A stretch of 64,000 nt of DNA from a virus, in the IMG/VR virus record IMGVR_UViG_3300008339_000021, positions 26,206 through 90,205 of that record; one strand, 5' to 3'. The notes beneath the pieces were generated by a model. The model was not told where the DNA came from. It did no database searches and saw only the letters and a program-made list of their open reading frames with translations. Within the stretch, counting starts at the first letter, position 1. Every line of letters begins with the position of its first letter. The position numbers were made by a program, and so were the translations under genes. Below, piece after piece: positions 1 to 64,000 of the stretch.

Positions 1-1
1 C

Positions 2-1285
2 TGGCATGTCCATTTTTTGCAAATAAATTTGACTATTAACAGCAACACCAGCACTGAATTTGTTTACCATGAAAAAACTATAACCCTCTTTTACACCAGA
101 GTCATAAGTATAGATCATAGACAAATCATCAGCAAAATTTGTATTAGATATTAATTCAGATTTACGTTCTACAATACCAAAGCTTCCACCTGTAATAGGT
201 AATAAGACAGGTTCAGTACTTGTACTAAGTCTATCATTTAGCCTTAGTAGATCATTCATTTTTTGTTTTTGTGTATTCTTTATTTTATTTAGGATATCTT
301 GTCTCTCTTGTTCACCATACAAGTTACCTTCTGCAATACCTTCTTTAATTTCTCTTGCAGCTAATGTCTCAGCAGGTATTAATGTATATAAGAAACCAGA
401 TCTATTTCCTAAATATAATTTGCCACCTTGATTAACAACTGGTCTAATGTACTGGTATACAATTCTACCACCTGTTTCTACAATATTACTATTCTCATCA
501 AATCTAATTGGATTACCTTTTGCATCAGAGATGATGGCAATATTAATATCATAAGTTCTATTCTTACTTAAGAAAGTCTTATCATAGTTAGTTAAATCAT
601 CAGGATTCAAATCTCTAATGTTCTGAGCTCTAAGCATGATTGCTTTGTCCCCTAACATTACATTATCATTTATATCCTTTTTCTTAGCTTGTACTACTGC
701 AGTTTTAACTACTTCAAAAAATAATTTTTTATCCTGGTCTTCTTGATTTCTTTCCTCCTCCGTCATCTTATCAGGATTTTTTGCAATAGCAACATTATCA
801 GATGTTTTATCTGGATAATCTACTTTTGCTTTTTCCTGCACAGCTGACCAATTTGGTTGTGCATTATTATCATTATTTTGTACTACATTCTTAGAAGTCT
901 TATTGCTCTCTTTAATTTTTTTATCAACGTCTTTCTTTGTTTTTGTAGTAGTTTTTGGAGTAACAAACTTTAATACATTTTTAGGATCTTCAAATTCCAA
1001 TGATAAGTCTTGTAAATAGTCAAAACTTAAACCAGCATCTTGTCTTAAATACTTTTTAATTTCAAGATCATTCTTAACTAAATCTAATATATCAGGAACA
1101 GCTTGTGCATAAAGAAGACCATTTGGTTCATCTTTAAATTCTTCATAGATCTCTCTAATGAATTTATCTAATGCTTTATTATCAAATTTACCTAGTTTAG
1201 GATCATTCATCCTATCAAGTATTTCTCCACGGACTATTGTATATAAAGCACTTATATCATTTTCAGTATAGAGTTGACAAGCCAT
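2..1285 (-). CDS. Giant virion cargo-type protein, N-terminal part (runs off the left edge; absent from the ORF track)
   Basis: ATG at 1285 lies 2 nt after the TAG of the upstream gene. Read by hand, the frame is open for 428 codons to the window edge (MACQLYTENDISALYTIVRGEILDRMNDPK...). Function inferred from position in the giant-gene block. Confidence 0.85.
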   Translation of the reverse strand, partial: MACQLYTENDISALYTIVRGEILDRMNDPKLGKFDNKALDKFIREIYEEFKDEPNGLLYAQAVPDILDLVKNDLEIKKYLRQDAGLSFDYLQDLSLEFEDPKNVLKFVTPKTTTKTKKDVDKKIKESNKTSKNVVQNNDNNAQPNWSAVQEKAKVDYPDKTSDNVAIAKNPDKMTEEERNQEDQDKKLFFEVVKTAVVQAKKKDINDNVMLGDKAIMLRAQNIRDLNPDDLTNYDKTFLSKNRTYDINIAIISDAKGNPIRFDENSNIVETGGRIVYQYIRPVVNQGGKLYLGNRSGFLYTLIPAETLAAREIKEGIAEGNLYGEQERQDILNKIKNTQKQKMNDLLRLNDRLSTSTEPVLLPITGGSFGIVERKSELISNTNFADDLSMIYTYDSGVKEGYSFFMVNKFSAGVAVNSQIYLQKMDMP

Positions 1286-1287
1286 TT

Positions 1288-4200
1288 CTATTTTGGTTTA
1301 CAATTATTAATATTATCATCTTTACTCTTATTCTTCAATGCGGCAAGTCTATCTTTTTTAGACATGCTGGCTGCATTTTGTTTTGCCTTTTCAATTAGTT
1401 CAGGATTGTCAGCAAAATCTTTAAGACTGCTTTTTGAAATTTCAGAGTTTTCTTTTTCTTCTGGTGTAGGTTCCATAATTTCTTCTTCTACTTTTAATGC
1501 TTCTTCAGTAGTTTTAGTAAACCCTGCTTTTATCTGAGTTTCAGTAAATGTTTTTTTCTTAGGTTTTCCATTTTTTACATTTTCAACCTGATTGATTACA
1601 ATCTTACCGTCACCTTTAGATTTAACAACAACTACCTCATTTTCTGTAATTCCAAAGATAGGTTTTTTGCTAATAAGATAGTCACCTTCAGCAATGTTTT
1701 CCTCAGATGTGCTTAGCTTTAATGAATTCTTTCTAATCTGGTATACATTTTCTACAAGGTCTGCAAACTGTATATCTGTTTCTGCTGTAATAGCAACTAT
1801 GGCATCAGTATAAGCTGTTTCTAAATCTTCAAGTTTCTCAGCAGATTTGATTCTGTCAAGTATATTTTTGAATTCTTCAGAAGTTAATGATACAAGTTCT
1901 GGGAATACATTATCTACAAAGTTTCTTTTTAATGCATCAAGTTCATCTTCAATTGGATCTTTTGTTGGTGTTGATGCCTTTTTTAAAGCAGCTAGTTGTC
2001 TATCAAATTCAGCATTGATTTTATCAAAATCATCTTTAGATTTTCTGTATACATTTTTTAAATCTTTTATTTTTAACTCAAGTTTTTCTAAATCCTTAAA
2101 AGGTTTGATATCTCGAACAGGGACAGCTCCTAAAAAATCTAATTTATCATATACCCTACTTTTAGCTTTATTAAAAAACCAATCATCACTTTCTGTTTTT
2201 CCTTTTTCAAAATTTTCTGTTAATTCTGGACTTTGATATAACCTACTATTTCTTTCAGAATCTGCAATTTGTTTAAACCTATTATTATACTCTTTTTCTA
2301 ATTCTTCAATTTTATCAAATCCTTCTTTAATTTCATTTTTTATTTCTTCTATTGAAAATGGTGTAGTATCAAATATTGTTTTAAATCTTTTTTCTAATTC
2401 TTTTAGTCTTCTTTTTTCTATATCAGCTTCCTCAGCTTTTATATCTTTAGGTGCTTTTTCAAGTTTTGCCAACTCAGTTTCTAACTGTTTTTTCTTAGCA
2501 AGTAGTTGTTCATATTGAGGAGAAGTAGCTACCATATCACCAACAGAGATCATACCTCCATTAGGAATATCAGCTAACTTTTTATTTACTTCAGCTATTT
2601 TCTTTTTTAGTTTTTTAACTTCAGTTGACTTTTGTTCTTCTGTAAGTTGTGGCTCCTTTGTTTCTTGTCCAACATTTTCTGGTTTAAGATTGTCAGGAAG
2701 ATTAGGAAGCTTCATTACCACACCATACTCAGCTAGTTTTGCATCATCAATTGGTTCTAAAGGAACTGTTTTTGCACGTTCTAATTCTTCTACTTTATTT
2801 TCTAATTCTTTTATTTTATTAGCATCTGGCTTGCTTGATTTTTCTATTGATAGTATAGTATTTTTTAAATCTCTAATAACTGGACCATTAACAACTTTAG
2901 CTGCTGACTCTGCAGAAAGAATATTACCATCCATATCTGTAGTAATTGATATAGGAAGAATAGAAATACTTTTTGCTAACTCACCTGTCATATTATATAA
3001 GAGAGCTCTATAGATAGACTGTTGTATTCTATATGTAAGTTTTTTATTGAACTTACTGTCATCATTAAAGTTGGTCCAGTTTTCTGGTTTACCAGTTTTA
3101 ATATCAATAATTTTAAGATCTCCCGTCTCAGTATCAAATGCTACTAAGTCCATTGCACCTACTAAACCTGAGTCAAGTAAAGTAGGATCATATATTATTA
3201 CATCATCAGATAAGATTTTATATTTACCATCTATTACTGAGTCTTGTAATTCAGTTATAATACCATACTCCCCAAACAAATTGTCATAAGCTTGTTGTGA
3301 CATCTTAGCTGGCTTTTCTGGTTTTATAAATCCTCCATCTTTATCAGTTCTAAATGCAACTCTAGTCATGTTGTCTATTGTGTTTCCAGCAATAGTTGAT
3401 TCATCATTAGCAACATCTTTTACAACTGCAATTAATGTAGCTTCAGTAAAATTATTAGTTAAAGCATTTCTAATAATGTCAAGCTTTCTTTGACTTTTTA
3501 ACTGAGCAAGTTTACCATCTTTTACAGTATATTCAAGAAATGACATGAATCTATTAAGTCTTTCAGCATCTGATTCTATGTCAGTATCATTTACAAGATC
3601 TCTAAATGGTATTAGCAATTGACCACCTTTTTGGACTTTGCCTTCCATATAAGGTTCCTTAATTGCTTCATACAAATAAGGATCTTTATTGGTCATTTTA
3701 TTTTCTATCTCTTCAGTAAGTTTAGTAACCCTCATAGGTTTACCATCTACACCTGGAAACTCATAACCAACTGTATTGCCTTCAGCATCTAGAATTCTTG
3801 AGACACCGTTTTGTTTATTTTTTACCATCTCTTCAAAAATTCTGAAGACACGGTTTGTATTATCTTTTGGTTTATATATTGATCTTAGATAAGTTAAATA
3901 TTTTTGTAATTCAGAAATATCATTTTTAATAGCATTTCTATCATTATTAGTAAGAGTATCACCATTATCATACTTGTTTCTATCATACATGCTCTGCAGC
4001 TTATCTCTCATAACTCTTAATTGAGTAAGCCCATATTCTGTAATTGATTTAGTAAGTGGTAGATACTTTATTTTAGGTAAAGCTGATTCTTCATCAATTG
4101 GTCTTTCATTGTATGCCTTAATAATATCTTTTTGTTCTGGTCTTTCAAGCCAGTTGTTTCTTATTAATTCATATCTAGTTGGGTCAATTCTTCTGAAGTC

Positions 4201-7200
4201 TGCAGGTTTTCCTAAACCTTCTGGAGCAGGAGCTACAAGATAAGCATCAAATGCAACTTCAAGTTCATTTCTTAAATCATCTGGTAAATCATTCCAAGTT
4301 GCATTTAAGTCAACCTCTTGTCTAGATTCTTTTTTAGGAGCTTGTGTTGTAACAGGTTTTGTTTGTGCCGGAGCTTCTGTTAATTGACCTTTTAATTTAT
4401 TAATGAAAGCATTATATCTTTCATTTGTCTTTTTTACTTGCTCTTGATAATCTTTCCATGCATCAGTTGTTTCAATAGGTGGAACAGCTTCTTGTTGTAA
4501 GTCTTCAGTTTCCTGTTCTATTTTAGCTTGTGCAATTTTATCTAATAATATTTGTTGCAAACCAAACTTAACTAAGGTTGCTCTTTGTCTATCTTCTACA
4601 GATGCACCAGATTTTTTAGTTGATTTAAAGAATTTACTACTTTCTTCTGGATTATTTTGTATTGCAAGCTCAGCTAATTCTGTAAAATTCTCAGGCACAA
4701 TATTTTGTTGTGCCATTGTTTCATATAAGTCAAATAATGATGATACATCATTTGCATCTTCAACTAATTTTAAAACAGAATTAAGATCTTTAATACCATC
4801 TTCAATTTCTTTTTTACTTCTAGGTGCAGGTGGTATTTCTTTTTGCATCCAGGCTTCTTTATTTTCACCTGTTGTTGCTAATAAGTTTTCTTCAAACTGT
4901 ACTTCAAGTTTTTCAAGTTGTCTATCTTTTCTTTCTTGTAGTTGTGAAATTCTAAGTTGTAGCTCTGCATTTTTTGCAGTCTCAGTTACAACTCCTTCTA
5001 TTTCTTTTAGTGTTTGGTATCTCTCCAGTGTTTCCATATATCTGTCATATGCCAAACTACCTTCAGGAACTACTAAACCTTTTCTTTCATCATAGAATTC
5101 TTTTGGTGGAATACCTTGATCTCTCCATAGAAGGAAGTCATTTCCCTCCATAAATATTCCTCGGTTTGCTAAAAAATTTAACAAACCATTATCTTCAATT
5201 TGTGATAACTCTTGTGTAGCTATCTCTCTATAGTAATCTCCTTTTTTAAGCCAGAGATCTGTCATCCATTTTTCATTACGGTAGTAAACATCTAAGAAAC
5301 CTTTTGGGTCATTCATTAGATTAATTATATCTACCATTTCTCTAGACTCATCATTAAGTTTATAAAAGTCTAGAACTAACTCAAATGAGTCATCTATATT
5401 TTCTGTAAAGAGATAATCATCTGGTTTTCCAGAAATTGTTTTTAATAAATTCTTATACTGGTCTTCTAGATTTTCAAGTATTTTAGTTTCTATCTCTTCA
5501 TTTTTTGGTCCAAATCTATCTTCTAAGTATTGTTCTACTTCTTGATCTGTAACTTCTTCTCCTTCTTCTTTATCTTGTTGTAAGATTGATTTAGCTCTAT
5601 TAAAATATCTATCTCTATGATAGTACTCACTAAACTCTTGGTATGCTTCAGAATATTTTTCTAGAGCTTCTGCTTCTTTTAATTTGTCCTTAGCCATTTG
5701 TTTTGACTCAGGATCACCCACAGCAATAAGATTATTAGCTTCATTTTTTAATAGTCCAATCTCATTTCTCATTTCTTCTGGGCGAAGAATAATATCAGAT
5801 TGTCTTTTAGTCATAGATTGTAATGGTCTTTTCTCATAAAACTTGTTCATGATTCCAACCATTCTTTTTCTTACATCATCAAAAACTTCATTATAGAAAA
5901 CAGCAGATTTAATACCATAATTCCAAGTATGATGCATTATATATGCTTGTTCATAGTCTTCACTATCTTTAGGTATTTTGTTGAGATCAATTGGATTAGG
6001 ATATACTTTATTATAGAAGTCCATTCTTTTTTGTATATCTCTTGCTTGAGTTACTAAATCACTAATTCTTGCTTTGTATTTATTAATATCTTCTCCAGCT
6101 AATTTTGGAAAAGCTTCTTTAAACTCATCATTAGTCATGTCCTTATAGCTTTCTACAGCATCTAAGTACATATCTAAAACTCCATAGTCATTAAGCATCA
6201 TAAAATGTTGAATCAAAGATTCTGATTCAGCATCCATTACTTCTTTTTTATTTCCTGAATTTTGAACTTTTGCTAATATGTCTTGAGTACCTCCATTAAA
6301 GAGTCGGCTGTTAAGCATTTCTTCAACACCAAACCCATTCATTTGATTAACAAGCTCATCTACTATTTTTGACTTTTCTGTTTTATATTCCTCAAATGTT
6401 TTAGGGTCAAATATTTGATTTGCTTTTTCATACAAATAAGTCATGGATTTATTTAATCCACCTGCTAATGCACCCATAGCAAATCCAGAAGCAAATGTTG
6501 AAAATCCACCAGCTCCTAGTTCTTGAGAATAATATGAAAGAGGTGTTGTACCTTTTCCAAATACAGCTTTACTTATAAGATTTTTTCTAACTGGGTTACT
6601 ATAAAATGTGTCTTTATAATATTTTTCATTTGCTGAAGCAATTGTTTCTTGCAAAGATTCTTGAATACCCTCAGTTAAATTTGTTTTAAGATAACCAACT
6701 GTACCCCATACTGATTTATGTAAAGGTTCTGTTTTCCATTTATTCCACCAAGTTTTAAATCCTCTTTCAGCAAATTTCCATTCATTCTTAGCAACATCAA
6801 AACCTATAGTACCTAACTCTCCAAATCTACCACCACCAACAGTTTTCCAGTCAAGCATTTTTTGTCTTAATACTCCTTGAGCACCTACTCTAGGATTAAG
6901 TATATTATCAAATGCTAGTTTATTTGAGAAGTAAATAATACCAGCATTCATTGCAGAAGTTTCATATGCAGCCTGTTTTGCTTGAGCTACAATATCTTGC
7001 ATCTCTTCATTATTAGGATTTCTGCCAAATTTAATTTGGTAATCTTTATAGATATCTCCAATTAAATTATTATAGACCATACCAGATTCAAGTCTGGCTT
7101 CTGCTAATGCTAAGTTTATATTTCTAAAATCTCTATAGGCAGCTCCTGCAGTTTTTAAATACAGACCTGCAGATTTCATATAGCCAGTAAAGTCATCTGT

Positions 7201-8145
7201 AGAATTTAATATAGAATAGTAATTATCAGTCAAGTTACTTAATGGATTAAGAACTCTACCAACACCTGACTGCAAACCTCTTTGTATTCTACCTATACCA
7301 TTAGCTTTATTCCAAGCTTCTCTAACTTTATTTATATCTTTTAATTCATCAAGTTTTTGAGCATAGGTAGCTATTCCATCAAATGATTTTCCAGCTTGGT
7401 ATTCTTTCCATAGTAAGTTAGCTGCTTTAGGTGCAATAGCTCTAGCTCCAATTAATCCTCCAACAGCTGCTCCTACAAAGTTTTCACCCATAGCAGTTGC
7501 CATAATACCAATTGTATAACCAAGATTGTTTGTTAGATTATTAACAAATGAACCTAAGTTATTTTTAGATGAGTATGTTAAAGCTGATAGTTTAGCATGC
7601 TCTTGAGCTATTCTTGCATCTTCTCCAAAAAAATCTCCTTCATTAATTAACTTTCCTGTACTTGCATATACACTTTTTATTCCTGTTCCAATCATAGGAA
7701 AAAAAGTTTGAGATAATGTTCTATACATATCTCCAAAGAAATTAGTATTTCTATTGAGTATAGCTTCATTATCTCTTAATGGATGGAACTCTATTTTACC
7801 AGCTTCTTGAATCCCAGAGTATCTATCATAAAAAGTTCCAGTAGGACCTGAATTATAAGAATATATTTTTGCCCATTCATTTTTGTCTTCTTGATCTCTA
7901 ACAGTTGCATCATGCCATTCTTGCATAGCAGCAATGTTAGCCTTTGGATCAAAATTTTTAGGACTACCTTTAGGAACTTGAGACGGTAATGGTCCAGGAG
8001 AGATTCCAATAAATCTCTCTTTTACTTGTATAGGATTAGGTGAAGAACCAGCCATACCCATATCTGTTTGAGGTGGCATAGGAACTGAACCTGCATATTC
8101 TGCATTTACTCCAGACTGAAAGCTATTTACATTAGTATCCTCCAT
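1288..8145 (-). CDS. Giant putative ejected/cargo protein (2285 aa) with Gly/Ala hydrophobic segments and a PD-(D/E)xK nuclease-like domain
   Basis: Long ORF. Hydrophobic segments TIGIMATAMGENFVGAAVGGLIGARAIA and FSTFASGFAMGALAGGL; coiled coils; motif GAMDLVAFD..LKIIDIKTG..YRIQQSIY at about 2990-3160. Confidence 0.75.
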   Translation of the reverse strand: MEDTNVNSFQSGVNAEYAGSVPMPPQTDMGMAGSSPNPIQVKERFIGISPGPLPSQVPKGSPKNFDPKANIAAMQEWHDATVRDQEDKNEWAKIYSYNSGPTGTFYDRYSGIQEAGKIEFHPLRDNEAILNRNTNFFGDMYRTLSQTFFPMIGTGIKSVYASTGKLINEGDFFGEDARIAQEHAKLSALTYSSKNNLGSFVNNLTNNLGYTIGIMATAMGENFVGAAVGGLIGARAIAPKAANLLWKEYQAGKSFDGIATYAQKLDELKDINKVREAWNKANGIGRIQRGLQSGVGRVLNPLSNLTDNYYSILNSTDDFTGYMKSAGLYLKTAGAAYRDFRNINLALAEARLESGMVYNNLIGDIYKDYQIKFGRNPNNEEMQDIVAQAKQAAYETSAMNAGIIYFSNKLAFDNILNPRVGAQGVLRQKMLDWKTVGGGRFGELGTIGFDVAKNEWKFAERGFKTWWNKWKTEPLHKSVWGTVGYLKTNLTEGIQESLQETIASANEKYYKDTFYSNPVRKNLISKAVFGKGTTPLSYYSQELGAGGFSTFASGFAMGALAGGLNKSMTYLYEKANQIFDPKTFEEYKTEKSKIVDELVNQMNGFGVEEMLNSRLFNGGTQDILAKVQNSGNKKEVMDAESESLIQHFMMLNDYGVLDMYLDAVESYKDMTNDEFKEAFPKLAGEDINKYKARISDLVTQARDIQKRMDFYNKVYPNPIDLNKIPKDSEDYEQAYIMHHTWNYGIKSAVFYNEVFDDVRKRMVGIMNKFYEKRPLQSMTKRQSDIILRPEEMRNEIGLLKNEANNLIAVGDPESKQMAKDKLKEAEALEKYSEAYQEFSEYYHRDRYFNRAKSILQQDKEEGEEVTDQEVEQYLEDRFGPKNEEIETKILENLEDQYKNLLKTISGKPDDYLFTENIDDSFELVLDFYKLNDESREMVDIINLMNDPKGFLDVYYRNEKWMTDLWLKKGDYYREIATQELSQIEDNGLLNFLANRGIFMEGNDFLLWRDQGIPPKEFYDERKGLVVPEGSLAYDRYMETLERYQTLKEIEGVVTETAKNAELQLRISQLQERKDRQLEKLEVQFEENLLATTGENKEAWMQKEIPPAPRSKKEIEDGIKDLNSVLKLVEDANDVSSLFDLYETMAQQNIVPENFTELAELAIQNNPEESSKFFKSTKKSGASVEDRQRATLVKFGLQQILLDKIAQAKIEQETEDLQQEAVPPIETTDAWKDYQEQVKKTNERYNAFINKLKGQLTEAPAQTKPVTTQAPKKESRQEVDLNATWNDLPDDLRNELEVAFDAYLVAPAPEGLGKPADFRRIDPTRYELIRNNWLERPEQKDIIKAYNERPIDEESALPKIKYLPLTKSITEYGLTQLRVMRDKLQSMYDRNKYDNGDTLTNNDRNAIKNDISELQKYLTYLRSIYKPKDNTNRVFRIFEEMVKNKQNGVSRILDAEGNTVGYEFPGVDGKPMRVTKLTEEIENKMTNKDPYLYEAIKEPYMEGKVQKGGQLLIPFRDLVNDTDIESDAERLNRFMSFLEYTVKDGKLAQLKSQRKLDIIRNALTNNFTEATLIAVVKDVANDESTIAGNTIDNMTRVAFRTDKDGGFIKPEKPAKMSQQAYDNLFGEYGIITELQDSVIDGKYKILSDDVIIYDPTLLDSGLVGAMDLVAFDTETGDLKIIDIKTGKPENWTNFNDDSKFNKKLTYRIQQSIYRALLYNMTGELAKSISILPISITTDMDGNILSAESAAKVVNGPVIRDLKNTILSIEKSSKPDANKIKELENKVEELERAKTVPLEPIDDAKLAEYGVVMKLPNLPDNLKPENVGQETKEPQLTEEQKSTEVKKLKKKIAEVNKKLADIPNGGMISVGDMVATSPQYEQLLAKKKQLETELAKLEKAPKDIKAEEADIEKRRLKELEKRFKTIFDTTPFSIEEIKNEIKEGFDKIEELEKEYNNRFKQIADSERNSRLYQSPELTENFEKGKTESDDWFFNKAKSRVYDKLDFLGAVPVRDIKPFKDLEKLELKIKDLKNVYRKSKDDFDKINAEFDRQLAALKKASTPTKDPIEDELDALKRNFVDNVFPELVSLTSEEFKNILDRIKSAEKLEDLETAYTDAIVAITAETDIQFADLVENVYQIRKNSLKLSTSEENIAEGDYLISKKPIFGITENEVVVVKSKGDGKIVINQVENVKNGKPKKKTFTETQIKAGFTKTTEEALKVEEEIMEPTPEEKENSEISKSSLKDFADNPELIEKAKQNAASMSKKDRLAALKNKSKDDNINNCKPK

Positions 8146-11100
8146 ACTCTCTTCTTTGCTGATTCATTAATTGTTGAATTTTTGGACCATCAAGATCACT
8201 TGAACTTGCATCACCTGTAAAGAATCTTTCTCTATTATATCTTAAGTTAGCACCTTGATTTGATAATGGGGCAACAAGAGTAACTGTTTTAGAATCTTGA
8301 CCAGGACCCATATATTGTTGATAGCTTGTAGTTACAACTATCTTAGATGGATCTACTGGATCTATTTTATAGTTAAGTGATATACCAGGTAATGTAGGAT
8401 CAGTATATGTAACACCTTTAGATCCTGCTTTTTCAATTCTAATTTGTTCTGCTGACTTAAATGAATTTTTATACATACTAACATTTGCCAAATTTTTAGC
8501 ATCTGTTATAATGCTTATACCATTTTTAAGTATGTCATTATATTGGTCTTCACTCATAATACCATTACCATCTGAGTCTGGTTTAAATTTCTTCAAATAG
8601 TCTTCAGGTAATTTAAAATTAATTGCTGCTTTAGTTACATCTTCTCCACCAAATGGAGATACAGCAACTTGAAATCTTTTTAAATCCATTCCTTTTGAGC
8701 CAGTTCTTGGATTAAAATCAGCCCATATTGCAGACCATATTTCATTATTTTTTGCTGGGTCATCAATGTTTTCAAATTTATCAGCTACTCCACCAAATGA
8801 TACATAGTTTGATCCATCACTTGTTTGTAAATCTAAATTTCTAACTACCCCTCTAAGTTGTAAATAATGATCATATGTAGGTGAACGTACTCCAGGTTCA
8901 ACAGTAATACCTGCTCCACCAGTAGTATATAATCCAGTACCAAATTCAGTAAGTGATACTGGTTGATCTAATCCTAATATATCACTTGTTAACATACTAT
9001 TTTCAGCTAACAAATCATATGCTGCTAACATCTCATCATATTCTTCTGATGTAGAATAGTTATGTCCTGTCCAATGAGAATTACCTTGTGCTAATCTAGT
9101 TCCATCTTCTTCATCAGTTCCCCATATACTATTATAAATCCAATCCCATGCACCACCACCAAGATACCCTACACCTGTTGCAAGAGCTCCTGTAAGATAT
9201 GCAGCAGGTACAGTTACTACTTCTTCAGGTAAAGCAACTTGTGGACCAAGTTGTCCAGCTACTGCTACTGCTGTTGATGTAGCTAGACCACCTGTATTCA
9301 TAGCATTAATAAAACCTGCCATTGACATTCCATTATTTAGAATTATATCTTCTGGAAAATCTCTATGAACATTTGCAATAAATGTCTTTTTGTCAACCAT
9401 ATTAAGTTGGTCATCAAATAATTGATTGGCATACATGAAACCTTGAGCTCTAAGCTTATTAGCAGTTTCATTTGCAATGTCTTCTTTATTTTTGATTGCT
9501 GCTAGTTTGTATGCAGCATAATCATCTAAACTGTGACTTAATGTAATTAAGTTTTTTACTTTACTACTGTTTCTTATATAATAATCATCTTTCTTCCTAT
9601 CAATTACATTTAACATTTTTTTAGTCATGTCTGTAATCATGTTTGGAGAAAAGTCAGTCTTTAGACTTGCTTTTGCTAATCCTGCAAGTTTTAATTTAGA
9701 AGCATCACCTTGTGCAACAAGATCATCTCCCATTTCTGCTGCTGCTTCTCTTTCTAACTCTGTAACATATGTACCTTCCTGAATCATTATATTTAATATA
9801 TCAGTTGGTATATCTTTTGTTGTTACATATCTTTTACCTGTTTTTGGATTAATTTCACCTGTACCTTCTTTAAATTTATCTCCATTTTCTTTTATCCACC
9901 TTAATACAGGTTCTATATTAAAACTATTTAAGTTTTTATTATCTATAATTTCTAATATTTCTGCATTAGAAATTATTCCCTCTTCTTGCATTTCTGCAAG
10001 TACACTTACCATTGTTTGTTTAGCAGCTTCAGCATCACCAGTATATAAACCATCTATTGTATTAGACAAAGCCATTGGATCATTTGATGGTGTTTTAGTC
10101 ATCATTTCAGCAACTCTTTCAATGTTTGCTAACTCTGGCTTTATTTTTAATTCATTAGTTTCTGGATCAATATCATAAAGTCCTGATTCAGCTTTTGCTT
10201 TATATGTTGCTTTATCCATATCAAGCTGATGCTTAAAGAGTGCAACATCTTTTTGTGCAGCAGCTCTTTGTTGAATAAGTGAAGAGTCATACTCATATTT
10301 CTGTCTTTGTACTGAGAATGGATTTGCTTCATATGATACCTCTCCATGAAGATCTGCCCAATTCATAGCTGCTTGATTGAGATCTGCTAATAGTAAATTA
10401 GAAGCTGTAACTGCATCAACTCTCATTCTTAACAAATCCATGTCATCCATATTAAGAGCACTACCTCCTTGAGTTGTCATAGTCCGGTTAAGATCTCCAT
10501 CTAACATTACTAAGTCATTCTCAGCTTGTTTAAGCATTTCAGAAATTTGAGCATTAGCTTCTTTATATTGTTCTAATGAAGTTTGTGTAGTTTCAATATC
10601 TGTTCCATCTGCAATAGACTTCTCCATTCTAGTGATCATCTTATCATTAGCCATCTTACGGCTTAATAAATCATTCTTAGTAATGAGGGTTTGATTCCTC
10701 ATTACTTTTAGTGTTCTATTTAGATAATCTTTCTCAGCTAACTCAGCATTACCTCCATATTCAGGCCTATCTTTATTTGATGCTACTGTATCTTTTCTAT
10801 CAAGATAAGCTTGTGTTACATACATTTCTTTTACTTTAGGATCTTTACCTAAGACAGAATAAAATGTACTTTGTAAAGGGGCAATGGCTTGCTGTCCATT
10901 TTTTTCAGTAACAATCCAATCACCTTGTGGAGTAACTCTTTTAATATCAATCTTCATTTCTGCAGCTAACTCCAATGCTTTCTTCTCTACATTAACATAT
11001 GGAGTATATTTTACATCACCGAAAGATGGTAGTTGCTCATATGGCAAAGCTTTAAATTCTTGTACTTTGTAATCAATTGCTCTTAAACCACCATCCCAAT

Positions 11101-11509
11101 ATTCAGAGTTTATTTTTTCATCAGTATTATATCTCTTACCTTCACCTAATGATCTTTCAAAACCTACATTTTTTGTGAAGGCCATATCTTTCATTAAACT
11201 GGCATCTTCATAAAAAGGTCTGAATAACTGTGTAGCTTGTTGAACATTTTGCTCAAGTGATAGATCTAAACCAGTAATTCTTTTTAAATCAAAGTCAATT
11301 CTTTTGAAAGTATTATCTCTTTTATTTATACTTTCATCATGAGTTAGCGGAGCATTTAATATCTGACCATATATATTATTTAATCTACTCCAGTTTTGAT
11401 CATACTGTGTTTGTTTTAGTTGTAAAACATTTGCAGTAAAATTAAAATCAGGTTGATAAGCCTGGTATTCTGGGATAAATGTTGTGACTCCTGATGGATA
11501 TGTTGCCAT
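8132..11509 (-). CDS. Putative ejected/cargo protein (1125 aa) with a hydrophobic hairpin
   Basis: Long, largely helical, Cys-free ORF. Segment GGLATSTAVAVAG...PAAYLTGALATGVGYLGGGAW is compatible with membrane insertion. Position matches the crAss-like cargo block. Confidence 0.65.
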   Translation of the reverse strand: MATYPSGVTTFIPEYQAYQPDFNFTANVLQLKQTQYDQNWSRLNNIYGQILNAPLTHDESINKRDNTFKRIDFDLKRITGLDLSLEQNVQQATQLFRPFYEDASLMKDMAFTKNVGFERSLGEGKRYNTDEKINSEYWDGGLRAIDYKVQEFKALPYEQLPSFGDVKYTPYVNVEKKALELAAEMKIDIKRVTPQGDWIVTEKNGQQAIAPLQSTFYSVLGKDPKVKEMYVTQAYLDRKDTVASNKDRPEYGGNAELAEKDYLNRTLKVMRNQTLITKNDLLSRKMANDKMITRMEKSIADGTDIETTQTSLEQYKEANAQISEMLKQAENDLVMLDGDLNRTMTTQGGSALNMDDMDLLRMRVDAVTASNLLLADLNQAAMNWADLHGEVSYEANPFSVQRQKYEYDSSLIQQRAAAQKDVALFKHQLDMDKATYKAKAESGLYDIDPETNELKIKPELANIERVAEMMTKTPSNDPMALSNTIDGLYTGDAEAAKQTMVSVLAEMQEEGIISNAEILEIIDNKNLNSFNIEPVLRWIKENGDKFKEGTGEINPKTGKRYVTTKDIPTDILNIMIQEGTYVTELEREAAAEMGDDLVAQGDASKLKLAGLAKASLKTDFSPNMITDMTKKMLNVIDRKKDDYYIRNSSKVKNLITLSHSLDDYAAYKLAAIKNKEDIANETANKLRAQGFMYANQLFDDQLNMVDKKTFIANVHRDFPEDIILNNGMSMAGFINAMNTGGLATSTAVAVAGQLGPQVALPEEVVTVPAAYLTGALATGVGYLGGGAWDWIYNSIWGTDEEDGTRLAQGNSHWTGHNYSTSEEYDEMLAAYDLLAENSMLTSDILGLDQPVSLTEFGTGLYTTGGAGITVEPGVRSPTYDHYLQLRGVVRNLDLQTSDGSNYVSFGGVADKFENIDDPAKNNEIWSAIWADFNPRTGSKGMDLKRFQVAVSPFGGEDVTKAAINFKLPEDYLKKFKPDSDGNGIMSEDQYNDILKNGISIITDAKNLANVSMYKNSFKSAEQIRIEKAGSKGVTYTDPTLPGISLNYKIDPVDPSKIVVTTSYQQYMGPGQDSKTVTLVAPLSNQGANLRYNRERFFTGDASSSDLDGPKIQQLMNQQRREYGGY

Positions 11510-11570
11510 AGTATTTTTTATATTATAAAACTATCAAAATTTTTTAAGTTTATTAAATCTATAAAGTTTA

Positions 11571-14003
11571 TCAGATTATAAATGGATAGGCATTAGTAGC
11601 AAAAACATAACCTCCATTTGCCATTCTTTGTCCTCCATACATACTCTTATTCAATCTAGATTCTTTATAAGCCATGTCAAATGCTTGTTGATAATCTCCA
11701 GTTTTACCTAAGTAATATTGTATTCTATCTTCAAGTGTAGCACTTGTTGCACCAGTAAGTGGTTTCTCAACTCCTGTAGGAGCAATAAATCCATACTCAT
11801 ACTCAGATGCATATTGTGGAGTAAGTATATTCATATTCTGTCTAGCAGCCATTTCTTTATCTGCATCCATCATAGCACCCATTGTATTGTATCTTCTTAG
11901 ATTTTTATTAGCTGTTTCTTGATCTCTGTTAAGCTTTTGTGTATCTAAGGCTCCTTGCATTGCTTGTGCTCTAGCTAACATGTTTGCATTATCAATAGTA
12001 GCTGTTTGAACATTGGTTTCTCTTTGTCTATCAACATTTCTAGATTGTACATCAGCTACAGCATCCATAGAAGCTCTTAGAGATTTACCAAGAAGGTCTT
12101 TCATTTGAGCTTGCTTAGAACTACTTGATCCAGCCATACCTGTCATTACTGCATTTTGTAATGAATTAATTGCTGCTTGAGCTGTGTCAACTTTAGTTTG
12201 ATATTCTTCATAAGCTCCTTTAACTTGTGATCTACCTGGAAGAACAACATTAGATGGTGCAGGTTTAGTTGCTACTAATGCATTACGCATCACATTAGTT
12301 CTAGCTGCTCTACTCCAATGTGGTGTAGCTGCAGTTGCCATACCTTGAGATAGCTGACCTTGGCTACCATCTTGACATATACAATCTGCTTCATTTTCAA
12401 TTGCATACTCTGTTACTTGTCCGGTTACAGGGTCAGTACATCTACATAGAAGACTTTCAGTTTCAGTTATTGTTCCACAAGATGCATCATTAACTAGGCA
12501 TTCTCCAGTCTCTGGATCTTTAGGAGCAATTTTAGTATTACCATTTGAATCTTTATATACAGTTCCATCAGGATTTTTACATAGACAGTCTTCAGTTGGA
12601 GTTGCCTCAGTAAAGATTGCTTCTTCTTCTACAGTTTCTCCTTTAACTTCACATCCTTTTAAAAAACCTAATGCACTTGGTGCAGCTATACCAGCAGCAA
12701 TTATTTCTTCAGCTGTCCAGCCATAATAATTACCACCAACTTTTTTCATCCATGAACATACATCTTCTTTGGTATAACCACCACCACCTCTGACACCTCT
12801 ACCTGAAGCTTCTCTTTGAGATTTAGTTTGAACATCAGCTTTACCAATTACTTCACCTGTTCTTCTGTTATACTTATATTCACCTTGATCATCTCGTCTT
12901 GTTTCCCAAGTACTGCTTGCATATTCTTCTGGAGATACTTTTCTTGTTGTACCTGGTCTTGTATCTCCACCATTATCAAATCTTGGTACACCACCATAAG
13001 CCATTTCATTTGGGTAGTAAGGAAAATCATAACCACCCATTTCCATTCCATATGCAGCATAAGGCATTCCACCATAAGCCATCATACCTGGTTGAGGTGA
13101 CATTGCTTGTTGTGCCATCATATCTGGAGGAGGCATAGAACCTTGCATCTGAGCCATCATATCTGGTGAAGCTACAGGAGCTCCACTAGGCATTTGTTGT
13201 GGATAAGATGGTTGTGGTTGACCTTGAGCCATCATTGCTTGCTGAGCTTGCATAGCTTGTTCAGGAGCCATCTGTTGCATCTCTTGAGCCATCATTGGAT
13301 TTTGCTCTTGAGGCATTCCTGTTTGTTCTCCAGATCCCATAGCTTGAGCTAAAGCATCAGCTTGTTCTTTTAATTCAGGCATTAAATCTTCTTCAGAGAT
13401 TCCATTAGCTTCCATATATGGTTTAGCCATTTCTGGAACACCTTGAGGAAATCCTTTCATAGATTCTTGTACAAGAGCTAGAGCTCCCAGTTTCATGATA
13501 TAATTTTTAATCATGATTGTAGCAGTATCCCTTTCAAGTTTACCACTTTCAGGATCTAAAAGAATTGCTTTGTATTTATTAATGTTATAAGGTTTAGCTA
13601 TCTCTGCAGGAGTATAACCTCCTTTTTTAGGAACCTTGTTAAACATTGCTAATACACTAGGATCATTAATTCTTAATGAAGCTGTATCACTAAAGATAAA
13701 TGTGTCATCTGGAAGATTTAAAGGTACACCTCCTTCATGGTGTCTTTTACCTCTTATCTTAAGATGATCTGGAATTGATTGACCAGAGATTGGACCAAAA
13801 GCAGTTTCACCTCCTTCTGCTTCTAGGTTAGCTTCTTCTCTAGAAACTTCATCTACAGTTTGTTTAACACCCTTATAGTTAGCTTTATCTGATGCTTTAT
13901 AATCTCCTCCACCAAATGCTCCTGGTTGTAATGATAATGAACCATCTACTTGTTTACCGTAAGCAGCTTTACCTAATGGCATTTTTGTTATTTGAACTCT
14001 CAT
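11571..14003 (-). CDS. Putative internal virion/cargo protein (810 aa)
   Basis: N-terminal motif ANLEAEGGE...GKRHHEGGVPL...FIFSD, recalled from phage internal proteins. Q/M/P low-complexity tract, multiple xxGG motifs, short Cys repeats. Confidence 0.6.
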   Translation of the reverse strand: MRVQITKMPLGKAAYGKQVDGSLSLQPGAFGGGDYKASDKANYKGVKQTVDEVSREEANLEAEGGETAFGPISGQSIPDHLKIRGKRHHEGGVPLNLPDDTFIFSDTASLRINDPSVLAMFNKVPKKGGYTPAEIAKPYNINKYKAILLDPESGKLERDTATIMIKNYIMKLGALALVQESMKGFPQGVPEMAKPYMEANGISEEDLMPELKEQADALAQAMGSGEQTGMPQEQNPMMAQEMQQMAPEQAMQAQQAMMAQGQPQPSYPQQMPSGAPVASPDMMAQMQGSMPPPDMMAQQAMSPQPGMMAYGGMPYAAYGMEMGGYDFPYYPNEMAYGGVPRFDNGGDTRPGTTRKVSPEEYASSTWETRRDDQGEYKYNRRTGEVIGKADVQTKSQREASGRGVRGGGGYTKEDVCSWMKKVGGNYYGWTAEEIIAAGIAAPSALGFLKGCEVKGETVEEEAIFTEATPTEDCLCKNPDGTVYKDSNGNTKIAPKDPETGECLVNDASCGTITETESLLCRCTDPVTGQVTEYAIENEADCICQDGSQGQLSQGMATAATPHWSRAARTNVMRNALVATKPAPSNVVLPGRSQVKGAYEEYQTKVDTAQAAINSLQNAVMTGMAGSSSSKQAQMKDLLGKSLRASMDAVADVQSRNVDRQRETNVQTATIDNANMLARAQAMQGALDTQKLNRDQETANKNLRRYNTMGAMMDADKEMAARQNMNILTPQYASEYEYGFIAPTGVEKPLTGATSATLEDRIQYYLGKTGDYQQAFDMAYKESRLNKSMYGGQRMANGGYVFATNAYPFII

Positions 14004-14010
14004 GTCTTTA

Positions 14011-17000
14011 TTATATAAATTTTATTTGACCACCTGCAGCAAGAATCTGACCTATCTCTTCTTGAGTTAAATCATATACACCACCTTGACGGAATTTAAG
14101 TTCCCCACCTTTCTTTACAAAGGCAGCTTCACCTACTACATAGTTAAATCCTGTAGATCCTGCTCCTTGTCCTTTTGACATATTTCTTTGACTTAAACCA
14201 CTATAACCACCTCTATAATCTAGTTGATTAACTGGTTCTCTACTATCAGAAGGACTTCTTGATGCTAAATAATTTGTATTGTAACTATCATTTAGACCAG
14301 CAGAAATTCCTCTGATACCCGCACCTAAGAACTGTCCAGCATTTGCTATCTTATTTGTATCTAGTGTACGTGCCTTATTTATATCATAAGTAACTGAGAA
14401 ATCTTCTGGTGTTGTATTTTGTAATGCAGAAGGTTTATAGTTAGGATCATAACAAGGACTATTTGGATTTTGTACTTCAAATTCTGTACATGGTCCTGTG
14501 ATAGCTTGATTAGGATTTGTTTCTAAATTACTACTATTAGGATTAAAAGGACCTGTTCCACTAAACTGTCCACCAGGATTAAACTCAGGAACATATCCTC
14601 CAAATTCCATATAGTTTGAAGCTCCTCCGTAAATTCTTTTAGGAACCCATTTTTTTAATATATAACTATATTTAGCAGGTGTACCATCAGGGAATGTATT
14701 ATTATTCATTCCATCATTAATAATACCTTGTTCAGTAAAAGCTTTTCTTGCATTAGCCTCTTGTTTATCTGCTTCCCAAGTACCTGTCTTATCATTGTAG
14801 TCTACCGGTGTCCCGTCTGCAAACTGATAACCAGAAGCACCAGTAGTATTGAATATTACACCTTGATTTTTTTGTGCTTGTTCTTTACGTTGAGCTCCTG
14901 ATGTAGTTTCTCTATTCCATTCTTCATTCCAGTCTGGATTACCAGTTTGATTAGTTGTATTAGTAGTCTGAGTTGTGCCTGTATTAGTAGCCCCTGTTGT
15001 GCCTGTATTAGTAGTTTGTGTAGTACCTGTATTATTTACTTGAGTATCAGTGGCTGCAGGTTGAGTTGTAGTTCCAGTTGCTGGTGTTGAAGTAGTTGAT
15101 TGTTCAGGTTCAGTTACTGTTTCTTTACTAGATCTTCTTTGTATTCTTTTTTGTTGTCTACGTTCTCTTGGACTCATTTCTTCTTCAACTGTATTAGTTG
15201 ATGTTGAAGTACCAGTTTGAGTTTCACGAGGATTTGGAGTTTGTAAATAATCAGGTAAACCATTACCATCAGTATCAGCGTTATATCCAGAATAACCAGG
15301 TCCAACTGCTTCAGGATTATATCCTTCTGCAATATTATCTGCAGTTGTATTAGCAGAAGCACCACCAGCTGTTGTACCTGCATTAGGATTATTTGGATCA
15401 ACCCATCTACCTGTAAGTGTCATTGTTTTTTTACCTGACCACCAAGGACCTTTCTCAAACTTATAATCATACATATAACCAGCTTGTGGCTGTGTTGCTG
15501 TACCATCAGCATTTGTACCAGCTACAGGAACCATACCTTGTAATTGACCTTGTGGTTGGAATATAGCACCACTTGCTGTTCTTGCAGGACCTTGTTGTGA
15601 CATCCAAGTAAAATCATAATTACCTCCAGTAGCAGGATTATATTTAAATGGTGAAAACATATTTCTTATCTGTTGACCAATTGTTGGTGCAGTAGGATAA
15701 CTATAACCACCAGTCATTGGATAACCTGCTCCATAACCATAATTATAATTTCGAGTTGTGGTAGTTTCTGTTGATGCAGGTTGTGATGTAGTACCTAATT
15801 TTCTTTGAAGAATTTGTTGATATACTGCATCATTAGGATTAGCTTCATACTTCATAAATGTAGATGCATCTGTCTTAGTCCTATTCATGTAGTCATTATA
15901 CTCAGCAAGAGCTTCTTGTTCAGCTTTTTGTTTAAGCCATGCATCATAATCATTTGTAGTTACTTGACTATTATTAATACCATCATATTTATATAGACCA
16001 CCCATTCTATACATAAAAGGATCATCTACATTTTTAGACTGTATATCATTATTATCATATGCTACTATTGGAGAAATTGGTAACTCATCTCCACCATATA
16101 CAAATTTAGTTAATGTATTAGGATCCATTTGAGATGTATTTACCATTCCACCTTGTTGATAACCTAAATAGTCAGCTACTTTAGGAGCTATTTGAGTTGC
16201 AAGTCCATATGCAGGAAATGTCATACCCAATGTAAAATCGGAAACATTATTGGCTACATCTTGTGCAGCTCGTTTTCCAGCATACTGTGCACCAAGTATT
16301 TTTGCTCTATCATATCCATATTTCTTCTTTATTTCTTCCCACCATTGGGTGTACGTCGTACTAAGAATAGGGTTTTTCATTAAATCTGGGACACTACCCA
16401 ATTTATTCAACATGTCAAACTGTTGTTCCTCATCCGCTGTTAAAAACTCTAGATTTTTGTCATATATTAATTGTTCAAGTTCAGGATTAACCTCAAAAGA
16501 CTTATTTGCATCTGAAGAATTTTTTGAGTTTTGTTCTTGTAGGTAATTGTCACCAAAATAATTATCATAAGAATAAAAATCATATTCAAGTTCATCTTTA
16601 AGAGCTTTAACATATTTGTTTTCTGGTGTACCATATGTTTCTTCATATAGCTTATTCAGATTAGATATTATTGCTTCTTTTCCAGCTGTATCTGAACTAT
16701 TATATTTTTGTTTTATTCTATTCATTTCAGCTTGATAGTCAGCTTCAGAATAAGTTGGCGATGCAACTCCAGTAGCAGGAGCACTGGCAAAACTTTTAGG
16801 TGTAGTTGTAGTTGTAGTTTTAGCTTTAGGTGTGCTTGCTGCAAACATTTTATTTATCTCAGCTTGTACTTGTGCATAGTTTTCACCTAATGCTGCTTTT
16901 CTTGCAGCACCACTACCATACTCTCCCCTAAGTGTTTTCTGAACTTCTTCACTTAAGTTAAATGGTATAGTTTCAGTATTAGCTCCTACAGTTTCAGTAG

Positions 17001-18636
17001 CAGCAGGTATTATTTCTGTTCCTGTAATAGGTGCTGTTTCAGTAATAGTTTCTGGCATAGGACCAGTACCTACAGATTCAGTTCCAACTACTGGTGCTGT
17101 CTCAGTAGGAATAAAATCAATTAGCTGTGTTCCAGAAGGATTTGTTTGAGTTGGCATGAAATTTTTATTTCCTGCTCCGAACATCCATGGAGCTTGAGCA
17201 GCAGCAGCTCTTCTTCTTGCTGCTTCTTCTGCTGAAATTGCTTCAACTTCATTTCCTTGTTCATCATATACCATTTCAGTTCCTTCAGGAGCAGGATTTA
17301 ATTCCATATAACCTGCATAGGGTTTAATACCACTATTTTTAAGAATTGTTGCTTCATCATTTTTAGCAGGATCTGCTGCAGCATTTAGTACTTGAGATTT
17401 TGTTCTTATAACTTCACCAGGAAATGTTCTAGTTGTATTCCAAGAAGAACCATAACCCATACCCATTGGCATATATCCATAACCAGGATTCATACCAGCT
17501 AACATAGCTGCAGGTATACCTTTAGCAGACCATTCTCTTGTGCCTTTCCACCATGGTCCTTTTTTATACTCTAAATCAATAAGTGGTCCTGTTTGACCTG
17601 ACATAGCTCCAGCAGTCATTTGAGGATTAACTATTTGAGGAGATACCACTTGAAGATAGTTTGGTAATCCCGGTACTCCAGCATATCCAGCTGCCATATC
17701 CCCAAACATGTTTTGCCAATCTCTTGCTACTCTACGAGTTTGTCTATCAGCTTGTCTTTGTTCACGTCCTCTTCTTGCTTCTGGCAAGTTTTCATAACCT
17801 GCACCATGTACTTGATTCATAGGTTGTTTAAAAATATTTGATACTGATCCTGAATAAGCTTGAAGATGATGCATTGGATTTTCTATATCTTGCTGTTCCA
17901 TCTGCATTCCCTCTTGTGCCATAGGCATCATTTGGTTATTCATTGGAGGTAAGGCACTTGTTTCTTGTTGTAACTGTTTAGTTTTATCATAAATTTCTTT
18001 TGCATAATACTCATTACCAAGATCTTTTATACCTCTTCTAAAATTATTAATGTGTGCTTGTCTTCCATTTGGAGAATCTAATATTGTAGAATTACTAGAT
18101 TCATCTTGCTGCATTCCTTCTGCAGCTTTTTTTAATCCTCTTACTATATTTTTGACAAACTTTTTCTTACCAATAGTTCCTCCTTTTCTTTCTACTGATA
18201 ATGCTTGTTCATCTTCTGCAGCTAGATCATCTTCACTTTCTTCACCAAAGTCATCCCAGCCTGTATCATCATCAGATATCCATGGTAAATCAGTATCATA
18301 GAGTGGTTTTTTAATAGGAACAATATCTTCAACTTCTGCATCTTGAGAAAGCATTTCATTCTTTGTATCATTAACATCTTGTCTATACAAAAATTCAACT
18401 ACTTTTTCTACTCTATCTAGAGCATCAAAATAACCAAGACCATATTTATCTTTTAAGGTATCAGCAATCATCTCTACATCTGTAGTCATTGTTAATTGAT
18501 CTAGTATATCTTGTTCTAAAGCTAAATCATTAACTTGCATACCGGCCTGAGCCTTTTGTAAAAACTGGGCTGTCTTATTAATATATTGTCCATTTCCTCC
18601 TGGATCTTTATATATTCTTACTTTTCTTTTGTTCAT
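14011..18636 (-). CDS. Low-complexity putative cargo protein (1541 aa) with a CW_7 (Cpl-7-type) cell-wall-binding-like motif
   Basis: Long T/G/Q/P-rich ORF. VQKTLRGEYGSGAARKAALGENYAQVQAEIN resembles the CW_7 consensus. Many xxGG motifs. Confidence 0.6.
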   Translation of the reverse strand: MNKRKVRIYKDPGGNGQYINKTAQFLQKAQAGMQVNDLALEQDILDQLTMTTDVEMIADTLKDKYGLGYFDALDRVEKVVEFLYRQDVNDTKNEMLSQDAEVEDIVPIKKPLYDTDLPWISDDDTGWDDFGEESEDDLAAEDEQALSVERKGGTIGKKKFVKNIVRGLKKAAEGMQQDESSNSTILDSPNGRQAHINNFRRGIKDLGNEYYAKEIYDKTKQLQQETSALPPMNNQMMPMAQEGMQMEQQDIENPMHHLQAYSGSVSNIFKQPMNQVHGAGYENLPEARRGREQRQADRQTRRVARDWQNMFGDMAAGYAGVPGLPNYLQVVSPQIVNPQMTAGAMSGQTGPLIDLEYKKGPWWKGTREWSAKGIPAAMLAGMNPGYGYMPMGMGYGSSWNTTRTFPGEVIRTKSQVLNAAADPAKNDEATILKNSGIKPYAGYMELNPAPEGTEMVYDEQGNEVEAISAEEAARRRAAAAQAPWMFGAGNKNFMPTQTNPSGTQLIDFIPTETAPVVGTESVGTGPMPETITETAPITGTEIIPAATETVGANTETIPFNLSEEVQKTLRGEYGSGAARKAALGENYAQVQAEINKMFAASTPKAKTTTTTTPKSFASAPATGVASPTYSEADYQAEMNRIKQKYNSSDTAGKEAIISNLNKLYEETYGTPENKYVKALKDELEYDFYSYDNYFGDNYLQEQNSKNSSDANKSFEVNPELEQLIYDKNLEFLTADEEQQFDMLNKLGSVPDLMKNPILSTTYTQWWEEIKKKYGYDRAKILGAQYAGKRAAQDVANNVSDFTLGMTFPAYGLATQIAPKVADYLGYQQGGMVNTSQMDPNTLTKFVYGGDELPISPIVAYDNNDIQSKNVDDPFMYRMGGLYKYDGINNSQVTTNDYDAWLKQKAEQEALAEYNDYMNRTKTDASTFMKYEANPNDAVYQQILQRKLGTTSQPASTETTTTRNYNYGYGAGYPMTGGYSYPTAPTIGQQIRNMFSPFKYNPATGGNYDFTWMSQQGPARTASGAIFQPQGQLQGMVPVAGTNADGTATQPQAGYMYDYKFEKGPWWSGKKTMTLTGRWVDPNNPNAGTTAGGASANTTADNIAEGYNPEAVGPGYSGYNADTDGNGLPDYLQTPNPRETQTGTSTSTNTVEEEMSPRERRQQKRIQRRSSKETVTEPEQSTTSTPATGTTTQPAATDTQVNNTGTTQTTNTGTTGATNTGTTQTTNTTNQTGNPDWNEEWNRETTSGAQRKEQAQKNQGVIFNTTGASGYQFADGTPVDYNDKTGTWEADKQEANARKAFTEQGIINDGMNNNTFPDGTPAKYSYILKKWVPKRIYGGASNYMEFGGYVPEFNPGGQFSGTGPFNPNSSNLETNPNQAITGPCTEFEVQNPNSPCYDPNYKPSALQNTTPEDFSVTYDINKARTLDTNKIANAGQFLGAGIRGISAGLNDSYNTNYLASRSPSDSREPVNQLDYRGGYSGLSQRNMSKGQGAGSTGFNYVVGEAAFVKKGGELKFRQGGVYDLTQEEIGQILAAGGQIKFI
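14956..15034. repeat. 24-bp coding tandem repeat (about 3.3 copies) encoding NTGTTQTT-like units
   Basis: tgtattagtagtctgagttgtgcc / tgtattagtagcccctgttgtgcc / tgtattagtagtttgtgtagtacc / tgtatta. Confidence 0.85.
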
Positions 18637-18655
18637 ATAACCGGTTCTATATATT

Positions 18656-18666
18656 TAATATACTAA
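18656..18666 (-). promoter_or_regulatory. Conserved intergenic motif (TTAGTATATTA), candidate late promoter
   Basis: One of about 7 copies of TT(T/A)GTATATTA, each shortly upstream of a minus-strand start codon. Confidence 0.55.
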
Positions 18667-18696
18667 TTTTTAGTTTAATGAATAAACCTATTAAGT

Positions 18697-21600
18697 TTAT
18701 TCTTCAATTACTGTATAACCTTTTCTGATGTAATCTTCTATTTCTTTATCAGTTAATTCCATTTCTAAAAAGTTGGAATCCCCACCAAATTGTTTTTTAT
18801 TTGTAGTACCTTGATTCATTTGATAATTTGGATCAAATACAATTTCATCATTTATTACAGTTAAACTTACAGGTGGCATCACCCGCCCATTTTTTATTAT
18901 AATCCTTTCTCCAGAAGGCCATACTTGAGCTTTAGGATTATTATATATATACCTTCTAGCAGTTGGATAAAGATCTTTATCATCTGTAAACAGCTCATAA
19001 TCAATACCTCTATCAATTAATTGTTGTTCTGTTTCTGTAGGTATTTGACCTGCATAGTATATTCCTACAAGAGCTCCAGTTGCACCAACTGCAAGTCCAA
19101 CATTTTGAAGTTTGCTTTTAAATTTGTTTTTTTTAACTTCTAAAATTTGTCTTTCATTATATATTTCAGATGCTCTAGTTTGTAATTCTTGTATTCTTTT
19201 TTCTACTGCATTATATTCAGTTTGTGCTCCCTTTGTAAATTTATTTATAAGAGCCTCTTGTTGAGCAATTAAAGCATTATATTCATTTCTTATTAAACTT
19301 AATCTAGTATTTGCGTTTATTATTCCATTATCTATTATTGAATTAATTTTATTAAAATCATCAATAGTTGATATTTGTGAAGAAGTACTAGCTTTATTTG
19401 CTATTAAACTTTCTAATTTTTCTTTTCTTTGGAAACCTGATTTTGGAGCGGTATGATATTTCTTATATGAATATAGCATAGAGTCTACTAACTCATCAAA
19501 GTTTCCAAACAAAGATGCATATTGAGATCTTGATGCACCATATGTTGGTGTTGCTATATCTGCATCTTTTGCAATAGCTCTTATCCCCATTGTTTCAGCC
19601 ATTTCATCTAATGCAAGTTTACCTTGAGTATAGTCAGAATCAGCAATTATTAAATTTAATATATCTCGTGATTCTTTAATATTGTCAAGTTGATATTTAT
19701 ACTGTGGCAAATATTTAAGAAAAATTTCTTGTACCTGTTTAGCTTCTTCTGGAGTATATACATATGTACCACTAGTTGCCCTATTAATAGATTTAACATA
19801 TGCTTCAGGATTAGATATATCAGTTTTAATACCAATTTGTCTATGACCTATAATAGCATTTTCTGTGTCATATACATGTATAGGATTTCCTTTTCTTACT
19901 GTATTTAATCCCATTCCATTTAGTGAGCCTCCTCCAGCGGCAGGATACCATTCAGTTAATGCATTTTCTATAGTTTTAACTTTGTCAGTTGTTAGTGGTA
20001 AATTGTGCGGACTAATTTCTCTTGTGAAAGTAGTCATGTTGATATAATAGTCATTCAATGCTAATTGCATTCTAGCAGGATCATTTGCTACTCTAACTAC
20101 ATCATCACCTTTAAAACCCATTGCTATTAAAGCATCCATGTTCTTTGCAGGATCAGAAAGGTCCTCTACTTTAAATTGATGCCCTAATGTTGCTTTGTGA
20201 CCTGCTATAGATTTAATATATGCTTCTTGACCTTTAGCTACTACTGCAGGATCACCATATTCTATTAATACATCTGGTCTTACTATATGTTTTTCTTTTG
20301 ATGATTTATAACTACCCCATTTTGTTAATGGTGTTGCCTCATATGAATCTATTACTGTTTTTACTTTAGAATCAATACCATTCATAAATTCTTCAGTAGA
20401 CATATTAATTTCAATAGGCTTTCCTGTTTTAATTGATTCAATTGAAGCTTTTTGAAATTGTTCAGGATAAAATTGTCTAAACAATTCAACCTCTAAAGAA
20501 GTTTCTTCTTGTGTATTTACATCTTTTCTCCATACTGGTTTTACTGTTCCATTAGGATTTTCATGTACTATATTAAAATCTAATGTTCCTTCTTGTCCAT
20601 ATTGTGGATACACAGAATGTTGTTTGGCTGGACCATAATCTTGAACAAAAGAAAATTTATCTTTTACATTTTTATTATAAGCACTTTCACTTATAAGAAC
20701 ATCTATGTCACCAGTAATATGTGGCATACCAGCTTCAGTTACAAGAACACTTGAACCAAATACTTTTGCTCCTGGTATATCAGTTTCAACTTTTTGTTTT
20801 GAATTACTTAATGAATTAACATATTCTTGAGATATAACAGGTTCATTAGTTGAAGCATCTTTTACAACTAATTCACCATCTTGTATACTATATTTTACAT
20901 CTACTTTTGGTAACTCAACTTGAGCTTTTATTTTTTCCCCAGTGCTAAAATCTGTAACCACTTGCTCACCAGTAGTTACAGCACCTTTATATATTGAAGG
21001 TTGAGTTTGTTCTAAACCTTCTCCTGTTTTTACAAAGTCTTGTTTTATCTTACTATATTTATTTATATCTTGTTGCCTTTCATACATTTTTCTTGACTTA
21101 GGTATGAGTCGGTTTTTATCTTCAAAATAGTTTTCAAACTTTCTTTTCTTAGTATTTAATAATTTACCAAGTTCCTCCTCTCTTGCAAGTAATCCTTTTT
21201 TACTAGGATCTACAGCCCAGTCATCCGGCCAGACACTTCCAAGTTCCTTTACTAATTCATCATGTTCTTTAGCTAAAGCTTTAATCTGATTATTAAAATA
21301 ATTTACTTTATTTACTGTGTTTAATGCTTTTAATCCTTTCTTACCATAATCAGACATTAATGTTCTTAATTGATTAGGTATTTTTATTTTTGGATTTCTA
21401 GATAGAAAAGCTGCTAGGATCATAATTGGTGCTCCAGCTTGTGTAACATTTCCATCTGTCTGTTCTTCATTAGCTAGACTCAATGTTGTTGCAACTCCTC
21501 CTGCTATAATTGGCAGAGCATTAATTACATTTTTTAGTATGCTAAAGTTCTTTGGATTATTTTCCATTATATCATATAGTCTTAAAGGATATTTTTCTCC

Positions 21601-24600
21601 TTTTAGATTTTTATAAGTTTTATAATGTTCTCTTAGCATATCTATGGTGATAGGGTCATACTCATTTTTTAGTATTCCTTTATCCAACATGTCTTGTCTT
21701 ATCTCTGCAACGAATGGAACTTTTTCTGTACCCTTAGAACCTGTATTAAAATACTCTAATGTCTTTTCTAGATAGTTTGGATTTGCAGTACCAAATAATG
21801 AATGTGCTTTTGATTCTTCTGAAACAACTTCCATTCCTGGAATCTCTAATTGTTTTCCTGCTGATTTTCCACTAACTAATTGTAGTTCTTTTAATTGCTC
21901 ATCTAAGTATGTTATATTAGCTTCTTTATTTGCAAATGATCCTAGATAATGACCAAGTTCATGTGCAGTAACTTTTTTAAGATCTCCTGCTGCAAACTTA
22001 TCTCCACTTACAAATAATTGATTGTCTTTCATTCCATAGAAACCAGCCTTATCTCCAAATATTTTTTCTGTTTCTGATATAGCAGTATTAACAGAATTTA
22101 ATTCTGCTTCTAAAGGGTCAACTAAATTTTTATAATCTTGTGTTGACATCTTACCTTCATCATAAAAAATAGTAAAATAATCTATTTGATCTTCTAAACT
22201 TTTTCTTTTATTTAATTGGTTGCCATAAACTTTATTTAAATTATTCATTGTAGACATACCCTCTATCAAGGTTTCTGGTGTTTGTCCAGCTAATGATGGA
22301 GTATTGTCAATCATTAACTGTAATCTTCTTTTGCCTTCTTCAGTTTGCCATAACTCAATTTTGTTATTTCTCATGTCATCAATGACATTGGCAGCAATTT
22401 CATTATCTGATTTATTTACTATTTGTTTTGCTTGAGTTGAAATTGATTCTTGAGATACTCCTGTGGATTGTGAAGCTTTCCATTCTTTAAACATTTCTGC
22501 ATCTTTTGCAGTACCTAATGGAAGAACTTGTTCTGGCTCAAATGCTACATATGTATTACCACCTTCTCCCTGAAACATGTCTCTACCTATTACACCATCT
22601 GCTCCTTCTAATCTAGCTTCTGTAGGTGTAATAAGATTTGATCCTAAACCACTTCCTCTAAACTCTTTAGCTTTATCAGTAAACTCATATGATTGATCAA
22701 GGACTGTAGGATTTTCTAAATTTAACAAGACAGGTTTTCTTGTCCCTTTCATTTCCTCTAATTCATATAACCATCCTTTATCTTGTGTTGCATAGAATGG
22801 TCTTCCACTTTCAGCAAGAACTTCATCTCCTCTATTAACATGATAAAGAATATCCTGTGCTGAACTATTAGGAAATGTTTGTCTTAAATACTCAGCATAT
22901 TCATCTGCCGTACCAATTTTACTTAACTCAGGATAACTATTATATATGGATTCAATTTCTGGAGTAACACCTGAAACTCCTGCAATGCCTAGTTGATCAT
23001 CTGCTGTAGTTAATGCTTGTTCTTCTGCAAGAGCTTGATCAATATTCAATGGTTGTCTAGTTGTGTTAAGTCCTTCAACTGTTCCAGAAACTTCTTTTAT
23101 AGTTGCCTTCTCTGTATTTAATAAAACATATTCAGGTTGACCAAAAAGATTTGTACCTTCTATATAATCATAACCTTGTTTTTGGAGATCTTTAAGTACT
23201 GATTGTTTTATTCTTTCCATAGAACCCTCATACTTATATCCTTTAGCATTTGAGGGAAGTCTAATTTCATGTAGACCACCATTTGGATTTTCTCTAGCAT
23301 ATTTTAAAGCCCAAGATCCTTCTTCAAGATCTGGTGACATATAAAAGCCTGCATAACTTCTACCTTTTTTATTTTGTCTTTGAGCTAATCTTAATGGGTC
23401 TATATCAGCTACTGTTGCATTTTTATCAAGACCTCCGTGATAGAAAACTATATCATCAGTATTTTGTGTTATTGTATTCTGATTAAGAGGATCATATGAT
23501 TTAGCAACTTCTTTATATTCATCTGGTAATATAAATTCTTTTTCAGGCTGTCCTGCAAATGATAATGCTGCTGGATCATTTTTAACATTATATTCTTCTA
23601 ATTTTGAAAATGGTACTTTAGTTTCTAAATATACCATCTCATTTGCTTTATCAATATACTGACCAGTTACTGGATCAAACACATATGTATTAACAGCATG
23701 TGGTGCACCCCTTTCTCCTACTTTTTGTGTACTCCACCATTTACCAGCTGTATTCTGAGGAAAAAATGAACCTATGCGTTCTACACCATTTTCATCTACA
23801 TATCTTATTGCAGCTGGATCTTGCATAGCCTCTGCTATTTCTGATTCAGACATTTCAGCTACTGGTCCATAATCCCAATTATTATACTCATTAGCAGTTT
23901 TACTTTCTGAAGGTAAATATCCTGGAATTTCACTTCTATATAAAGAAACTTCAGTATCTAATGTTTTTGGAATATTTTCATATACTTGAGCAGCTGTTTT
24001 GCCTTCATTCAAAAGAGTGTTAATGTTTGCACCTATATATCTGCTATTATTTGTTAAGCTTCCAATATTACTTCTCATTATTTTAAATTCACCAAGATTT
24101 GCATACTTAGTAAATCTATTTAATGGGTTTGTTAAATTAGTAAATGCTTCAGTTGCATTTCCAATATTTGGATTACCCACAACTAAACCACTCTGTAAGG
24201 GTGAATTATATAAAAATGAATAATTACCTGATGTAGGTAATACACCGAGACTACCCGGCTTTCTAAGTTCATTAATTGCTTTAAATGTATTTGCCGCAGG
24301 TTTAATAAGTGGTAAAACACCTAGACCTCCCCATAGTAAATTTTCAAATCCTTTAGCATGATCTCCTTCTGAAAACCCTTCATAGGCTTGTTGAATATGT
24401 CCTTGTGGTTTTAATGCTTCATATGCAAAATATGCATTAAGAGCATTACCTCCTGTTAACCATGGTAGAGATTTAATTGGTGCATAAGCTAAAGCTCTTG
24501 ATGCTCCTATAAGACCTAAACCTCCCATAGCAATTGTTCCTGGTAGATTATAAAGAAATGAACTTTGAAAATCCTGCATGTTGTCAGCAAGCATTGCTTT

Positions 24601-26325
24601 CTCATATTTATCAGCTTCTTCTTGAGTCATGTAAACTGTTTGCCCAGCCATCTCATCTGGGGTAACAAATTTTGTCAATTGTTCTCCTGTTATAGGATCT
24701 TTACCAGCAGGAACCTCAAATTGATATTGATAGTATTGACCACCCCAACCATCTTCATCACCTCCAACATACATTTTATTAGGTCTCCATTCATCTGTTT
24801 CACTAATTTGAACAGCTACTTTACCTTTTTTCCAATCTTCTTCATCTTGTTCTATTGTTGGAAAATATTTTTTCTTATATGCTTGTGGTTCTAAGTTTTG
24901 GTAATCTTTTAAATTATTTATTAATGCTTTATCTAAGTCTGTTGGTTCTACTACTAGATTTTTATATGTATCATCAGCAGCAAGTTTTACAAGTTCATTT
25001 GATTTTGGTTTCCACCCCCATTTACCTGAACGTAGTGCTTGAAGTATTTGTGCACCCCATTCTTGTCTACCAGTAGCATTAGGAGAAACAATATCTATAT
25101 TAGCACCATGACTATCAATAAATTCTCTATCTCTTGCTAGAGTAATAATATCATTATCTGTCCACCTATCTATTAGATCTGTTGTTTGATCTTTCTCATA
25201 TGGTTTTTCATAATCATCACTATATGCTATATAAGCTTTTGCATAGTTTTCTATTTCTTTAAAATCTTTTCCATATGATTTATAAAGATCTTCTTTTGTT
25301 CCTAGTTTTTTTACATTAGCTAAATAACTTACTGCATTATCTAAACTATATCCTTTCTTCTCCATTAAATCAAGGACAGCTTTCTTAGTTTGATATTCAT
25401 GGTATTCATCTGCTTGACCCATGAAATCTCCAAAGTAATTTTCTATAGTTTCTTTAGTACCTACACCAAGTTTATTTATTATATCATCTGTTCTAAGACC
25501 ACTATCCCATATTCTTGTATAAATTTCATTTGATGGAAATAATTCTACATTTCCAGTAGTTTCATTTTTATTTATAAAGTAACCTTGAGCCTTAAGTTGA
25601 TTTTCATATTCAGGATCTGTACTTAATCTTGATTCATATTCAGTTAATGGAATTGTTTCAAGTGGATCTAGTTTGTCAAACTTATTTTTCTTTTTAAAGT
25701 CTGCTTCTCTTTGAGCTAATTTTTCTTGCCATAATCTTTCTTCTTCTTCTTCTCTCTTTTTTTGTTCTTCAGCCAGTCTTAATTTTTCTTCTTCTTCTAT
25801 TTGAAGTCCTACAGCTTCTCTTTCTGCTTCAAGTTTTGCTATTGCTTCTGGAGTAAGACACTGTCCCATATAAGGACTTGTACCTGGTTGACATACTAAT
25901 GGATTACCATTTATATCTACTGGTGCATATGGATTACTTTCTACAGAGGTTACTGTGTTACCTGAGATACCTTTATAGAAAGCCGGGGTTCCTATGGGTG
26001 CTGTTACCATATTTCCTGTATACAAATCTGTTTTGTATCCATAAGGAAATACTGTTGGTAAAGTATTTATTATTTCTTCTTCAGTTTTTTGATCAGTTGG
26101 TAATGTATTTACTAGTTGTTCATTAGTTATTTGAACAGGTTGAATTAATGAAGGATCTACTGGTGTTGATCCTAACAAAGGATCAGTAGGAAAAAATCCT
26201 TCTACTGGACTATTCCAATTTGATGTTACAACTGGTTGAGTTTCTTTATTTTTTTTTCTTCTTAAAAATTTAGGAGGCCAAGCTGTTTGTTCTTGTGGTA
26301 TTCCTGTTATTTTATACTTTGCCAT
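18697..26325 (-). CDS. Giant polyvalent cargo protein (2542 aa): three ADP-ribosyltransferase-like domains, HExxH zincin, Pol-beta-type nucleotidyltransferase
   Basis: Motifs LYRSE..GKWWST..EKEFILP; FYHGG..GFYMS..GYDYI..EYVLLN; LYHV..FYAT..LLNLENP..GADGVI..YVAFEPEQV; TAHELGH; VFGSS..GDIDV..LDF. Confidence 0.7.
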   Translation of the reverse strand: MAKYKITGIPQEQTAWPPKFLRRKKNKETQPVVTSNWNSPVEGFFPTDPLLGSTPVDPSLIQPVQITNEQLVNTLPTDQKTEEEIINTLPTVFPYGYKTDLYTGNMVTAPIGTPAFYKGISGNTVTSVESNPYAPVDINGNPLVCQPGTSPYMGQCLTPEAIAKLEAEREAVGLQIEEEEKLRLAEEQKKREEEEERLWQEKLAQREADFKKKNKFDKLDPLETIPLTEYESRLSTDPEYENQLKAQGYFINKNETTGNVELFPSNEIYTRIWDSGLRTDDIINKLGVGTKETIENYFGDFMGQADEYHEYQTKKAVLDLMEKKGYSLDNAVSYLANVKKLGTKEDLYKSYGKDFKEIENYAKAYIAYSDDYEKPYEKDQTTDLIDRWTDNDIITLARDREFIDSHGANIDIVSPNATGRQEWGAQILQALRSGKWGWKPKSNELVKLAADDTYKNLVVEPTDLDKALINNLKDYQNLEPQAYKKKYFPTIEQDEEDWKKGKVAVQISETDEWRPNKMYVGGDEDGWGGQYYQYQFEVPAGKDPITGEQLTKFVTPDEMAGQTVYMTQEEADKYEKAMLADNMQDFQSSFLYNLPGTIAMGGLGLIGASRALAYAPIKSLPWLTGGNALNAYFAYEALKPQGHIQQAYEGFSEGDHAKGFENLLWGGLGVLPLIKPAANTFKAINELRKPGSLGVLPTSGNYSFLYNSPLQSGLVVGNPNIGNATEAFTNLTNPLNRFTKYANLGEFKIMRSNIGSLTNNSRYIGANINTLLNEGKTAAQVYENIPKTLDTEVSLYRSEIPGYLPSESKTANEYNNWDYGPVAEMSESEIAEAMQDPAAIRYVDENGVERIGSFFPQNTAGKWWSTQKVGERGAPHAVNTYVFDPVTGQYIDKANEMVYLETKVPFSKLEEYNVKNDPAALSFAGQPEKEFILPDEYKEVAKSYDPLNQNTITQNTDDIVFYHGGLDKNATVADIDPLRLAQRQNKKGRSYAGFYMSPDLEEGSWALKYARENPNGGLHEIRLPSNAKGYKYEGSMERIKQSVLKDLQKQGYDYIEGTNLFGQPEYVLLNTEKATIKEVSGTVEGLNTTRQPLNIDQALAEEQALTTADDQLGIAGVSGVTPEIESIYNSYPELSKIGTADEYAEYLRQTFPNSSAQDILYHVNRGDEVLAESGRPFYATQDKGWLYELEEMKGTRKPVLLNLENPTVLDQSYEFTDKAKEFRGSGLGSNLITPTEARLEGADGVIGRDMFQGEGGNTYVAFEPEQVLPLGTAKDAEMFKEWKASQSTGVSQESISTQAKQIVNKSDNEIAANVIDDMRNNKIELWQTEEGKRRLQLMIDNTPSLAGQTPETLIEGMSTMNNLNKVYGNQLNKRKSLEDQIDYFTIFYDEGKMSTQDYKNLVDPLEAELNSVNTAISETEKIFGDKAGFYGMKDNQLFVSGDKFAAGDLKKVTAHELGHYLGSFANKEANITYLDEQLKELQLVSGKSAGKQLEIPGMEVVSEESKAHSLFGTANPNYLEKTLEYFNTGSKGTEKVPFVAEIRQDMLDKGILKNEYDPITIDMLREHYKTYKNLKGEKYPLRLYDIMENNPKNFSILKNVINALPIIAGGVATTLSLANEEQTDGNVTQAGAPIMILAAFLSRNPKIKIPNQLRTLMSDYGKKGLKALNTVNKVNYFNNQIKALAKEHDELVKELGSVWPDDWAVDPSKKGLLAREEELGKLLNTKKRKFENYFEDKNRLIPKSRKMYERQQDINKYSKIKQDFVKTGEGLEQTQPSIYKGAVTTGEQVVTDFSTGEKIKAQVELPKVDVKYSIQDGELVVKDASTNEPVISQEYVNSLSNSKQKVETDIPGAKVFGSSVLVTEAGMPHITGDIDVLISESAYNKNVKDKFSFVQDYGPAKQHSVYPQYGQEGTLDFNIVHENPNGTVKPVWRKDVNTQEETSLEVELFRQFYPEQFQKASIESIKTGKPIEINMSTEEFMNGIDSKVKTVIDSYEATPLTKWGSYKSSKEKHIVRPDVLIEYGDPAVVAKGQEAYIKSIAGHKATLGHQFKVEDLSDPAKNMDALIAMGFKGDDVVRVANDPARMQLALNDYYINMTTFTREISPHNLPLTTDKVKTIENALTEWYPAAGGGSLNGMGLNTVRKGNPIHVYDTENAIIGHRQIGIKTDISNPEAYVKSINRATSGTYVYTPEEAKQVQEIFLKYLPQYKYQLDNIKESRDILNLIIADSDYTQGKLALDEMAETMGIRAIAKDADIATPTYGASRSQYASLFGNFDELVDSMLYSYKKYHTAPKSGFQRKEKLESLIANKASTSSQISTIDDFNKINSIIDNGIINANTRLSLIRNEYNALIAQQEALINKFTKGAQTEYNAVEKRIQELQTRASEIYNERQILEVKKNKFKSKLQNVGLAVGATGALVGIYYAGQIPTETEQQLIDRGIDYELFTDDKDLYPTARRYIYNNPKAQVWPSGERIIIKNGRVMPPVSLTVINDEIVFDPNYQMNQGTTNKKQFGGDSNFLEMELTDKEIEDYIRKGYTVIEE

Positions 26326-27953
26326 TATTTTACGATTTCAAATGTATAACCTAGTTTTTCTAATTCTAATTTAGTAGCTTCATCTACTTCATCTCCTATA
26401 TCATATTCTCCTCCTGATTGCCATTTAGTTAGTCTTGGAATAGAAATATCTTCTACTACATAACCACCCTTTACATATTGATCAATTTCATTTTGAGTAA
26501 GTTCAGTTTCAATAGGTGTTGGATTGGTTCTAGCTTTTTCTTCTAGCTCTTTAATTTTTGCTCCATATTCCATCTCTGGAGAAAATCTAGATACATAAGC
26601 AGTTCTTCCATTACCTGGTTTCATTCCAGACCACATACCTACATTAAAATCAAAGTCTGATGCCCTACCATTGCTATCTACATAGATAGGTTTTCCATCT
26701 TCTCTATAATGGGAAAATGTCATAGCATGGGAAGTACCCGGTCCCTTAATATTTATTATATCTCCAGTCTGTAGTAATCCTTTTTCTTGTGCATCAAAAT
26801 CTGGGTCAGTTGTTTTAGTTACTCTTTCAAAAGGTACAGTACCTTTATTTACAGCATTAATAAATTTATCATTTGACTCAAATGCAGTTTTAGAAACATC
26901 ACTAAACTCAGGCTCACACATCCAACCTGATCCTGCAGCCCACATACAGTTTGCAGGATTAGGCATTCCCAATCTACTTTCTAAAGTTGGTACACCTCTG
27001 TTTTTCCAAGCAGTTGCTGCACTCATGCCTTTACCTTCTTCTGGATAAACATCATATATAACATCCCATGCTGTATCTACAACTTCTTGTGGAAGGTATC
27101 TTCCTCTATCCAACATTTCTTGGATCTGATCTGTTTCTAAACAACGTCCTTCATCAACACATAATGTTTCAGTACCTGTTACTACATCTGATATCTCTGC
27201 TTCTTTTTTAACTGGAATCTCTGGAAATTCTTTTTGCTCAACAATACCTCTCAAATGATATGGTATAGGAACCATATAATTTGACATTGCATTATTAGTT
27301 TTATCTGCAGGTGCAGCATCTGGATTTTGTTGTCTCCATATATAATAGTCCTGAAGCATATTCTGCATGTAATTATAATCTTCAGGCAACCATTGTGTAG
27401 GTTCTCCTATTTGAGTTTCTGCAGCTTTAATTTGCTGATCCCATTCTTCTGGGGATTCTGGAAAAACACCGGGAATATATGTAGGTACTATTTGAACAGG
27501 TGATACATCTCCACCACCTTGAAAGTACATTGCTTGTGGATCATAGATCTTTTTCTTATAGTTCTTCTTTTTGAATAAAGGATTCTTTTTAAATAAAGAG
27601 TTCTTTTTACTTTTTGCAAATATTCTATTAGTGGCTAATAAACTTTTAGAATACTTTTTACTACCACCTTTCTTTGCTTCTTCTAATGGAACTTCAGTAA
27701 CTACATTTGTATCAAACTGATGCATACCGGAATATGGAGAAAGAACTTTTCCATTTGCCATAATAGGCACTCCTGTATTAGACATATCAATTGTACCATC
27801 CTCAGTATAGATATCCATTGACTGTTTGTTTCTAAATGGAGAATCATCTCTGTATCCCATTTTAGAATTATAATCAATGTCTCTTTTCTTAGCCGGCTTT
27901 TTTGCTTTGTCTAAGTTTTTTAAAGTTTCTAAAAGTAACTTCTTGTTATACAT
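26325..27953 (-). CDS. Virion protein with NlpC/P60/CHAP-like papain-fold peptidase domain (542 aa)
   Basis: Catalytic-type arrangement NCMWAAG ... LQTGDIINIKG..SHAMTF (Cys 26946-26948, His 26727-26729). Confidence 0.6.
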   Translation of the reverse strand: MYNKKLLLETLKNLDKAKKPAKKRDIDYNSKMGYRDDSPFRNKQSMDIYTEDGTIDMSNTGVPIMANGKVLSPYSGMHQFDTNVVTEVPLEEAKKGGSKKYSKSLLATNRIFAKSKKNSLFKKNPLFKKKNYKKKIYDPQAMYFQGGGDVSPVQIVPTYIPGVFPESPEEWDQQIKAAETQIGEPTQWLPEDYNYMQNMLQDYYIWRQQNPDAAPADKTNNAMSNYMVPIPYHLRGIVEQKEFPEIPVKKEAEISDVVTGTETLCVDEGRCLETDQIQEMLDRGRYLPQEVVDTAWDVIYDVYPEEGKGMSAATAWKNRGVPTLESRLGMPNPANCMWAAGSGWMCEPEFSDVSKTAFESNDKFINAVNKGTVPFERVTKTTDPDFDAQEKGLLQTGDIINIKGPGTSHAMTFSHYREDGKPIYVDSNGRASDFDFNVGMWSGMKPGNGRTAYVSRFSPEMEYGAKIKELEEKARTNPTPIETELTQNEIDQYVKGGYVVEDISIPRLTKWQSGGEYDIGDEVDEATKLELEKLGYTFEIVK

Positions 27954-30900
27954 TATCTTGGAGAATATTGTGTTTTTGTATTTACTATTTTTAAGATCAT
28001 GTTTGTATCCCTTGAGTTACTCTTAGATAGTTTTAGAAAATTAATATAATGCCTAAACTTTTTCCTTTGTAATTCAGGTTTAGCATAATCTAAATTTAGT
28101 AAATTTAATACTTTATCATATCCATTAGGTGCAGTAACCCAAATGTTTCTATCTTCATAATTTCCTAAAAGTACAGTAGAATCTGGACTTGGAAAATATG
28201 GTCCAGGTGCTGGAGGATATGATGACCCAATTGGAAATTCTCCTCTATCTTTAGTTATATCCCAAAATTGATTTATTCTATACTTGTTTTCTTCCTTAGA
28301 GTAAAGTATATCATAACTAGCTTGATTAGATCCAAGCTTTGGAAATTGAAGAGATAATGGTATATCATTCTTTGGATAAAGATTTAAATTCAAATATCCT
28401 GATACTTGTTCTGTATTATGTATTACAGCCTGATCAAAATTATAATCAAGAATATGGAACTGATCTATACATAAGTTTCTATCTCTTCTGTAGCACTCTA
28501 AATAGTATTCAATACTTTTTATAGTATTAATCATCTGAGCAGTAACAACTGGTAATTCAATTTCAAATGGATATTGTACACCATAGAAATTACAATAGTC
28601 ATTACAATATGCACTGTGTTTCCATATACCATCTACCTTAGTTGTTAAGAATGTTCCTTTACTTGGTATATAGAAATTAGGATGCCAGTCATGAAAACTA
28701 ATCCAAAATTGTAATTTAGGGTCATAACTTATTGTCCATGATGCATCAGTAAAGTATTGTGGATTTCCTAATTTAAATTTATTGTATCTAGTTGGTTTAC
28801 CATCTGGACCAAATGTAACTGGTATCATAAAGTTATCATAGAAAGAATCATAGATAACTTGATTTTTATATTCATCTTTTAATCTAAAATCTCTTTTAGA
28901 AAAATATAATACACTATTGTCATTATCATAACTTGCCATGCAAGATATACCAGCAACTGGATTATCTGTGTGTGGATAATTAGGGAAATCCTCAAGTAGT
29001 TTGAATGGTAAGAATTCACTGAACCACCATTTCATTCCATCTTGTGATATCTCTGTTAAGCCTTCTCTGTAGGAAAATACTTTACCCTGATTTTGTGAAA
29101 TATAATAAAGTCCGGCTGGAGTTGATACTACACCATATTTATTTTGAGATGATCCATATTCATATGGTTTTTCAGCTACTACTACATTTTGAGGAGCTTG
29201 TTCAAATAAACCTCCATCTCCAACAGTAACTTTAGTTCCACTATCATCCAATTGTATAGAATCAACACCTTGATAAATTAAAGGACTGTCATTTTCAAAT
29301 GTGATAAATAAACCTGTCTTAGCAAAACTTTTTACTGAACTAAGTTTACTTTTAAAGTCTACTTTATTTAAAGGCAAAAATGTTCTCCATGCATCTATAT
29401 TACTTGCATCTTGTTGTTGTAAAGAATAGGTTACTCTATTAGGATAAGTTACATAACATAACTCAGCAATATTTGGATCATATGAAACACCCTGAAGATA
29501 TCCTGCTGTAAAATACTGATTAAATAAAAATCTAGATGCACTTAAACTAAAGTCATATGCATAGAAATTTCCTTTTGTAAGAATTTGTGGATTTGAATCA
29601 AACAAAGATGGAAGATCAGTATAGTTATATTTACTATATGGTCTTTCATAATCAAATGTTCCAACATCTCTAAAATCAACTAGTACTTCTGACTCAACAA
29701 AGAAATCTCTAATTCCATTTGCAGATGTATAAAAATAAGAATCTTTTACTCCAAATATGCCTGGATAAATTAACCATGAATTATTTGAAATACTATAGTA
29801 TACATTATCTAAATCATAATAACTTCTAGGCAATAATCCATCTCCATAATCAGGAGTACTCTGAAACATATCAAGAATATTTTGTAGATTAAAATCACTA
29901 ATATCCCATGGTTGACTATTAACTTGAAACTTTGGTTCAGGAATCATTTGATTTAAGAAATAATTCCATTCAATATTATCTGGAACATCATACAACCATT
30001 CATAAAAGAAGTGCATGATGTTTTTTTCTGTAAACCTATTTATATAGGTATCTCCACCAAAAAATACTGGAGTATATAATTTTTTTTGTGTAAAGTTCTC
30101 AATACTACATGTATTACCAAAACTTGTAGAGCTTAATGTATTTGCTCCACTTGTAGCTTGAAAATTAATTTTTTGTTCACATGGTGTTGCTACTACTTGT
30201 TGTATAGTATCAACTTGTCCATATTGATTTTCAATTCTGTATTTTAGACCAACATAGTGACTAGCAATATTATTTATAAAATTATTTGATTTACCAGTAT
30301 CTCTCCAATTTATTTTATTTGGTGTAAAAGCACTTCCACCTGGAATACTAGCAAGGGGGTTAAATGTTCTAATTGCATAATTTAAAGTCATAAGAGATTG
30401 ATCTATACTATCTCCATTTCCTTGTAATAAATAATGAGGACCCATACTAGTTCCTGTAGCATTTCCTCTTTTAGTTCTTACTACTGCTAACTTAGGTCTT
30501 TTAATATTATTGATTGTATATTTTTTAAGATTTCCAGAACTATCAATAAATTCAGGCATAGCTTGTAATTGATCATATACATATATACCTTCTTCCATTA
30601 CAAATCTTTTATCAAAGGAGTCATTAGGTTTTACAAATCTCCAGTAATCTCCATGACTTACCATCTCTAATGCATATTGTCTTTTTCTTACAATAGCATA
30701 AATTGTTTCTGTTGCTAGTTGTGCACCTTCAACAAAATAAAATAATAACTGACCACCATTGCTTATACCACCTAAGAAGTTATTAATTGTAGGTCCAAGC
30801 ATTTCATAACCAGTATATGTTTTATCATATGTTGGTGTTGTAATATATTTACCATCTTGAGCAACTTGCTCATATGTAGTTTTAAATAAATTTTCAAGTG

Positions 30901-33502
30901 AAGTACCACCAAAAAATGTTTCAGTAAAAGCACCACCTGATGACAAGTATGTATCTAATTCAGATTGGAAATTACCTGGTGCATTAAATAATGTATTATA
31001 AGTATCATCATAATATGTTTGACCACCAACATTATTTAAGAATGTAGGATCACCTTGACCTTGTTGATCATAGTTATCTCCTGTAATACTTGTATTAATA
31101 TTACTTGGTGTAGTTGTGATTGAACCACCAGCTGTAGTCCATACACCATTGGGACCATTGATTGTGTTGGTTGCAGCACCACCATCAATTTTTAATTTAG
31201 CTTCAAACTGTGGATCAAAGTTACCAGCAGGGTAATTAATTTTTAATTCTCCTAATCCTTTTAAGATAGCGTTTATAATACCAGTTGCTAAAGCAAATGG
31301 TATAATTTTATTTGATAAAAGTTTAAACTTAGGATGCTTGCTTGGCTCAATAAAATACTGCAATGCTTCACCTTGTACACTACCATATATTTTTAATTCA
31401 GTAGCTGACAAATAAGGATTAATAAAACTTGTATCAGGTGAGTGGAATGAAACTATATCTGTCGGTATTGTTTGATTAACCTTATCATTTTCATTATCTC
31501 TTACTGTAATATAAGGATCATTATATAAGTAATTATAATCATTTGGATTTGTAGTATTAAGAGCTGGAACAATACAGTTAAATGGATAGTTAGCATATAA
31601 ACCAGTAACACCAGCTTCAGTAGCACTTCCTCTTGGATTATAATCCCGGAAGTTATTGATCATCCCTTTAGCTAGAATGCTTTTATTACCATGTCTTGAT
31701 CCTCTTAGTATTTCATATCCAACTATACCTGGTATATCATTACCATCATTATCTTTAGGGAATATAATATTCTTAAAGTCTACTCCCATCAGTCTAATAA
31801 AATATTCACCATTTGCTTTTTTTACAAAGTGATGAGTACTATTTCCTGTAGCATTATCAGGAAACCTATGATGTCTTATTGGTTTTCCACACAAATCATA
31901 ATTTGGATCTGTTGTTTGTGTCCAACATTGTGAACTTGAATTCCATACATTAGGTTGATAGTCTGGATAAACTTCAGTAGATTGCCAGTATCCCATTTTA
32001 CCTCGGGATATTACAGTGCCTCCATCAGGCAATACACTTGTTGTTGTTGAAGTTATAGTAGCTGTATTAACACTTTGGAAAAACATTGTGTCTCCAGGAA
32101 GAGTTACTCCAGTTTGATTTGCAAATGGTGCTAATTCAAAAATTGAATTTCCATTATATAAATAATTTTGTGGGGGTCTTCCCGGAATATGATAAGATGC
32201 TGACTTATCTCCTGTATTATATACCCAACGGATGAAAAAAGAATATACCTCATCTCTTAAATAAGATGTGTGTTTTCCCCCATCTATATAGTATCTTTCA
32301 GGATACTCAACACATACCCATTCTGTTTGAATTAGATTTGCTAATGGTTGATAATTAAAATCAAATTTAGAAGTTGGTCCTATTCTTAATAGATAATTAT
32401 TTACATCTGTCATTTGAGCAGATTTCTCAAATACAGGATTCTGTAAAATTAATTCTTCTACAGGAACCGTTACAGTGGTTTCAGGAATTTGATCAAGTAC
32501 AATATTTGTTGTTCTTGTAGAATAGTATCCAATTCTTTTTGCACTTAAGTTTTGATCTATAAATCTTACAACTACTAGTTCAAATTCTTTAAAGTGCTCC
32601 GTATCTGCATCTACAGATATCTCAAAGGAACCCCTCTCATTTACTGAGTTAAATACAGGTTGTATATAACCAATAGAAAAATAATTTGTAACTCTTTGTC
32701 TATCTATTACATAAGCTGCTAATACTCCATATGATCCATTTTCTAATACTCCCTGTTGTTCAGATAACCTTAAATCAAAACAAGGTGTCTTAACTAAAGA
32801 TGCTAGTCTTATTTCTTCACAGTTTAGTTCATTATATGGTTTACATATTACACAAGGTGTAGGTTCATTGGAATTTTCTGTTTGACATTTTTCTTTCCAT
32901 GCTACACCAGGCCAAAGTAACTTATTTGCTGTACCGTTACCATAATAGTTTATTGTTGTAGAACCAGGAGCTCCTCCTAACCAAACATAATCATCTGGTG
33001 GCCAAGTTTTGGGATCTCCAATATTTAAGTATCTATCTGGATTTAAATTATCAGCCCAGTACACTTGCCATGTACAATCATCTTTTAATTTACTAGCTCC
33101 AGTAATTAAATGTAACTTACTAAAGTTTAAACAATGATCTTGTACAATAGGTCTATACTTACATAAGTCTGATTCAAATAAACCTATCTCAGAATTATTT
33201 GCTTTTGTATCAAGTGCATCATAACCTACTGAATATATTACCCACTTATCACTAAATAAATGTATTGCACCAATTATATAAACAAAAGGTGAACCCATTG
33301 TTTGTCCAGCTCTAGCACATAAAGCATTTGATTCCTCATTAGATAAAGTGCCAAGATCCCCCTCTGCAGTATTATTCACAGCATTGCGGGCATGTGTCCA
33401 CATTCCCTCCTGTACAAATAATGGATCTGCATCTCTGTTTAACCCTTTTATAAATGAGTTAGTCTGAAGGGATGATGTTTCTTGTTGAGCTTTCTTTGCC
33501 AT
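27953..33502 (-). CDS. Tail nozzle/stabilisation protein (P22 gp10-like; crAss muzzle-like), 1849 aa
   Basis: N-terminus NSFIKGLNRD..EGMWTHARN and C-terminal WTISYDP..WISFHDW resemble crAss-like stabilisation proteins. Beta-rich; lies between ring genes and cargo genes. Confidence 0.7.
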   Translation of the reverse strand: MAKKAQQETSSLQTNSFIKGLNRDADPLFVQEGMWTHARNAVNNTAEGDLGTLSNEESNALCARAGQTMGSPFVYIIGAIHLFSDKWVIYSVGYDALDTKANNSEIGLFESDLCKYRPIVQDHCLNFSKLHLITGASKLKDDCTWQVYWADNLNPDRYLNIGDPKTWPPDDYVWLGGAPGSTTINYYGNGTANKLLWPGVAWKEKCQTENSNEPTPCVICKPYNELNCEEIRLASLVKTPCFDLRLSEQQGVLENGSYGVLAAYVIDRQRVTNYFSIGYIQPVFNSVNERGSFEISVDADTEHFKEFELVVVRFIDQNLSAKRIGYYSTRTTNIVLDQIPETTVTVPVEELILQNPVFEKSAQMTDVNNYLLRIGPTSKFDFNYQPLANLIQTEWVCVEYPERYYIDGGKHTSYLRDEVYSFFIRWVYNTGDKSASYHIPGRPPQNYLYNGNSIFELAPFANQTGVTLPGDTMFFQSVNTATITSTTTSVLPDGGTVISRGKMGYWQSTEVYPDYQPNVWNSSSQCWTQTTDPNYDLCGKPIRHHRFPDNATGNSTHHFVKKANGEYFIRLMGVDFKNIIFPKDNDGNDIPGIVGYEILRGSRHGNKSILAKGMINNFRDYNPRGSATEAGVTGLYANYPFNCIVPALNTTNPNDYNYLYNDPYITVRDNENDKVNQTIPTDIVSFHSPDTSFINPYLSATELKIYGSVQGEALQYFIEPSKHPKFKLLSNKIIPFALATGIINAILKGLGELKINYPAGNFDPQFEAKLKIDGGAATNTINGPNGVWTTAGGSITTTPSNINTSITGDNYDQQGQGDPTFLNNVGGQTYYDDTYNTLFNAPGNFQSELDTYLSSGGAFTETFFGGTSLENLFKTTYEQVAQDGKYITTPTYDKTYTGYEMLGPTINNFLGGISNGGQLLFYFVEGAQLATETIYAIVRKRQYALEMVSHGDYWRFVKPNDSFDKRFVMEEGIYVYDQLQAMPEFIDSSGNLKKYTINNIKRPKLAVVRTKRGNATGTSMGPHYLLQGNGDSIDQSLMTLNYAIRTFNPLASIPGGSAFTPNKINWRDTGKSNNFINNIASHYVGLKYRIENQYGQVDTIQQVVATPCEQKINFQATSGANTLSSTSFGNTCSIENFTQKKLYTPVFFGGDTYINRFTEKNIMHFFYEWLYDVPDNIEWNYFLNQMIPEPKFQVNSQPWDISDFNLQNILDMFQSTPDYGDGLLPRSYYDLDNVYYSISNNSWLIYPGIFGVKDSYFYTSANGIRDFFVESEVLVDFRDVGTFDYERPYSKYNYTDLPSLFDSNPQILTKGNFYAYDFSLSASRFLFNQYFTAGYLQGVSYDPNIAELCYVTYPNRVTYSLQQQDASNIDAWRTFLPLNKVDFKSKLSSVKSFAKTGLFITFENDSPLIYQGVDSIQLDDSGTKVTVGDGGLFEQAPQNVVVAEKPYEYGSSQNKYGVVSTPAGLYYISQNQGKVFSYREGLTEISQDGMKWWFSEFLPFKLLEDFPNYPHTDNPVAGISCMASYDNDNSVLYFSKRDFRLKDEYKNQVIYDSFYDNFMIPVTFGPDGKPTRYNKFKLGNPQYFTDASWTISYDPKLQFWISFHDWHPNFYIPSKGTFLTTKVDGIWKHSAYCNDYCNFYGVQYPFEIELPVVTAQMINTIKSIEYYLECYRRDRNLCIDQFHILDYNFDQAVIHNTEQVSGYLNLNLYPKNDIPLSLQFPKLGSNQASYDILYSKEENKYRINQFWDITKDRGEFPIGSSYPPAPGPYFPSPDSTVLLGNYEDRNIWVTAPNGYDKVLNLLNLDYAKPELQRKKFRHYINFLKLSKSNSRDTNMILKIVNTKTQYSPR

Positions 33503-33503
33503 A

Positions 33504-34523
33504 TTATACTACTCTTATCTTATTATAGTTTCTATAGTATACATTGTTAGGTGAGTAGCTTTTGAACATGTCATAATACTTACCGTACATTGCTTTTCTA
33601 TTAGCCATCCATAATTTTTCCATCTCTTTAAAGTTAGGAGTGTTAACTAAACTAAGTGCTTGATTTCTTGCTGCTTTTAATTTAGCTGATACTAACTGAA
33701 GTTTTGTTACCACATCTTCACCATTCATGAATAAGTTTTCTAGAATTCTTTCTTTTACTGCATACTCATAGTATTCATTAAGAAGTTCATGATCAGGAAC
33801 AAGAAGATTCCCGTCATCATCTTCAAGGTGTGCTTGATAATTAAGATATACTTTACCTTCTTTAAATGTGGTATTTAAGAATCCATATTTTATCCAACCT
33901 TCATTTGCTGTATTGTAATATAAGTTTGGACAGTCACATTCAATTTCTTGACTAGGTTTCATTCTTAAAGGTTGAGTATAACTAAATACTCTAACCTCAC
34001 CTGGCTTTACTACTTGTACAAGTTCATAAGCTTCATTCTTGCAATTAACAAATACTCTTGGTTGAACTACTCTTGGAGGAGTACAAGTATCTCCATATGG
34101 AGCTTCAGGATTATGTGTTACACATACACCTTCTTTACCTTCAAAACAACATGGTTGATCTACTGGAGCCTCACAACAATTAAGAATTGTTTTTGCAGGA
34201 AACTCACGGTATGGTATTTCTTCAATGTGAGTACCACCTACACCCATAGAATATCCTGTCTGATACACATAATTTCCACAGACTAATCCAAAATTGAATG
34301 TATAAAAATTATCAGGTAACTTTACTTTATGATGTGTAACATCTAGAATTATCTCCTTCTGTTGGTTTATTCTTAAACCAAGATCATAATTAATTTTCCT
34401 AACCAACTTGATTAGTTGTTGAGGTTCAATCATGTTCTCTAATGCAAAAGTATGTAAGTCAATACTTACATCTTCTAGAAGCTGATCAAAAGTTCTATAT
34501 TTAAGAGTGTAGTTAAAGTCCAT
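33504..34523 (-). CDS. Tail ring/tubular protein (crAss-like)
   Basis: Motifs VKLPDNF and GKVYLNY..DDDGNLLVPD..EYYEYAVK; immediately upstream of the nozzle gene. Confidence 0.6.
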   Translation of the reverse strand: MDFNYTLKYRTFDQLLEDVSIDLHTFALENMIEPQQLIKLVRKINYDLGLRINQQKEIILDVTHHKVKLPDNFYTFNFGLVCGNYVYQTGYSMGVGGTHIEEIPYREFPAKTILNCCEAPVDQPCCFEGKEGVCVTHNPEAPYGDTCTPPRVVQPRVFVNCKNEAYELVQVVKPGEVRVFSYTQPLRMKPSQEIECDCPNLYYNTANEGWIKYGFLNTTFKEGKVYLNYQAHLEDDDGNLLVPDHELLNEYYEYAVKERILENLFMNGEDVVTKLQLVSAKLKAARNQALSLVNTPNFKEMEKLWMANRKAMYGKYYDMFKSYSPNNVYYRNYNKIRVV

Positions 34524-35185
34524 TATCTTAGTATATTTTGACTGTCATCTGTTGGATCTACAGGGATCTGAGCAATCAGGGTTAATTCTTTTAATGCAAA
34601 CTGTTCAACTTCAGAAAATAAATATTCAGGAATATTAAGTGGCTGATCTTGTATTAACTGACATGCATCAGAGTCACATGTTGGAACATCATTTTCAAAT
34701 ATGGCTTCTATTCTCATAGCATCCCAATCAACATTAGGAACATATATATAACCATTAAGATACCAAAAGTAAGGTCTCTTATTATATTTAAAAGTTGTAG
34801 ATTTAGTTATAGAAACCCAAGTACCAGGATCTGTTCTAAACATTTCAATGCCTCCGTCTATTGATGAAGCTGTTCTAATTAGTGGTCCAAACATACCATC
34901 TAAAATACTTGGTAGTTTTTCTTTTGATCTTTTAAAGTAACACCCAGAATATACACCAATACAACCTGCCTCTACTTTATCTACATCTATCAATTCAATG
35001 TAAGGTAATACTTTGAAGATTGAACTAATCTTCATTAGTCTAAACTGATTGTCTTCTCTTTTAATTAGAGTTTTTGCATACTTAGTAAGTACAAAGTATA
35101 TTTGACGGTCAGTAAGAAATGGATCTTCTTTTACAGCTTTTAGTGCATTTCTCACTCTAGATATTGCTTCTCCAATTGTTGTCAT
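34523..35185 (-). CDS. Tail ring protein (crAss-like)
   Basis: Size, synteny between IHF-like and ring/nozzle genes, motifs LTDRQI, YFWYLNGYIYV, IEAIFE. Confidence 0.55.
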   Translation of the reverse strand: MTTIGEAISRVRNALKAVKEDPFLTDRQIYFVLTKYAKTLIKREDNQFRLMKISSIFKVLPYIELIDVDKVEAGCIGVYSGCYFKRSKEKLPSILDGMFGPLIRTASSIDGGIEMFRTDPGTWVSITKSTTFKYNKRPYFWYLNGYIYVPNVDWDAMRIEAIFENDVPTCDSDACQLIQDQPLNIPEYLFSEVEQFALKELTLIAQIPVDPTDDSQNILR

Positions 35186-35763
35186 AAGTCAAACTCATTA
35201 TAGCTTTTTAAAGCTTTATTTTCTTTCATAAGGACAATATTTTTAACTACTGTCTTCTGATATATTTTTCTAAGTTTAGTAGTTGCATCAACTACAACAT
35301 ACATATTCCAGTTTTCTGGATAATTTTTAGAAACAGCTCTTTTAAAATCTCTACATGCAACAAAACTCCAATACTCTCTATTCTTCATTTTATGCTTTGG
35401 TGCATGACTTGTAAAAAAGATTTTAGCTAATTTACCATCTGTGTCAAAGTTTCTATTTGTAACTGTTACACCATACTTGTTTGATTTAGCATAGTCTACA
35501 TTTGCCTTTTTACTTTTCTGGCAAGTACCTATAAATAACCAACCAATTGTTTCTGGTAATTGTACACCATCTCTTTTTTCAATTACAGTATTATAAACTA
35601 ACTTGTTAAATGATTTGATTATCTTTCTTAACTTGTCATTTGTATAGTCTTTATACTTACTGTGCTTTTTTCTAAAATCATCAAAGAACTTCTTATCTAA
35701 TATGTTGTGCACTTCTGGTCTAAACCGTGGTGCTTTTAAATCTGGTTTTTTAAATTCCTTCAT
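35182..35763 (-). CDS. HU/IHF-like basic DNA-binding protein
   Basis: Basic. Helix pair followed by GVQLPETIGWLFI (HU-like L-x-x-x-G-x-F turn). crAss-like phages carry IHF homologs at this position. Confidence 0.55.
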   Translation of the reverse strand: MKEFKKPDLKAPRFRPEVHNILDKKFFDDFRKKHSKYKDYTNDKLRKIIKSFNKLVYNTVIEKRDGVQLPETIGWLFIGTCQKSKKANVDYAKSNKYGVTVTNRNFDTDGKLAKIFFTSHAPKHKMKNREYWSFVACRDFKRAVSKNYPENWNMYVVVDATTKLRKIYQKTVVKNIVLMKENKALKSYNEFDL

Positions 35764-35765
35764 AT

Positions 35766-35800
35766 TAATATACTAAAAATTAATGACATTAACAAATATA
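35766..35800 (-). promoter_or_regulatory. Tandem promoter-like elements: TATATTTG (35793-35800, Bacteroidota -7 consensus TAnnTTTG) and TTTAGTATATTA (35766-35777)
   Basis: Located right after a terminator and before the IHF-like start codon. Confidence 0.55.
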
Positions 35801-35810
35801 GGTATAAAAC

Positions 35811-35836
35811 AAAACCCCCACAAGTGTGGGGGCTTT
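35811..35836 (-). terminator. Rho-independent terminator
   Basis: Minus strand AAAGCCCCCAC-ACTT-GTGGGGGTTTT followed by GTTTT, downstream of the 434-aa gene. Confidence 0.85.
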
Positions 35837-35842
35837 GCTTGT

Positions 35843-35872
35843 TTGTCACAGAAACCAACAAACCTGTAACAA
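35843..35872 (-). other. 3'-UTR stem-loop with 12-nt loop GUUUGUUGGUUU
   Basis: Minus strand TTGTTACAG-[GTTTGTTGGTTT]-CTGTGACAA: 9-bp stem with one G.U pair, between stop codon and terminator. Confidence 0.6.
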
Positions 35873-35874
35873 TT

Positions 35875-37179
35875 TTATCCCATTACAGTGATAGTAGCTG
35901 GAGCCCAGTCACCACCTGTTATGTTAGTAATTTCAATTGTATTGTTATTTACAATTCTATATGTATAATCTGTACCATGAACATATGCTGGTAAAGTTGG
36001 TAAACTTCCATCATACTCTAAAACTGATACTAACAAACTTGGTGTATTTAAGTTGTGAGTAACAGTAACAGATGCTCCAGAAAGAACAGCTGAACTTTGT
36101 ACCCATTTGTTAAAAGTTATTCCAACAGTAACTGCAGTAGCAGAACCTGTTAATGTAATACCTTCACCAATACTATTTGTACTTGCTGTTAGACCTTTAG
36201 TTGCAAGTGTTGGACCAGTACCATCATTTACTAATGTTTCAGTTCCTCCAGCAGATGCTAATGTAACTGTAGCAGGAATTGCAGTATTTGTAATAGTGAT
36301 ATCAGTTCCACTAGCAGTTAAAGAAATCCCTGCACCTGCAGTTAATCCTTTAGTTGCTAAAGCAGGTCCTGTACCATCATTAACTAGAGTTTCAGTACCA
36401 CCTGCTGATGCCAATGTTACAGCAGAACCCGGATCAGAGTTAGTAATTCTAATTGCATCTGTACTAGGTACAGTACTTGCATTAAGAACAATACCTGTTC
36501 CAGCTACAAAGTTTAATGTATCACCAGGAGCTTCAGCAATTTGAATATTTGTAGGATCATTATCAGGTCCCCAAGTAAATCCTGTATCAGGATTAATAGT
36601 AGCTCTATCATAATCATTTGGTGGAACTACAGTTCCTGGTACAACTGATGCACCAGTTACGTGACCAAATGTATCAAATGTAAAGAAGATATCTTGGATA
36701 AATGTATTACCAGAATTATCACTAGTTAAGTTACTTACAGTTGATGTATCTTGATGTGATATAGTAACTGCATTTGTAACAGGGTTTACAGAAACATCAA
36801 TACCAGGACCTTCAAAAATTGATGATGCAATAGTTTGGGCAATGATTAAATCAAAGTAAGCTTGTAATGCTGGTACATCTACATAGACAGTATAAGTAGT
36901 TATGTTACCTACTGTGTTAGATACTACATCAATATATTCTGATCCTACTACTGTTGAAATTGGAGCTTCAACACTACATAGGTAATTAACAAGTTTAGTA
37001 ATAACTGTATCAAGATAATCATATCTTCTGATTACTACATCTTGATTACACATAATATCTGTTCCTGTATATACAATACATTGTGCATTGAATACTTCAG
37101 GACAAGATGGTGGACATGGTGCAGTTACAGTATAGGTATTGCTGCATCCACAATTTTTGGTACAGGTGTGATTTGCCAT
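35875..37179 (-). CDS. Fibre-like structural protein (434 aa) with Cys-rich N-terminus and internal duplication
   Basis: T/G/V-rich beta repeats (AGTGI, AGAGI), FDTFGHVTG, VTVTHNLNT motifs typical of phage fibres. Confidence 0.65.
   Translation of the reverse strand: MANHTCTKNCGCSNTYTVTAPCPPSCPEVFNAQCIVYTGTDIMCNQDVVIRRYDYLDTVITKLVNYLCSVEAPISTVVGSEYIDVVSNTVGNITTYTVYVDVPALQAYFDLIIAQTIASSIFEGPGIDVSVNPVTNAVTISHQDTSTVSNLTSDNSGNTFIQDIFFTFDTFGHVTGASVVPGTVVPPNDYDRATINPDTGFTWGPDNDPTNIQIAEAPGDTLNFVAGTGIVLNASTVPSTDAIRITNSDPGSAVTLASAGGTETLVNDGTGPALATKGLTAGAGISLTASGTDITITNTAIPATVTLASAGGTETLVNDGTGPTLATKGLTASTNSIGEGITLTGSATAVTVGITFNKWVQSSAVLSGASVTVTHNLNTPSLLVSVLEYDGSLPTLPAYVHGTDYTYRIVNNNTIEITNITGGDWAPATITVMG
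36185..36423. repeat. Two diverged direct copies encoding VTLASAGGTETLVNDGTGPxLATKGLTA
   Basis: Near-identical 28-aa repeat at about 36185-36270 and 36338-36423, with many synonymous differences. Confidence 0.85.
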
Positions 37180-37224
37180 TTTTTTTATTTTAATTAAACA
37201 TATATATACTTTTTCTTTTTATAC

Positions 37225-38922
37225 CTAACAGCTTATAAAAGTTGGTGTATTACCTGAACAATCCTGCACAAATGCTTTAAGATCAGATAAATTAATTTGT
37301 AGACCTCCTAATTGTTCTGCTCTTGACATATCTTGATCAAATGCAAATGTCAGAGATGAACCAACTAAATTAGGTTGATAAGAACCTGCTGCTGATGCAT
37401 TAAATTGACTTGGTGCTGTACCAAAATATTCTGGTATATTTTCTCCTGCTACAGCTACTGTACAAAGTTGTCTTGTCAAAGATGTTTTACCTACTACATT
37501 AGGTGATCTATACCAATCATTAAAGTTGGCACTAGTAATAGTTAATTGTCCTATATCACTTATTGATAAACCAATAACAGATGTCATTGAATAATCATCA
37601 TCCTCATCTCCACCAGTTCTTGCAACTCTTTCACAAATAATTCTACCTGTTACTGAAGCACCACCATCTATAGTTTCACCTACACCCAAAATACCTGGAG
37701 GTATAACACTATTTCCTCTATGGAAGCGAAGTCTTAAAGCTTCTTCTGGAGGAGTACTAACACCCCATGCTGCATAAAAGGGGCCACTCAATAAACATGC
37801 ATTGGGATCACTACCTGAACTAGCCTGTAATGTATTAAATGTAAATCCTGAATATACTCCATTATAGTCATCAGGATCTACAACAGTTATTGCACTACCA
37901 CCTCCTCCATTAAGTGTTGAACCTATAGGAACAAAAGCAGTACCTTTAAAATATATTACATTTCCAATTCTTCTACACTGTGGTTTAAAAGCTGCTCCAC
38001 TCATAAAGTTAAATCCTAGTAAAGGAATCCAACCAGTGTCCTGCATATCTGCTCTTAGTATACCACCTGTATATGTTAAATTAACTGTATTAGTATCTGT
38101 TACTGTAATTGTAGTAAATGCATTATACATATCACATACTGCAATCCATAAATTATTAATGGCATCTGCTACAGTATTATAAGAACCAGATTGTATCCAA
38201 TTTGGATTTGTAGAAAATGGAGTTCCTGTTGTAAGTTGTAAATCAGCATCTGTAATGCAGATTGCATCTACAGCATTTATTAAATCACCTGTAGTACCTG
38301 TAGCTGCATAAAATGGACACCATACATCATTTATAAATTCTTCTAATACAACATTTATAAATTGAGTTGACCCATTAAGTAATGCACCTATATCACATCC
38401 TAAAGTAAAGGACGGGATTGTAAATACTGGTGGTGGAGCATTTTCTAATTCTTCTAATCTAATTATAATGTCAGTTATCTGTGCATTTATATTTCCAATT
38501 TCATCAATAAGTGCACAAATTTTTTCTCCAATCATTTGAACATAGTCAAGTAATTGCATTGTGGTAACATTACCAACTCGAAAACAAGGTGCAACAGATA
38601 CTACACAATCAGGACATCCCGGATTTGTTTTTATATCTTCTGGAGTGATACCTTGAATCTCACAAATTTTATCAATAAGAAGTTGTATTAATGCCTGAAA
38701 ATCTTTTGGCTTACATGCTGTAATTCCTAAGCAAGCTAAGTCATAGTTATTTACATTAGTTTGATCTAATATAGTACACAACTCAGTTGCAAGTTTAAAT
38801 ACTACATCAGATATAGTATCTCCAGTACAAAGATCTATACAAGCAATATCTGGTCCTTGCCATATTATGCAATTACTAGAAGTTGGACTACAAGGTTTAT
38901 TATCTAAATTTAAAGGCTTCAT
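37225..38922 (-). CDS. Cys-rich structural/fibre protein (565 aa)
   Basis: N-terminal SSNCIIWQGPDIAC motif parallels NAQCIVYTGTDIMC in the next gene. Short coiled coil; DTGW...CRRIGNVIYFKG resembles a fibre tip domain. Confidence 0.6.
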   Translation of the reverse strand: MKPLNLDNKPCSPTSSNCIIWQGPDIACIDLCTGDTISDVVFKLATELCTILDQTNVNNYDLACLGITACKPKDFQALIQLLIDKICEIQGITPEDIKTNPGCPDCVVSVAPCFRVGNVTTMQLLDYVQMIGEKICALIDEIGNINAQITDIIIRLEELENAPPPVFTIPSFTLGCDIGALLNGSTQFINVVLEEFINDVWCPFYAATGTTGDLINAVDAICITDADLQLTTGTPFSTNPNWIQSGSYNTVADAINNLWIAVCDMYNAFTTITVTDTNTVNLTYTGGILRADMQDTGWIPLLGFNFMSGAAFKPQCRRIGNVIYFKGTAFVPIGSTLNGGGGSAITVVDPDDYNGVYSGFTFNTLQASSGSDPNACLLSGPFYAAWGVSTPPEEALRLRFHRGNSVIPPGILGVGETIDGGASVTGRIICERVARTGGDEDDDYSMTSVIGLSISDIGQLTITSANFNDWYRSPNVVGKTSLTRQLCTVAVAGENIPEYFGTAPSQFNASAAGSYQPNLVGSSLTFAFDQDMSRAEQLGGLQINLSDLKAFVQDCSGNTPTFISC

Positions 38923-38937
38923 ACTTTTATCTATTTA

Positions 38938-38948
38938 TAATATACAAA
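38938..38948 (-). promoter_or_regulatory. Conserved intergenic motif (TTTGTATATTA), candidate late promoter
   Basis: Exact copy in a 26-nt intergenic gap upstream of the 565-aa gene. Confidence 0.55.
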
Positions 38949-41726
38949 TTAATTTCCACAATTGCAAGAAGAATATGTTTTTCCTGAGTTACATGCACAT
39001 GGACAATCTGGGCATTTATAGTTAGGATCTTTCAAAGATTGTAAATCTATCAGTTCTTTTTTAAATAACCATTTATCATCCTCATCAGGACAACAGTTTG
39101 TTATACCATATCTTTTTTCAAGAACTAACTTATACATAACATCTGCAGCTCTACATGTTATTTTATCATACTCATCAGGATCACAATTAGGTGTATTATA
39201 CCCCGGTCTAATTGTTCTATTATTTTTAAACTGAGGTTGTGGACATACTCCTTGTAAACATTCTCCAAAATATTGAATTATAGAAAGTGGATCATCAAAT
39301 GGAATAGGATTTTGTGCACAATATTCAGTATCAACACTAACATAATAATCTACTAAAATTGTCCAAGTACCTACTGGGCAGTTAGGATAATTTGCATTAT
39401 ATAATATATTTGCTACAATGACATCATTGTCAACATCAAATAATGTCCAAACATTTCCAGGTAGTTCAAATGAAATTACTACTTGATATCCATTAAAATA
39501 AGCTACATATTCTGGTTTTCCATTTACTATGTTTCCATTAGGAACTGCAACTAAATTATAATAACCAGTATACTCAGCACTTAAATATAATCCAATTAGG
39601 ATGTTTAAACAATTACATTCTTCTTGACATGACTTAGTAGATAACCTTGGGACTACTAAACCAAAATCACACTCATCATTCATTTCAAATGTTAAGTCAG
39701 ATGATATTGAAATCCATGCATCATCTCCTTGTGTTTGAACAGGACACTCTCCTTTGTAATTTGAATATGCAACAAATTGAGCTAAAGTAACTATTGTAAG
39801 TTCCCATCTATTTGTTAATGCATTAAATGTAATTTGAACTAACTCACCGTTATAATATCCAGTATAGTAGAAATAACCATTGATTTGACCAGCAGCTCTA
39901 AATGTAACTATTGTTGTTATACATTCTTCAGGAGTTATACAGTAAGTAAATGTTCCTGTAAAACAACCACATGGAAAATATTCCCAATTACCAATAGGGC
40001 ATGCTAGATTAGGACAAAGTTTATAACTTGGCCATGATGTAATACCTAGTGCAAGAGGATTAACCTCCGTATACAAAGCATACCAACAACCGTCATAAAA
40101 TGCAATTGTATAACATATGTTTAATATTTCTTGATCATCAATATAATTAATGCAAGCTTTATAGGTAGGATAACCATTAACTATTTCATCTGTTATTTCA
40201 AATTGAAAGTTTGTTTCTTGAAATACTTCACCTACAAGATATCTAATATTAGCTTGAAGACAAGAACATGCATCATCTGTAACCCATTCTGTAAGACATT
40301 CTCTACTGCTTGTTTCTCCTGGATTTAAAGCTATTACTTGTAAATTTCTATCACAGTCATAGTATGAGTATACTTTTCTTACATCATTATAATTTGTAAC
40401 TGTACTGCATTGACATATTATATCTACTCCACATGTTCCACAATCTTGATAAGTAGCTGTAACTACTACAGTGGTTGCATTTAAATATTCAGTTGTTTCA
40501 GATACTATCCAACATCCTGGACAATTTTGTATATTTATTACCCCTCCAACATATCCTGATAAGGCACTGTATGTTATAATTGGATCTGCTACTCCTGCAC
40601 AATCTGTTAATTTATAATAAGTTCTAGTACATGAAATACAATCAGGAAATATATCTTCAAGTTTAATATTTTGTGGATTTGGAGGAATTATATTAATCTG
40701 TTCAACTATATAACATCCACAATCTAATTTTACAACTTGACCAATATATGCTTCAAGATTTAAGATTGTATATATAACATCATTGTTATCACATGAAGTT
40801 AATTTATATGCTATAGGACCAATACATAATTCACATGTTGCATAACTAGATGTTACTACAACATCAATAGGACAATCACATATATCTAATCTGTCTAATA
40901 TTGAAGCAATCCAACAACCGTCTCTACCAACAATTTTTACAATGTTATCTGTACCATATACATATTGAAGTATTGTATCCGAATTTGTATAAATTATTTC
41001 ACCTGTAGTACAGTGTGTTAATTTATGACATACTACTGGACATCCATCTGGACCACAAGGACCAAAGCTAGCAAGTATGTAGTCTGTATCAGTTTCTTGA
41101 AATATTGGTGGTATTTTAGAACATACCTTTACATATGGATTAGCATTAAGAGCAGTTACATTTATCAAGGTATCTGTATCATCTACATAGAAAAACCCAT
41201 TACTATTTGCTATATAATAGCACTGAAGAGAGCAGTCACATGGAATATCTGGATCAGGATATATCTCTACTGCATCTTCACAACTAGTATCTTCAAGAGT
41301 AATAACATAAGCACATCCTGTAAAAGGTTCTGATATAACAGTTACAAAAGTTCCAATATAATCCTCAAAAGCAATGTTATTAGAAATTATAGGTTCTTCT
41401 CCATTACATGGAATTATTAAATAACAGTTTTGAATCAGTATTGGACAATCAGGACATACTGGAGCATCACAGTTAAGATCTTGATCAACTAAAGATAATT
41501 GAACTAATGGCGGTGGACTAGGATATGGTGTTATTCCCCCTGTATATTCTGGAGTAACTGTATAACAAGTACCAGGTGTTAAACCCTCATATGCTGATAG
41601 TCCTATAAATTGATAAACTTGTCCACCTACTATAGGCAATGAACCTTTAAAAAATATTTCTGTACCAGTACAACATTCTACAAATTTTAGAAAGTTAGTA
41701 ATAGCCGGTATAGGTGTCTTTGTCAT
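38949..41726 (-). CDS. Very Cys-rich repetitive protein (925 aa), probably structural
   Basis: Roughly 65-70 Cys by manual count; repeats YKLTxC...GC(W/Y)xV...CxxC. Confidence 0.6.
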   Translation of the reverse strand: MTKTPIPAITNFLKFVECCTGTEIFFKGSLPIVGGQVYQFIGLSAYEGLTPGTCYTVTPEYTGGITPYPSPPPLVQLSLVDQDLNCDAPVCPDCPILIQNCYLIIPCNGEEPIISNNIAFEDYIGTFVTVISEPFTGCAYVITLEDTSCEDAVEIYPDPDIPCDCSLQCYYIANSNGFFYVDDTDTLINVTALNANPYVKVCSKIPPIFQETDTDYILASFGPCGPDGCPVVCHKLTHCTTGEIIYTNSDTILQYVYGTDNIVKIVGRDGCWIASILDRLDICDCPIDVVVTSSYATCELCIGPIAYKLTSCDNNDVIYTILNLEAYIGQVVKLDCGCYIVEQINIIPPNPQNIKLEDIFPDCISCTRTYYKLTDCAGVADPIITYSALSGYVGGVINIQNCPGCWIVSETTEYLNATTVVVTATYQDCGTCGVDIICQCSTVTNYNDVRKVYSYYDCDRNLQVIALNPGETSSRECLTEWVTDDACSCLQANIRYLVGEVFQETNFQFEITDEIVNGYPTYKACINYIDDQEILNICYTIAFYDGCWYALYTEVNPLALGITSWPSYKLCPNLACPIGNWEYFPCGCFTGTFTYCITPEECITTIVTFRAAGQINGYFYYTGYYNGELVQITFNALTNRWELTIVTLAQFVAYSNYKGECPVQTQGDDAWISISSDLTFEMNDECDFGLVVPRLSTKSCQEECNCLNILIGLYLSAEYTGYYNLVAVPNGNIVNGKPEYVAYFNGYQVVISFELPGNVWTLFDVDNDVIVANILYNANYPNCPVGTWTILVDYYVSVDTEYCAQNPIPFDDPLSIIQYFGECLQGVCPQPQFKNNRTIRPGYNTPNCDPDEYDKITCRAADVMYKLVLEKRYGITNCCPDEDDKWLFKKELIDLQSLKDPNYKCPDCPCACNSGKTYSSCNCGN

Positions 41727-41923
41727 CTTTTAATAAACTTATATAAATTACTATACACAGCATTTCCTGATGTATTTGTCTGTTGTCTTGCAGCATTTTT
41801 TTCAGTTCTTAAAGTATCTTCATATGAACCTATACATCCATTACAAACAGATCTACCATTAGAAGCTGTTTTTCTTTGACATCCACAGGAAAGTGCTTTT
41901 CCACAATTTGAACATGTTGCCAT
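41723..41923 (-). CDS. Small Cys-rich protein (CxxC..CGC..CxxC)
   Basis: Fills the gap between neighbours, stop overlaps the next start, A-rich leader. Confidence 0.7.
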   Translation of the reverse strand: MATCSNCGKALSCGCQRKTASNGRSVCNGCIGSYEDTLRTEKNAARQQTNTSGNAVYSNLYKFIKR

Positions 41924-41944
41924 AATTTGTTGGTTTTTTAATGG

Positions 41945-42487
41945 TTAACAATTTCTACAATCAAATTTATTTAAAAGTCTTACTGCATAATTAAATAATG
42001 TCATGCCTTCTTGACTTCTATGACATACTTCAACTTTTGCTTTAGCAGTTTCTAAATACATTCTGATCAATCTAAGTTCCTTCAACTTTTCTTTTATTTT
42101 AGCTGGAGGATCACAATCTGCAACATCTATATCACAAAGAATTTTTTCATAGTGATTTAGTGCACAAGTTATTCTTAAGTGATTATATTCTACATATACC
42201 TTACATTCTGGATCAATTGCATATTTTACAATATAAATTCCATCAGGTAAGGATAAAAAAGAACTATCACAATTTTCAGTTTGTAATCCAAAATCACATG
42301 CTGTATAAGTTGGTGTTGATTCTGGTACAAACCTTATTTCATTAGGACAATTGAATCCAGGTACTGTAACAAATAGTGTTGGTCTAAATACTCCAACTAA
42401 AGGAGAATAAACACTTGTATCAAATATCTTAAAAACACAAGAATTTGTAACAGTTGGAATTTCTAAACTTAATACATGATTTGCCAT
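41945..42487 (-). CDS. Putative tail hub/structural protein (180 aa)
   Basis: LPDGIYIVKY motif recalled from crAss-like structural proteins that follow the auxiliary capsid gene. Confidence 0.45.
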   Translation of the reverse strand: MANHVLSLEIPTVTNSCVFKIFDTSVYSPLVGVFRPTLFVTVPGFNCPNEIRFVPESTPTYTACDFGLQTENCDSSFLSLPDGIYIVKYAIDPECKVYVEYNHLRITCALNHYEKILCDIDVADCDPPAKIKEKLKELRLIRMYLETAKAKVEVCHRSQEGMTLFNYAVRLLNKFDCRNC

Positions 42488-42498
42488 AATACTATAAT

Positions 42499-42536
42499 AA
42501 AAAAGGAGAGGAGAGATTAACCCTCACTCTCCTTTA
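42499..42536 (-). terminator. Rho-independent terminator
   Basis: Minus strand AAAGGAGAGTGAGGG-TTA-ATCTCTCCTCTCCTTTTTT (imperfect stem plus U-tract), after the 447-aa gene. Confidence 0.75.
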
Positions 42537-42555
42537 TATGAGTTATCAAAAAATA

Positions 42556-43899
42556 TTAATCTATAACTGCTTCATCACCTGGAAGTGGAACCACTTGACT
42601 TGCGCAAGGAATTCCTTTACCAATATCTTGAATATTACACTCAGAACAGTTTTCTAACCATGCAAGAAGTCTTTTCCAAACAGAATTTAATGCTACATTA
42701 TCACCTTGTGGAACAACAAGTTCAACAACATATTGGTCATTATCAAATGTTCCAGTTGGGTTGTACAATCTTGGTACATTGTGTTGTAAATAGATTCTGT
42801 CATAAAGACCAGTTCTAGATATACCAGCTGCATTAAGAATGTCATACCCTTGAGTAATCTCTCTAATTCTGAAGTCAGTAGCAAAATGGTTTTGTCTGTA
42901 AGATTCAGAAAGAATTACATCTCTTACTACAGTTTCACCAATACCATTTACTTGTCTTCCGTAACATTCTACACCAACACAAAGTGCTTCAAATTCACAT
43001 GGAGATCCTGTGTAGTCTACTTCAGAAGCATAAACTCTTACTGGCTCTATTTCATAGAAGTCAGTTACTTGGAAAGTACAGTTTTCAAACTTAGTTTCAT
43101 AGTATGCACCTGTTAATACAATACCTGCACACATAGTATTTACATATGCTGCTTCAGTCCAATCACTATAATGCTTATATGTTACTCCTACAATTACAGG
43201 TAATGCAGTAAGATCTACATCATTTGGATAGTAATAAGTCCATGCTGCACCTGCATTGTTTGTAAATGTTACAACTGGGTATATAAATGGATTGATCAAC
43301 GGTGAATTCAATATTTGTTGTGCCCAAGCAATATATACTTTTCTAGGATCTACTGGTGTAGGAGCAATAGTGTCATCTGCACAACATCCTGTGTATCCTT
43401 CAAGTGTTAAGTATGCATTGTGATTTAATAATCTTAATGCAGGAGAACCTTTAACATCTAAACGTAGATAATAAGTTTCACCACACAAGAATGGTTTACA
43501 ACAATCTCCAGCAGTTTCTCCTGGGTTAGAACTTGATGGTGGATTAACATAAGTCCAAGGAGTGTATCCTACGTGAGTTACATATCTTTCAGGTTCATTA
43601 GCAGGAGAGTAATAAAGTTTGCTTACATATTTAGGTCTAATTGTTTTAGTTTTGTTAGACTCCAAATAACCTCCAGCAAATGGACCAATTTTGTCATTTT
43701 TCATTAATGAGCCTGTAGCAATAATTACATCACAACAACCTGATGGTTGTGGTGCTACTGTAAATGTTTTAGGATCAATAAATGTAATTTCTCCTGGTTT
43801 CAACATATTTGTTGTCGATGTTCCCAATTGTACCCCACTTAGGCCTGACACTTTTTGTGCCACCATAGTTTTTTTAAAGGCATGATTAAAATAAGACAT
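42556..43899 (-). CDS. Abundant structural protein, probably auxiliary capsid/decoration protein (447 aa)
   Basis: Has its own promoter-like motif and terminator (like the capsid gene, followed by a terminator); beta-rich; synteny with crAss-like auxiliary capsid genes. Confidence 0.5.
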   Translation of the reverse strand: MSYFNHAFKKTMVAQKVSGLSGVQLGTSTTNMLKPGEITFIDPKTFTVAPQPSGCCDVIIATGSLMKNDKIGPFAGGYLESNKTKTIRPKYVSKLYYSPANEPERYVTHVGYTPWTYVNPPSSSNPGETAGDCCKPFLCGETYYLRLDVKGSPALRLLNHNAYLTLEGYTGCCADDTIAPTPVDPRKVYIAWAQQILNSPLINPFIYPVVTFTNNAGAAWTYYYPNDVDLTALPVIVGVTYKHYSDWTEAAYVNTMCAGIVLTGAYYETKFENCTFQVTDFYEIEPVRVYASEVDYTGSPCEFEALCVGVECYGRQVNGIGETVVRDVILSESYRQNHFATDFRIREITQGYDILNAAGISRTGLYDRIYLQHNVPRLYNPTGTFDNDQYVVELVVPQGDNVALNSVWKRLLAWLENCSECNIQDIGKGIPCASQVVPLPGDEAVID

Positions 43900-43923
43900 T
43901 GTTTTTGTTTTTAGTTAATAAAT

Positions 43924-43945
43924 AAATATACTATAATATAGTAAA
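43924..43945 (-). promoter_or_regulatory. Variant conserved motif (TTTACTATATTATAGTATATTT), candidate late promoter
   Basis: Two overlapping variants of the GTATATT motif upstream of the 447-aa gene. Confidence 0.45.
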
Positions 43946-43964
43946 AAGTTTTTTAATCTCCAAA

Positions 43965-44483
43965 TTATTTCAAGAAAAGTAATTTATACTTAGTAGAGTT
44001 AATAGAATCTTTAACCAAGTCTAGATTATTTACAATTTCAGAATAGGGTAATTGTCCTTGAAGTTTATTTATCATTGCATAAAGATCTCTAAGATAACCT
44101 ACACCATCAGCAACTGTATCCAATGTTCTAGGAGCTACATCTTTTAATGTAAGTATCTTTTCTGCAGTACCTTGATATCCTTCAACTAATGTATCAGCAT
44201 GTCCAGGTAATCCATCATAAAAATCTCCTATTGCAACATGTGCTGCATAGGAGCCTTCACCGGTTACTTTAAGATGAAGTTTATGAAAACTGTTTCTAGC
44301 ATTCATAAGTTCTACTGCACAAGATGCAACCATATTATCTAATGAGCTACCTCCTACACCTGCATCTGGTGTTGGTTGTGGTTTAGCAGGTTCTGATTTT
44401 GGTTGGTTAACAATAGGTTCTGGTCTACTTACAGTTCTTGTAGGTTCAACATTTCTTTTTAGAAGTCTTGATTTAGTTTCCAT
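43965..44483 (-). CDS. Dps/ferritin-like four-helix-bundle protein (DUF5856-like)
   Basis: HKLHL..GSYAAHVAIGDFYD...ADTLVEGYQG matches the Dps-like H..H/D..E metal-ligand pattern; ends in KYKLLFLK. Confidence 0.7.
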   Translation of the reverse strand: METKSRLLKRNVEPTRTVSRPEPIVNQPKSEPAKPQPTPDAGVGGSSLDNMVASCAVELMNARNSFHKLHLKVTGEGSYAAHVAIGDFYDGLPGHADTLVEGYQGTAEKILTLKDVAPRTLDTVADGVGYLRDLYAMINKLQGQLPYSEIVNNLDLVKDSINSTKYKLLFLK

Positions 44484-44485
44484 AT

Positions 44486-45184
44486 TTAGTTGTTTCTTTC
44501 TGCAGTTTCTGTACCTCTAGAGAATTGATTTCCTGATTCAATATCTCCAGCAAGTATACTAGCTGCTTCATCAATTATTAATTCTATTATATCATCCTTA
44601 AATTCACATTGTACTTCAGCTGTAGATGCTAAATTAGTATATGGATCTACACAACCATTAATTTGTATTTTAATTGGCTGTCTATAGTAAATAAGGTCTG
44701 CCTCATCTATATCAAATTCATTATTTGTATAAATGTTTACACTACCTCCTTTTAATGTTGCAAAAGTTTCCCCCCACTCAAAACTTGGTTGTTTTGATTT
44801 ATCTCTAAGTAGTTCTCTTAAGTTAGCTTCTTCTGCTAAATAAACCATCATAGATCTTTTATCACAGCAGTCCTTTCTAGTAAGGGCATCTACTCTTTTC
44901 CATTGAAGATAATCTTCTGGTAAAGTACCTCTGTAATAATACTGTTTATCTGCAATGGCTAAGGGAAAAGTTTCAAGAAGTATTTGTAAATCATCTTTTC
45001 TTCTTGTTGAACCTTCATCACCTTCTTTAGTAAGATTTATACCATGAAGCTGTCTACGAGCCCATTCAACCTGAGCTTTATTAAAAGATTCAACAATTTG
45101 CCAGCAAGTTATATTATCATAATCTTGACTGTCAAGCTTATTGAGTCTTTGTTTAATCTTTATGGTAAGTGTACTATTAAGCAT
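44486..45184 (-). CDS. Head-tail ring/adaptor protein (crAss-like)
   Basis: LNKLDS..FNKAQ, LPEDYL, LIYYRQP, CEF..IIDEAA pattern of crAss-like ring proteins downstream of the capsid gene. Confidence 0.6.
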   Translation of the reverse strand: MLNSTLTIKIKQRLNKLDSQDYDNITCWQIVESFNKAQVEWARRQLHGINLTKEGDEGSTRRKDDLQILLETFPLAIADKQYYYRGTLPEDYLQWKRVDALTRKDCCDKRSMMVYLAEEANLRELLRDKSKQPSFEWGETFATLKGGSVNIYTNNEFDIDEADLIYYRQPIKIQINGCVDPYTNLASTAEVQCEFKDDIIELIIDEAASILAGDIESGNQFSRGTETAERNN

Positions 45185-45187
45185 AGC

Positions 45188-45634
45188 TTATTTTCTTTTC
45201 TTATTTTTTACAGCACCTCCTCTTCTTTGTTTATAAGGACTTGAAGTTGGAACACTCATATTCAATGTATTAGCTCTTTGTCTTGGTGCTGGTGTTGATT
45301 GCATTGACTGTGTACCAATCACACCTTCTGGCTTACTCATAGACATTATTTTTTGCATAGCAGTAGAAGGATTAACACTACTATAAACAGATGGAGTTCC
45401 TGCTGGTGGTGTAAGATTAGGTTTTGCTGGTGGAGATGCTGGATACTGATTTAACATGTTTTCAAATGCAGCATCATCCGCAGCCATTCTTCCCATACCA
45501 GATCCTCCTCCACCTTGGAGTTTCTTTAAATACTTATTATAAGCTTTCATTTGTCCACCAGCTTTCATATGAGCCATAGCTACATTATCATTAAATGTTT
45601 TAAGTGGATTATTAGGTTTAAGTGGTTTTTTCAT
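45188..45634 (-). CDS. Small basic low-complexity protein with xxGG motifs
   Basis: Tightly packed ORF; MKAGG, LQGGG, QRRGG; Lys-rich tail. Confidence 0.7.
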   Translation of the reverse strand: MKKPLKPNNPLKTFNDNVAMAHMKAGGQMKAYNKYLKKLQGGGGSGMGRMAADDAAFENMLNQYPASPPAKPNLTPPAGTPSVYSSVNPSTAMQKIMSMSKPEGVIGTQSMQSTPAPRQRANTLNMSVPTSSPYKQRRGGAVKNKKRK

Positions 45635-45636
45635 AG

Positions 45637-45783
45637 TTATCTATTTTTAGCCATTTTTTTTAATGTTCTAGCTAGAGCTTTTCTTTTAGGTGTACAAGTA
45701 GGTTTTGACATAGGAGTACAATAACCCTTATGTTTAGGATTGATTGCTTTTTGTATCCATTTTTTATCCTTCTTAGTAGCCAT
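45637..45783 (-). CDS. Small basic protein, 48 aa (not in ORF track)
   Basis: Hand translation MATKKDKKWIQKAINPKHKGYCTPMSKPTCTPKRKALARTLKKMAKNR; fills the gap with 2-nt spacers on both sides. Confidence 0.8.
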   Translation of the reverse strand: MATKKDKKWIQKAINPKHKGYCTPMSKPTCTPKRKALARTLKKMAKNR

Positions 45784-45785
45784 GA

Positions 45786-46022
45786 CTATTTTTTCTTTTT
45801 ACTAGCTCTTTTCTTAGCACCTGCAATTCTATCAGCTGCTGTTGCTTTAGGATTATTATCTATACCAGCTTTTACTGAAAGCATACCAAATTTAGTAGCA
45901 CCACCTTTCTTCATTTGCATAGGTCTAGTAGTAGCATTATAGCCAGGCATACCAACAATTTTTTGTGAACCACCTTTTTGCATTTTCTTTGTGGCACCGC
46001 CACATTGCATACATTTTTTCAT
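45786..46022 (-). CDS. Small basic protein with CxxCGG and MxKGG motifs
   Basis: Tightly packed ORF with 2-nt spacers. Confidence 0.75.
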   Translation of the reverse strand: MKKCMQCGGATKKMQKGGSQKIVGMPGYNATTRPMQMKKGGATKFGMLSVKAGIDNNPKATAADRIAGAKKRASKKKK

Positions 46023-46024
46023 GA

Positions 46025-46381
46025 CTATTTTTTTCTTTTTAATTTAACACTACCACCTCTCCTTTCTACAGGCAAAGATGTTTCTTTTTTAAGTTGTTTT
46101 CTAATGTCAGATCTTTTAACATCTTTACCTTCTTTTTCTGCTTTTCTTTTAAGTTCATTAACTGCTTTTATTCTTTGAACTCCTTTTAATGAACCTACAG
46201 CAGAAGCAATTGCTGCACCAGCACCAAATACACCAGCAGCAATTTTTTGACTAGTACATGGTACACAGTCAGGATATACTCCACATCTATTTTTAGAGTT
46301 GTTTTTACAATCTCCTGCAGCACCTCCTTTTGCCATTTTTTTCATTGTGCCACCACATTTAGCACATCCCATTTTTTTCAT
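46025..46381 (-). CDS. Small basic protein with CxxCGG, MAKGG, ERRGG and a hydrophobic segment
   Basis: N-terminus parallels the next gene (CAKCGGTMKKMAKGG vs CMQCGGATKKMQKGG). Confidence 0.75.
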   Translation of the reverse strand: MKKMGCAKCGGTMKKMAKGGAAGDCKNNSKNRCGVYPDCVPCTSQKIAAGVFGAGAAIASAVGSLKGVQRIKAVNELKRKAEKEGKDVKRSDIRKQLKKETSLPVERRGGSVKLKRKK

Positions 46382-46400
46382 ATTGATATAAATATATAAA

Positions 46401-46682
46401 TTAACAATTCCATTTCCTCAAAGATTTATTAATCCTTGAATCTGGGTCATTAGCTTTTTTCTTACCAGTTAGTTTTTTCTTCATACCTTCCATTCTGGCA
46501 CAAAAAGATTTTCTCCTTTTAGCAGACTTACTATCTGGATCAAGTTTAGAAGGTTTGGTAGTTACAGCTGTCTTAAGTTTACTTCCTGGATTCTCTCTTC
46601 TATAGGAAGCAACACCTTTAGCATTCAAACCACCTGATGGGTTTTTACCTTCTTTTCTTTGCCAAGCTGCTGACTTTGCCAT
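46401..46682 (-). CDS. Small basic phage protein (DUF6321-like)
   Basis: GKNPSGGLNAKG...RRKSFCARM...SLRKWNC, a recalled widespread aquatic-phage motif. Confidence 0.7.
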   Translation of the reverse strand: MAKSAAWQRKEGKNPSGGLNAKGVASYRRENPGSKLKTAVTTKPSKLDPDSKSAKRRKSFCARMEGMKKKLTGKKKANDPDSRINKSLRKWNC

Positions 46683-46684
46683 TA

Positions 46685-46930
46685 CTATTTCATTTTACCA
46701 TTAGCAAGATTAGTAAACATCTTAGCTTGCTCTTGTGCCATCTTCTTTACATCTGTCATAAGCTTAGCATCTTTCTGAATCTCAGCTGCCCTTTTTAATG
46801 TAGACATAGCAGATTCAACTTCCCACTTTCTCATCTCAGCCTTGTTGCCTCCCATAATAGAGATACCAAGTGAAGAAGATGACTTCTTAGCAGGAGCTTT
46901 CTTAGTAGTTGTTGTTTTCTTAATTGCCAT
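46685..46930 (-). CDS. Small basic protein
   Basis: Tightly packed ORF; KWEVESAMSTLKRAAEI helical motif. Confidence 0.7.
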   Translation of the reverse strand: MAIKKTTTTKKAPAKKSSSSLGISIMGGNKAEMRKWEVESAMSTLKRAAEIQKDAKLMTDVKKMAQEQAKMFTNLANGKMK

Positions 46931-46932
46931 AA

Positions 46933-47259
46933 CTATTTATGTTTTTTTGATGTTCTTAATCCACTAGAAGAAGATTGTCTTCTTAAAACTGAACCTTTAA
47001 TAACTGATCCACCCCTTTTAGCAAATGAACTACTAGAATCAAAAGGATCATTTTCTTCTTTAAGAAAAGCATCTCTTGCTTTCATTCTATCTACTTTATT
47101 TTCAAGCTTATCTTTGTCTACATATTTAGTTACTTTTTTAAGCTTGTCACCATCTTTATTTCTTACAGTTTTAGTAATTGTACCTTTAAAAATATCATAA
47201 TCTTTAGTTCTATCTCTAAAGATACCTTTACTTTGTTTTCTGTAATCTGGATCTGCCAT
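46933..47259 (-). CDS. Small basic protein with FAKRGG motif
   Basis: Tightly packed ORF. Confidence 0.7.
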   Translation of the reverse strand: MADPDYRKQSKGIFRDRTKDYDIFKGTITKTVRNKDGDKLKKVTKYVDKDKLENKVDRMKARDAFLKEENDPFDSSSSFAKRGGSVIKGSVLRRQSSSSGLRTSKKHK

Positions 47260-47276
47260 GACTATATATTTTTAAA

Positions 47277-47615
47277 TTAAACATTTTTAACTCTTCTTCC
47301 CATACCTACTCTAGACTTCTCAGCTTTTTTAGCTTTTAGTTTAGAAGGAGATAATTCACTTTTTGTTTTAGGAGTATCCTTAGATACTCTTCTTGTAGGC
47401 CGGCAGTATTCATTTTTACCACCGGCACCACAAGCTTTTCCTGTTTTAGTATCTTGCCATTTTTCTTTTTCCCATCTTTTAAGTTCAGATCCTTCCTTAG
47501 TTTTTCTAACTTTGCCGGATTTTTTTCTGCACTTTGCTATAGCCTGAGAAGCCCTAGCAGAAGGGAATACAGCATATCTTGCTTTTACACTATGATAACA
47601 TGCATCTTTTGGCAT
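47277..47615 (-). CDS. Small basic phage protein (DUF5872-like)
   Basis: KDACYHSVKARY.VFPSA.AS..KCRK and LKRW.KEKW.D..CG..YCRP..RVS..TPKT motifs, recalled from aquatic phages. Confidence 0.7.
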   Translation of the reverse strand: MPKDACYHSVKARYAVFPSARASQAIAKCRKKSGKVRKTKEGSELKRWEKEKWQDTKTGKACGAGGKNEYCRPTRRVSKDTPKTKSELSPSKLKAKKAEKSRVGMGRRVKNV

Positions 47616-47624
47616 TACTATTTT

Positions 47625-47777
47625 TTATTTTTTTGGTTTAGCAACTTTTTTGTTGAGACCAACTTTAGTTCCTTTAGATCCAGCAGTTTTGTCTGCAAAA
47701 ACTTTTGCATTAGAATTGACCATACCTCCTGTTTTCATCATTGTTTTGCCATACATAGCTTTAGATACTTTTTTCAT
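47625..47777 (-). CDS. Small basic protein, 50 aa (not in ORF track)
   Basis: Hand translation MKKVSKAMYGKTMMKTGGMVNSNAKVFADKTAGSKGTKVGLNKKVAKPKK; A-rich leader; fills the gap. Confidence 0.75.
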   Translation of the reverse strand: MKKVSKAMYGKTMMKTGGMVNSNAKVFADKTAGSKGTKVGLNKKVAKPKK

Positions 47778-47789
47778 TTTATTTAACTT

Positions 47790-48803
47790 TTAAGAGTTCC
47801 AAACTTTTTCAACAGATGAGCTAAGATCATTTAAAATATCCTCATGTAAAGGGTTTTTTAAATGCTCAATAACATCAGATACATTTCTACCAAGAAGACT
47901 TCCTGTCTTAGCATGGTATATATATCCATCTGCCTTACTTATAATATACTTAAAAAAACTGGAATCACGTACAATTGATTTAATTTTTAATGTTTCCATG
48001 TCTAAATTAACTGCATCTATAAAGGATTTTGCTGCCCTTTCTTTGTTCCCCTCAGATCCTATTCCATTAATATGGTTATCCATATTTTCATAAATAATAT
48101 CTAGTGGAGTAGATTTTCTATATTGTGTACTATCACCATCTACAATTTTTGCAATATAGAATAACTTAGTACTGTTTTTATCAAATAATTTTTGAAGTTC
48201 TGCCAATGCTTTGTTACGGAGTTTTTTGTACTCTGTTCTGATCATTGAAGTTTCTTGTTCTTTATCTAAGTAGAACTTAGGTGGCACCGGTCTTGATCTT
48301 GCATCTTCATAACTTTTAGCTACAATAGAAAAACCTCCTGCTTCAATAGCATAATATTTTATTTTGTCAAAAGGATTATTAAGATCTAAGAACACTGGTT
48401 CATTACCACATTTAATTTCTATTTTATTCCAGAACTCTGCATTATCAGGCTTTAATAATTTTACCTGATTCCAGAAGTCTTTACTTTCAGGATCAAGAAT
48501 ATTTGCTGCTAACTCCTTTTCTAAATCAGCAATGCACTCTCTTATTTGTCTTACTCTAGATTGCTTCTCTTCTTCTGGTAATAATTTTATTTCTGGAGCA
48601 AATTCATTAAGTCCTGTTACATATCTAATTACTCCATTACTTTCAAGACATGCAAGTTGTTCTTGGTGTCTTACACCATCATAAAGAGCTAGACCATATT
48701 CTTCAAGACCCATGTTAGTACTTTGGCTATCAACAAAAGGTCTGATAGCTAGTTTTGTTTTTTTTGTGCTGGTAGTTTCTACCATTGTAAATTGTGTTTC
48801 CAT
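47790..48803 (-). CDS. Conserved-type protein following the major capsid gene (337 aa)
   Basis: Long ORF; position equals the conserved uncharacterised gene after MCP in crAss-like phages. Confidence 0.55.
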   Translation of the reverse strand: METQFTMVETTSTKKTKLAIRPFVDSQSTNMGLEEYGLALYDGVRHQEQLACLESNGVIRYVTGLNEFAPEIKLLPEEEKQSRVRQIRECIADLEKELAANILDPESKDFWNQVKLLKPDNAEFWNKIEIKCGNEPVFLDLNNPFDKIKYYAIEAGGFSIVAKSYEDARSRPVPPKFYLDKEQETSMIRTEYKKLRNKALAELQKLFDKNSTKLFYIAKIVDGDSTQYRKSTPLDIIYENMDNHINGIGSEGNKERAAKSFIDAVNLDMETLKIKSIVRDSSFFKYIISKADGYIYHAKTGSLLGRNVSDVIEHLKNPLHEDILNDLSSSVEKVWNS

Positions 48804-48839
48804 GTTGGTTTTTATTTGTTGATTTTTAGTTTAAAATAT

Positions 48840-48870
48840 AAAAAGGGAGGAGTTTCCCCCTCCCTCTTTT
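48840..48870 (-). terminator. Rho-independent terminator after major capsid gene
   Basis: Minus strand GGGAGGGG-GAAA-CTCCTCCC-TTTTT (GNRA loop). Confidence 0.9.
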
Positions 48871-48883
48871 GATATATGATGGA

Positions 48884-50500
48884 TTAGAAAGAGCCACCTG
48901 TTACTGGGTTTCTCATAACAATCTTAAGGACTTTAGTTGGATCCTTAACCCAAATAGCTGGGAATGTTTGAGTCATCATTACTCGGTATCCATTGAATTG
49001 ACCAGAAGACTGGAATCCTTGTGTACGGCCCATATAGTCCATAGTACCATTTTGATACCACCACTTCAATTGATTATCCCAAGACAACTTCAATAAGAAG
49101 ATATTGTCATTAGTATTATCAGTGATGTCAAAGATAATGAATGAGTAAGAAGATAATGGGAAACCATCAATGATTGGGTTCTCAATATCATTTGTATGGA
49201 TGTTGTCAAATGCTGGGTTCAACACAAACTTAACATTAGCCAAGAATGGAATAACATAAGAAGTGTAAGCAAATCCAAAGTTCAAGTCCATACCTTTACC
49301 AGTGATTGCACCAATATCAGCAGCTTGAATTACAAGACCTGAAGCAACTGCTTCTCTCTTGATAGCTTCATTTACCATTCTCATACCTCCCATACCGGTT
49401 TGTACAATCAATGATCTGTTTGGATCTGGACCTTGGAACTCAACCTTACCATTGAAGAAGTTGTAGATTTCTCCACGGAACAAATCCAATGTAAAGTTAT
49501 TTTTGTTGTATACTCTCTTGAATGAGTTATCCAACTGCTTCCAAAGACCCACAGACATTCTTAGATCATCTGGACCATCTTGACGTACTCTACCACCATG
49601 ACCCCACATTAAGTAAGTTTCAATGTCAATAGCAATTTTAGACAAGTGAGCAGCTTCCATTTGAGTTAAGAAAGTTCTAGAAAGATCTCCATTGTCAAAT
49701 GCTTTTTTTACTTTGTCTTTACCCATAACTTTGATCATATCTTCTAATGAAGAAATAGATGGATCATTGTTAGATGTAAAGTTTCTCCAGATCTCAGTTA
49801 CAGGAACTGTACCATCTGCATTCATACCTCCTTTGATCATCAAGTCAGCTCTAGAAGATACTGAATAGTGAACATGAGCCTCAGCACCACCAACAAAGTT
49901 ATAGAACTCACGGAATGAAGTTCTTGTTGTGATGTCAGAGAATCTTTCACCATACTCTCCTCTAGCAGAACCTTTACGGAAGATTTTAGTTCCCTCAGTA
50001 AGGTATTTGTGATCTAGGAATTTATAGTTGTCATTGTTTACCAACTGTACTGTATAGATGAAAGCATCTCCTACTTGTAGAATATCTTCATCAGTAATGT
50101 ACATTTCAACTCCATTGTATTTGTCATAAGTGATGATATCACCATGTCCAAACTCACGTCTGTTGATTTTAATTTTAAAGGTTGAACCATCAGTACCTAA
50201 AACTCTGTTTGGGTCTTCAATGTCTTCAACAATATAAGGAAGATCAATAGATACAGGAGTCTGCCATCTATATTCCCCTCTATGGTTGTCAACCATAATT
50301 ACATTTTTACCACCAAAGCTAGACATTTGGTAAAGAGGCATTTCCACCTTCTGAGCCATTGCCCAAAGGTCTACTGGACCTAAGTCCATTGGTTCTGCAT
50401 CCTTCAACATGTTAACCAAGTGGTAAGAATCTACGTGTGAACTTGCTTGGTAAGCTGTATCCCGTAGAAAGATACCATTGTTTAAAACTGGAGTTGCCAT
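48884..50500 (-). CDS. Major capsid protein (crAss-like HK97 fold)
   Basis: Terminase-portal-scaffold-capsid synteny, size, strong downstream terminator, distinct codon usage; C-terminal IWVKDPTK motif. Confidence 0.8.
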   Translation of the reverse strand: MATPVLNNGIFLRDTAYQASSHVDSYHLVNMLKDAEPMDLGPVDLWAMAQKVEMPLYQMSSFGGKNVIMVDNHRGEYRWQTPVSIDLPYIVEDIEDPNRVLGTDGSTFKIKINRREFGHGDIITYDKYNGVEMYITDEDILQVGDAFIYTVQLVNNDNYKFLDHKYLTEGTKIFRKGSARGEYGERFSDITTRTSFREFYNFVGGAEAHVHYSVSSRADLMIKGGMNADGTVPVTEIWRNFTSNNDPSISSLEDMIKVMGKDKVKKAFDNGDLSRTFLTQMEAAHLSKIAIDIETYLMWGHGGRVRQDGPDDLRMSVGLWKQLDNSFKRVYNKNNFTLDLFRGEIYNFFNGKVEFQGPDPNRSLIVQTGMGGMRMVNEAIKREAVASGLVIQAADIGAITGKGMDLNFGFAYTSYVIPFLANVKFVLNPAFDNIHTNDIENPIIDGFPLSSYSFIIFDITDNTNDNIFLLKLSWDNQLKWWYQNGTMDYMGRTQGFQSSGQFNGYRVMMTQTFPAIWVKDPTKVLKIVMRNPVTGGSF

Positions 50501-50528
50501 TTTTATTTGTTATTTAAATTGTTACTAA

Positions 50529-51794
50529 TTAAAACCGTTTGAACATATTATTAGTTCCACGGTTGATTGTTCTTGTTGGTTTAGAAGTTCCTCTTTGTTG
50601 CATTTGATCATCTAATCCATTTGAAGAAGTATTTTTTCTTGATTCTTCTGTTTTAAGTTGTCTTACTACTTTTTCTGTAGCTGCTTTACTTCCTTGTTCT
50701 CTTACTCTGTTTCTATAAGAATCAGGATCAGAAAGTAACCAAAGAGCTTCAGCAATAAGATCATGTCTTGGTTCTACAAACTGATACTTCTCTAATAAGT
50801 GTCCAAGTAAGTTTGTAGGTTTACCAGAAATTGAAGGATAGTTTGGTTGAACTAATCCTGAGTAAAGATGACTCTGTACTTTTCTATCCAACTTAATTCC
50901 ACCAAGTTCACCTACTGAAAGTGTATTGTATACATTATCTTGGTAGGCCTTTGCTTGTGTAGCTTGTTGTTGTCTTTTGTACTCTTGTTCTGCCAATTGT
51001 TTATTTACAATTGCTTCTTGCATCTTATCTAACTTTGGCTTAAACTGTTGAGCTTTTTGTCCTAGTCTTCCAAGTTCTGCCCAGTCTTCAATTTCAGATT
51101 CAATTTCTTCTGGAGTTCCAAACTGTGTAGCATAAAGATACTGTCTTGCAATTTCTGCTTGATCATTTTCATTATTAGGATTTAAATCTCTAATTTCTTC
51201 CACATGAGCAAGTGTTCTAAATAAGCTTTTAAGATCAGTACCACCATCTGCTACATACTTAGCAGCATATTGGAGTTCTTGTGGCAAAGACTGAAAAAAT
51301 TCTTTTGGAGTATTTTCTCTAATTGCTGCTTCTCTCTCTTGGAAGTTAGCTTCAAATAACTCTCTGAAATCTTTAGTAGTGTATTCTTCTAAAGGTTTGT
51401 CATCATCAAAAGCCATTAAAGTACCTTCCTCAATCATTTTTGTAGCTAACTCATAAAGACCTGACTTATCTACTTTAGGTCTTCCTTTATTACCAGCTTC
51501 TTCTTCTTGAGAAATTAAACCATCAAGCTCAGCAATAGTCTCTTCAACTTCTGCTTTCTTTTCTGCAGCTTCAAGTTTCTCTTGTGGAGATTGTGCTGCA
51601 GGATTATCAAAGAACGACATGTCTGTTTTTTCTGCTGTAAAAACAGATTTTTTTTCTGGTTCTTTTTGATCATCTGGCAGCATTATATTTTCTGCACCAG
51701 GAACACCAAAAAGAGCATCAATGTCTACATCAATTTGTCCTACCGTTGTAGAATCTTGTACCTGATCTTCAGGTCTGTTGTTGGTTGTTTCCAT
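50529..51794 (-). CDS. Acidic scaffold-like protein (421 aa)
   Basis: Acidic, helical, located between portal and capsid genes. Confidence 0.55.
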   Translation of the reverse strand: METTNNRPEDQVQDSTTVGQIDVDIDALFGVPGAENIMLPDDQKEPEKKSVFTAEKTDMSFFDNPAAQSPQEKLEAAEKKAEVEETIAELDGLISQEEEAGNKGRPKVDKSGLYELATKMIEEGTLMAFDDDKPLEEYTTKDFRELFEANFQEREAAIRENTPKEFFQSLPQELQYAAKYVADGGTDLKSLFRTLAHVEEIRDLNPNNENDQAEIARQYLYATQFGTPEEIESEIEDWAELGRLGQKAQQFKPKLDKMQEAIVNKQLAEQEYKRQQQATQAKAYQDNVYNTLSVGELGGIKLDRKVQSHLYSGLVQPNYPSISGKPTNLLGHLLEKYQFVEPRHDLIAEALWLLSDPDSYRNRVREQGSKAATEKVVRQLKTEESRKNTSSNGLDDQMQQRGTSKPTRTINRGTNNMFKRF

Positions 51795-51817
51795 TCTGTT
51801 GGTTTTTGTTTACATAA

Positions 51818-51829
51818 TAATATACAAAA
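51818..51829 (-). promoter_or_regulatory. Conserved intergenic motif (TTTTGTATATTA), candidate late promoter for scaffold-capsid operon
   Basis: Exact copy 23 nt upstream of the start codon. Confidence 0.6.
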
Positions 51830-51884
51830 TAAACTTGGAAAATTTAAAAGTTAAAAATTCTTTTTTTGCACTATATAGCTAAGT

Positions 51885-54635
51885 CTATTTTTTCTTTTTG
51901 TTTGAGCTGCCAGCATCATACTTGTTTTTATTTACTCTAGCTATCTCTAATTGTTTATTGGCTATATCTTGTTGTACTTGTAACTTCTGTTGTTCCATAT
52001 TCATTTTCTGAGAATGCTTTACCATATCATCACTTTGTTTCTGTCTTTGTACATCCATTTGACCTTGATATTGTTCAGTTTCTCTGATTTCTTTCATAGC
52101 ATCTCTAAAGTCAGACTCTTGGTTTTGATTAATATCAGCCATTGAACCATATCCTGCAGCTCTAATCTCAGCAACAGTAATGTCTTTCTGAATCATCTTA
52201 TCATCTCTTTGAGCAGCAGCATCAATCTCCATTTGTTTTTGCTTCTCAGCTGAAGCAAGTTGTTCTTGTTGCATTTGCTGTTGTTGTTGCAGTTCAGCTT
52301 GTTTTTGATCTTGTATTCTTTTCTCAGACATTTTGAGAACAGTATTTATTTCAGAGATTGACTCAGACTGTATTACTTTACCTATGTCATATATAGAAGC
52401 TCCTGTAGTATTGTTTTGTATTGCCATTTGTTTTAACTGTTCTAAGACAGCTCTATGATTAGCATTAGTACTACAGAATATATTTAGATCTCTCATTAGA
52501 AGATCCGTACCGTCAACTTGAAAAGTAACTTTTTCATCTGCCTCTGTAATATATGTCAACCTTGTAGAAGGTTTTGTAGAATGATAGTACTGAGCTAAGT
52601 CAGTTCTCATCTGATGTACTCTTGGCATTAAGTAATCACAGTGTTGTATAAAGTAGGTTTCTGTTTGAGCATAAGATGCAGCAGCAGCTTGCTCTACACC
52701 AGTAGCTGTCATTTGAGATAACTGTTGTCCCATTCTTTGTGGGTTAACACCAATTACTTCATAAGCTTGTTGCTTAAAGTGATTTGCAAGTTGTATTCTA
52801 GAAAGTAATCTTTCTGTCTGTGACAGATCTAGCTTTTGGAAATGCTGGAAGTTTAATGCATTTTCAGTATTAGTAATTGAAGTATCTAATGGTAGCATCT
52901 GAAAATTCTTCATTGCTACATAAGCTTTAGCCAAGTTACCTTTACCCCAATCTTCTCCTAATGAGTGTCTTGGTAATGTATTCTGGTCTAGCATTATAAT
53001 AGTACCTAGTTCATCTACTAAGATGTCAGCTATCTGATTGTTTACTATGTTGTATCCAATCTGGTATGGCTTCATTAAATCAATAAGTGCAGTAGATCTT
53101 GTATTTCTATCTGAGAATATAGAACCTTCTACAGGAAGTTTACATCCATACAAACTATTATCACCTTTAAACTGGAATTTTAAAGGACCTATTTTAGGTT
53201 TATCTATTCCAAGATATATTGGAGTAAATCCTCCTGGATTATTCATACCCCAGAATGAAGGAATATTAGGACCAATTTTAACTCCTCCCCATACTTCATT
53301 AATCCAAATCCAATCAATGTGTTCTCCAAATACTAAATTATCTTTACTCTTGCCTTTAAAAAGTCTAGTATCATAAATTGGTTTATCTGATACTGAATAA
53401 TCTTCACTTACAATTTCTGTTAATACTTCTCCGGTTTCAGATATTTTTGTAAGATGTCCTACTTTCTTCTGTGATTTCCAATAAGCTGTAGTTACCCTTA
53501 GTAGATAAGCTGTACCTTGATCATAGTAGTCTTCTCCTTCAGCTAGTATTTGAGTTATAACATCTGATCCATCAAGTACATTACCACCCATAAAAGATGT
53601 ATACTGTCTGTAGGCAAGAGATGGCATGTTTGTATTCCAATCATGTGATTTAGTTCCATCATAGAAAGCTCCATCATTTTGAAGACCACCAATATTATAA
53701 GCTGCTGATCTAATTGGATAAATGGCTTCTAATGCTTCCATCTGACCTTCATTCATCAAATATCCAAATTTGTCAACTACATCTGATGGAGTAAACATGT
53801 CTGTTTTACCTACCCAGTTTGCTTGAGAGATGTATCTATTATCTGGAGATTTATGATAGAAACTAATTACTGGATTCCAAAGTTCTACTTCATAATCATC
53901 CTCCATCATGCGGAAATGCCAGAACTCTCTATCTGTAATAAGCATGTCTCTGAATGCTCTTTCTTCAAGTTCATCCATTCTAAATCTTTCAACATCTACT
54001 TTATGTTGATGAGTTGCCCACTGTTCAATTACAGATCTATAATCTTTTTGAAAAAACTTTTCAATTTCTGGAAGTGTCTTGAGTTTTTCTGGAGCAATTT
54101 GTTGTTGAGCTTCTGGAGAATTAGGATCAAGACCTTGCTCTATTAATGCAGAAATAATTTTGGTTTGAGCATCTGCTAATAGAGTTTCCTCTATCATCAT
54201 TCTTTTTTGCTCAAGCATTTCATTATATGAAATATCATCAACTGCTCTATAACTTAATTTACTTGATCTTTTTGCAAATTCAGATACTAGAACATTAATT
54301 ACATTTGGAATAATTGGATAGAATTTTAATTCAAAAGCTGAGGCATCTTCTTTAGTTAATAACTCAACTATGTCTCTGTATTCATTATCTTCCTCAACTA
54401 TATAATCTGTTCTATCTATAATACCTTTAGCAAGTTTATAATTTTTCATAAACCTGCGGGCATTTCTTCTAATTTGTCTTAGACCATTCCATTCTAACCA
54501 ATCTAAATTCCAAGCAGCCCATTGCTCATCTTTTTCTTTTTTAGTAAGAAATTGAAGAGGTTGAGTCACACTACCTAATCTGTTGTGTTGGACTTTAGCT
54601 CCATTCTTTAATTGCATTGCGTTATATACCTGCAT
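51885..54635 (-). CDS. Portal protein (crAss-like)
   Basis: Follows terminase; motifs YPIIPNVINVL, WIWINEVW.G.KIG, KLPV.G, LMKPYQI.YNIV; Q-rich C-terminal coiled coil. Confidence 0.85.
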   Translation of the reverse strand: MQVYNAMQLKNGAKVQHNRLGSVTQPLQFLTKKEKDEQWAAWNLDWLEWNGLRQIRRNARRFMKNYKLAKGIIDRTDYIVEEDNEYRDIVELLTKEDASAFELKFYPIIPNVINVLVSEFAKRSSKLSYRAVDDISYNEMLEQKRMMIEETLLADAQTKIISALIEQGLDPNSPEAQQQIAPEKLKTLPEIEKFFQKDYRSVIEQWATHQHKVDVERFRMDELEERAFRDMLITDREFWHFRMMEDDYEVELWNPVISFYHKSPDNRYISQANWVGKTDMFTPSDVVDKFGYLMNEGQMEALEAIYPIRSAAYNIGGLQNDGAFYDGTKSHDWNTNMPSLAYRQYTSFMGGNVLDGSDVITQILAEGEDYYDQGTAYLLRVTTAYWKSQKKVGHLTKISETGEVLTEIVSEDYSVSDKPIYDTRLFKGKSKDNLVFGEHIDWIWINEVWGGVKIGPNIPSFWGMNNPGGFTPIYLGIDKPKIGPLKFQFKGDNSLYGCKLPVEGSIFSDRNTRSTALIDLMKPYQIGYNIVNNQIADILVDELGTIIMLDQNTLPRHSLGEDWGKGNLAKAYVAMKNFQMLPLDTSITNTENALNFQHFQKLDLSQTERLLSRIQLANHFKQQAYEVIGVNPQRMGQQLSQMTATGVEQAAAASYAQTETYFIQHCDYLMPRVHQMRTDLAQYYHSTKPSTRLTYITEADEKVTFQVDGTDLLMRDLNIFCSTNANHRAVLEQLKQMAIQNNTTGASIYDIGKVIQSESISEINTVLKMSEKRIQDQKQAELQQQQQMQQEQLASAEKQKQMEIDAAAQRDDKMIQKDITVAEIRAAGYGSMADINQNQESDFRDAMKEIRETEQYQGQMDVQRQKQSDDMVKHSQKMNMEQQKLQVQQDIANKQLEIARVNKNKYDAGSSNKKKK

Positions 54636-54640
54636 AGCTC

Positions 54641-56851
54641 TTATTTAAAATTTTTGAAAGGTGATCTTTTAAAACTTTGTGAATTAAAAGATGAACCCTT
54701 TCCAACATTACGAAACGGGTTCTTATTTAATTTAAACAAATTTTCTGACTTTTGCAAGTTTTTAGCTGCATCATCCATAATTACAACTTTAGCAAAACCC
54801 CTGTTTGACTCTTGTATTTTTATAAATGAAACTAATGCAGCAAATGAAACCAATCTATCCACATTGACTCCATCAGAATATTCTTGCATTTCTTTTATTA
54901 GCATTGGATCCGGAATTCTTTCAATACCATATTTTGTTCTAACAATTGTACCATCTGGTTTAGTTTCTACATCTAATTCTTCTTTAGTATATTCTATGGC
55001 ATAACTAAGAAGATGTGCTTTAAATAAAGAACCTGTATTTTTCCATCCATATTCCTGATACACATTAGCATTAGCTCCTAAATCCTTCAAGAAAAGAATT
55101 TGACTTTTTGGTACTAAATATCTTTGTTTCTTTCTAGATATCATATACTGTATAAAAAGTGAAATGTTATTCTCTACAATAGTCCAGGCATTATACCATT
55201 CTATTATAAGTTCTAACATTTGATGTGTTCTATTTATATCATCATATCTTCCACACCATGCAGCTACTATCTTACCTTGCTCTATGTAGGTTTCTGTTTC
55301 TACAGCATTTACCTTTCTTACTTCAGTAGATGATTTCATTACATAAATAGAGCACAATGATTCTGATGTTGTTGTTTTACCTTCTGATACGGGGTCAATA
55401 GAAGCAAAATATGTTTTACCAAATTCTGGATTTTCCATTGGTCTTTCCCAAACTACTAAACATCCAGTCTTATCCTCTGTCTTTTTATTTACAGGAAATT
55501 CAGTAATTGGTCTTTTATTACTACTCTTTACTGCAGGCTTTCCATTTTCATCTGTAAATATATCTAAGAACTCAAATCCATATTCTTTATCTTCAATTCT
55601 TCTTTGTTGTGCAGCAAGTAAATGAGTAGGGAATACAGAAACTGTTCTATTTGCAAAAGCCTCATGAATATTTCTAGGATGCTGAGATATTCTTAATTGA
55701 TACTCTTCTGGGGCTAATTCATTCTTCCATTGTTTAAACTGCTCATTCAAAGCTTCTAATGCTTCTTCTACAAGTGAATTACCATAGTCATCAATATATG
55801 GAGGCATGGACCATTGTTCAGGAATAAATAAACCTGACAAACCTATAGTACCTTTATCATCAATAAGATCTGTTTCTACAGCATATATATCTTTTGATGT
55901 TGGATTTAAAATCATATCCTTTAATGGTAAACATTGACCTAAATCACCGACAGATCCTGCAGCTATAAACATACCTGTAGTAATTAAACCAGATCTCATT
56001 GCAGGTCTCATGTACTCATATGTCTGATCCATCTTAGGAGCAATTCCTGCCTCTTCATGAAAGAAGTATTTAACTGGTCCACCGACACCATTAGTAGGAT
56101 CTTTTTCAAAGGACATACCTTGTATAGTTCCTTTAAGACCAACTTCATTCTTTCTATCTCCTTTTCTTACTTCAATCTTTTGTTGCCACATCATAACCTT
56201 GTCTGGAGACATAGGTCTATACCATGCAGTATGCTCATTTAAGAAAGCTGCATATTCTTGTAAGAATTTCCAAGATCCTTTCTCATTAATATAATCTTTA
56301 AGACTGGCTCCTATTTTCAATGTAACCCCTGCCTCAAACCATTGTTGGTTAATGAGTTTACCCATGTGGTAATATGATGATGCTATCTGTCTTTTCTTTA
56401 AGATAGCTACATGTTTGTATGAAAGTTCTGCTAACATCTCATAAAGAGCCATATGATATTGGGCATCTCTGATTTTAGCAAAGTCAAACTTCTGTTGTTC
56501 TTTATCAAAGATAGGTAAGAAGTTTAACCACATATAATATTCTCTGCAGACATACCATGTTAGATTTCCATCTTTAACTAATAGGCCTTTTCTACATCTA
56601 ACTTTTTGTTCTTCCCAATAATTTATGTAGTCTTTGGATTTAAAAGGAGATGTGCAATATACTCCATCCTTTTTAAATTTGGTTGACTCTGAAATAAATA
56701 ATTCATTGGTAAGCTCGTTGAATTGGTATTTTCCTGGTTCCTTAAATATGTTATTAAGGATAAACTGCTTGAAGTCCTCTCTGGATTCAAAACTTGTGGT
56801 TGTCCACTTTCCGTTTTCATAAGTTGGTATATCTTGGTAAATCTCACTCAT
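54641..56851 (-). CDS. terL: Terminase large subunit
   Basis: Walker A-like LKKRQIASS, Walker B YFFHEEAG, nuclease motifs FASIDP, IVENN and NVDRL. Confidence 0.9.
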   Translation of the reverse strand: MSEIYQDIPTYENGKWTTTSFESREDFKQFILNNIFKEPGKYQFNELTNELFISESTKFKKDGVYCTSPFKSKDYINYWEEQKVRCRKGLLVKDGNLTWYVCREYYMWLNFLPIFDKEQQKFDFAKIRDAQYHMALYEMLAELSYKHVAILKKRQIASSYYHMGKLINQQWFEAGVTLKIGASLKDYINEKGSWKFLQEYAAFLNEHTAWYRPMSPDKVMMWQQKIEVRKGDRKNEVGLKGTIQGMSFEKDPTNGVGGPVKYFFHEEAGIAPKMDQTYEYMRPAMRSGLITTGMFIAAGSVGDLGQCLPLKDMILNPTSKDIYAVETDLIDDKGTIGLSGLFIPEQWSMPPYIDDYGNSLVEEALEALNEQFKQWKNELAPEEYQLRISQHPRNIHEAFANRTVSVFPTHLLAAQQRRIEDKEYGFEFLDIFTDENGKPAVKSSNKRPITEFPVNKKTEDKTGCLVVWERPMENPEFGKTYFASIDPVSEGKTTTSESLCSIYVMKSSTEVRKVNAVETETYIEQGKIVAAWCGRYDDINRTHQMLELIIEWYNAWTIVENNISLFIQYMISRKKQRYLVPKSQILFLKDLGANANVYQEYGWKNTGSLFKAHLLSYAIEYTKEELDVETKPDGTIVRTKYGIERIPDPMLIKEMQEYSDGVNVDRLVSFAALVSFIKIQESNRGFAKVVIMDDAAKNLQKSENLFKLNKNPFRNVGKGSSFNSQSFKRSPFKNFK

Positions 56852-57366
56852 TACATATCATAGGCTAATCCTTGCCCACCCCTTACTTTACTTGATTGTT
56901 CTTCTTGAAGATCTTTGTATGCTCCTTTAAAAGATTGTCTTATTGATTCATAATTTTTAGCAGCAGCTATTAATGAATTCATATTACCATCCCGCCCATG
57001 TGTAATAGGTGTTATTTCCATATATCTAGCTAATCTATCTAACATAGATGCAATACCTTTGTATGCTCTGGATGTAGGTGTTTCATACATCTTTTCACAA
57101 AACCTTAATGCTGCAAAGATTGTGTCATCCTCAGTAGAAAACTCTGCTTCTATTTCTTTTAGAATAATATACTCTTTATCTTGTTCTGGCACAAAGAAAA
57201 AAGGATTCATGTCTGGATTAGGACAGCACATGTAAAACAAATAGAGGTAAACTTTTAAATAATCATCTGGATACTCATCCATAACATCTTTAAGAGCCTT
57301 TAGTGTATAACAATGTTCAGTAGGTATTACTACACCGTTTTGAACATCAAATAGTTTTGCATACAT
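56851..57366 (-). CDS. Helical protein upstream of terL, possible terminase small subunit
   Basis: Stop-start overlap with terL; helical; C-terminal VRGG. Function inferred from position. Confidence 0.45.
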   Translation of the reverse strand: MYAKLFDVQNGVVIPTEHCYTLKALKDVMDEYPDDYLKVYLYLFYMCCPNPDMNPFFFVPEQDKEYIILKEIEAEFSTEDDTIFAALRFCEKMYETPTSRAYKGIASMLDRLARYMEITPITHGRDGNMNSLIAAAKNYESIRQSFKGAYKDLQEEQSSKVRGGQGLAYDM

Positions 57367-57367
57367 C

Positions 57368-58204
57368 TTATTTCTTTTTAATAAAGGTAGGACTTTCTTT
57401 TATATGATTCATTACAGCAATTACCTCATCATATAAATAAGGTACTGGAATTGGAGTAACATCTTTTACAATTGGGTCCCCATTCATATCTTTCTTTGCT
57501 ACAGGATATCCCCAGTCATCTTTACCATCTGTCTCAAATTTAATATGATGAATATATATTGTACCTGGCAATAACTTAGGATTATGCTTAAGTATAATAT
57601 ACATATAAATACTCAATTGTAAAGCATAGTGGTTAAAGTTGCAATCATCTAAATGAGAAACTGGATGGAGCATCTTCTCTGAAATTCCCTCCCAGTCCTT
57701 AAATGACTCCATCTTAATTTCTTTATTAGTTTTATAGTCAATGATATTAACTCTTCCATTTACAACTTCAACTAAATCTGATTGACCACAAATACCAGCA
57801 GACTTTAAATAAACCATATGTTCTGGATAAACTCCTGGTTCAAGTTTTTGATTTGGTGCATATTTAATACCATCTTTTAACGGCAGTGGTTTAAATATTG
57901 GAACAGTTACACCTTCTCTTTCTATTGATGCTAAAGAACACAAATCATCTTCTCTTTGATTATGATACCATGTTCCTAAGTCTGTAGCTCTCTTAGCTTC
58001 ATTACTCCAAATATCTTGAATAATTTTTGGTTCAATTCCAAACCATTTGGATCCTTGTTTTTTAGAAACTTTTTCTGCTGTTTTTTTAGCATCAAAAGGT
58101 TTCTTTAATGAGGATATAACTGTAGTTACACTATACCAGACAATGTTATGTTCATTGTCTATACTCTTGTAACTATGATCTTGTGCATTAAAAAATATAC
58201 TCAT
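57368..58204 (-). CDS. PD-(D/E)xK exonuclease-like protein
   Basis: YSVTT, GTWYH, CGQSDLV..IIDYKTN, HYALQLSIY. Start reassigned to 58204 (ATGA overlap with upstream stop). Confidence 0.8.
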   Translation of the reverse strand: MSIFFNAQDHSYKSIDNEHNIVWYSVTTVISSLKKPFDAKKTAEKVSKKQGSKWFGIEPKIIQDIWSNEAKRATDLGTWYHNQREDDLCSLASIEREGVTVPIFKPLPLKDGIKYAPNQKLEPGVYPEHMVYLKSAGICGQSDLVEVVNGRVNIIDYKTNKEIKMESFKDWEGISEKMLHPVSHLDDCNFNHYALQLSIYMYIILKHNPKLLPGTIYIHHIKFETDGKDDWGYPVAKKDMNGDPIVKDVTPIPVPYLYDEVIAVMNHIKESPTFIKKK

Positions 58205-58503
58205 AAGCTGTCTAATTGATCTTCTTTCTTTTCTGATACTATGGATGCCCATTTTTTTGCAGGACATGAAGTTGATAGAGATCTTGTTTTAAATGATAAA
58301 GAACAACCACACAAAGAACAACATGGTTGAGTACCAGGCATAACACATTCTTTACCTTCTATGTCTTTATCAGGACACACATTACAGATTTCCATTCTTA
58401 ATTCTGAAACATGCTCTACAAATTCATCTTTAACAATTGAATTTGTTATACCTTCAATTATCTGTTTCCGGTTCTTCCAAATTTCTTTGAGACTTGTTTT
58501 CAT
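58201..58503 (-). CDS. Small Cys-rich Zn-finger-like protein
   Basis: R..ICNVCP...CSLCGC.L..KTRS..SCP..KW pattern. Confidence 0.7.
   Translation of the reverse strand: MKTSLKEIWKNRKQIIEGITNSIVKDEFVEHVSELRMEICNVCPDKDIEGKECVMPGTQPCCSLCGCSLSFKTRSLSTSCPAKKWASIVSEKKEDQLDSL

Positions 58504-64000: not shown

What the first reader, a model, noticed from the sequence alone, without database searches (positions are those of the whole stretch)
1277..1302. Lone cysteines face each other across the junction of two giant cargo proteins: candidate inter-protein disulfide or metal link
Seen: the 2285-aa protein has one Cys, fourth from its C-terminus (..NINNCKPK*, codon 1300-1302). The next giant ORF starts MAC.. 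(codon 1277-1279), and I found no other Cys in its 428 visible codons. Inference: single Cys residues placed at adjacent termini of consecutive, otherwise Cys-free proteins suggest a tail-to-head link. This could let cargo be packaged or ejected as a chain and released in the reducing cytoplasm.
Basis: partly seen in the sequence, partly recalled or inferred. Interest (0 to 1): 0.8.

Follow-up and report, generated by a model that had tools for sequence, protein, structure and literature searches.

The report
Terminal cysteines chain crAss cargo proteins
Three giant proteins that this crAss-like phage packs into its particle, its RNA polymerase in the middle, have no cysteine except one at each end that faces the next protein, which points to still untested end-to-end disulfide bonds tying them into one thread.

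Summary
Three consecutive minus-strand genes encode A (2285 aa), B (3605 aa, virion RNA polymerase) and C (2540 aa). Together they hold four cysteines in 8,430 residues: A at -4, B at 3 and -2, C at 3.

In 79 related loci, every readable end that faces a break carries a cysteine, counting two found just before frame breaks. Outer ends almost never do. Non-terminal cysteine is 23 in 505,119 residues.

In 12 named crassviruses, including phi14:2, crAss001 and p-crAssphage, 16 of 16 protein-level breaks have a cysteine on both sides. Fused junctions lack the pair. Extra splits gain new pairs. A break closed by a group I intron has none.

Gene adjacency is not required, which excludes a translational cause.

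In cyanophage A4, the same signature (sole Cys1715 of 1717; sole Cys5) is a disulfide seen by cryo-EM.

Best reading is head-to-tail disulfides. The bond has not been observed in any crassvirus.

This scan reported the same pattern earlier on at least nine other genomes. I found no paper describing it for Crassvirales.

The parts
1288..8145 (-). Gene A: a 2285-aa giant cargo protein, the counterpart by position and Cys pattern of phi14:2 g067 and crAss001 gp47. Its only Cys is residue 2282.
   Evidence: ORF list and translation. Cys count. 46 of 46 homologs have a Cys in the last 1-8 residues, and in 45 of 46 it is the only Cys. C2282 is an invariant column in the 30-sequence alignment A2.
1300..1302 (-). 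TGT codon of Cys2282 of A, fourth residue from the C-terminus (the 'tail' cysteine).
   Evidence: Sequence and translation.
1291..1530 (-). Last 80 residues of A (2206-2285). This is the conserved tail ..SKKDRLAALKNxSKxDNINNC.. that was used as the partner chain in the complex prediction.
   Evidence: Consensus of alignment A2. ESMFold2 complex with the B head scored 0.51 against a best control of 0.01, which the tool rates 'weak support'.
1277..1279 (-). TGT codon of Cys3 of B (the 'head' cysteine), 20 nt downstream of the A-tail Cys codon on the mRNA strand.
   Evidence: M1, A2, C3 and L5 are invariant in the 21-sequence alignment A1. 56 of 56 homologs start MAC.
2..1285 (-). First 428 codons of gene B, the 3605-aa virion RNA polymerase. 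The gene runs off the window start and ends at genome position 16673. Its only other Cys is residue 3604. Gene C (2540 aa, genome 9051-16673, sole Cys at 3) follows and lies outside the window.
   Evidence: The open frame continues to 3605 aa in the genome record. DFDID at 2542-2546 is invariant. tblastn of residues 1900-2900 hits phi14:2 g066 'Catalytic RNA polymerase subunit' at 24.7% identity, E 6e-22.
8132..11509 (-). Upstream neighbour Z (1125 aa, no Cys). It marks the outer boundary of the chain: A has no N-terminal Cys facing it.
   Evidence: An A-head Cys was seen in 1 of 62 full A proteins, on a doubtful N-terminal extension.

Best explanation
A, B (the virion RNA polymerase) and C are cargo proteins of a crAss-like phage. 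They are kept almost free of cysteine. The exception is one cysteine at every chain end that faces the next protein of the set. The tail Cys of one protein most likely forms an intermolecular disulfide with the head Cys of the next (A Cys2282 to B Cys3; B Cys3604 to C Cys3). This would make one linear, unbranched covalent chain of 8,430 residues, about 0.95 MDa.

Shown here:
- the pattern itself;
- its near-absolute conservation;
- its independence from gene adjacency;
- its gain and loss together with gene splits and fusions.

Inferred:
- the bond is a disulfide that forms once particles leave the reducing cytoplasm, probably after a weak non-covalent docking of tail on head;
- because the cysteines sit within about 10 residues of the ends, the chain can still thread through the tail like a single polypeptide. 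This would fix the stoichiometry and order of delivery, as a fused polyprotein does in other crassviruses;
- the host cytoplasm then reduces the links and frees the subunits.
For: (1) Own genome. There are 4 Cys in 8,430 residues, all at facing ends.

(2) Protein families.
- B: 56 of 56 homologs (31-100% identity over the first 500 residues) have exactly two Cys, at position 3 and at -1 to -3.
- C: of 120 listed homologs, 102 have a single Cys at position 3. Another 11 also have a head Cys: three have a sole Cys at 4, 7 or 10 behind a probably miscalled start, and eight carry 1-3 extra internal Cys. Seven have none and look N-truncated. None has a C-terminal Cys.
- A: 46 of 46 have a Cys in the last 1-8 residues, and in 45 it is the only Cys.

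(3) 79 loci (78 viral contigs plus this genome; 74 distinct B sequences).
- A tail 65 of 65; B head 68 of 69; B tail 71 of 71; C head 68 of 69.
- The two misses (L064, L044) do have the head Cys, just before a frame break.
- Outer ends: C tail 0 of 68; A head 1 of 62.
- Non-terminal Cys is 23 in 505,119 residues (0.0046%), against 1.13% in this window's ORFs.

(4) Named crassviruses of three families: phi14:2, crAss001, DAC15, cr126_1, cr108_1, cr130_1, cr50_1, cr52_1, cr4_1, cr271_1, Carjivirus communis and Rudgehvirus. 16 of 16 protein-level breaks in the RNAP block have a Cys on both sides.

(5) The cause is not at nucleotide level.
- In crAss001, DAC15 and cr126_1 the A gene lies on the opposite strand from B and C, yet keeps its sole Cys at -3.
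- In 5 loci another gene lies between B and C.

(6) Splits and fusions act as natural experiments.
- L056, L061, L062 and L064 have an extra 242-261 aa protein between B and C with exactly two Cys, at position 3 and at the last residue. L037 has a 396-aa one with Cys at 3 and -2.
- The L061 piece aligns to the C-terminal ~120 residues of the longer B of L060, L078, L063 and L054 (E 1e-17 to 5e-11). Those longer B proteins have only the two terminal Cys. So the fused junction has no Cys and the split junction has a pair.
- Suoliviridae A+B fusions and Intestiviridae B+C fusions lack the pair at the fused junction.
- The cr108_1 break inside the DFDID motif is a group I intron (RF00028, 80 bits, E 1.1e-20) and has no Cys pair.

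(7) Precedent.
- In Anabaena phage A-4L, gp27 (1717 aa) has its sole Cys at 1715, and the adjacent gp26 (1114 aa) has its sole Cys at 5. Cryo-EM shows the Cys1715-Cys5 disulfide (PMC12002296, passages read).
- crAss001 particles hold many inter-protein disulfides (PMC10172136, passages read).

(8) The termini hold no His (0-0.5%) and no second Cys, which argues against a metal site.

(9) ESMFold2 complex of the B head (1-110) with the A tail (2206-2285). Scores were 0.50, 0.51 and 0.51, against a best of 3 controls of 0.01. Partner pLDDT was 58-59, and the runs agree in at least 75% of contacts. The tool's verdict is 'weak support': the mark was reached by 51 of 78 solved complexes and 2 of 108 mismatched pairs, but scores of 0.60 or under came from only 5 of those solved complexes and from all 4 passing mismatches.
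Against: - No disulfide between these proteins has been observed in any crassvirus. The crAss001 study did not resolve gp47, gp49 or gp50, and the passages I read do not mention their cysteines. Its supplementary tables were not available to me.
- phi14:2 gp66 was purified and crystallised in DTT/TCEP, so that structure says nothing on this point.
- Particles assemble in a reducing cytoplasm. This record (76% complete) shows no thioredoxin, glutaredoxin or Erv-type oxidase, and the Erv search rang in no control genome, so it is uninformative.
- The docking prediction is only weak.
- The head and tail segments are not detectably paralogous (hhalign E 0.04 and 0.15), so there is no shared 'clasp' module.
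- Two of four A+B fusions keep one Cys near the approximate junction (cr4_1 Cys2180, cr130_1 Cys2832). The junctions were mapped only roughly by BLAST.
- Gut crassviruses tolerate more internal Cys: 26 in cr130_1 gp79 and 15 in cr271_1 gp48.
- Some neighbouring cargo proteins have a lone terminal Cys with no partner in the next gene: p-crAssphage gp47 at -2 and Rudgehvirus g49 at -11.
- A-4L gp26-28 show no sequence homology to these proteins, so the precedent is an analogy.
Confidence: 0.75

Rival explanations
1. The facing cysteines are linked, but not by a disulfide. They might jointly bind a metal ion or cluster (a 'zinc-hook'-like bridge) or take part in some other thiol chemistry. Such a link could already form in the reducing cytoplasm during assembly.
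For: - The split/fusion co-variation supports pairing of facing ends but does not identify the chemistry.
- Assembly happens in a reducing compartment, and no oxidase was found.
- The tails are rich in Asp and Glu (21% in the last 16 residues), which could add ligands.
Against: - Each side offers only one Cys. His makes up 0-0.5% of the terminal windows, and there is no conserved second ligand.
- A single four-Cys site shared by A, B and C is excluded, because phages with one fusion keep just two terminal Cys.
- The same signature in phage A4 is a disulfide by cryo-EM.
Confidence: 0.08
2. The terminal cysteines do not pair with each other across the break. Each might bond to something else: another copy of the same protein, another virion part such as the portal or cargo-zone proteins, or a host periplasmic or envelope thiol during entry.
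For: - Lone terminal Cys without a partner in the adjacent gene exist in other cargo proteins (p-crAssphage gp47, Rudgehvirus g49).
- The crAss001 tail uses many heterologous disulfides.
- No direct evidence of heterotypic pairing exists in crassviruses.
Against: - This does not explain why only ends that face a break carry Cys: C tail 0 of 68 and A head 1 of 62.
- It does not explain why both members appear or vanish together at new splits and at fusions.
- The A4 precedent is heterotypic, tail to head.
Confidence: 0.1
3. The pattern is a by-product of the gene junction at the nucleotide or translation level. It could be a coupling or re-initiation motif, or a ribosome hop from a TGT take-off codon to a TGT landing codon that fuses the ORFs.
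For: In this genome the two Cys codons of each junction are both TGT and lie only 20 nt (A/B) and 11 nt (B/C) apart, with a stop codon between them.
Against: - In crAss001, DAC15 and cr126_1 the A gene is on the other strand.
- In 5 loci 735-1837 nt holding another gene separate B and C, and the pattern is kept.
- The tail Cys lies 1 to 10 residues from the stop codon.
- TGC replaces TGT in 13 of 248 terminal codons, unequally on the two sides (8 C heads against 2 B tails).
- The ATG two to five codons before the head Cys is conserved.
Confidence: 0.01
4. This is simply the known suppression of cysteine in ejected phage proteins, with a few residual cysteines left by chance.
For: Cys suppression is documented for Schitoviridae ejection proteins: vRNAP homologs at 0.00075% against a 0.865% proteome, with passage through the periplasm as the suggested reason (PMC11445570, passages read). 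The crAss cargo shows the same depletion.
Against: - Depletion explains the absence of internal Cys but not the invariant retention of one Cys at each facing end. That retention holds in 56 of 56 B and 46 of 46 A homologs and across 79 loci.
- The chance probability for this genome alone is about 2e-12 (my arithmetic).
Confidence: 0.01

Closest known systems
Cyanopodophage A4 (Anabaena phage A-4L) ejection proteins gp27 and gp26, joined by the Cys1715-Cys5 disulfide (PNAS 2025, PMC12002296)
   Same: Two adjacent genes encode packaged ejection proteins. The upstream one (1717 aa) has its only Cys three residues from the C-terminus (..DNPCQF). The downstream one (1114 aa) has its only Cys at position 5 (MSKHCGLE..). 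Cryo-EM shows these two Cys disulfide-bonded, with the C-terminal helix of gp27 inserted in a cleft of gp26 (passages read). This is the same sequence signature as A/B and B/C here.
   Different: - It belongs to a different phage family (Saffermanviridae), and phmmer finds no homology to A, B or C (no hit at E up to 10).
- It has one link between two proteins in a pentameric pre-ejectosome ring. It is not a chain of three or four proteins, and no RNA polymerase is involved.
- In the passages I read, that paper reports the bond as a structural detail. It does not describe a conserved rule or split/fusion co-variation.
RNA-polymerase cargo block of cultured crassviruses: phi14:2 g067-g066-g065 and crAss001 gp47-gp50-gp49
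   Same: - B is homologous to g066/gp50: tblastn 24.7% identity, E 6e-22 to g066 and 23.1%, E 2e-14 to crAss001. The DFDID motif is invariant.
- It has giant neighbours on both sides, and the set is packaged in virions of the relatives (annotation notes; PMC10172136).
- The Cys pattern is the same. g067 has its sole Cys as the last residue; g066 has Cys3 and -2 only; g065 has a sole Cys3. gp47 has a sole Cys at -3; gp50 has Cys5 and -9 plus one internal; gp49 has a sole Cys5.
   Different: - The proteins here are much larger: 2285/3605/2540 aa against 1797/2180/1421 aa.
- In crAss001 the A gene is inverted.
- Neither the bioRxiv preprint on gp66 (no 'cysteine' in its text) nor the crAss001 atlas (no 'cysteine'; its disulfides are only in the tail and portal vertex) mentions the terminal cysteines. 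The journal version of the gp66 paper is not held.
Cysteine-free ejection proteins of Schitoviridae (N4 gp50, DEV gp71-73)
   Same: Giant virion RNA polymerases and co-ejected proteins with strongly suppressed Cys (PMC11445570). Here non-terminal Cys is 0.0046%.
   Different: The N4-like proteins are described as lacking Cys altogether. The crassvirus set keeps exactly one at each facing end.
Fused RNAP polyproteins of other crassviruses (Suoliviridae A+B, Intestiviridae B+C)
   Same: They have the same modules in the same order, joined by a peptide bond instead of the proposed disulfide. [quoted passage not shown]
   Different: There is no Cys pair at the fused junction. The preprint supposes that the polyprotein is cleaved. 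My reading suggests that covalent continuity itself may be what is selected.
Interchain disulfide of AB toxins (a functional analogy, recalled rather than tested)
   Same: A single disulfide holds two chains together during membrane translocation and is reduced in the cytosol to release the active part.
   Different: There is no homology. Here the links are strictly end-to-end and serial, inside a virus particle.

Membership tests
crAss-like virion RNA polymerase cargo block | The central protein is homologous to phi14:2 gp66 and has the DFDxD catalytic motif. | tested here: met
   tblastn of B residues 1900-2900 hits g066 at 24.7% identity, E 6e-22. D2542 F2543 D2544 I2545 D2546 are invariant in 21 sequences.
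crAss-like virion RNA polymerase cargo block | Giant neighbour genes flank the polymerase gene in conserved order within the late/structural block. | tested here: met
   The order Z-A-B-C holds in this genome and in the related loci. phi14:2 has the same layout, g067-g066-g065.
crAss-like virion RNA polymerase cargo block | The proteins are present in the virion. | not testable with these tools
   Known only for relatives: MS/MS notes in the phi14:2 record and crAss001 mass spectrometry.
crAss-like virion RNA polymerase cargo block | One of the associated proteins carries a zincin-like protease domain. | tested here: inconclusive
   HExxH strings are visible (HEAWH in B, HELSH in C), but no Pfam peptidase family matched.
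Head-to-tail disulfide-linked ejection proteins (A4 gp27-gp26 type) | The upstream protein's lone Cys lies within a few residues of its C-terminus, and the downstream protein's lone Cys lies within its first few residues. | tested here: met
   A at -4, B at 3 and -2, C at 3. A-4L gp27 at -3 and gp26 at 5.
Head-to-tail disulfide-linked ejection proteins (A4 gp27-gp26 type) | The S-S bond is observed in the particle. | not testable with these tools
   This needs virions of a cultured relative. It has been seen only for A4.
Head-to-tail disulfide-linked ejection proteins (A4 gp27-gp26 type) | The C-terminal segment of the upstream protein docks on the N-terminal domain of the downstream protein. 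| tested here: inconclusive
   ESMFold2 scored 0.51 against a best control of 0.01. The tool rates this 'weak support' and reported no contacts.
Head-to-tail disulfide-linked ejection proteins (A4 gp27-gp26 type) | Sequence homology to A4 gp26/gp27. | tested here: not met
   phmmer of A-4L gp26-28 against A, B, C, Z and nine named crassvirus proteins gave no hit at E up to 10. The resemblance is in mechanism, not in family.
Cysteine-suppressed ejection proteins (Schitoviridae type) | Cys frequency is orders of magnitude below the phage proteome. | tested here: met
   Non-terminal Cys is 23 of 505,119 residues, against 1.13% in this window.
Cysteine-suppressed ejection proteins (Schitoviridae type) | Complete absence of Cys. 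| tested here: not met
   One Cys is retained at every facing end.
Split intein / protein trans-splicing | An intein half of tens of residues lies beyond the Cys on each side, with a Hint fold. | tested here: not met
   Only 0-9 residues follow the tail Cys and 2-6 precede the head Cys. Pfam scans found no Hint or intein family.
Programmed translational bypass (T4 gene 60 type) | The take-off and landing codons lie in cis on one mRNA, separated by a short gap. | tested here: not met
   The A gene is on the opposite strand in crAss001, DAC15 and cr126_1. Another gene lies between B and C in 5 loci.

The most novel reading that the evidence does not exclude
Across Crassvirales, the virion RNA polymerase and its partner proteins may be delivered as one covalent thread of about 1 MDa. 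The segments would be joined by peptide bonds where genes are fused and by terminal disulfides where they are split. Reduction of those disulfides in the host cytoplasm would then be the timed trigger that separates the subunits and switches on the self-inhibited polymerase. Under this reading the disulfide is a redox-gated stand-in for a peptide bond, re-invented at every new gene split.
Probability: 0.3. Interest if true: 0.85.

Novelty: new variant of a known kind. Interest (0 to 1): 0.75.

Why it matters
Crassviruses are the most abundant phages of the human gut. How they pack and inject roughly a megadalton of protein, including their own RNA polymerase, is an open question. The crAss001 structure could not resolve these proteins.

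A rule of one cysteine on each side of every break, and none elsewhere, gives a concrete and cheap test. Three cultured systems are available (phi14:2, crAss001, DAC15), and reduced and unreduced virion MS samples of crAss001 already exist.

If the links are real, they would:
- explain the stoichiometry and order of cargo delivery;
- explain why splits and fusions of these giant genes are tolerated;
- extend a bond seen once in a cyanophage into a general device of podophage ejection machinery;
- help annotation, since the Cys signature marks true protein ends, miscalled starts and frame breaks in metagenomic crAss genomes.

Tried and rejected
- Translational hop or coupling motif. I considered this because both junctions read TGT..stop..ATG NNN TGT. 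I rejected it on gene order in crAss001, DAC15 and cr126_1 and on loci with an inserted gene.
- Split intein, lipobox and CaaX-like readings. I rejected these on spacing and position and on the lack of any Pfam support.
- Paralogous 'clasp' modules. hhalign gave E 0.04 (probability 1.3%) for B head against C head and E 0.15 for A tail against B tail, so this is not supported.
- Intramolecular Cys3-Cys3604 bond in B. I rejected it because the two Cys are lost independently in A+B and in B+C fusions.
- Phage-encoded thiol enzymes. The thioredoxin, glutaredoxin and Erv searches of this 76%-complete record found nothing, and the Erv search rang in no control genome, so it says nothing.
- Annotation of A, B and C gave little. 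A has PD-(D/E)XK below cut-off; B has phrog_10774 and a weak DUF120 hit; C has LysM at 22.5 bits.
- The search for related loci with the single 428-aa B head found no relative in viral contigs. The 21-sequence alignment found 78 loci.
- Literature. Four full-text searches and 'find' passages in four papers gave no description of terminal cysteines in crassvirus cargo. The journal version of the gp66 paper is not held.

Full report
WHAT IS THERE

The window is the right-hand 64 kb of a 90,205-bp viral record, estimated 76% complete. Its GC content is 32%. Nearly all long ORFs lie on the minus strand.

The finding sits at the junction of a 2285-aa ORF (window 1288-8145, here called A) and a downstream ORF that runs off the window start (B). 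A ends ..DDNINNCKPK*, with its only Cys at 2282 (codon 1300-1302). B starts MACQLY.. (Cys codon 1277-1279) and has no other Cys in the 428 visible codons.

In the whole record, B is 3605 aa and has exactly one more Cys, residue 3604 of 3605 (..ENNPLNCM*). The next gene, C (2540 aa), overlaps B's stop by one base and starts MFCESR.., with its only Cys at position 3.

So 8,430 residues hold four cysteines, all within four residues of an end that faces the next protein. A's N-terminus and C's C-terminus have none. The upstream neighbour Z (1125 aa) has none at all.

The 30 ORFs of at least 150 aa in the window average 1.13% Cys. One tail-region ORF has 67 Cys in 925 residues. The phage therefore uses cysteine freely elsewhere.

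WHAT THE PROTEINS ARE

B carries an invariant DFDID motif. By tblastn it matches the virion RNA polymerase g066 of Cellulophaga phage phi14:2 (24.7% identity, E 6e-22) and the 'putative RNA polymerase' of crAss001.

A and C correspond by position to g067/gp47 and g065/gp49. Family scans otherwise gave little.

In the cultured relatives these three proteins are in the particle (record notes; PMC10172136). The crAss001 authors argue that they must partly unfold to pass through the tail.

CONSERVATION

- B family: 56 of 56 homologs (3249-4232 aa; 31-100% identity over the first 500 residues) have exactly two Cys, at position 3 and at -1 to -3.
- C family: of 120 listed homologs (176 found), 102 have a single Cys at position 3. 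Another 11 also have a head Cys: three have a sole Cys at 4, 7 or 10 behind a probably miscalled start, and eight carry 1-3 extra internal Cys. Seven have no Cys and look N-terminally truncated. None has a C-terminal Cys.
- A family: 46 of 46 have a Cys within the last 1-8 residues, and in 45 it is the only one.

With an alignment of 21 B proteins I fetched 78 viral contig loci with 10-kb flanks and scored them together with this genome. This gave 79 loci with 74 distinct B sequences.

| End | Cys present |
|---|---|
| A tail | 65 of 65 |
| B head | 68 of 69 |
| B tail | 71 of 71 |
| C head | 68 of 69 |
| C tail (outer end) | 0 of 68 |
| A head (outer end) | 1 of 62, on a doubtful extension |

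Non-terminal Cys is 23 in 505,119 residues. The two misses, L064 and L044, do have the expected heads (MVNCSLS.. and MACNS..) directly after the upstream stop, followed by a frame break.

NAMED CRASSVIRUSES

The rule holds in three families.

- phi14:2: g067 has its sole Cys as the last residue; g066 has Cys3 and -2 only; g065 has a sole Cys3.
- crAss001: gp47 has a sole Cys at -3; gp50 has Cys5, one internal Cys and -9; gp49 has a sole Cys5.
- DAC15 and cr126_1 follow the crAss001 pattern.
- Suoliviridae (cr50_1, cr52_1, cr4_1, cr130_1) have A and B fused, and keep only the pair between the fusion's C-terminus and C's N-terminus.
- Intestiviridae (cr271_1, p-crAssphage Carjivirus communis, Rudgehvirus jaberico) have a separate upstream protein ending in Cys at -2 and a fused polymerase protein starting M-x-C, with no C-terminal Cys.

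Counting from these calls, 16 of 16 protein-level breaks have a Cys on both sides. None of the 23 readable outer ends has one.

WHY THIS IS NOT A NUCLEOTIDE OR TRANSLATION EFFECT

In this genome both junctions read TGT..stop..ATG NNN TGT, with 20-nt and 11-nt gaps. That could suggest coupling or a ribosome hop. Four observations rule it out.

- In crAss001, DAC15 and cr126_1 the A gene is on the opposite strand from B and C and still ends with its lone Cys.
- In five loci another gene lies between B and C.
- The tail Cys sits 1 to 10 residues from the stop codon.
- TGC replaces TGT in 13 of 248 terminal codons, unevenly on the two sides.

NATURAL EXPERIMENTS

- In L056, L061, L062 and L064 the gene between B and C encodes a 242-261-aa protein with exactly two Cys, residue 3 and the last residue. 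In L037 a 396-aa protein (Cys 3 and -2) and a probable homing-endonuclease ORF precede a C that again starts MAC.
- Residues 134-252 of the L061 piece align to the C-terminal ~120 residues of the longer B proteins of L060, L078, L063 and L054 (E 1e-17 to 5e-11). Those longer proteins have only their two terminal Cys. The same junction therefore has no Cys when fused and a pair when split.
- In the A+B fusions, cr50_1 and cr52_1 have no Cys near the roughly mapped junction. cr4_1 and cr130_1 have one each, and none has a pair.
- The break of the cr108_1 polymerase gene inside the DFDID motif is a group I intron (RF00028, 80 bits, E 1.1e-20). It has no Cys on either side. A break that is repaired at RNA level needs no protein-level link.

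This co-variation also rules out an intramolecular Cys3-Cys3604 bond in B.

WHICH CHEMISTRY

- The 16-residue terminal windows hold 0-0.5% His and no second Cys, which is poor material for a metal site.
- crAss001 particles contain many inter-protein disulfides.
- Following a lead from earlier notes of this scan, I read the A4 paper. Cryo-EM shows a disulfide between Cys1715 of gp27 and Cys5 of gp26, with gp27's C-terminal helix inserted in a cleft of gp26 (PMC12002296).
- I then checked the A-4L genome. gp27 is 1717 aa with its only Cys at 1715 (..DNPCQF). The adjacent gp26 is 1114 aa with its only Cys at 5. The signature is the same, and there it is a proven disulfide.
- There is no detectable homology to the crAss proteins, so this is an analogy and not membership.

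DOCKING

A complex prediction (ESMFold2, single sequences) of the B head (1-110) with the A tail (2206-2285) scored 0.50, 0.51 and 0.51. The best of three controls scored 0.01. Partner pLDDT was 58-59 and the other chain 75, and the runs agree in at least 75% of contacts.

By the tool's calibration this is 'weak support'. The mark was reached by 51 of 78 solved complexes and 2 of 108 mismatched pairs. Scores of 0.60 or under came from only 5 of those solved complexes and from all 4 passing mismatches. I use it only as a hint that a non-covalent contact may precede the bond.

Heads and tails are not detectably paralogous to each other.

CONTEXT FROM OTHER PHAGES

Suppression of Cys in ejected proteins, including the giant N4-type polymerase, is already described. 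It has been ascribed to passage through the oxidising periplasm (PMC11445570). The crAss cargo shares the suppression. The new element is the retention of one Cys at each facing end.

Cysteines that are already paired would also be inert to periplasmic oxidoreductases. This point is my inference.

MECHANISM PROPOSED

Shown: the pattern, its conservation, and its co-variation with gene architecture.

Inferred:
- each tail Cys bonds the next head Cys after release into an oxidising milieu;
- because the bonds sit at the very ends, the product is a linear thread that can pass the tail like one polypeptide, in fixed order and 1:1:1 ratio;
- cytoplasmic reduction then frees the subunits.

The preprint on gp66 describes a self-inhibited packaged form whose activation is unexplained, and it notes that some phages fuse the three proteins. 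A redox-timed release would fit this, but it is speculation.

WEAK POINTS

- The bond has not been observed in any crassvirus.
- gp66 was handled in DTT/TCEP.
- No thiol oxidase was found.
- Gut crassviruses carry more internal Cys.
- Some other cargo proteins have a lone terminal Cys without an obvious partner.
- Fused junctions were mapped only roughly.

PRIOR NOTES AND LITERATURE

This scan had already reported the same pattern on at least nine other genomes. A separate note on this genome proposes non-covalent end 'clasps' among the upstream cargo proteins. I did not test that proposal.

Four full-text searches and the passages read gave no description of the rule for Crassvirales. Supplements and the journal version of the gp66 paper were not available.

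VERDICT

The tail-to-head link is well supported by comparative evidence and by a structural precedent, and a disulfide is the most likely chemistry (0.75). The functional story is inferred.

I class it as a new variant of a known kind: a serial, order-wide version, coupled to gene splits, of a bond seen once in a cyanophage.

Noticed in passing
window 37225-43899 (-): Four neighbouring ORFs are very Cys-rich: 925 aa with 67 Cys (7.2%), 565 aa with 22, 180 aa with 11 and 447 aa with 15. This contrasts sharply with the Cys-free cargo and capsid-region ORFs (538 aa and 421 aa with 0 Cys). They are probably disulfide-rich external tail or fibre parts.
   Followed up: no
window 14011-18636 (-) and 18697-26325 (-): Two other giant cargo ORFs have exactly two Cys each, 11-12 residues apart: 1541 aa with Cys1383 and Cys1395, and 2542 aa with Cys145 and Cys156. 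These could be short intrachain loops or small binding sites. They do not follow the terminal rule.
   Followed up: no
L084:21790-22108 (crAssphage cr108_1): A full-length group I intron (RF00028, 80 bits, E 1.1e-20) interrupts the RNA polymerase gene exactly within the catalytic DFDID motif. The record annotates the two exons as separate hypothetical proteins.
   Followed up: yes
L037:20710-22545; L056:19587-20315; L061:19452-20210; L062:8686-9444; L064:22038-22823: Extra small 'link' proteins (242-396 aa) lie between the polymerase and C. Each has Cys only at residue 3 and at the last or second-to-last residue. In L037 a 197-202 aa ORF follows that looks like a GIY-YIG homing endonuclease; that label is my reading of the sequence and was not tested.
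   Followed up: partly
L091:4207-6780 (Carjivirus communis gp47); L092:4014-6287 (Rudgehvirus gene49): Cargo-region proteins upstream of the RNAP block have a lone Cys near the C-terminus (at -2 and -11). The next protein has no Cys at all. The partner is unknown and could be a second copy of the same protein.
   Followed up: no
L044:20833-21700; L064:9506-9760: Frame breaks occur shortly after the start of C (L044) and of B (L064). They could be sequencing errors or real frameshifts. The terminal-Cys signature located the true starts.
   Followed up: partly
L083, L086, L088 (cr130_1, cr52_1, cr4_1): Under table 11 the annotated giant proteins contain many in-frame stops: 74, 37 and 38 in the A+B fusions. 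This fits the stop-codon reassignment reported for some crAss-like phages, which I recall but did not test here.
   Followed up: no
window 1288-8145 (-), residues 1660-1723 of A; genome 9051-16673, residues 2214-2240 of C: A has a weak PD-(D/E)XK nuclease match (19.3 bits, below the 22-bit cut-off). C has a LysM match (22.5 bits against a 20.9-bit cut-off). B residues 673-818 match phrog_10774, of unknown function.
   Followed up: no

Follow-up and report, generated by a model that had tools for sequence, protein, structure and literature searches.

Matched terminal motifs of consecutive genes in an uncultured crAss-like phage and their possible role as a docking cassette

In an uncultured crAss-like phage, four genes, designated A, B, C and D, directly adjoin the gene for the muzzle protein (PF25731) on its downstream side, all four open reading frames being encoded on the minus strand. 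The window of 64,000 nt analysed here is part of a contig of 90,205 bases, with the gene order muzzle, A, B, C, D, followed by genes for proteins of 1125 aa, 2285 aa, 3605 aa and 2540 aa. The products of A to D sum to 5435 residues, in which Pfam and PHROGs recognise almost nothing: a CW_7 repeat was identified in C (residues 568-597, E 1.9e-7) and one unknown PHROG in B, and D gave no match to either collection. The question raised by this locus is whether the matching motifs at the ends of neighbouring proteins hold one protein to the next, as was suggested by the original prediction of a docking chain.

The gene array and its terminal motifs

The features of the locus are as follows.

27953 to 33502, minus strand: gene of the muzzle protein (1849 aa), immediately upstream of A
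26325 to 27953, minus strand: A, predicted first cargo protein (542 aa), no head strand in the translation
26445 to 26513, minus strand: internal tail-motif copy of A, residues 481-503 (HMM iE 9.3e-10; strict-pattern match)
26328 to 26396, minus strand: terminal, diverged tail-motif copy of A, residues 520-542, GDEVDEATKLELEKLGYTFEIVK, read from the translation
18697 to 26325, minus strand: B, predicted giant cargo protein (2542 aa), with a one-base overlap between its start and the stop of A
26296 to 26325, minus strand: head strand of B, MAKYKITGIP, kept in relatives as MAKYKITSIPSL, MKKYRITSIPSL and similar
18700 to 18786, minus strand: tail cassette of B, FGG followed by strand-helix-Gly-strand, ending in FLEMELTDKEIEDYIRKGYTVIEE and the stop (strict-pattern match)
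14011 to 18636, minus strand: C, predicted cargo protein (1541 aa), from the ORF translation
18601 to 18636, minus strand: head strand of C, MNKRKVRIYKDP, read from the translation
14014 to 14085, minus strand: tail cassette of C, GGVYDLTQEEIGQILAAGGQIKFI and the stop (strict-pattern match)
11571 to 14003, minus strand: D (810 aa), from a large family without annotation, relatives identified by profile scoring
13977 to 14003, minus strand: head strand of D, MRVQITKMP, read from the translation
13374 to 13871, minus strand: conserved domain of D, residues 45-210 (pLDDT ~90)

The muzzle gene was identified by its match to Pfam PF25731 crAss_MUZ (E 1.6e-33, 116.4 bits against a cut-off of 27), and its product belongs to the PHROG category virion structural protein. 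For Bacteroides phage crAss001, the gene order is gp44 (muzzle), gp45, gp46, gp47, where gp45 is described as cargo protein 1 (Bayfield et al. 2023, PMC10172136; PDB 7QOG chain M; Pfam PF25725). D lies after the muzzle gene and before giant RNA-polymerase-like proteins, which is the position of cargo protein 1, and the proteins A to D in this slot would be virion-carried, injected proteins. Small basic proteins of the window have ..RRGG and a basic tail at their C-terminal end. All 13 unique gp47-like proteins that are complete contain a single Cys, located within the last 6 residues, and the protein after the gp47-like one starts with MACQ.. or MKITCAL.. in five of the six visible cases; judged from these termini, the terminal Cys pair may be a second end-to-end signature within the same gene array.

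The lengths, order and termini of the four open reading frames were confirmed, the termini being read letter for letter. A, B and C end in an acidic motif of ~27 residues, composed of GG, strand, helix, Gly and strand (the tail motif), and each of B, C and D has at its N-terminus a basic strand of the form (K/R)-h-(K/R/Q)-I-x-x-x-P (the head strand). As first noted, A lacks the head strand, D lacks the tail motif, and an xxGG precedes each terminal copy (WQSGG in A, KQFGG in B and FRQGG in C). In a six-frame translation of the whole contig, a strict tail pattern matched three times, once each in A, B and C and in no other frame or gene. The matches of B and C are located 3 residues before the stop. 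The match of A is the internal copy, 42 residues before the stop and followed by ISIPRL and then WQSGG; the terminal copy of A represents a diverged subtype, for which the HMM misses the copy in the window and finds those of relatives, for example L012 and L002. No tail motif was identified in D, in the 1125-aa protein or in the giant downstream proteins.

The boundaries of modules in A to D were deduced from the motif copies together with inserts that vary among relatives. A contains a conserved N-terminal module (~residues 1-160), of which residues ~80-160 were matched by up to 128 of 159 proteins found by phmmer, with few matching residues 160-480. A related basic strand was seen by eye at the N-termini of all 49 unique C homologues listed. 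For D, the family comprises 1840 proteins at E<=0.001 among 8000 candidates scored. Residues 1-42 of D are conserved, and residues 1-34 and 36-42 have a pLDDT <50 in the monomer model.

The tail motif is widespread and unannotated. An HMM built from 82 unique seeds, taken from 81 related loci and this genome, gave 198 matches at iE<0.01 in the same set (duplicate loci included), all on the coding strand, and a profile search of the whole library identified 1501 cluster representatives at E<=0.001. Against Pfam at E<=10 nothing was matched apart from DUF7443 (E 0.26), and no solved relative was identified, the best being cytochrome c6 (E 0.043). An AlphaFold2 model of the last 45 residues of B, with 113 motif rows, gave pLDDT block means of 91-97 at residues 21-45 and a helix at 29-37, the flanks of which are not paired strands in this monomer model. 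Outside this clade, a single junction of this type is present in Leptolyngbya phage Lbo-JY46, a cultured cyanophage, where the upstream protein ends in QQGGYNLGEEIDLSPEEVAKLIELGYDFEVV and the stop and is followed by MKIRIIGLPKAQ.

The original observation has to be corrected in that the tail motif occurs elsewhere than at C-termini as well: internal copies account for 74 of the 198 matches in the loci and for 238 of the 359 copies in the best 150 of the 1501 representatives. Since copies also occur inside proteins, the motif is independent of a free end, and because internal copies are so many, with two copies in A as an example, the tail motifs of a genome outnumber its head strands. In the best 150 of the 1501 representatives, GG occurs <=16 residues upstream in 184 and <=22 residues downstream in 144 of the 238 internal copies, and 94 of the 238 are followed by I-[ST]-x-P-x-L, which resembles the B-type head strands (MAKYKITSIPSL). 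With this look-alike strand in cis, it appears from the sequences as if genes were cut within a module whose halves can re-associate.

Junctions, natural fusions and charge

Using the HMM together with the pattern, both halves were found in 84 of 304 unique junctions, and 11 of 12 junctions scored as having the tail only further show a strand by eye. At C|D, the pair of C tail and D head is complete in 92 of 99 unique cases. Five of the remaining pairs come from one clade, in which the tail lacks the last strand (ending in KINISDFQDLMRLAGLK and the stop) and the head strand is likewise shorter (MNKRLTRLP); one has a short last strand (L050), and in one a frameshift is present, the intact motif being encoded in a different frame (L095). 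For junctions between C and an upstream protein X, seven unique types (L011, L020, L035, L041, L069, L047 and L048) have the head strand without a tail motif in the upstream protein, some of them with a different upstream tail, ..KLKKFI. Together with four further types in which the upstream tail is a variant reduced to the helix and lacking the last strand, ending in ITDSEYRRILKYLKSRGYK and the stop, a total of ~11 unique X|C types carry a head strand without a complete upstream tail motif.

Natural fusions were identified in the D family, where the D domain is located at residues 657-1108 in 36 of 75 long proteins. The tail-motif HMM matched none of these 75, and the head strand is absent from all 35 fused C–D-type rows on the tree. 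In a fused example, ..YGQSGG-SI-KARTGYQVQG stands in place of the split ..YGG..EGDEVYMTDEEI..FLANGG.VEYL, stop and MLRKVRIKSVPKARTGYQVQG. The fused state requires four changes on a tree of 191 rows, three of which are forced by supported branches. In L056 and L057, which have C and D fused, the A|B and B|C junctions still carry cassettes. Both elements are dispensable once the partners are covalently fused, and since fusions exist without the strand, the D domain does not need it.

A charge relation was found between position +3 of the last tail strand and the centre of the head strand. At C|D, the combinations are E/R (52), E/K (30), K/Q (6), T/R (3) and Q/R (1), with head-strand Q occurring only with tail K, and tail K only with Q. 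The A|B junction of L037 has the K/Q swap too, and in nine further A|B junctions E is combined with K or R. Within the subclade of the window, 15 of 15 loci are charge-concordant, with one or two switches. Exceptions are three X|C junctions (L050, L060 and L065), with K at the strand position and the head strand still R. Independent events are few, with three to four fusion transitions and two to three charge switches, and for a sign test on independent pairs significance is out of reach. Raw mutual information over the 92 pairs did not single out the proposed contact, variable clade-driven columns being dominant.

Readings of the cassette

The preferred reading is that the tail motif of one cargo protein docks with the head strand of the next, a prediction from sequence that we regard as evenly balanced between right and wrong. 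In this environmental crAss-like clade, the cargo region would have been enlarged by extra modules and split into two to four genes, each cut bearing a two-part cassette of an upstream acidic tail after the conserved Gly-Gly and a downstream basic head strand. The head strand is proposed to add to the last strand of the acidic motif, including an ion pair from E to K/R, so that separately translated pieces would be rejoined non-covalently, head to tail and in gene order. If the D domain sits on the portal like gp45, the chain would extend from the portal in the direction of the muzzle, with the probable exit order A, B, C, D. We infer the binding, its geometry, the location in the virion and the ejection order from these patterns; the fixed stoichiometry and the swapping of modules that were also proposed might follow from them. 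As a chain, the original prediction agrees with the pairing at C|D, the joint alteration in one clade, the absence of the head strand from 35 of 35 fused rows and of the tail motif from all 75 long proteins scanned, and the joint charge switch at two junction types, and fits poorly with the mostly internal position of the motif in the best matches, with the excess of tail motifs over head strands and with the ~11 X|C types.

A wider version appears possible, if rather doubtful: the cargo would be a segmented thread, in which a portal-to-muzzle protein of the gp45 type is cut within a small repeated fold whose halves re-associate in trans. If this equally tentative whole were true, gene order would equal the physical order in the tail channel and the order of injection, and the cassette would be a portable joint for splitting genes. 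Effector modules could then be inserted, swapped, fused or split without losing loading, and the terminal Cys-Cys link would extend the chain into the RNA-polymerase-like giants.

The fusion pattern is also expected if each free end needs its own signal. Tail motif and head strand would then never touch, each being read by a virion part, for example the portal, tail barrel, muzzle, scaffold or capsid interior, for packaging or for ejection threading. Both halves would vanish upon fusion, no free ends remaining, and head strands would persist without an upstream tail motif, as they do at X|C. For crAss001, it is described that the tail barrel, the muzzle and the portal bind short stretches of gp45 (PMC10172136), and gp45 begins with the basic MAKKKIKRRGKMPP after the muzzle gene, with no preceding tail motif. 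However, such independent signals are unlikely, since the tail motif also occurs inside proteins, and neither the joint switch between K/Q and E/R at two junction types nor the joint degeneration in one clade would be expected. Furthermore, D, the 1125-aa protein and the giant downstream proteins have no tail motif, yet are presumably packaged too.

The abundance of internal copies also suggests a passive joint, a linker in polyvalent cargo inside which gene boundaries happen to fall, the halves being leftovers with no role in binding. Most copies in the best 150 of the 1501 representatives are indeed internal and lie where modules meet, with xxGG on their flanks, and polyvalent virion proteins have been established as a class (PMC5512222). 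This explanation is improbable, since a linker should remain in C-D fusions as it does in X proteins, whereas none of the 75 long forms has the motif. Moreover, head strands are conserved across D proteins down to ~35% identity, and the A|B-junction subtype of the tail motif is terminal in 6 of 6 unique instances found.

The conserved GG might instead be a protease site, and the terminal peptides targeting sequences removed in maturation, as for the T4 capsid targeting sequence or in GG cleavage of the adenovirus type. GG is invariant before the motif in 52 of 52 aligned C tails and follows many head strands, as in MKKRVRIYKAQEGG; the ..RRGG ends of the small basic proteins, the HExxH motif in B and the autoprocessing proposed for polyvalent proteins (PMC5512222) point in the same direction. 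Against this, no protease family was identified in the 27 proteins scanned with Pfam and/or PHROGs on a contig estimated to be 76% complete, and GG dipeptides are not enriched over shuffled sequences in A (5 against 3.0), B (12 against 13.1) or C (15 against 13.6). They are enriched only in D (15 against 7.5) and in the 1125-aa protein, and several conserved GGs of D lie within its confidently folded domain. Words starting with 'cleav', 'proteoly' or 'protease' do not occur in the crAss001 paper (PMC10172136), and cleaved propeptides are highly improbable. Lastly, that tail motifs pair mutually as one sheet and bundle the cargo, the head strand being unrelated, is the faintest prospect, for although there are 2-4 copies per protein in the best 150 of the 1501 representatives and tandem copies at some C-termini (A of the window, P0305, P0245 and P0297), the head strand, the joint loss and the covariation with the tail motif would be left unexplained.

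Comparison with known systems

The closest counterpart in position is gp45, which is likewise encoded directly after the muzzle gene, is virion-carried, is rich in xxGG and has a basic stretch at its start. In contrast, gp45 is the product of one gene, while here four genes with cassettes at the cuts are present, and the crAss001 paper mentions no terminal motifs (PMC10172136). The best solved match for the D domain is 7QOG chain M (7qog_M; VIA-align: Z 5.4, rmsd 5.6, 98 of 126 residues aligned, 19% identity), which also ranked first of 48,161 chains (Z 5.3, the next 4.8), although values of Z <8 may reflect merely a common arrangement. By Foldseek the same chain was found at rank 13 with a non-significant E of 1.8, and a language-model feature search with D gave 0.93 for a cluster with PF25725 in 88%. 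The PF25725 model, which matches crAss001 gp45 itself at E 2.3e-66, had no match on D (E<=0.01), on residues 1-215 of D (E<=10) or on the whole contig (E<=10), and the comparison of D with gp45 by hhalign was not significant. The modelled D domain weakly resembles the portal-bound domain of cargo protein 1.

Polyvalent proteins of phages and conjugative elements are described as giant multi-module proteins delivered with DNA, for which a processing or release of modules was proposed (Iyer et al. 2017, PMC5512222). The HExxH motif in B and the CW_7 repeat in C may be comparable with such modules; the paper on polyvalent proteins contains neither 'linker' nor 'glycine' nor 'crAss' and describes no joint or clasp motif.

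The original prediction had also assumed that no such linkage was described in phages, which has to be corrected. For the pre-ejectosome of cyanopodophage A4, a cleft of gp26 is reported to hold the C-terminal helix of gp27, which is secured there by a disulfide between Cys1715 and Cys5 (Hou et al. 2025, PMC12002296). Since this link between consecutive ejection proteins was solved structurally, the C-terminal end of one being held by the start of another, the end-to-end idea has a precedent in phages. A4 uses helix insertion and a covalent disulfide at a single junction, while here an acidic strand-helix-strand and a basic strand form a repeated cassette. This particular cassette was not found in print, and the closer analogue of A4 in the present array is the Cys pair at the junction of the 2285-aa and 3605-aa proteins.

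The docking domains of PKS and NRPS systems are short matched C- and N-terminal elements on consecutive subunits, which set the subunit order. They are dispensable on subunit fusion, some classes use strand addition, and they serve cytoplasmic enzymes. Matched end elements on consecutive proteins were found here as well; the differences are that the proteins are predicted virion cargo and that the C-side element also occurs inside proteins. By this analogy the cassette, which is not a member of the PKS/NRPS docking families and has no relation to them in Pfam, may work like a docking pair.

Composition of the cargo locus

The IMG/VR contig is linear and comprises 90,205 bases with an estimated completeness of 76%, and the window represents its right-hand 64 kb. 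Terminase, portal and major capsid protein were identified on the contig by PHROGs. The genes under study are located on the minus strand throughout, in the following order (positions in the window):

27953-33502, minus strand: muzzle protein of 1849 aa, matching the crassvirus muzzle family PF25731 (E 1.6e-33)
immediately downstream of the muzzle gene, minus strand: A (542 aa, 26325-27953), B (2542 aa), C (1541 aa) and D (810 aa)
after D, minus strand, in that order: proteins of 1125, 2285, 3605 and 2540 aa

Since this position after the muzzle gene matches the order of virion proteins in Bacteroides phage crAss001, A to D were placed in the cargo slot; all crAss001 proteins compared for this slot are reported to be present in the virion (PMC10172136). 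Next to nothing in A to D is recognized by Pfam or PHROGs, and for the 1125-aa protein no relation to crAss001 gp46 was found by BLASTP (E 0.26). Residues 1-160 of A form a module common to most first cargo proteins (up to 128 of the 159 matched proteins). Residues 160-480, which have only about three relatives, look like an inserted module, and their Cys and His motifs suggest a putative cell-wall hydrolase. Some first cargo proteins of related loci (L011, L029, L039, L042, L046, P0199, P0200 and others) start with MKK..K.SKI.GKGLF, which we take to resemble the start of a putative SET-domain methyltransferase.

Two further features were noted in the window and in related loci. Several small basic proteins encoded at 45188-47259 carry ..RRGG or ..KRGG close to the C-terminus, with a short basic tail after it (QRRGGAVKNKKRK, ERRGGSVKLKRKK and AKRGGSVIKGS..), and could be DNA-associated internal proteins. 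In seven loci (L018, L031, L033, L058, L068, L069 and L080), D is separated from the following cargo gene by an additional gene of 211-213 aa, which shares the start of that cargo gene (MATYLQS.. vs MATYLQGV..) and continues with ..GIYKITS..; it looks like an inserted gene of the homing-endonuclease type carrying a copy of its neighbour's start.

Terminal motifs and their distribution

The termini of A to D quoted in the original prediction were found to be right when the translations were read again. A, B and C end in an acidic GG-strand-helix-Gly-strand element of about 27 residues, here designated tail motif, and a strict pattern applied to six frames of the whole contig matched nowhere else; xxGG precedes every terminal copy. 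B, C and D open with a basic strand, the head strand, which is absent from A, and the C-terminus of D is of another kind. The tail motif and the head strand of the next protein together are referred to as a cassette.

Related loci, 80 viral and then 80 metagenomic, were gathered with an alignment of homologs of D. This protein is a member of an extensive family without annotation; of 8000 proteins scored, 1840 match at E≤0.001. An HMM of the tail motif, seeded with 82 unique C-terminal sequences, gave 198 matches at iE<0.01 in the viral loci and the contig, duplicate loci counted; all lie on the coding strand, 124 of them at most 6 residues from the stop and 74 internally. The profile alignment, A4, holds 113 sequences (110 of 133 unique motif instances and three from the window). 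When 1.84 billion cluster representatives were searched with the tail-motif profile, 1501 proteins were obtained at E≤0.001. Among the best 150 of these, each carrying two to four copies, a terminal copy is present in 121, and 238 of the 359 copies are internal; GG is located at most 16 residues upstream of 184 of these 238, and I-[ST]-x-P-x-L follows 94. Internal copies occur where modules meet, in the variable proteins encoded after the muzzle and before C. In the muzzle-to-C proteins of L013, L019, L020, L030, L047, L048 and L050, a GG-bounded mini-module of about 40 residues with four cysteines (..KKVTCKKCGW.WDAADGG.D.TTCHKCGGQGL..) stands directly after an internal tail motif.

A search of PDB sequences with the profile of alignment A4 gave at best cytochrome c6 (E 0.043), so that no solved relative of the tail motif was found, and the termini matched no Pfam family, DUF7443 (E 0.26) being the sole entry at E≤10. 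For the last 45 residues of B, AlphaFold2 predicted a helix between extended segments that are not paired with each other, block means of pLDDT for residues 21-45 being 91-97. Among cultured phages, Leptolyngbya phage Lbo-JY46 contains exactly one cassette junction, with the tail on a 674-aa protein and the head on a 484-aa one; D had no tblastn match in cultured phages, and downstream of the muzzle genes in Flavobacterium phage Fpv1 and Cellulophaga phage phi4:1 the tail motif was not detected.

Pairing of the motifs at gene junctions

Podoviruses load several huge proteins into capsid and tail, from which these proteins leave in sequence before the DNA does. What fits the evidence best is a two-part clasp, which would put cargo pieces from separate translation products back together in the order of their genes, and we give this reading an even chance. 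The pairing of both halves was surveyed as follows.

Classes of 304 unique gene junctions, by HMM for the tail motif and by pattern for the head strand
Tail motif and head strand: 84 of 304
Tail motif only: 12 of 304
Head strand only: 21 of 304
Neither: 187 of 304

By eye, 11 of the 12 junctions classed as tail motif only do have the strand, which the pattern had overlooked. The 21 with head strand only comprise one chance match in unrelated genes, nine diverged tail motifs, four upstream proteins ending in a helix-only variant, and seven (L011, L020, L035, L041, L069, L047 and L048) in which the upstream tail motif is wholly absent; these exceptions all occur at the junction before C. A test of adjacency had been proposed in the original prediction, and the two motifs are indeed paired at 84 of the 304 junctions, but with a conserved order of genes, docking and shared ancestry cannot be told apart by adjacency alone. 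According to a rather unlikely second reading, the two ends are independent signals, each read by parts of the virion. On the protein before C, a basic C-terminal tail (..KLKKFI[DSRN] or ..HKLSKFIN at the stop) was observed in L011, L047, L048, L076, L077, P0214 and P0238, in some phages instead of the acidic tail motif and in others after it; it may be an alternative clasp.

At the C/D junction, both halves are present in 92 of 99 unique pairs. Five exceptions belong to one clade, with a tail motif lacking its last strand and a shortened head strand, and one pair has a short last strand. The remaining one is a frameshift, either genuine or an assembly error: at L095 1200-1620 the C gene stops at ..YGGSK, and a different frame immediately ahead of D encodes the whole motif (..GGVYNMSKEDLMAFMAAGGEIEFL). 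For the viral set, 52 unique pairs were kept from 81 loci, leaving out duplicates, open ends and D proteins without a matching N-terminal ANLEAE landmark; in the metagenome set, the landmark is absent in 8 of 80 loci and the upstream ORF in 3.

A charged position also switches jointly in the two halves. Among 92 parsed C/D pairs, 82 have E at position +3 of the tail motif's last strand, combined with R or K at the centre of the head strand; six unique pairs have K at +3, and exactly those have Q in the head strand. All 15 loci of the subclade to which the window belongs are concordant, one or two switches having occurred there, and at the A/B junction the K/Q swap occurs once (L037) vs nine cases of E with K/R. 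Three junctions before C are exceptions, with K and R, and independent switch events are few. When columns of the C tail and the D head were compared by mutual information over 92 pairs, the proposed contact fell outside the top 15, the top pairs being high-entropy, clade-driven columns. Complex prediction for D 1-215 (alignment A2) and the last 60 residues of C (alignment A3) gave 0.13 and 0.06, below the mark of 0.32; this speaks neither way.

In natural fusions of C and D, both halves of the cassette are lost together, since the stretch from the conserved GG of C to KARTGYQ of D is missing at the join. Of 75 longer D-family proteins retrieved, 36 have an internal D domain, 27 of these opening with C's own head strand, and the tail motif was found in none of the 75. 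On a D-domain tree of 191 rows, the fused state requires four changes, of which supported branches force three, and none of the 35 fused rows has the head strand; with only three to four independent pairs, a sign test of fused against split forms cannot reach 0.05. The head-strand pattern overlooked 23 split rows: 12 carry the strand by eye (five of MLRKVRIKAVP type, four of MY.VRIKTLP type, one MYRVRIK and two MRKVRI), seven have a later-Met start call (MPLDKAAYG), a fragment (P0045) accounts for one, and the remainder are the clade with the altered head strand described above. The fused loci L056 and L057 retain cassettes at both upstream junctions. No fusion of C with the protein before it was found, a pattern for the N-terminal region of C occurring 60 times N-terminally and never internally. 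Precomputed Pfam matches of the long D relatives P0125, P0182, P0198, P0195 and P0197 include OmpA (PF00691), Peptidase_M23 (PF01551) and PF26571; these matches would fit a periplasmic, cell-wall-directed role of this ejected protein.

That the cassette is a passive joint module appears quite unlikely to us. Cleavage of propeptides at GG is very unlikely, no protease having been found in the 27 proteins scanned with Pfam or PHROGs and GG not being enriched in A to C; GG as a general code was likewise rejected, as it lacks enrichment in A, B or C. Homotypic stickers are the most improbable of the readings weighed.

Should the two-part clasp be true, a portable pair of end motifs would constitute a sequence-level rule for cargo order and loading, would explain the free exchange of effector modules among these phages, and would offer a means of getting foreign proteins into virions. 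The single junction of the cultured phage Lbo-JY46 makes the idea directly testable.

Comparison to solved ejection proteins

In an AlphaFold2 model of D 1-215, residues 45-210 form a confident domain, and residues 1-42 are unstructured yet conserved. Among solved structures, the best match is the domain of crAss001 gp45, cargo protein 1, that is bound to the portal (7qog_M, Z 5.4); it also ranks first of 48,161 representative chains (Z 5.3; next 4.8), and a language-model feature search of D likewise indicates PF25725, the family of gp45. No significant match to gp45 was obtained by Foldseek with the D domain (E 1.8), by hhalign with alignments A2 and A1 (probability 0.7%, E 0.08-0.09) or by BLASTP with a C-D fusion (E 1.6), and PF25725 did not match the contig. 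A relationship of the two domains, as suggested by the model, is a good lead and probably correct. Provided that this is right, C-D fusions found in nature would have a gp45-like layout, and the split forms would be a gp45-like thread severed immediately ahead of the portal-bound domain, on its N-terminal side. In the crAss001 maps, most cargo is reportedly invisible.

In the original prediction, no description of such docking in phages was known. The cassette of acidic tail and basic head was not found in the literature searched, but end-to-end linkage of ejection proteins has a precedent in phage A4, the closest solved one: gp26 holds the C-terminal helix of gp27, and a Cys1715-Cys5 disulfide locks it in place (PMC12002296). 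A comparable signature is present at the junction of the 2285-aa and 3605-aa proteins (window 1277-1302), where the only Cys of the former stands four residues before the end (..NINNCKPK) and the latter opens with MAC. All 13 unique complete homologs of the 2285-aa protein contain exactly one Cys, among the last six residues, and in four of five other visible cases the following protein starts with MKITCAL or MKIQCAL. At the level of sequence, this junction resembles the one locked by the gp27-gp26 disulfide of phage A4 (PMC12002296).
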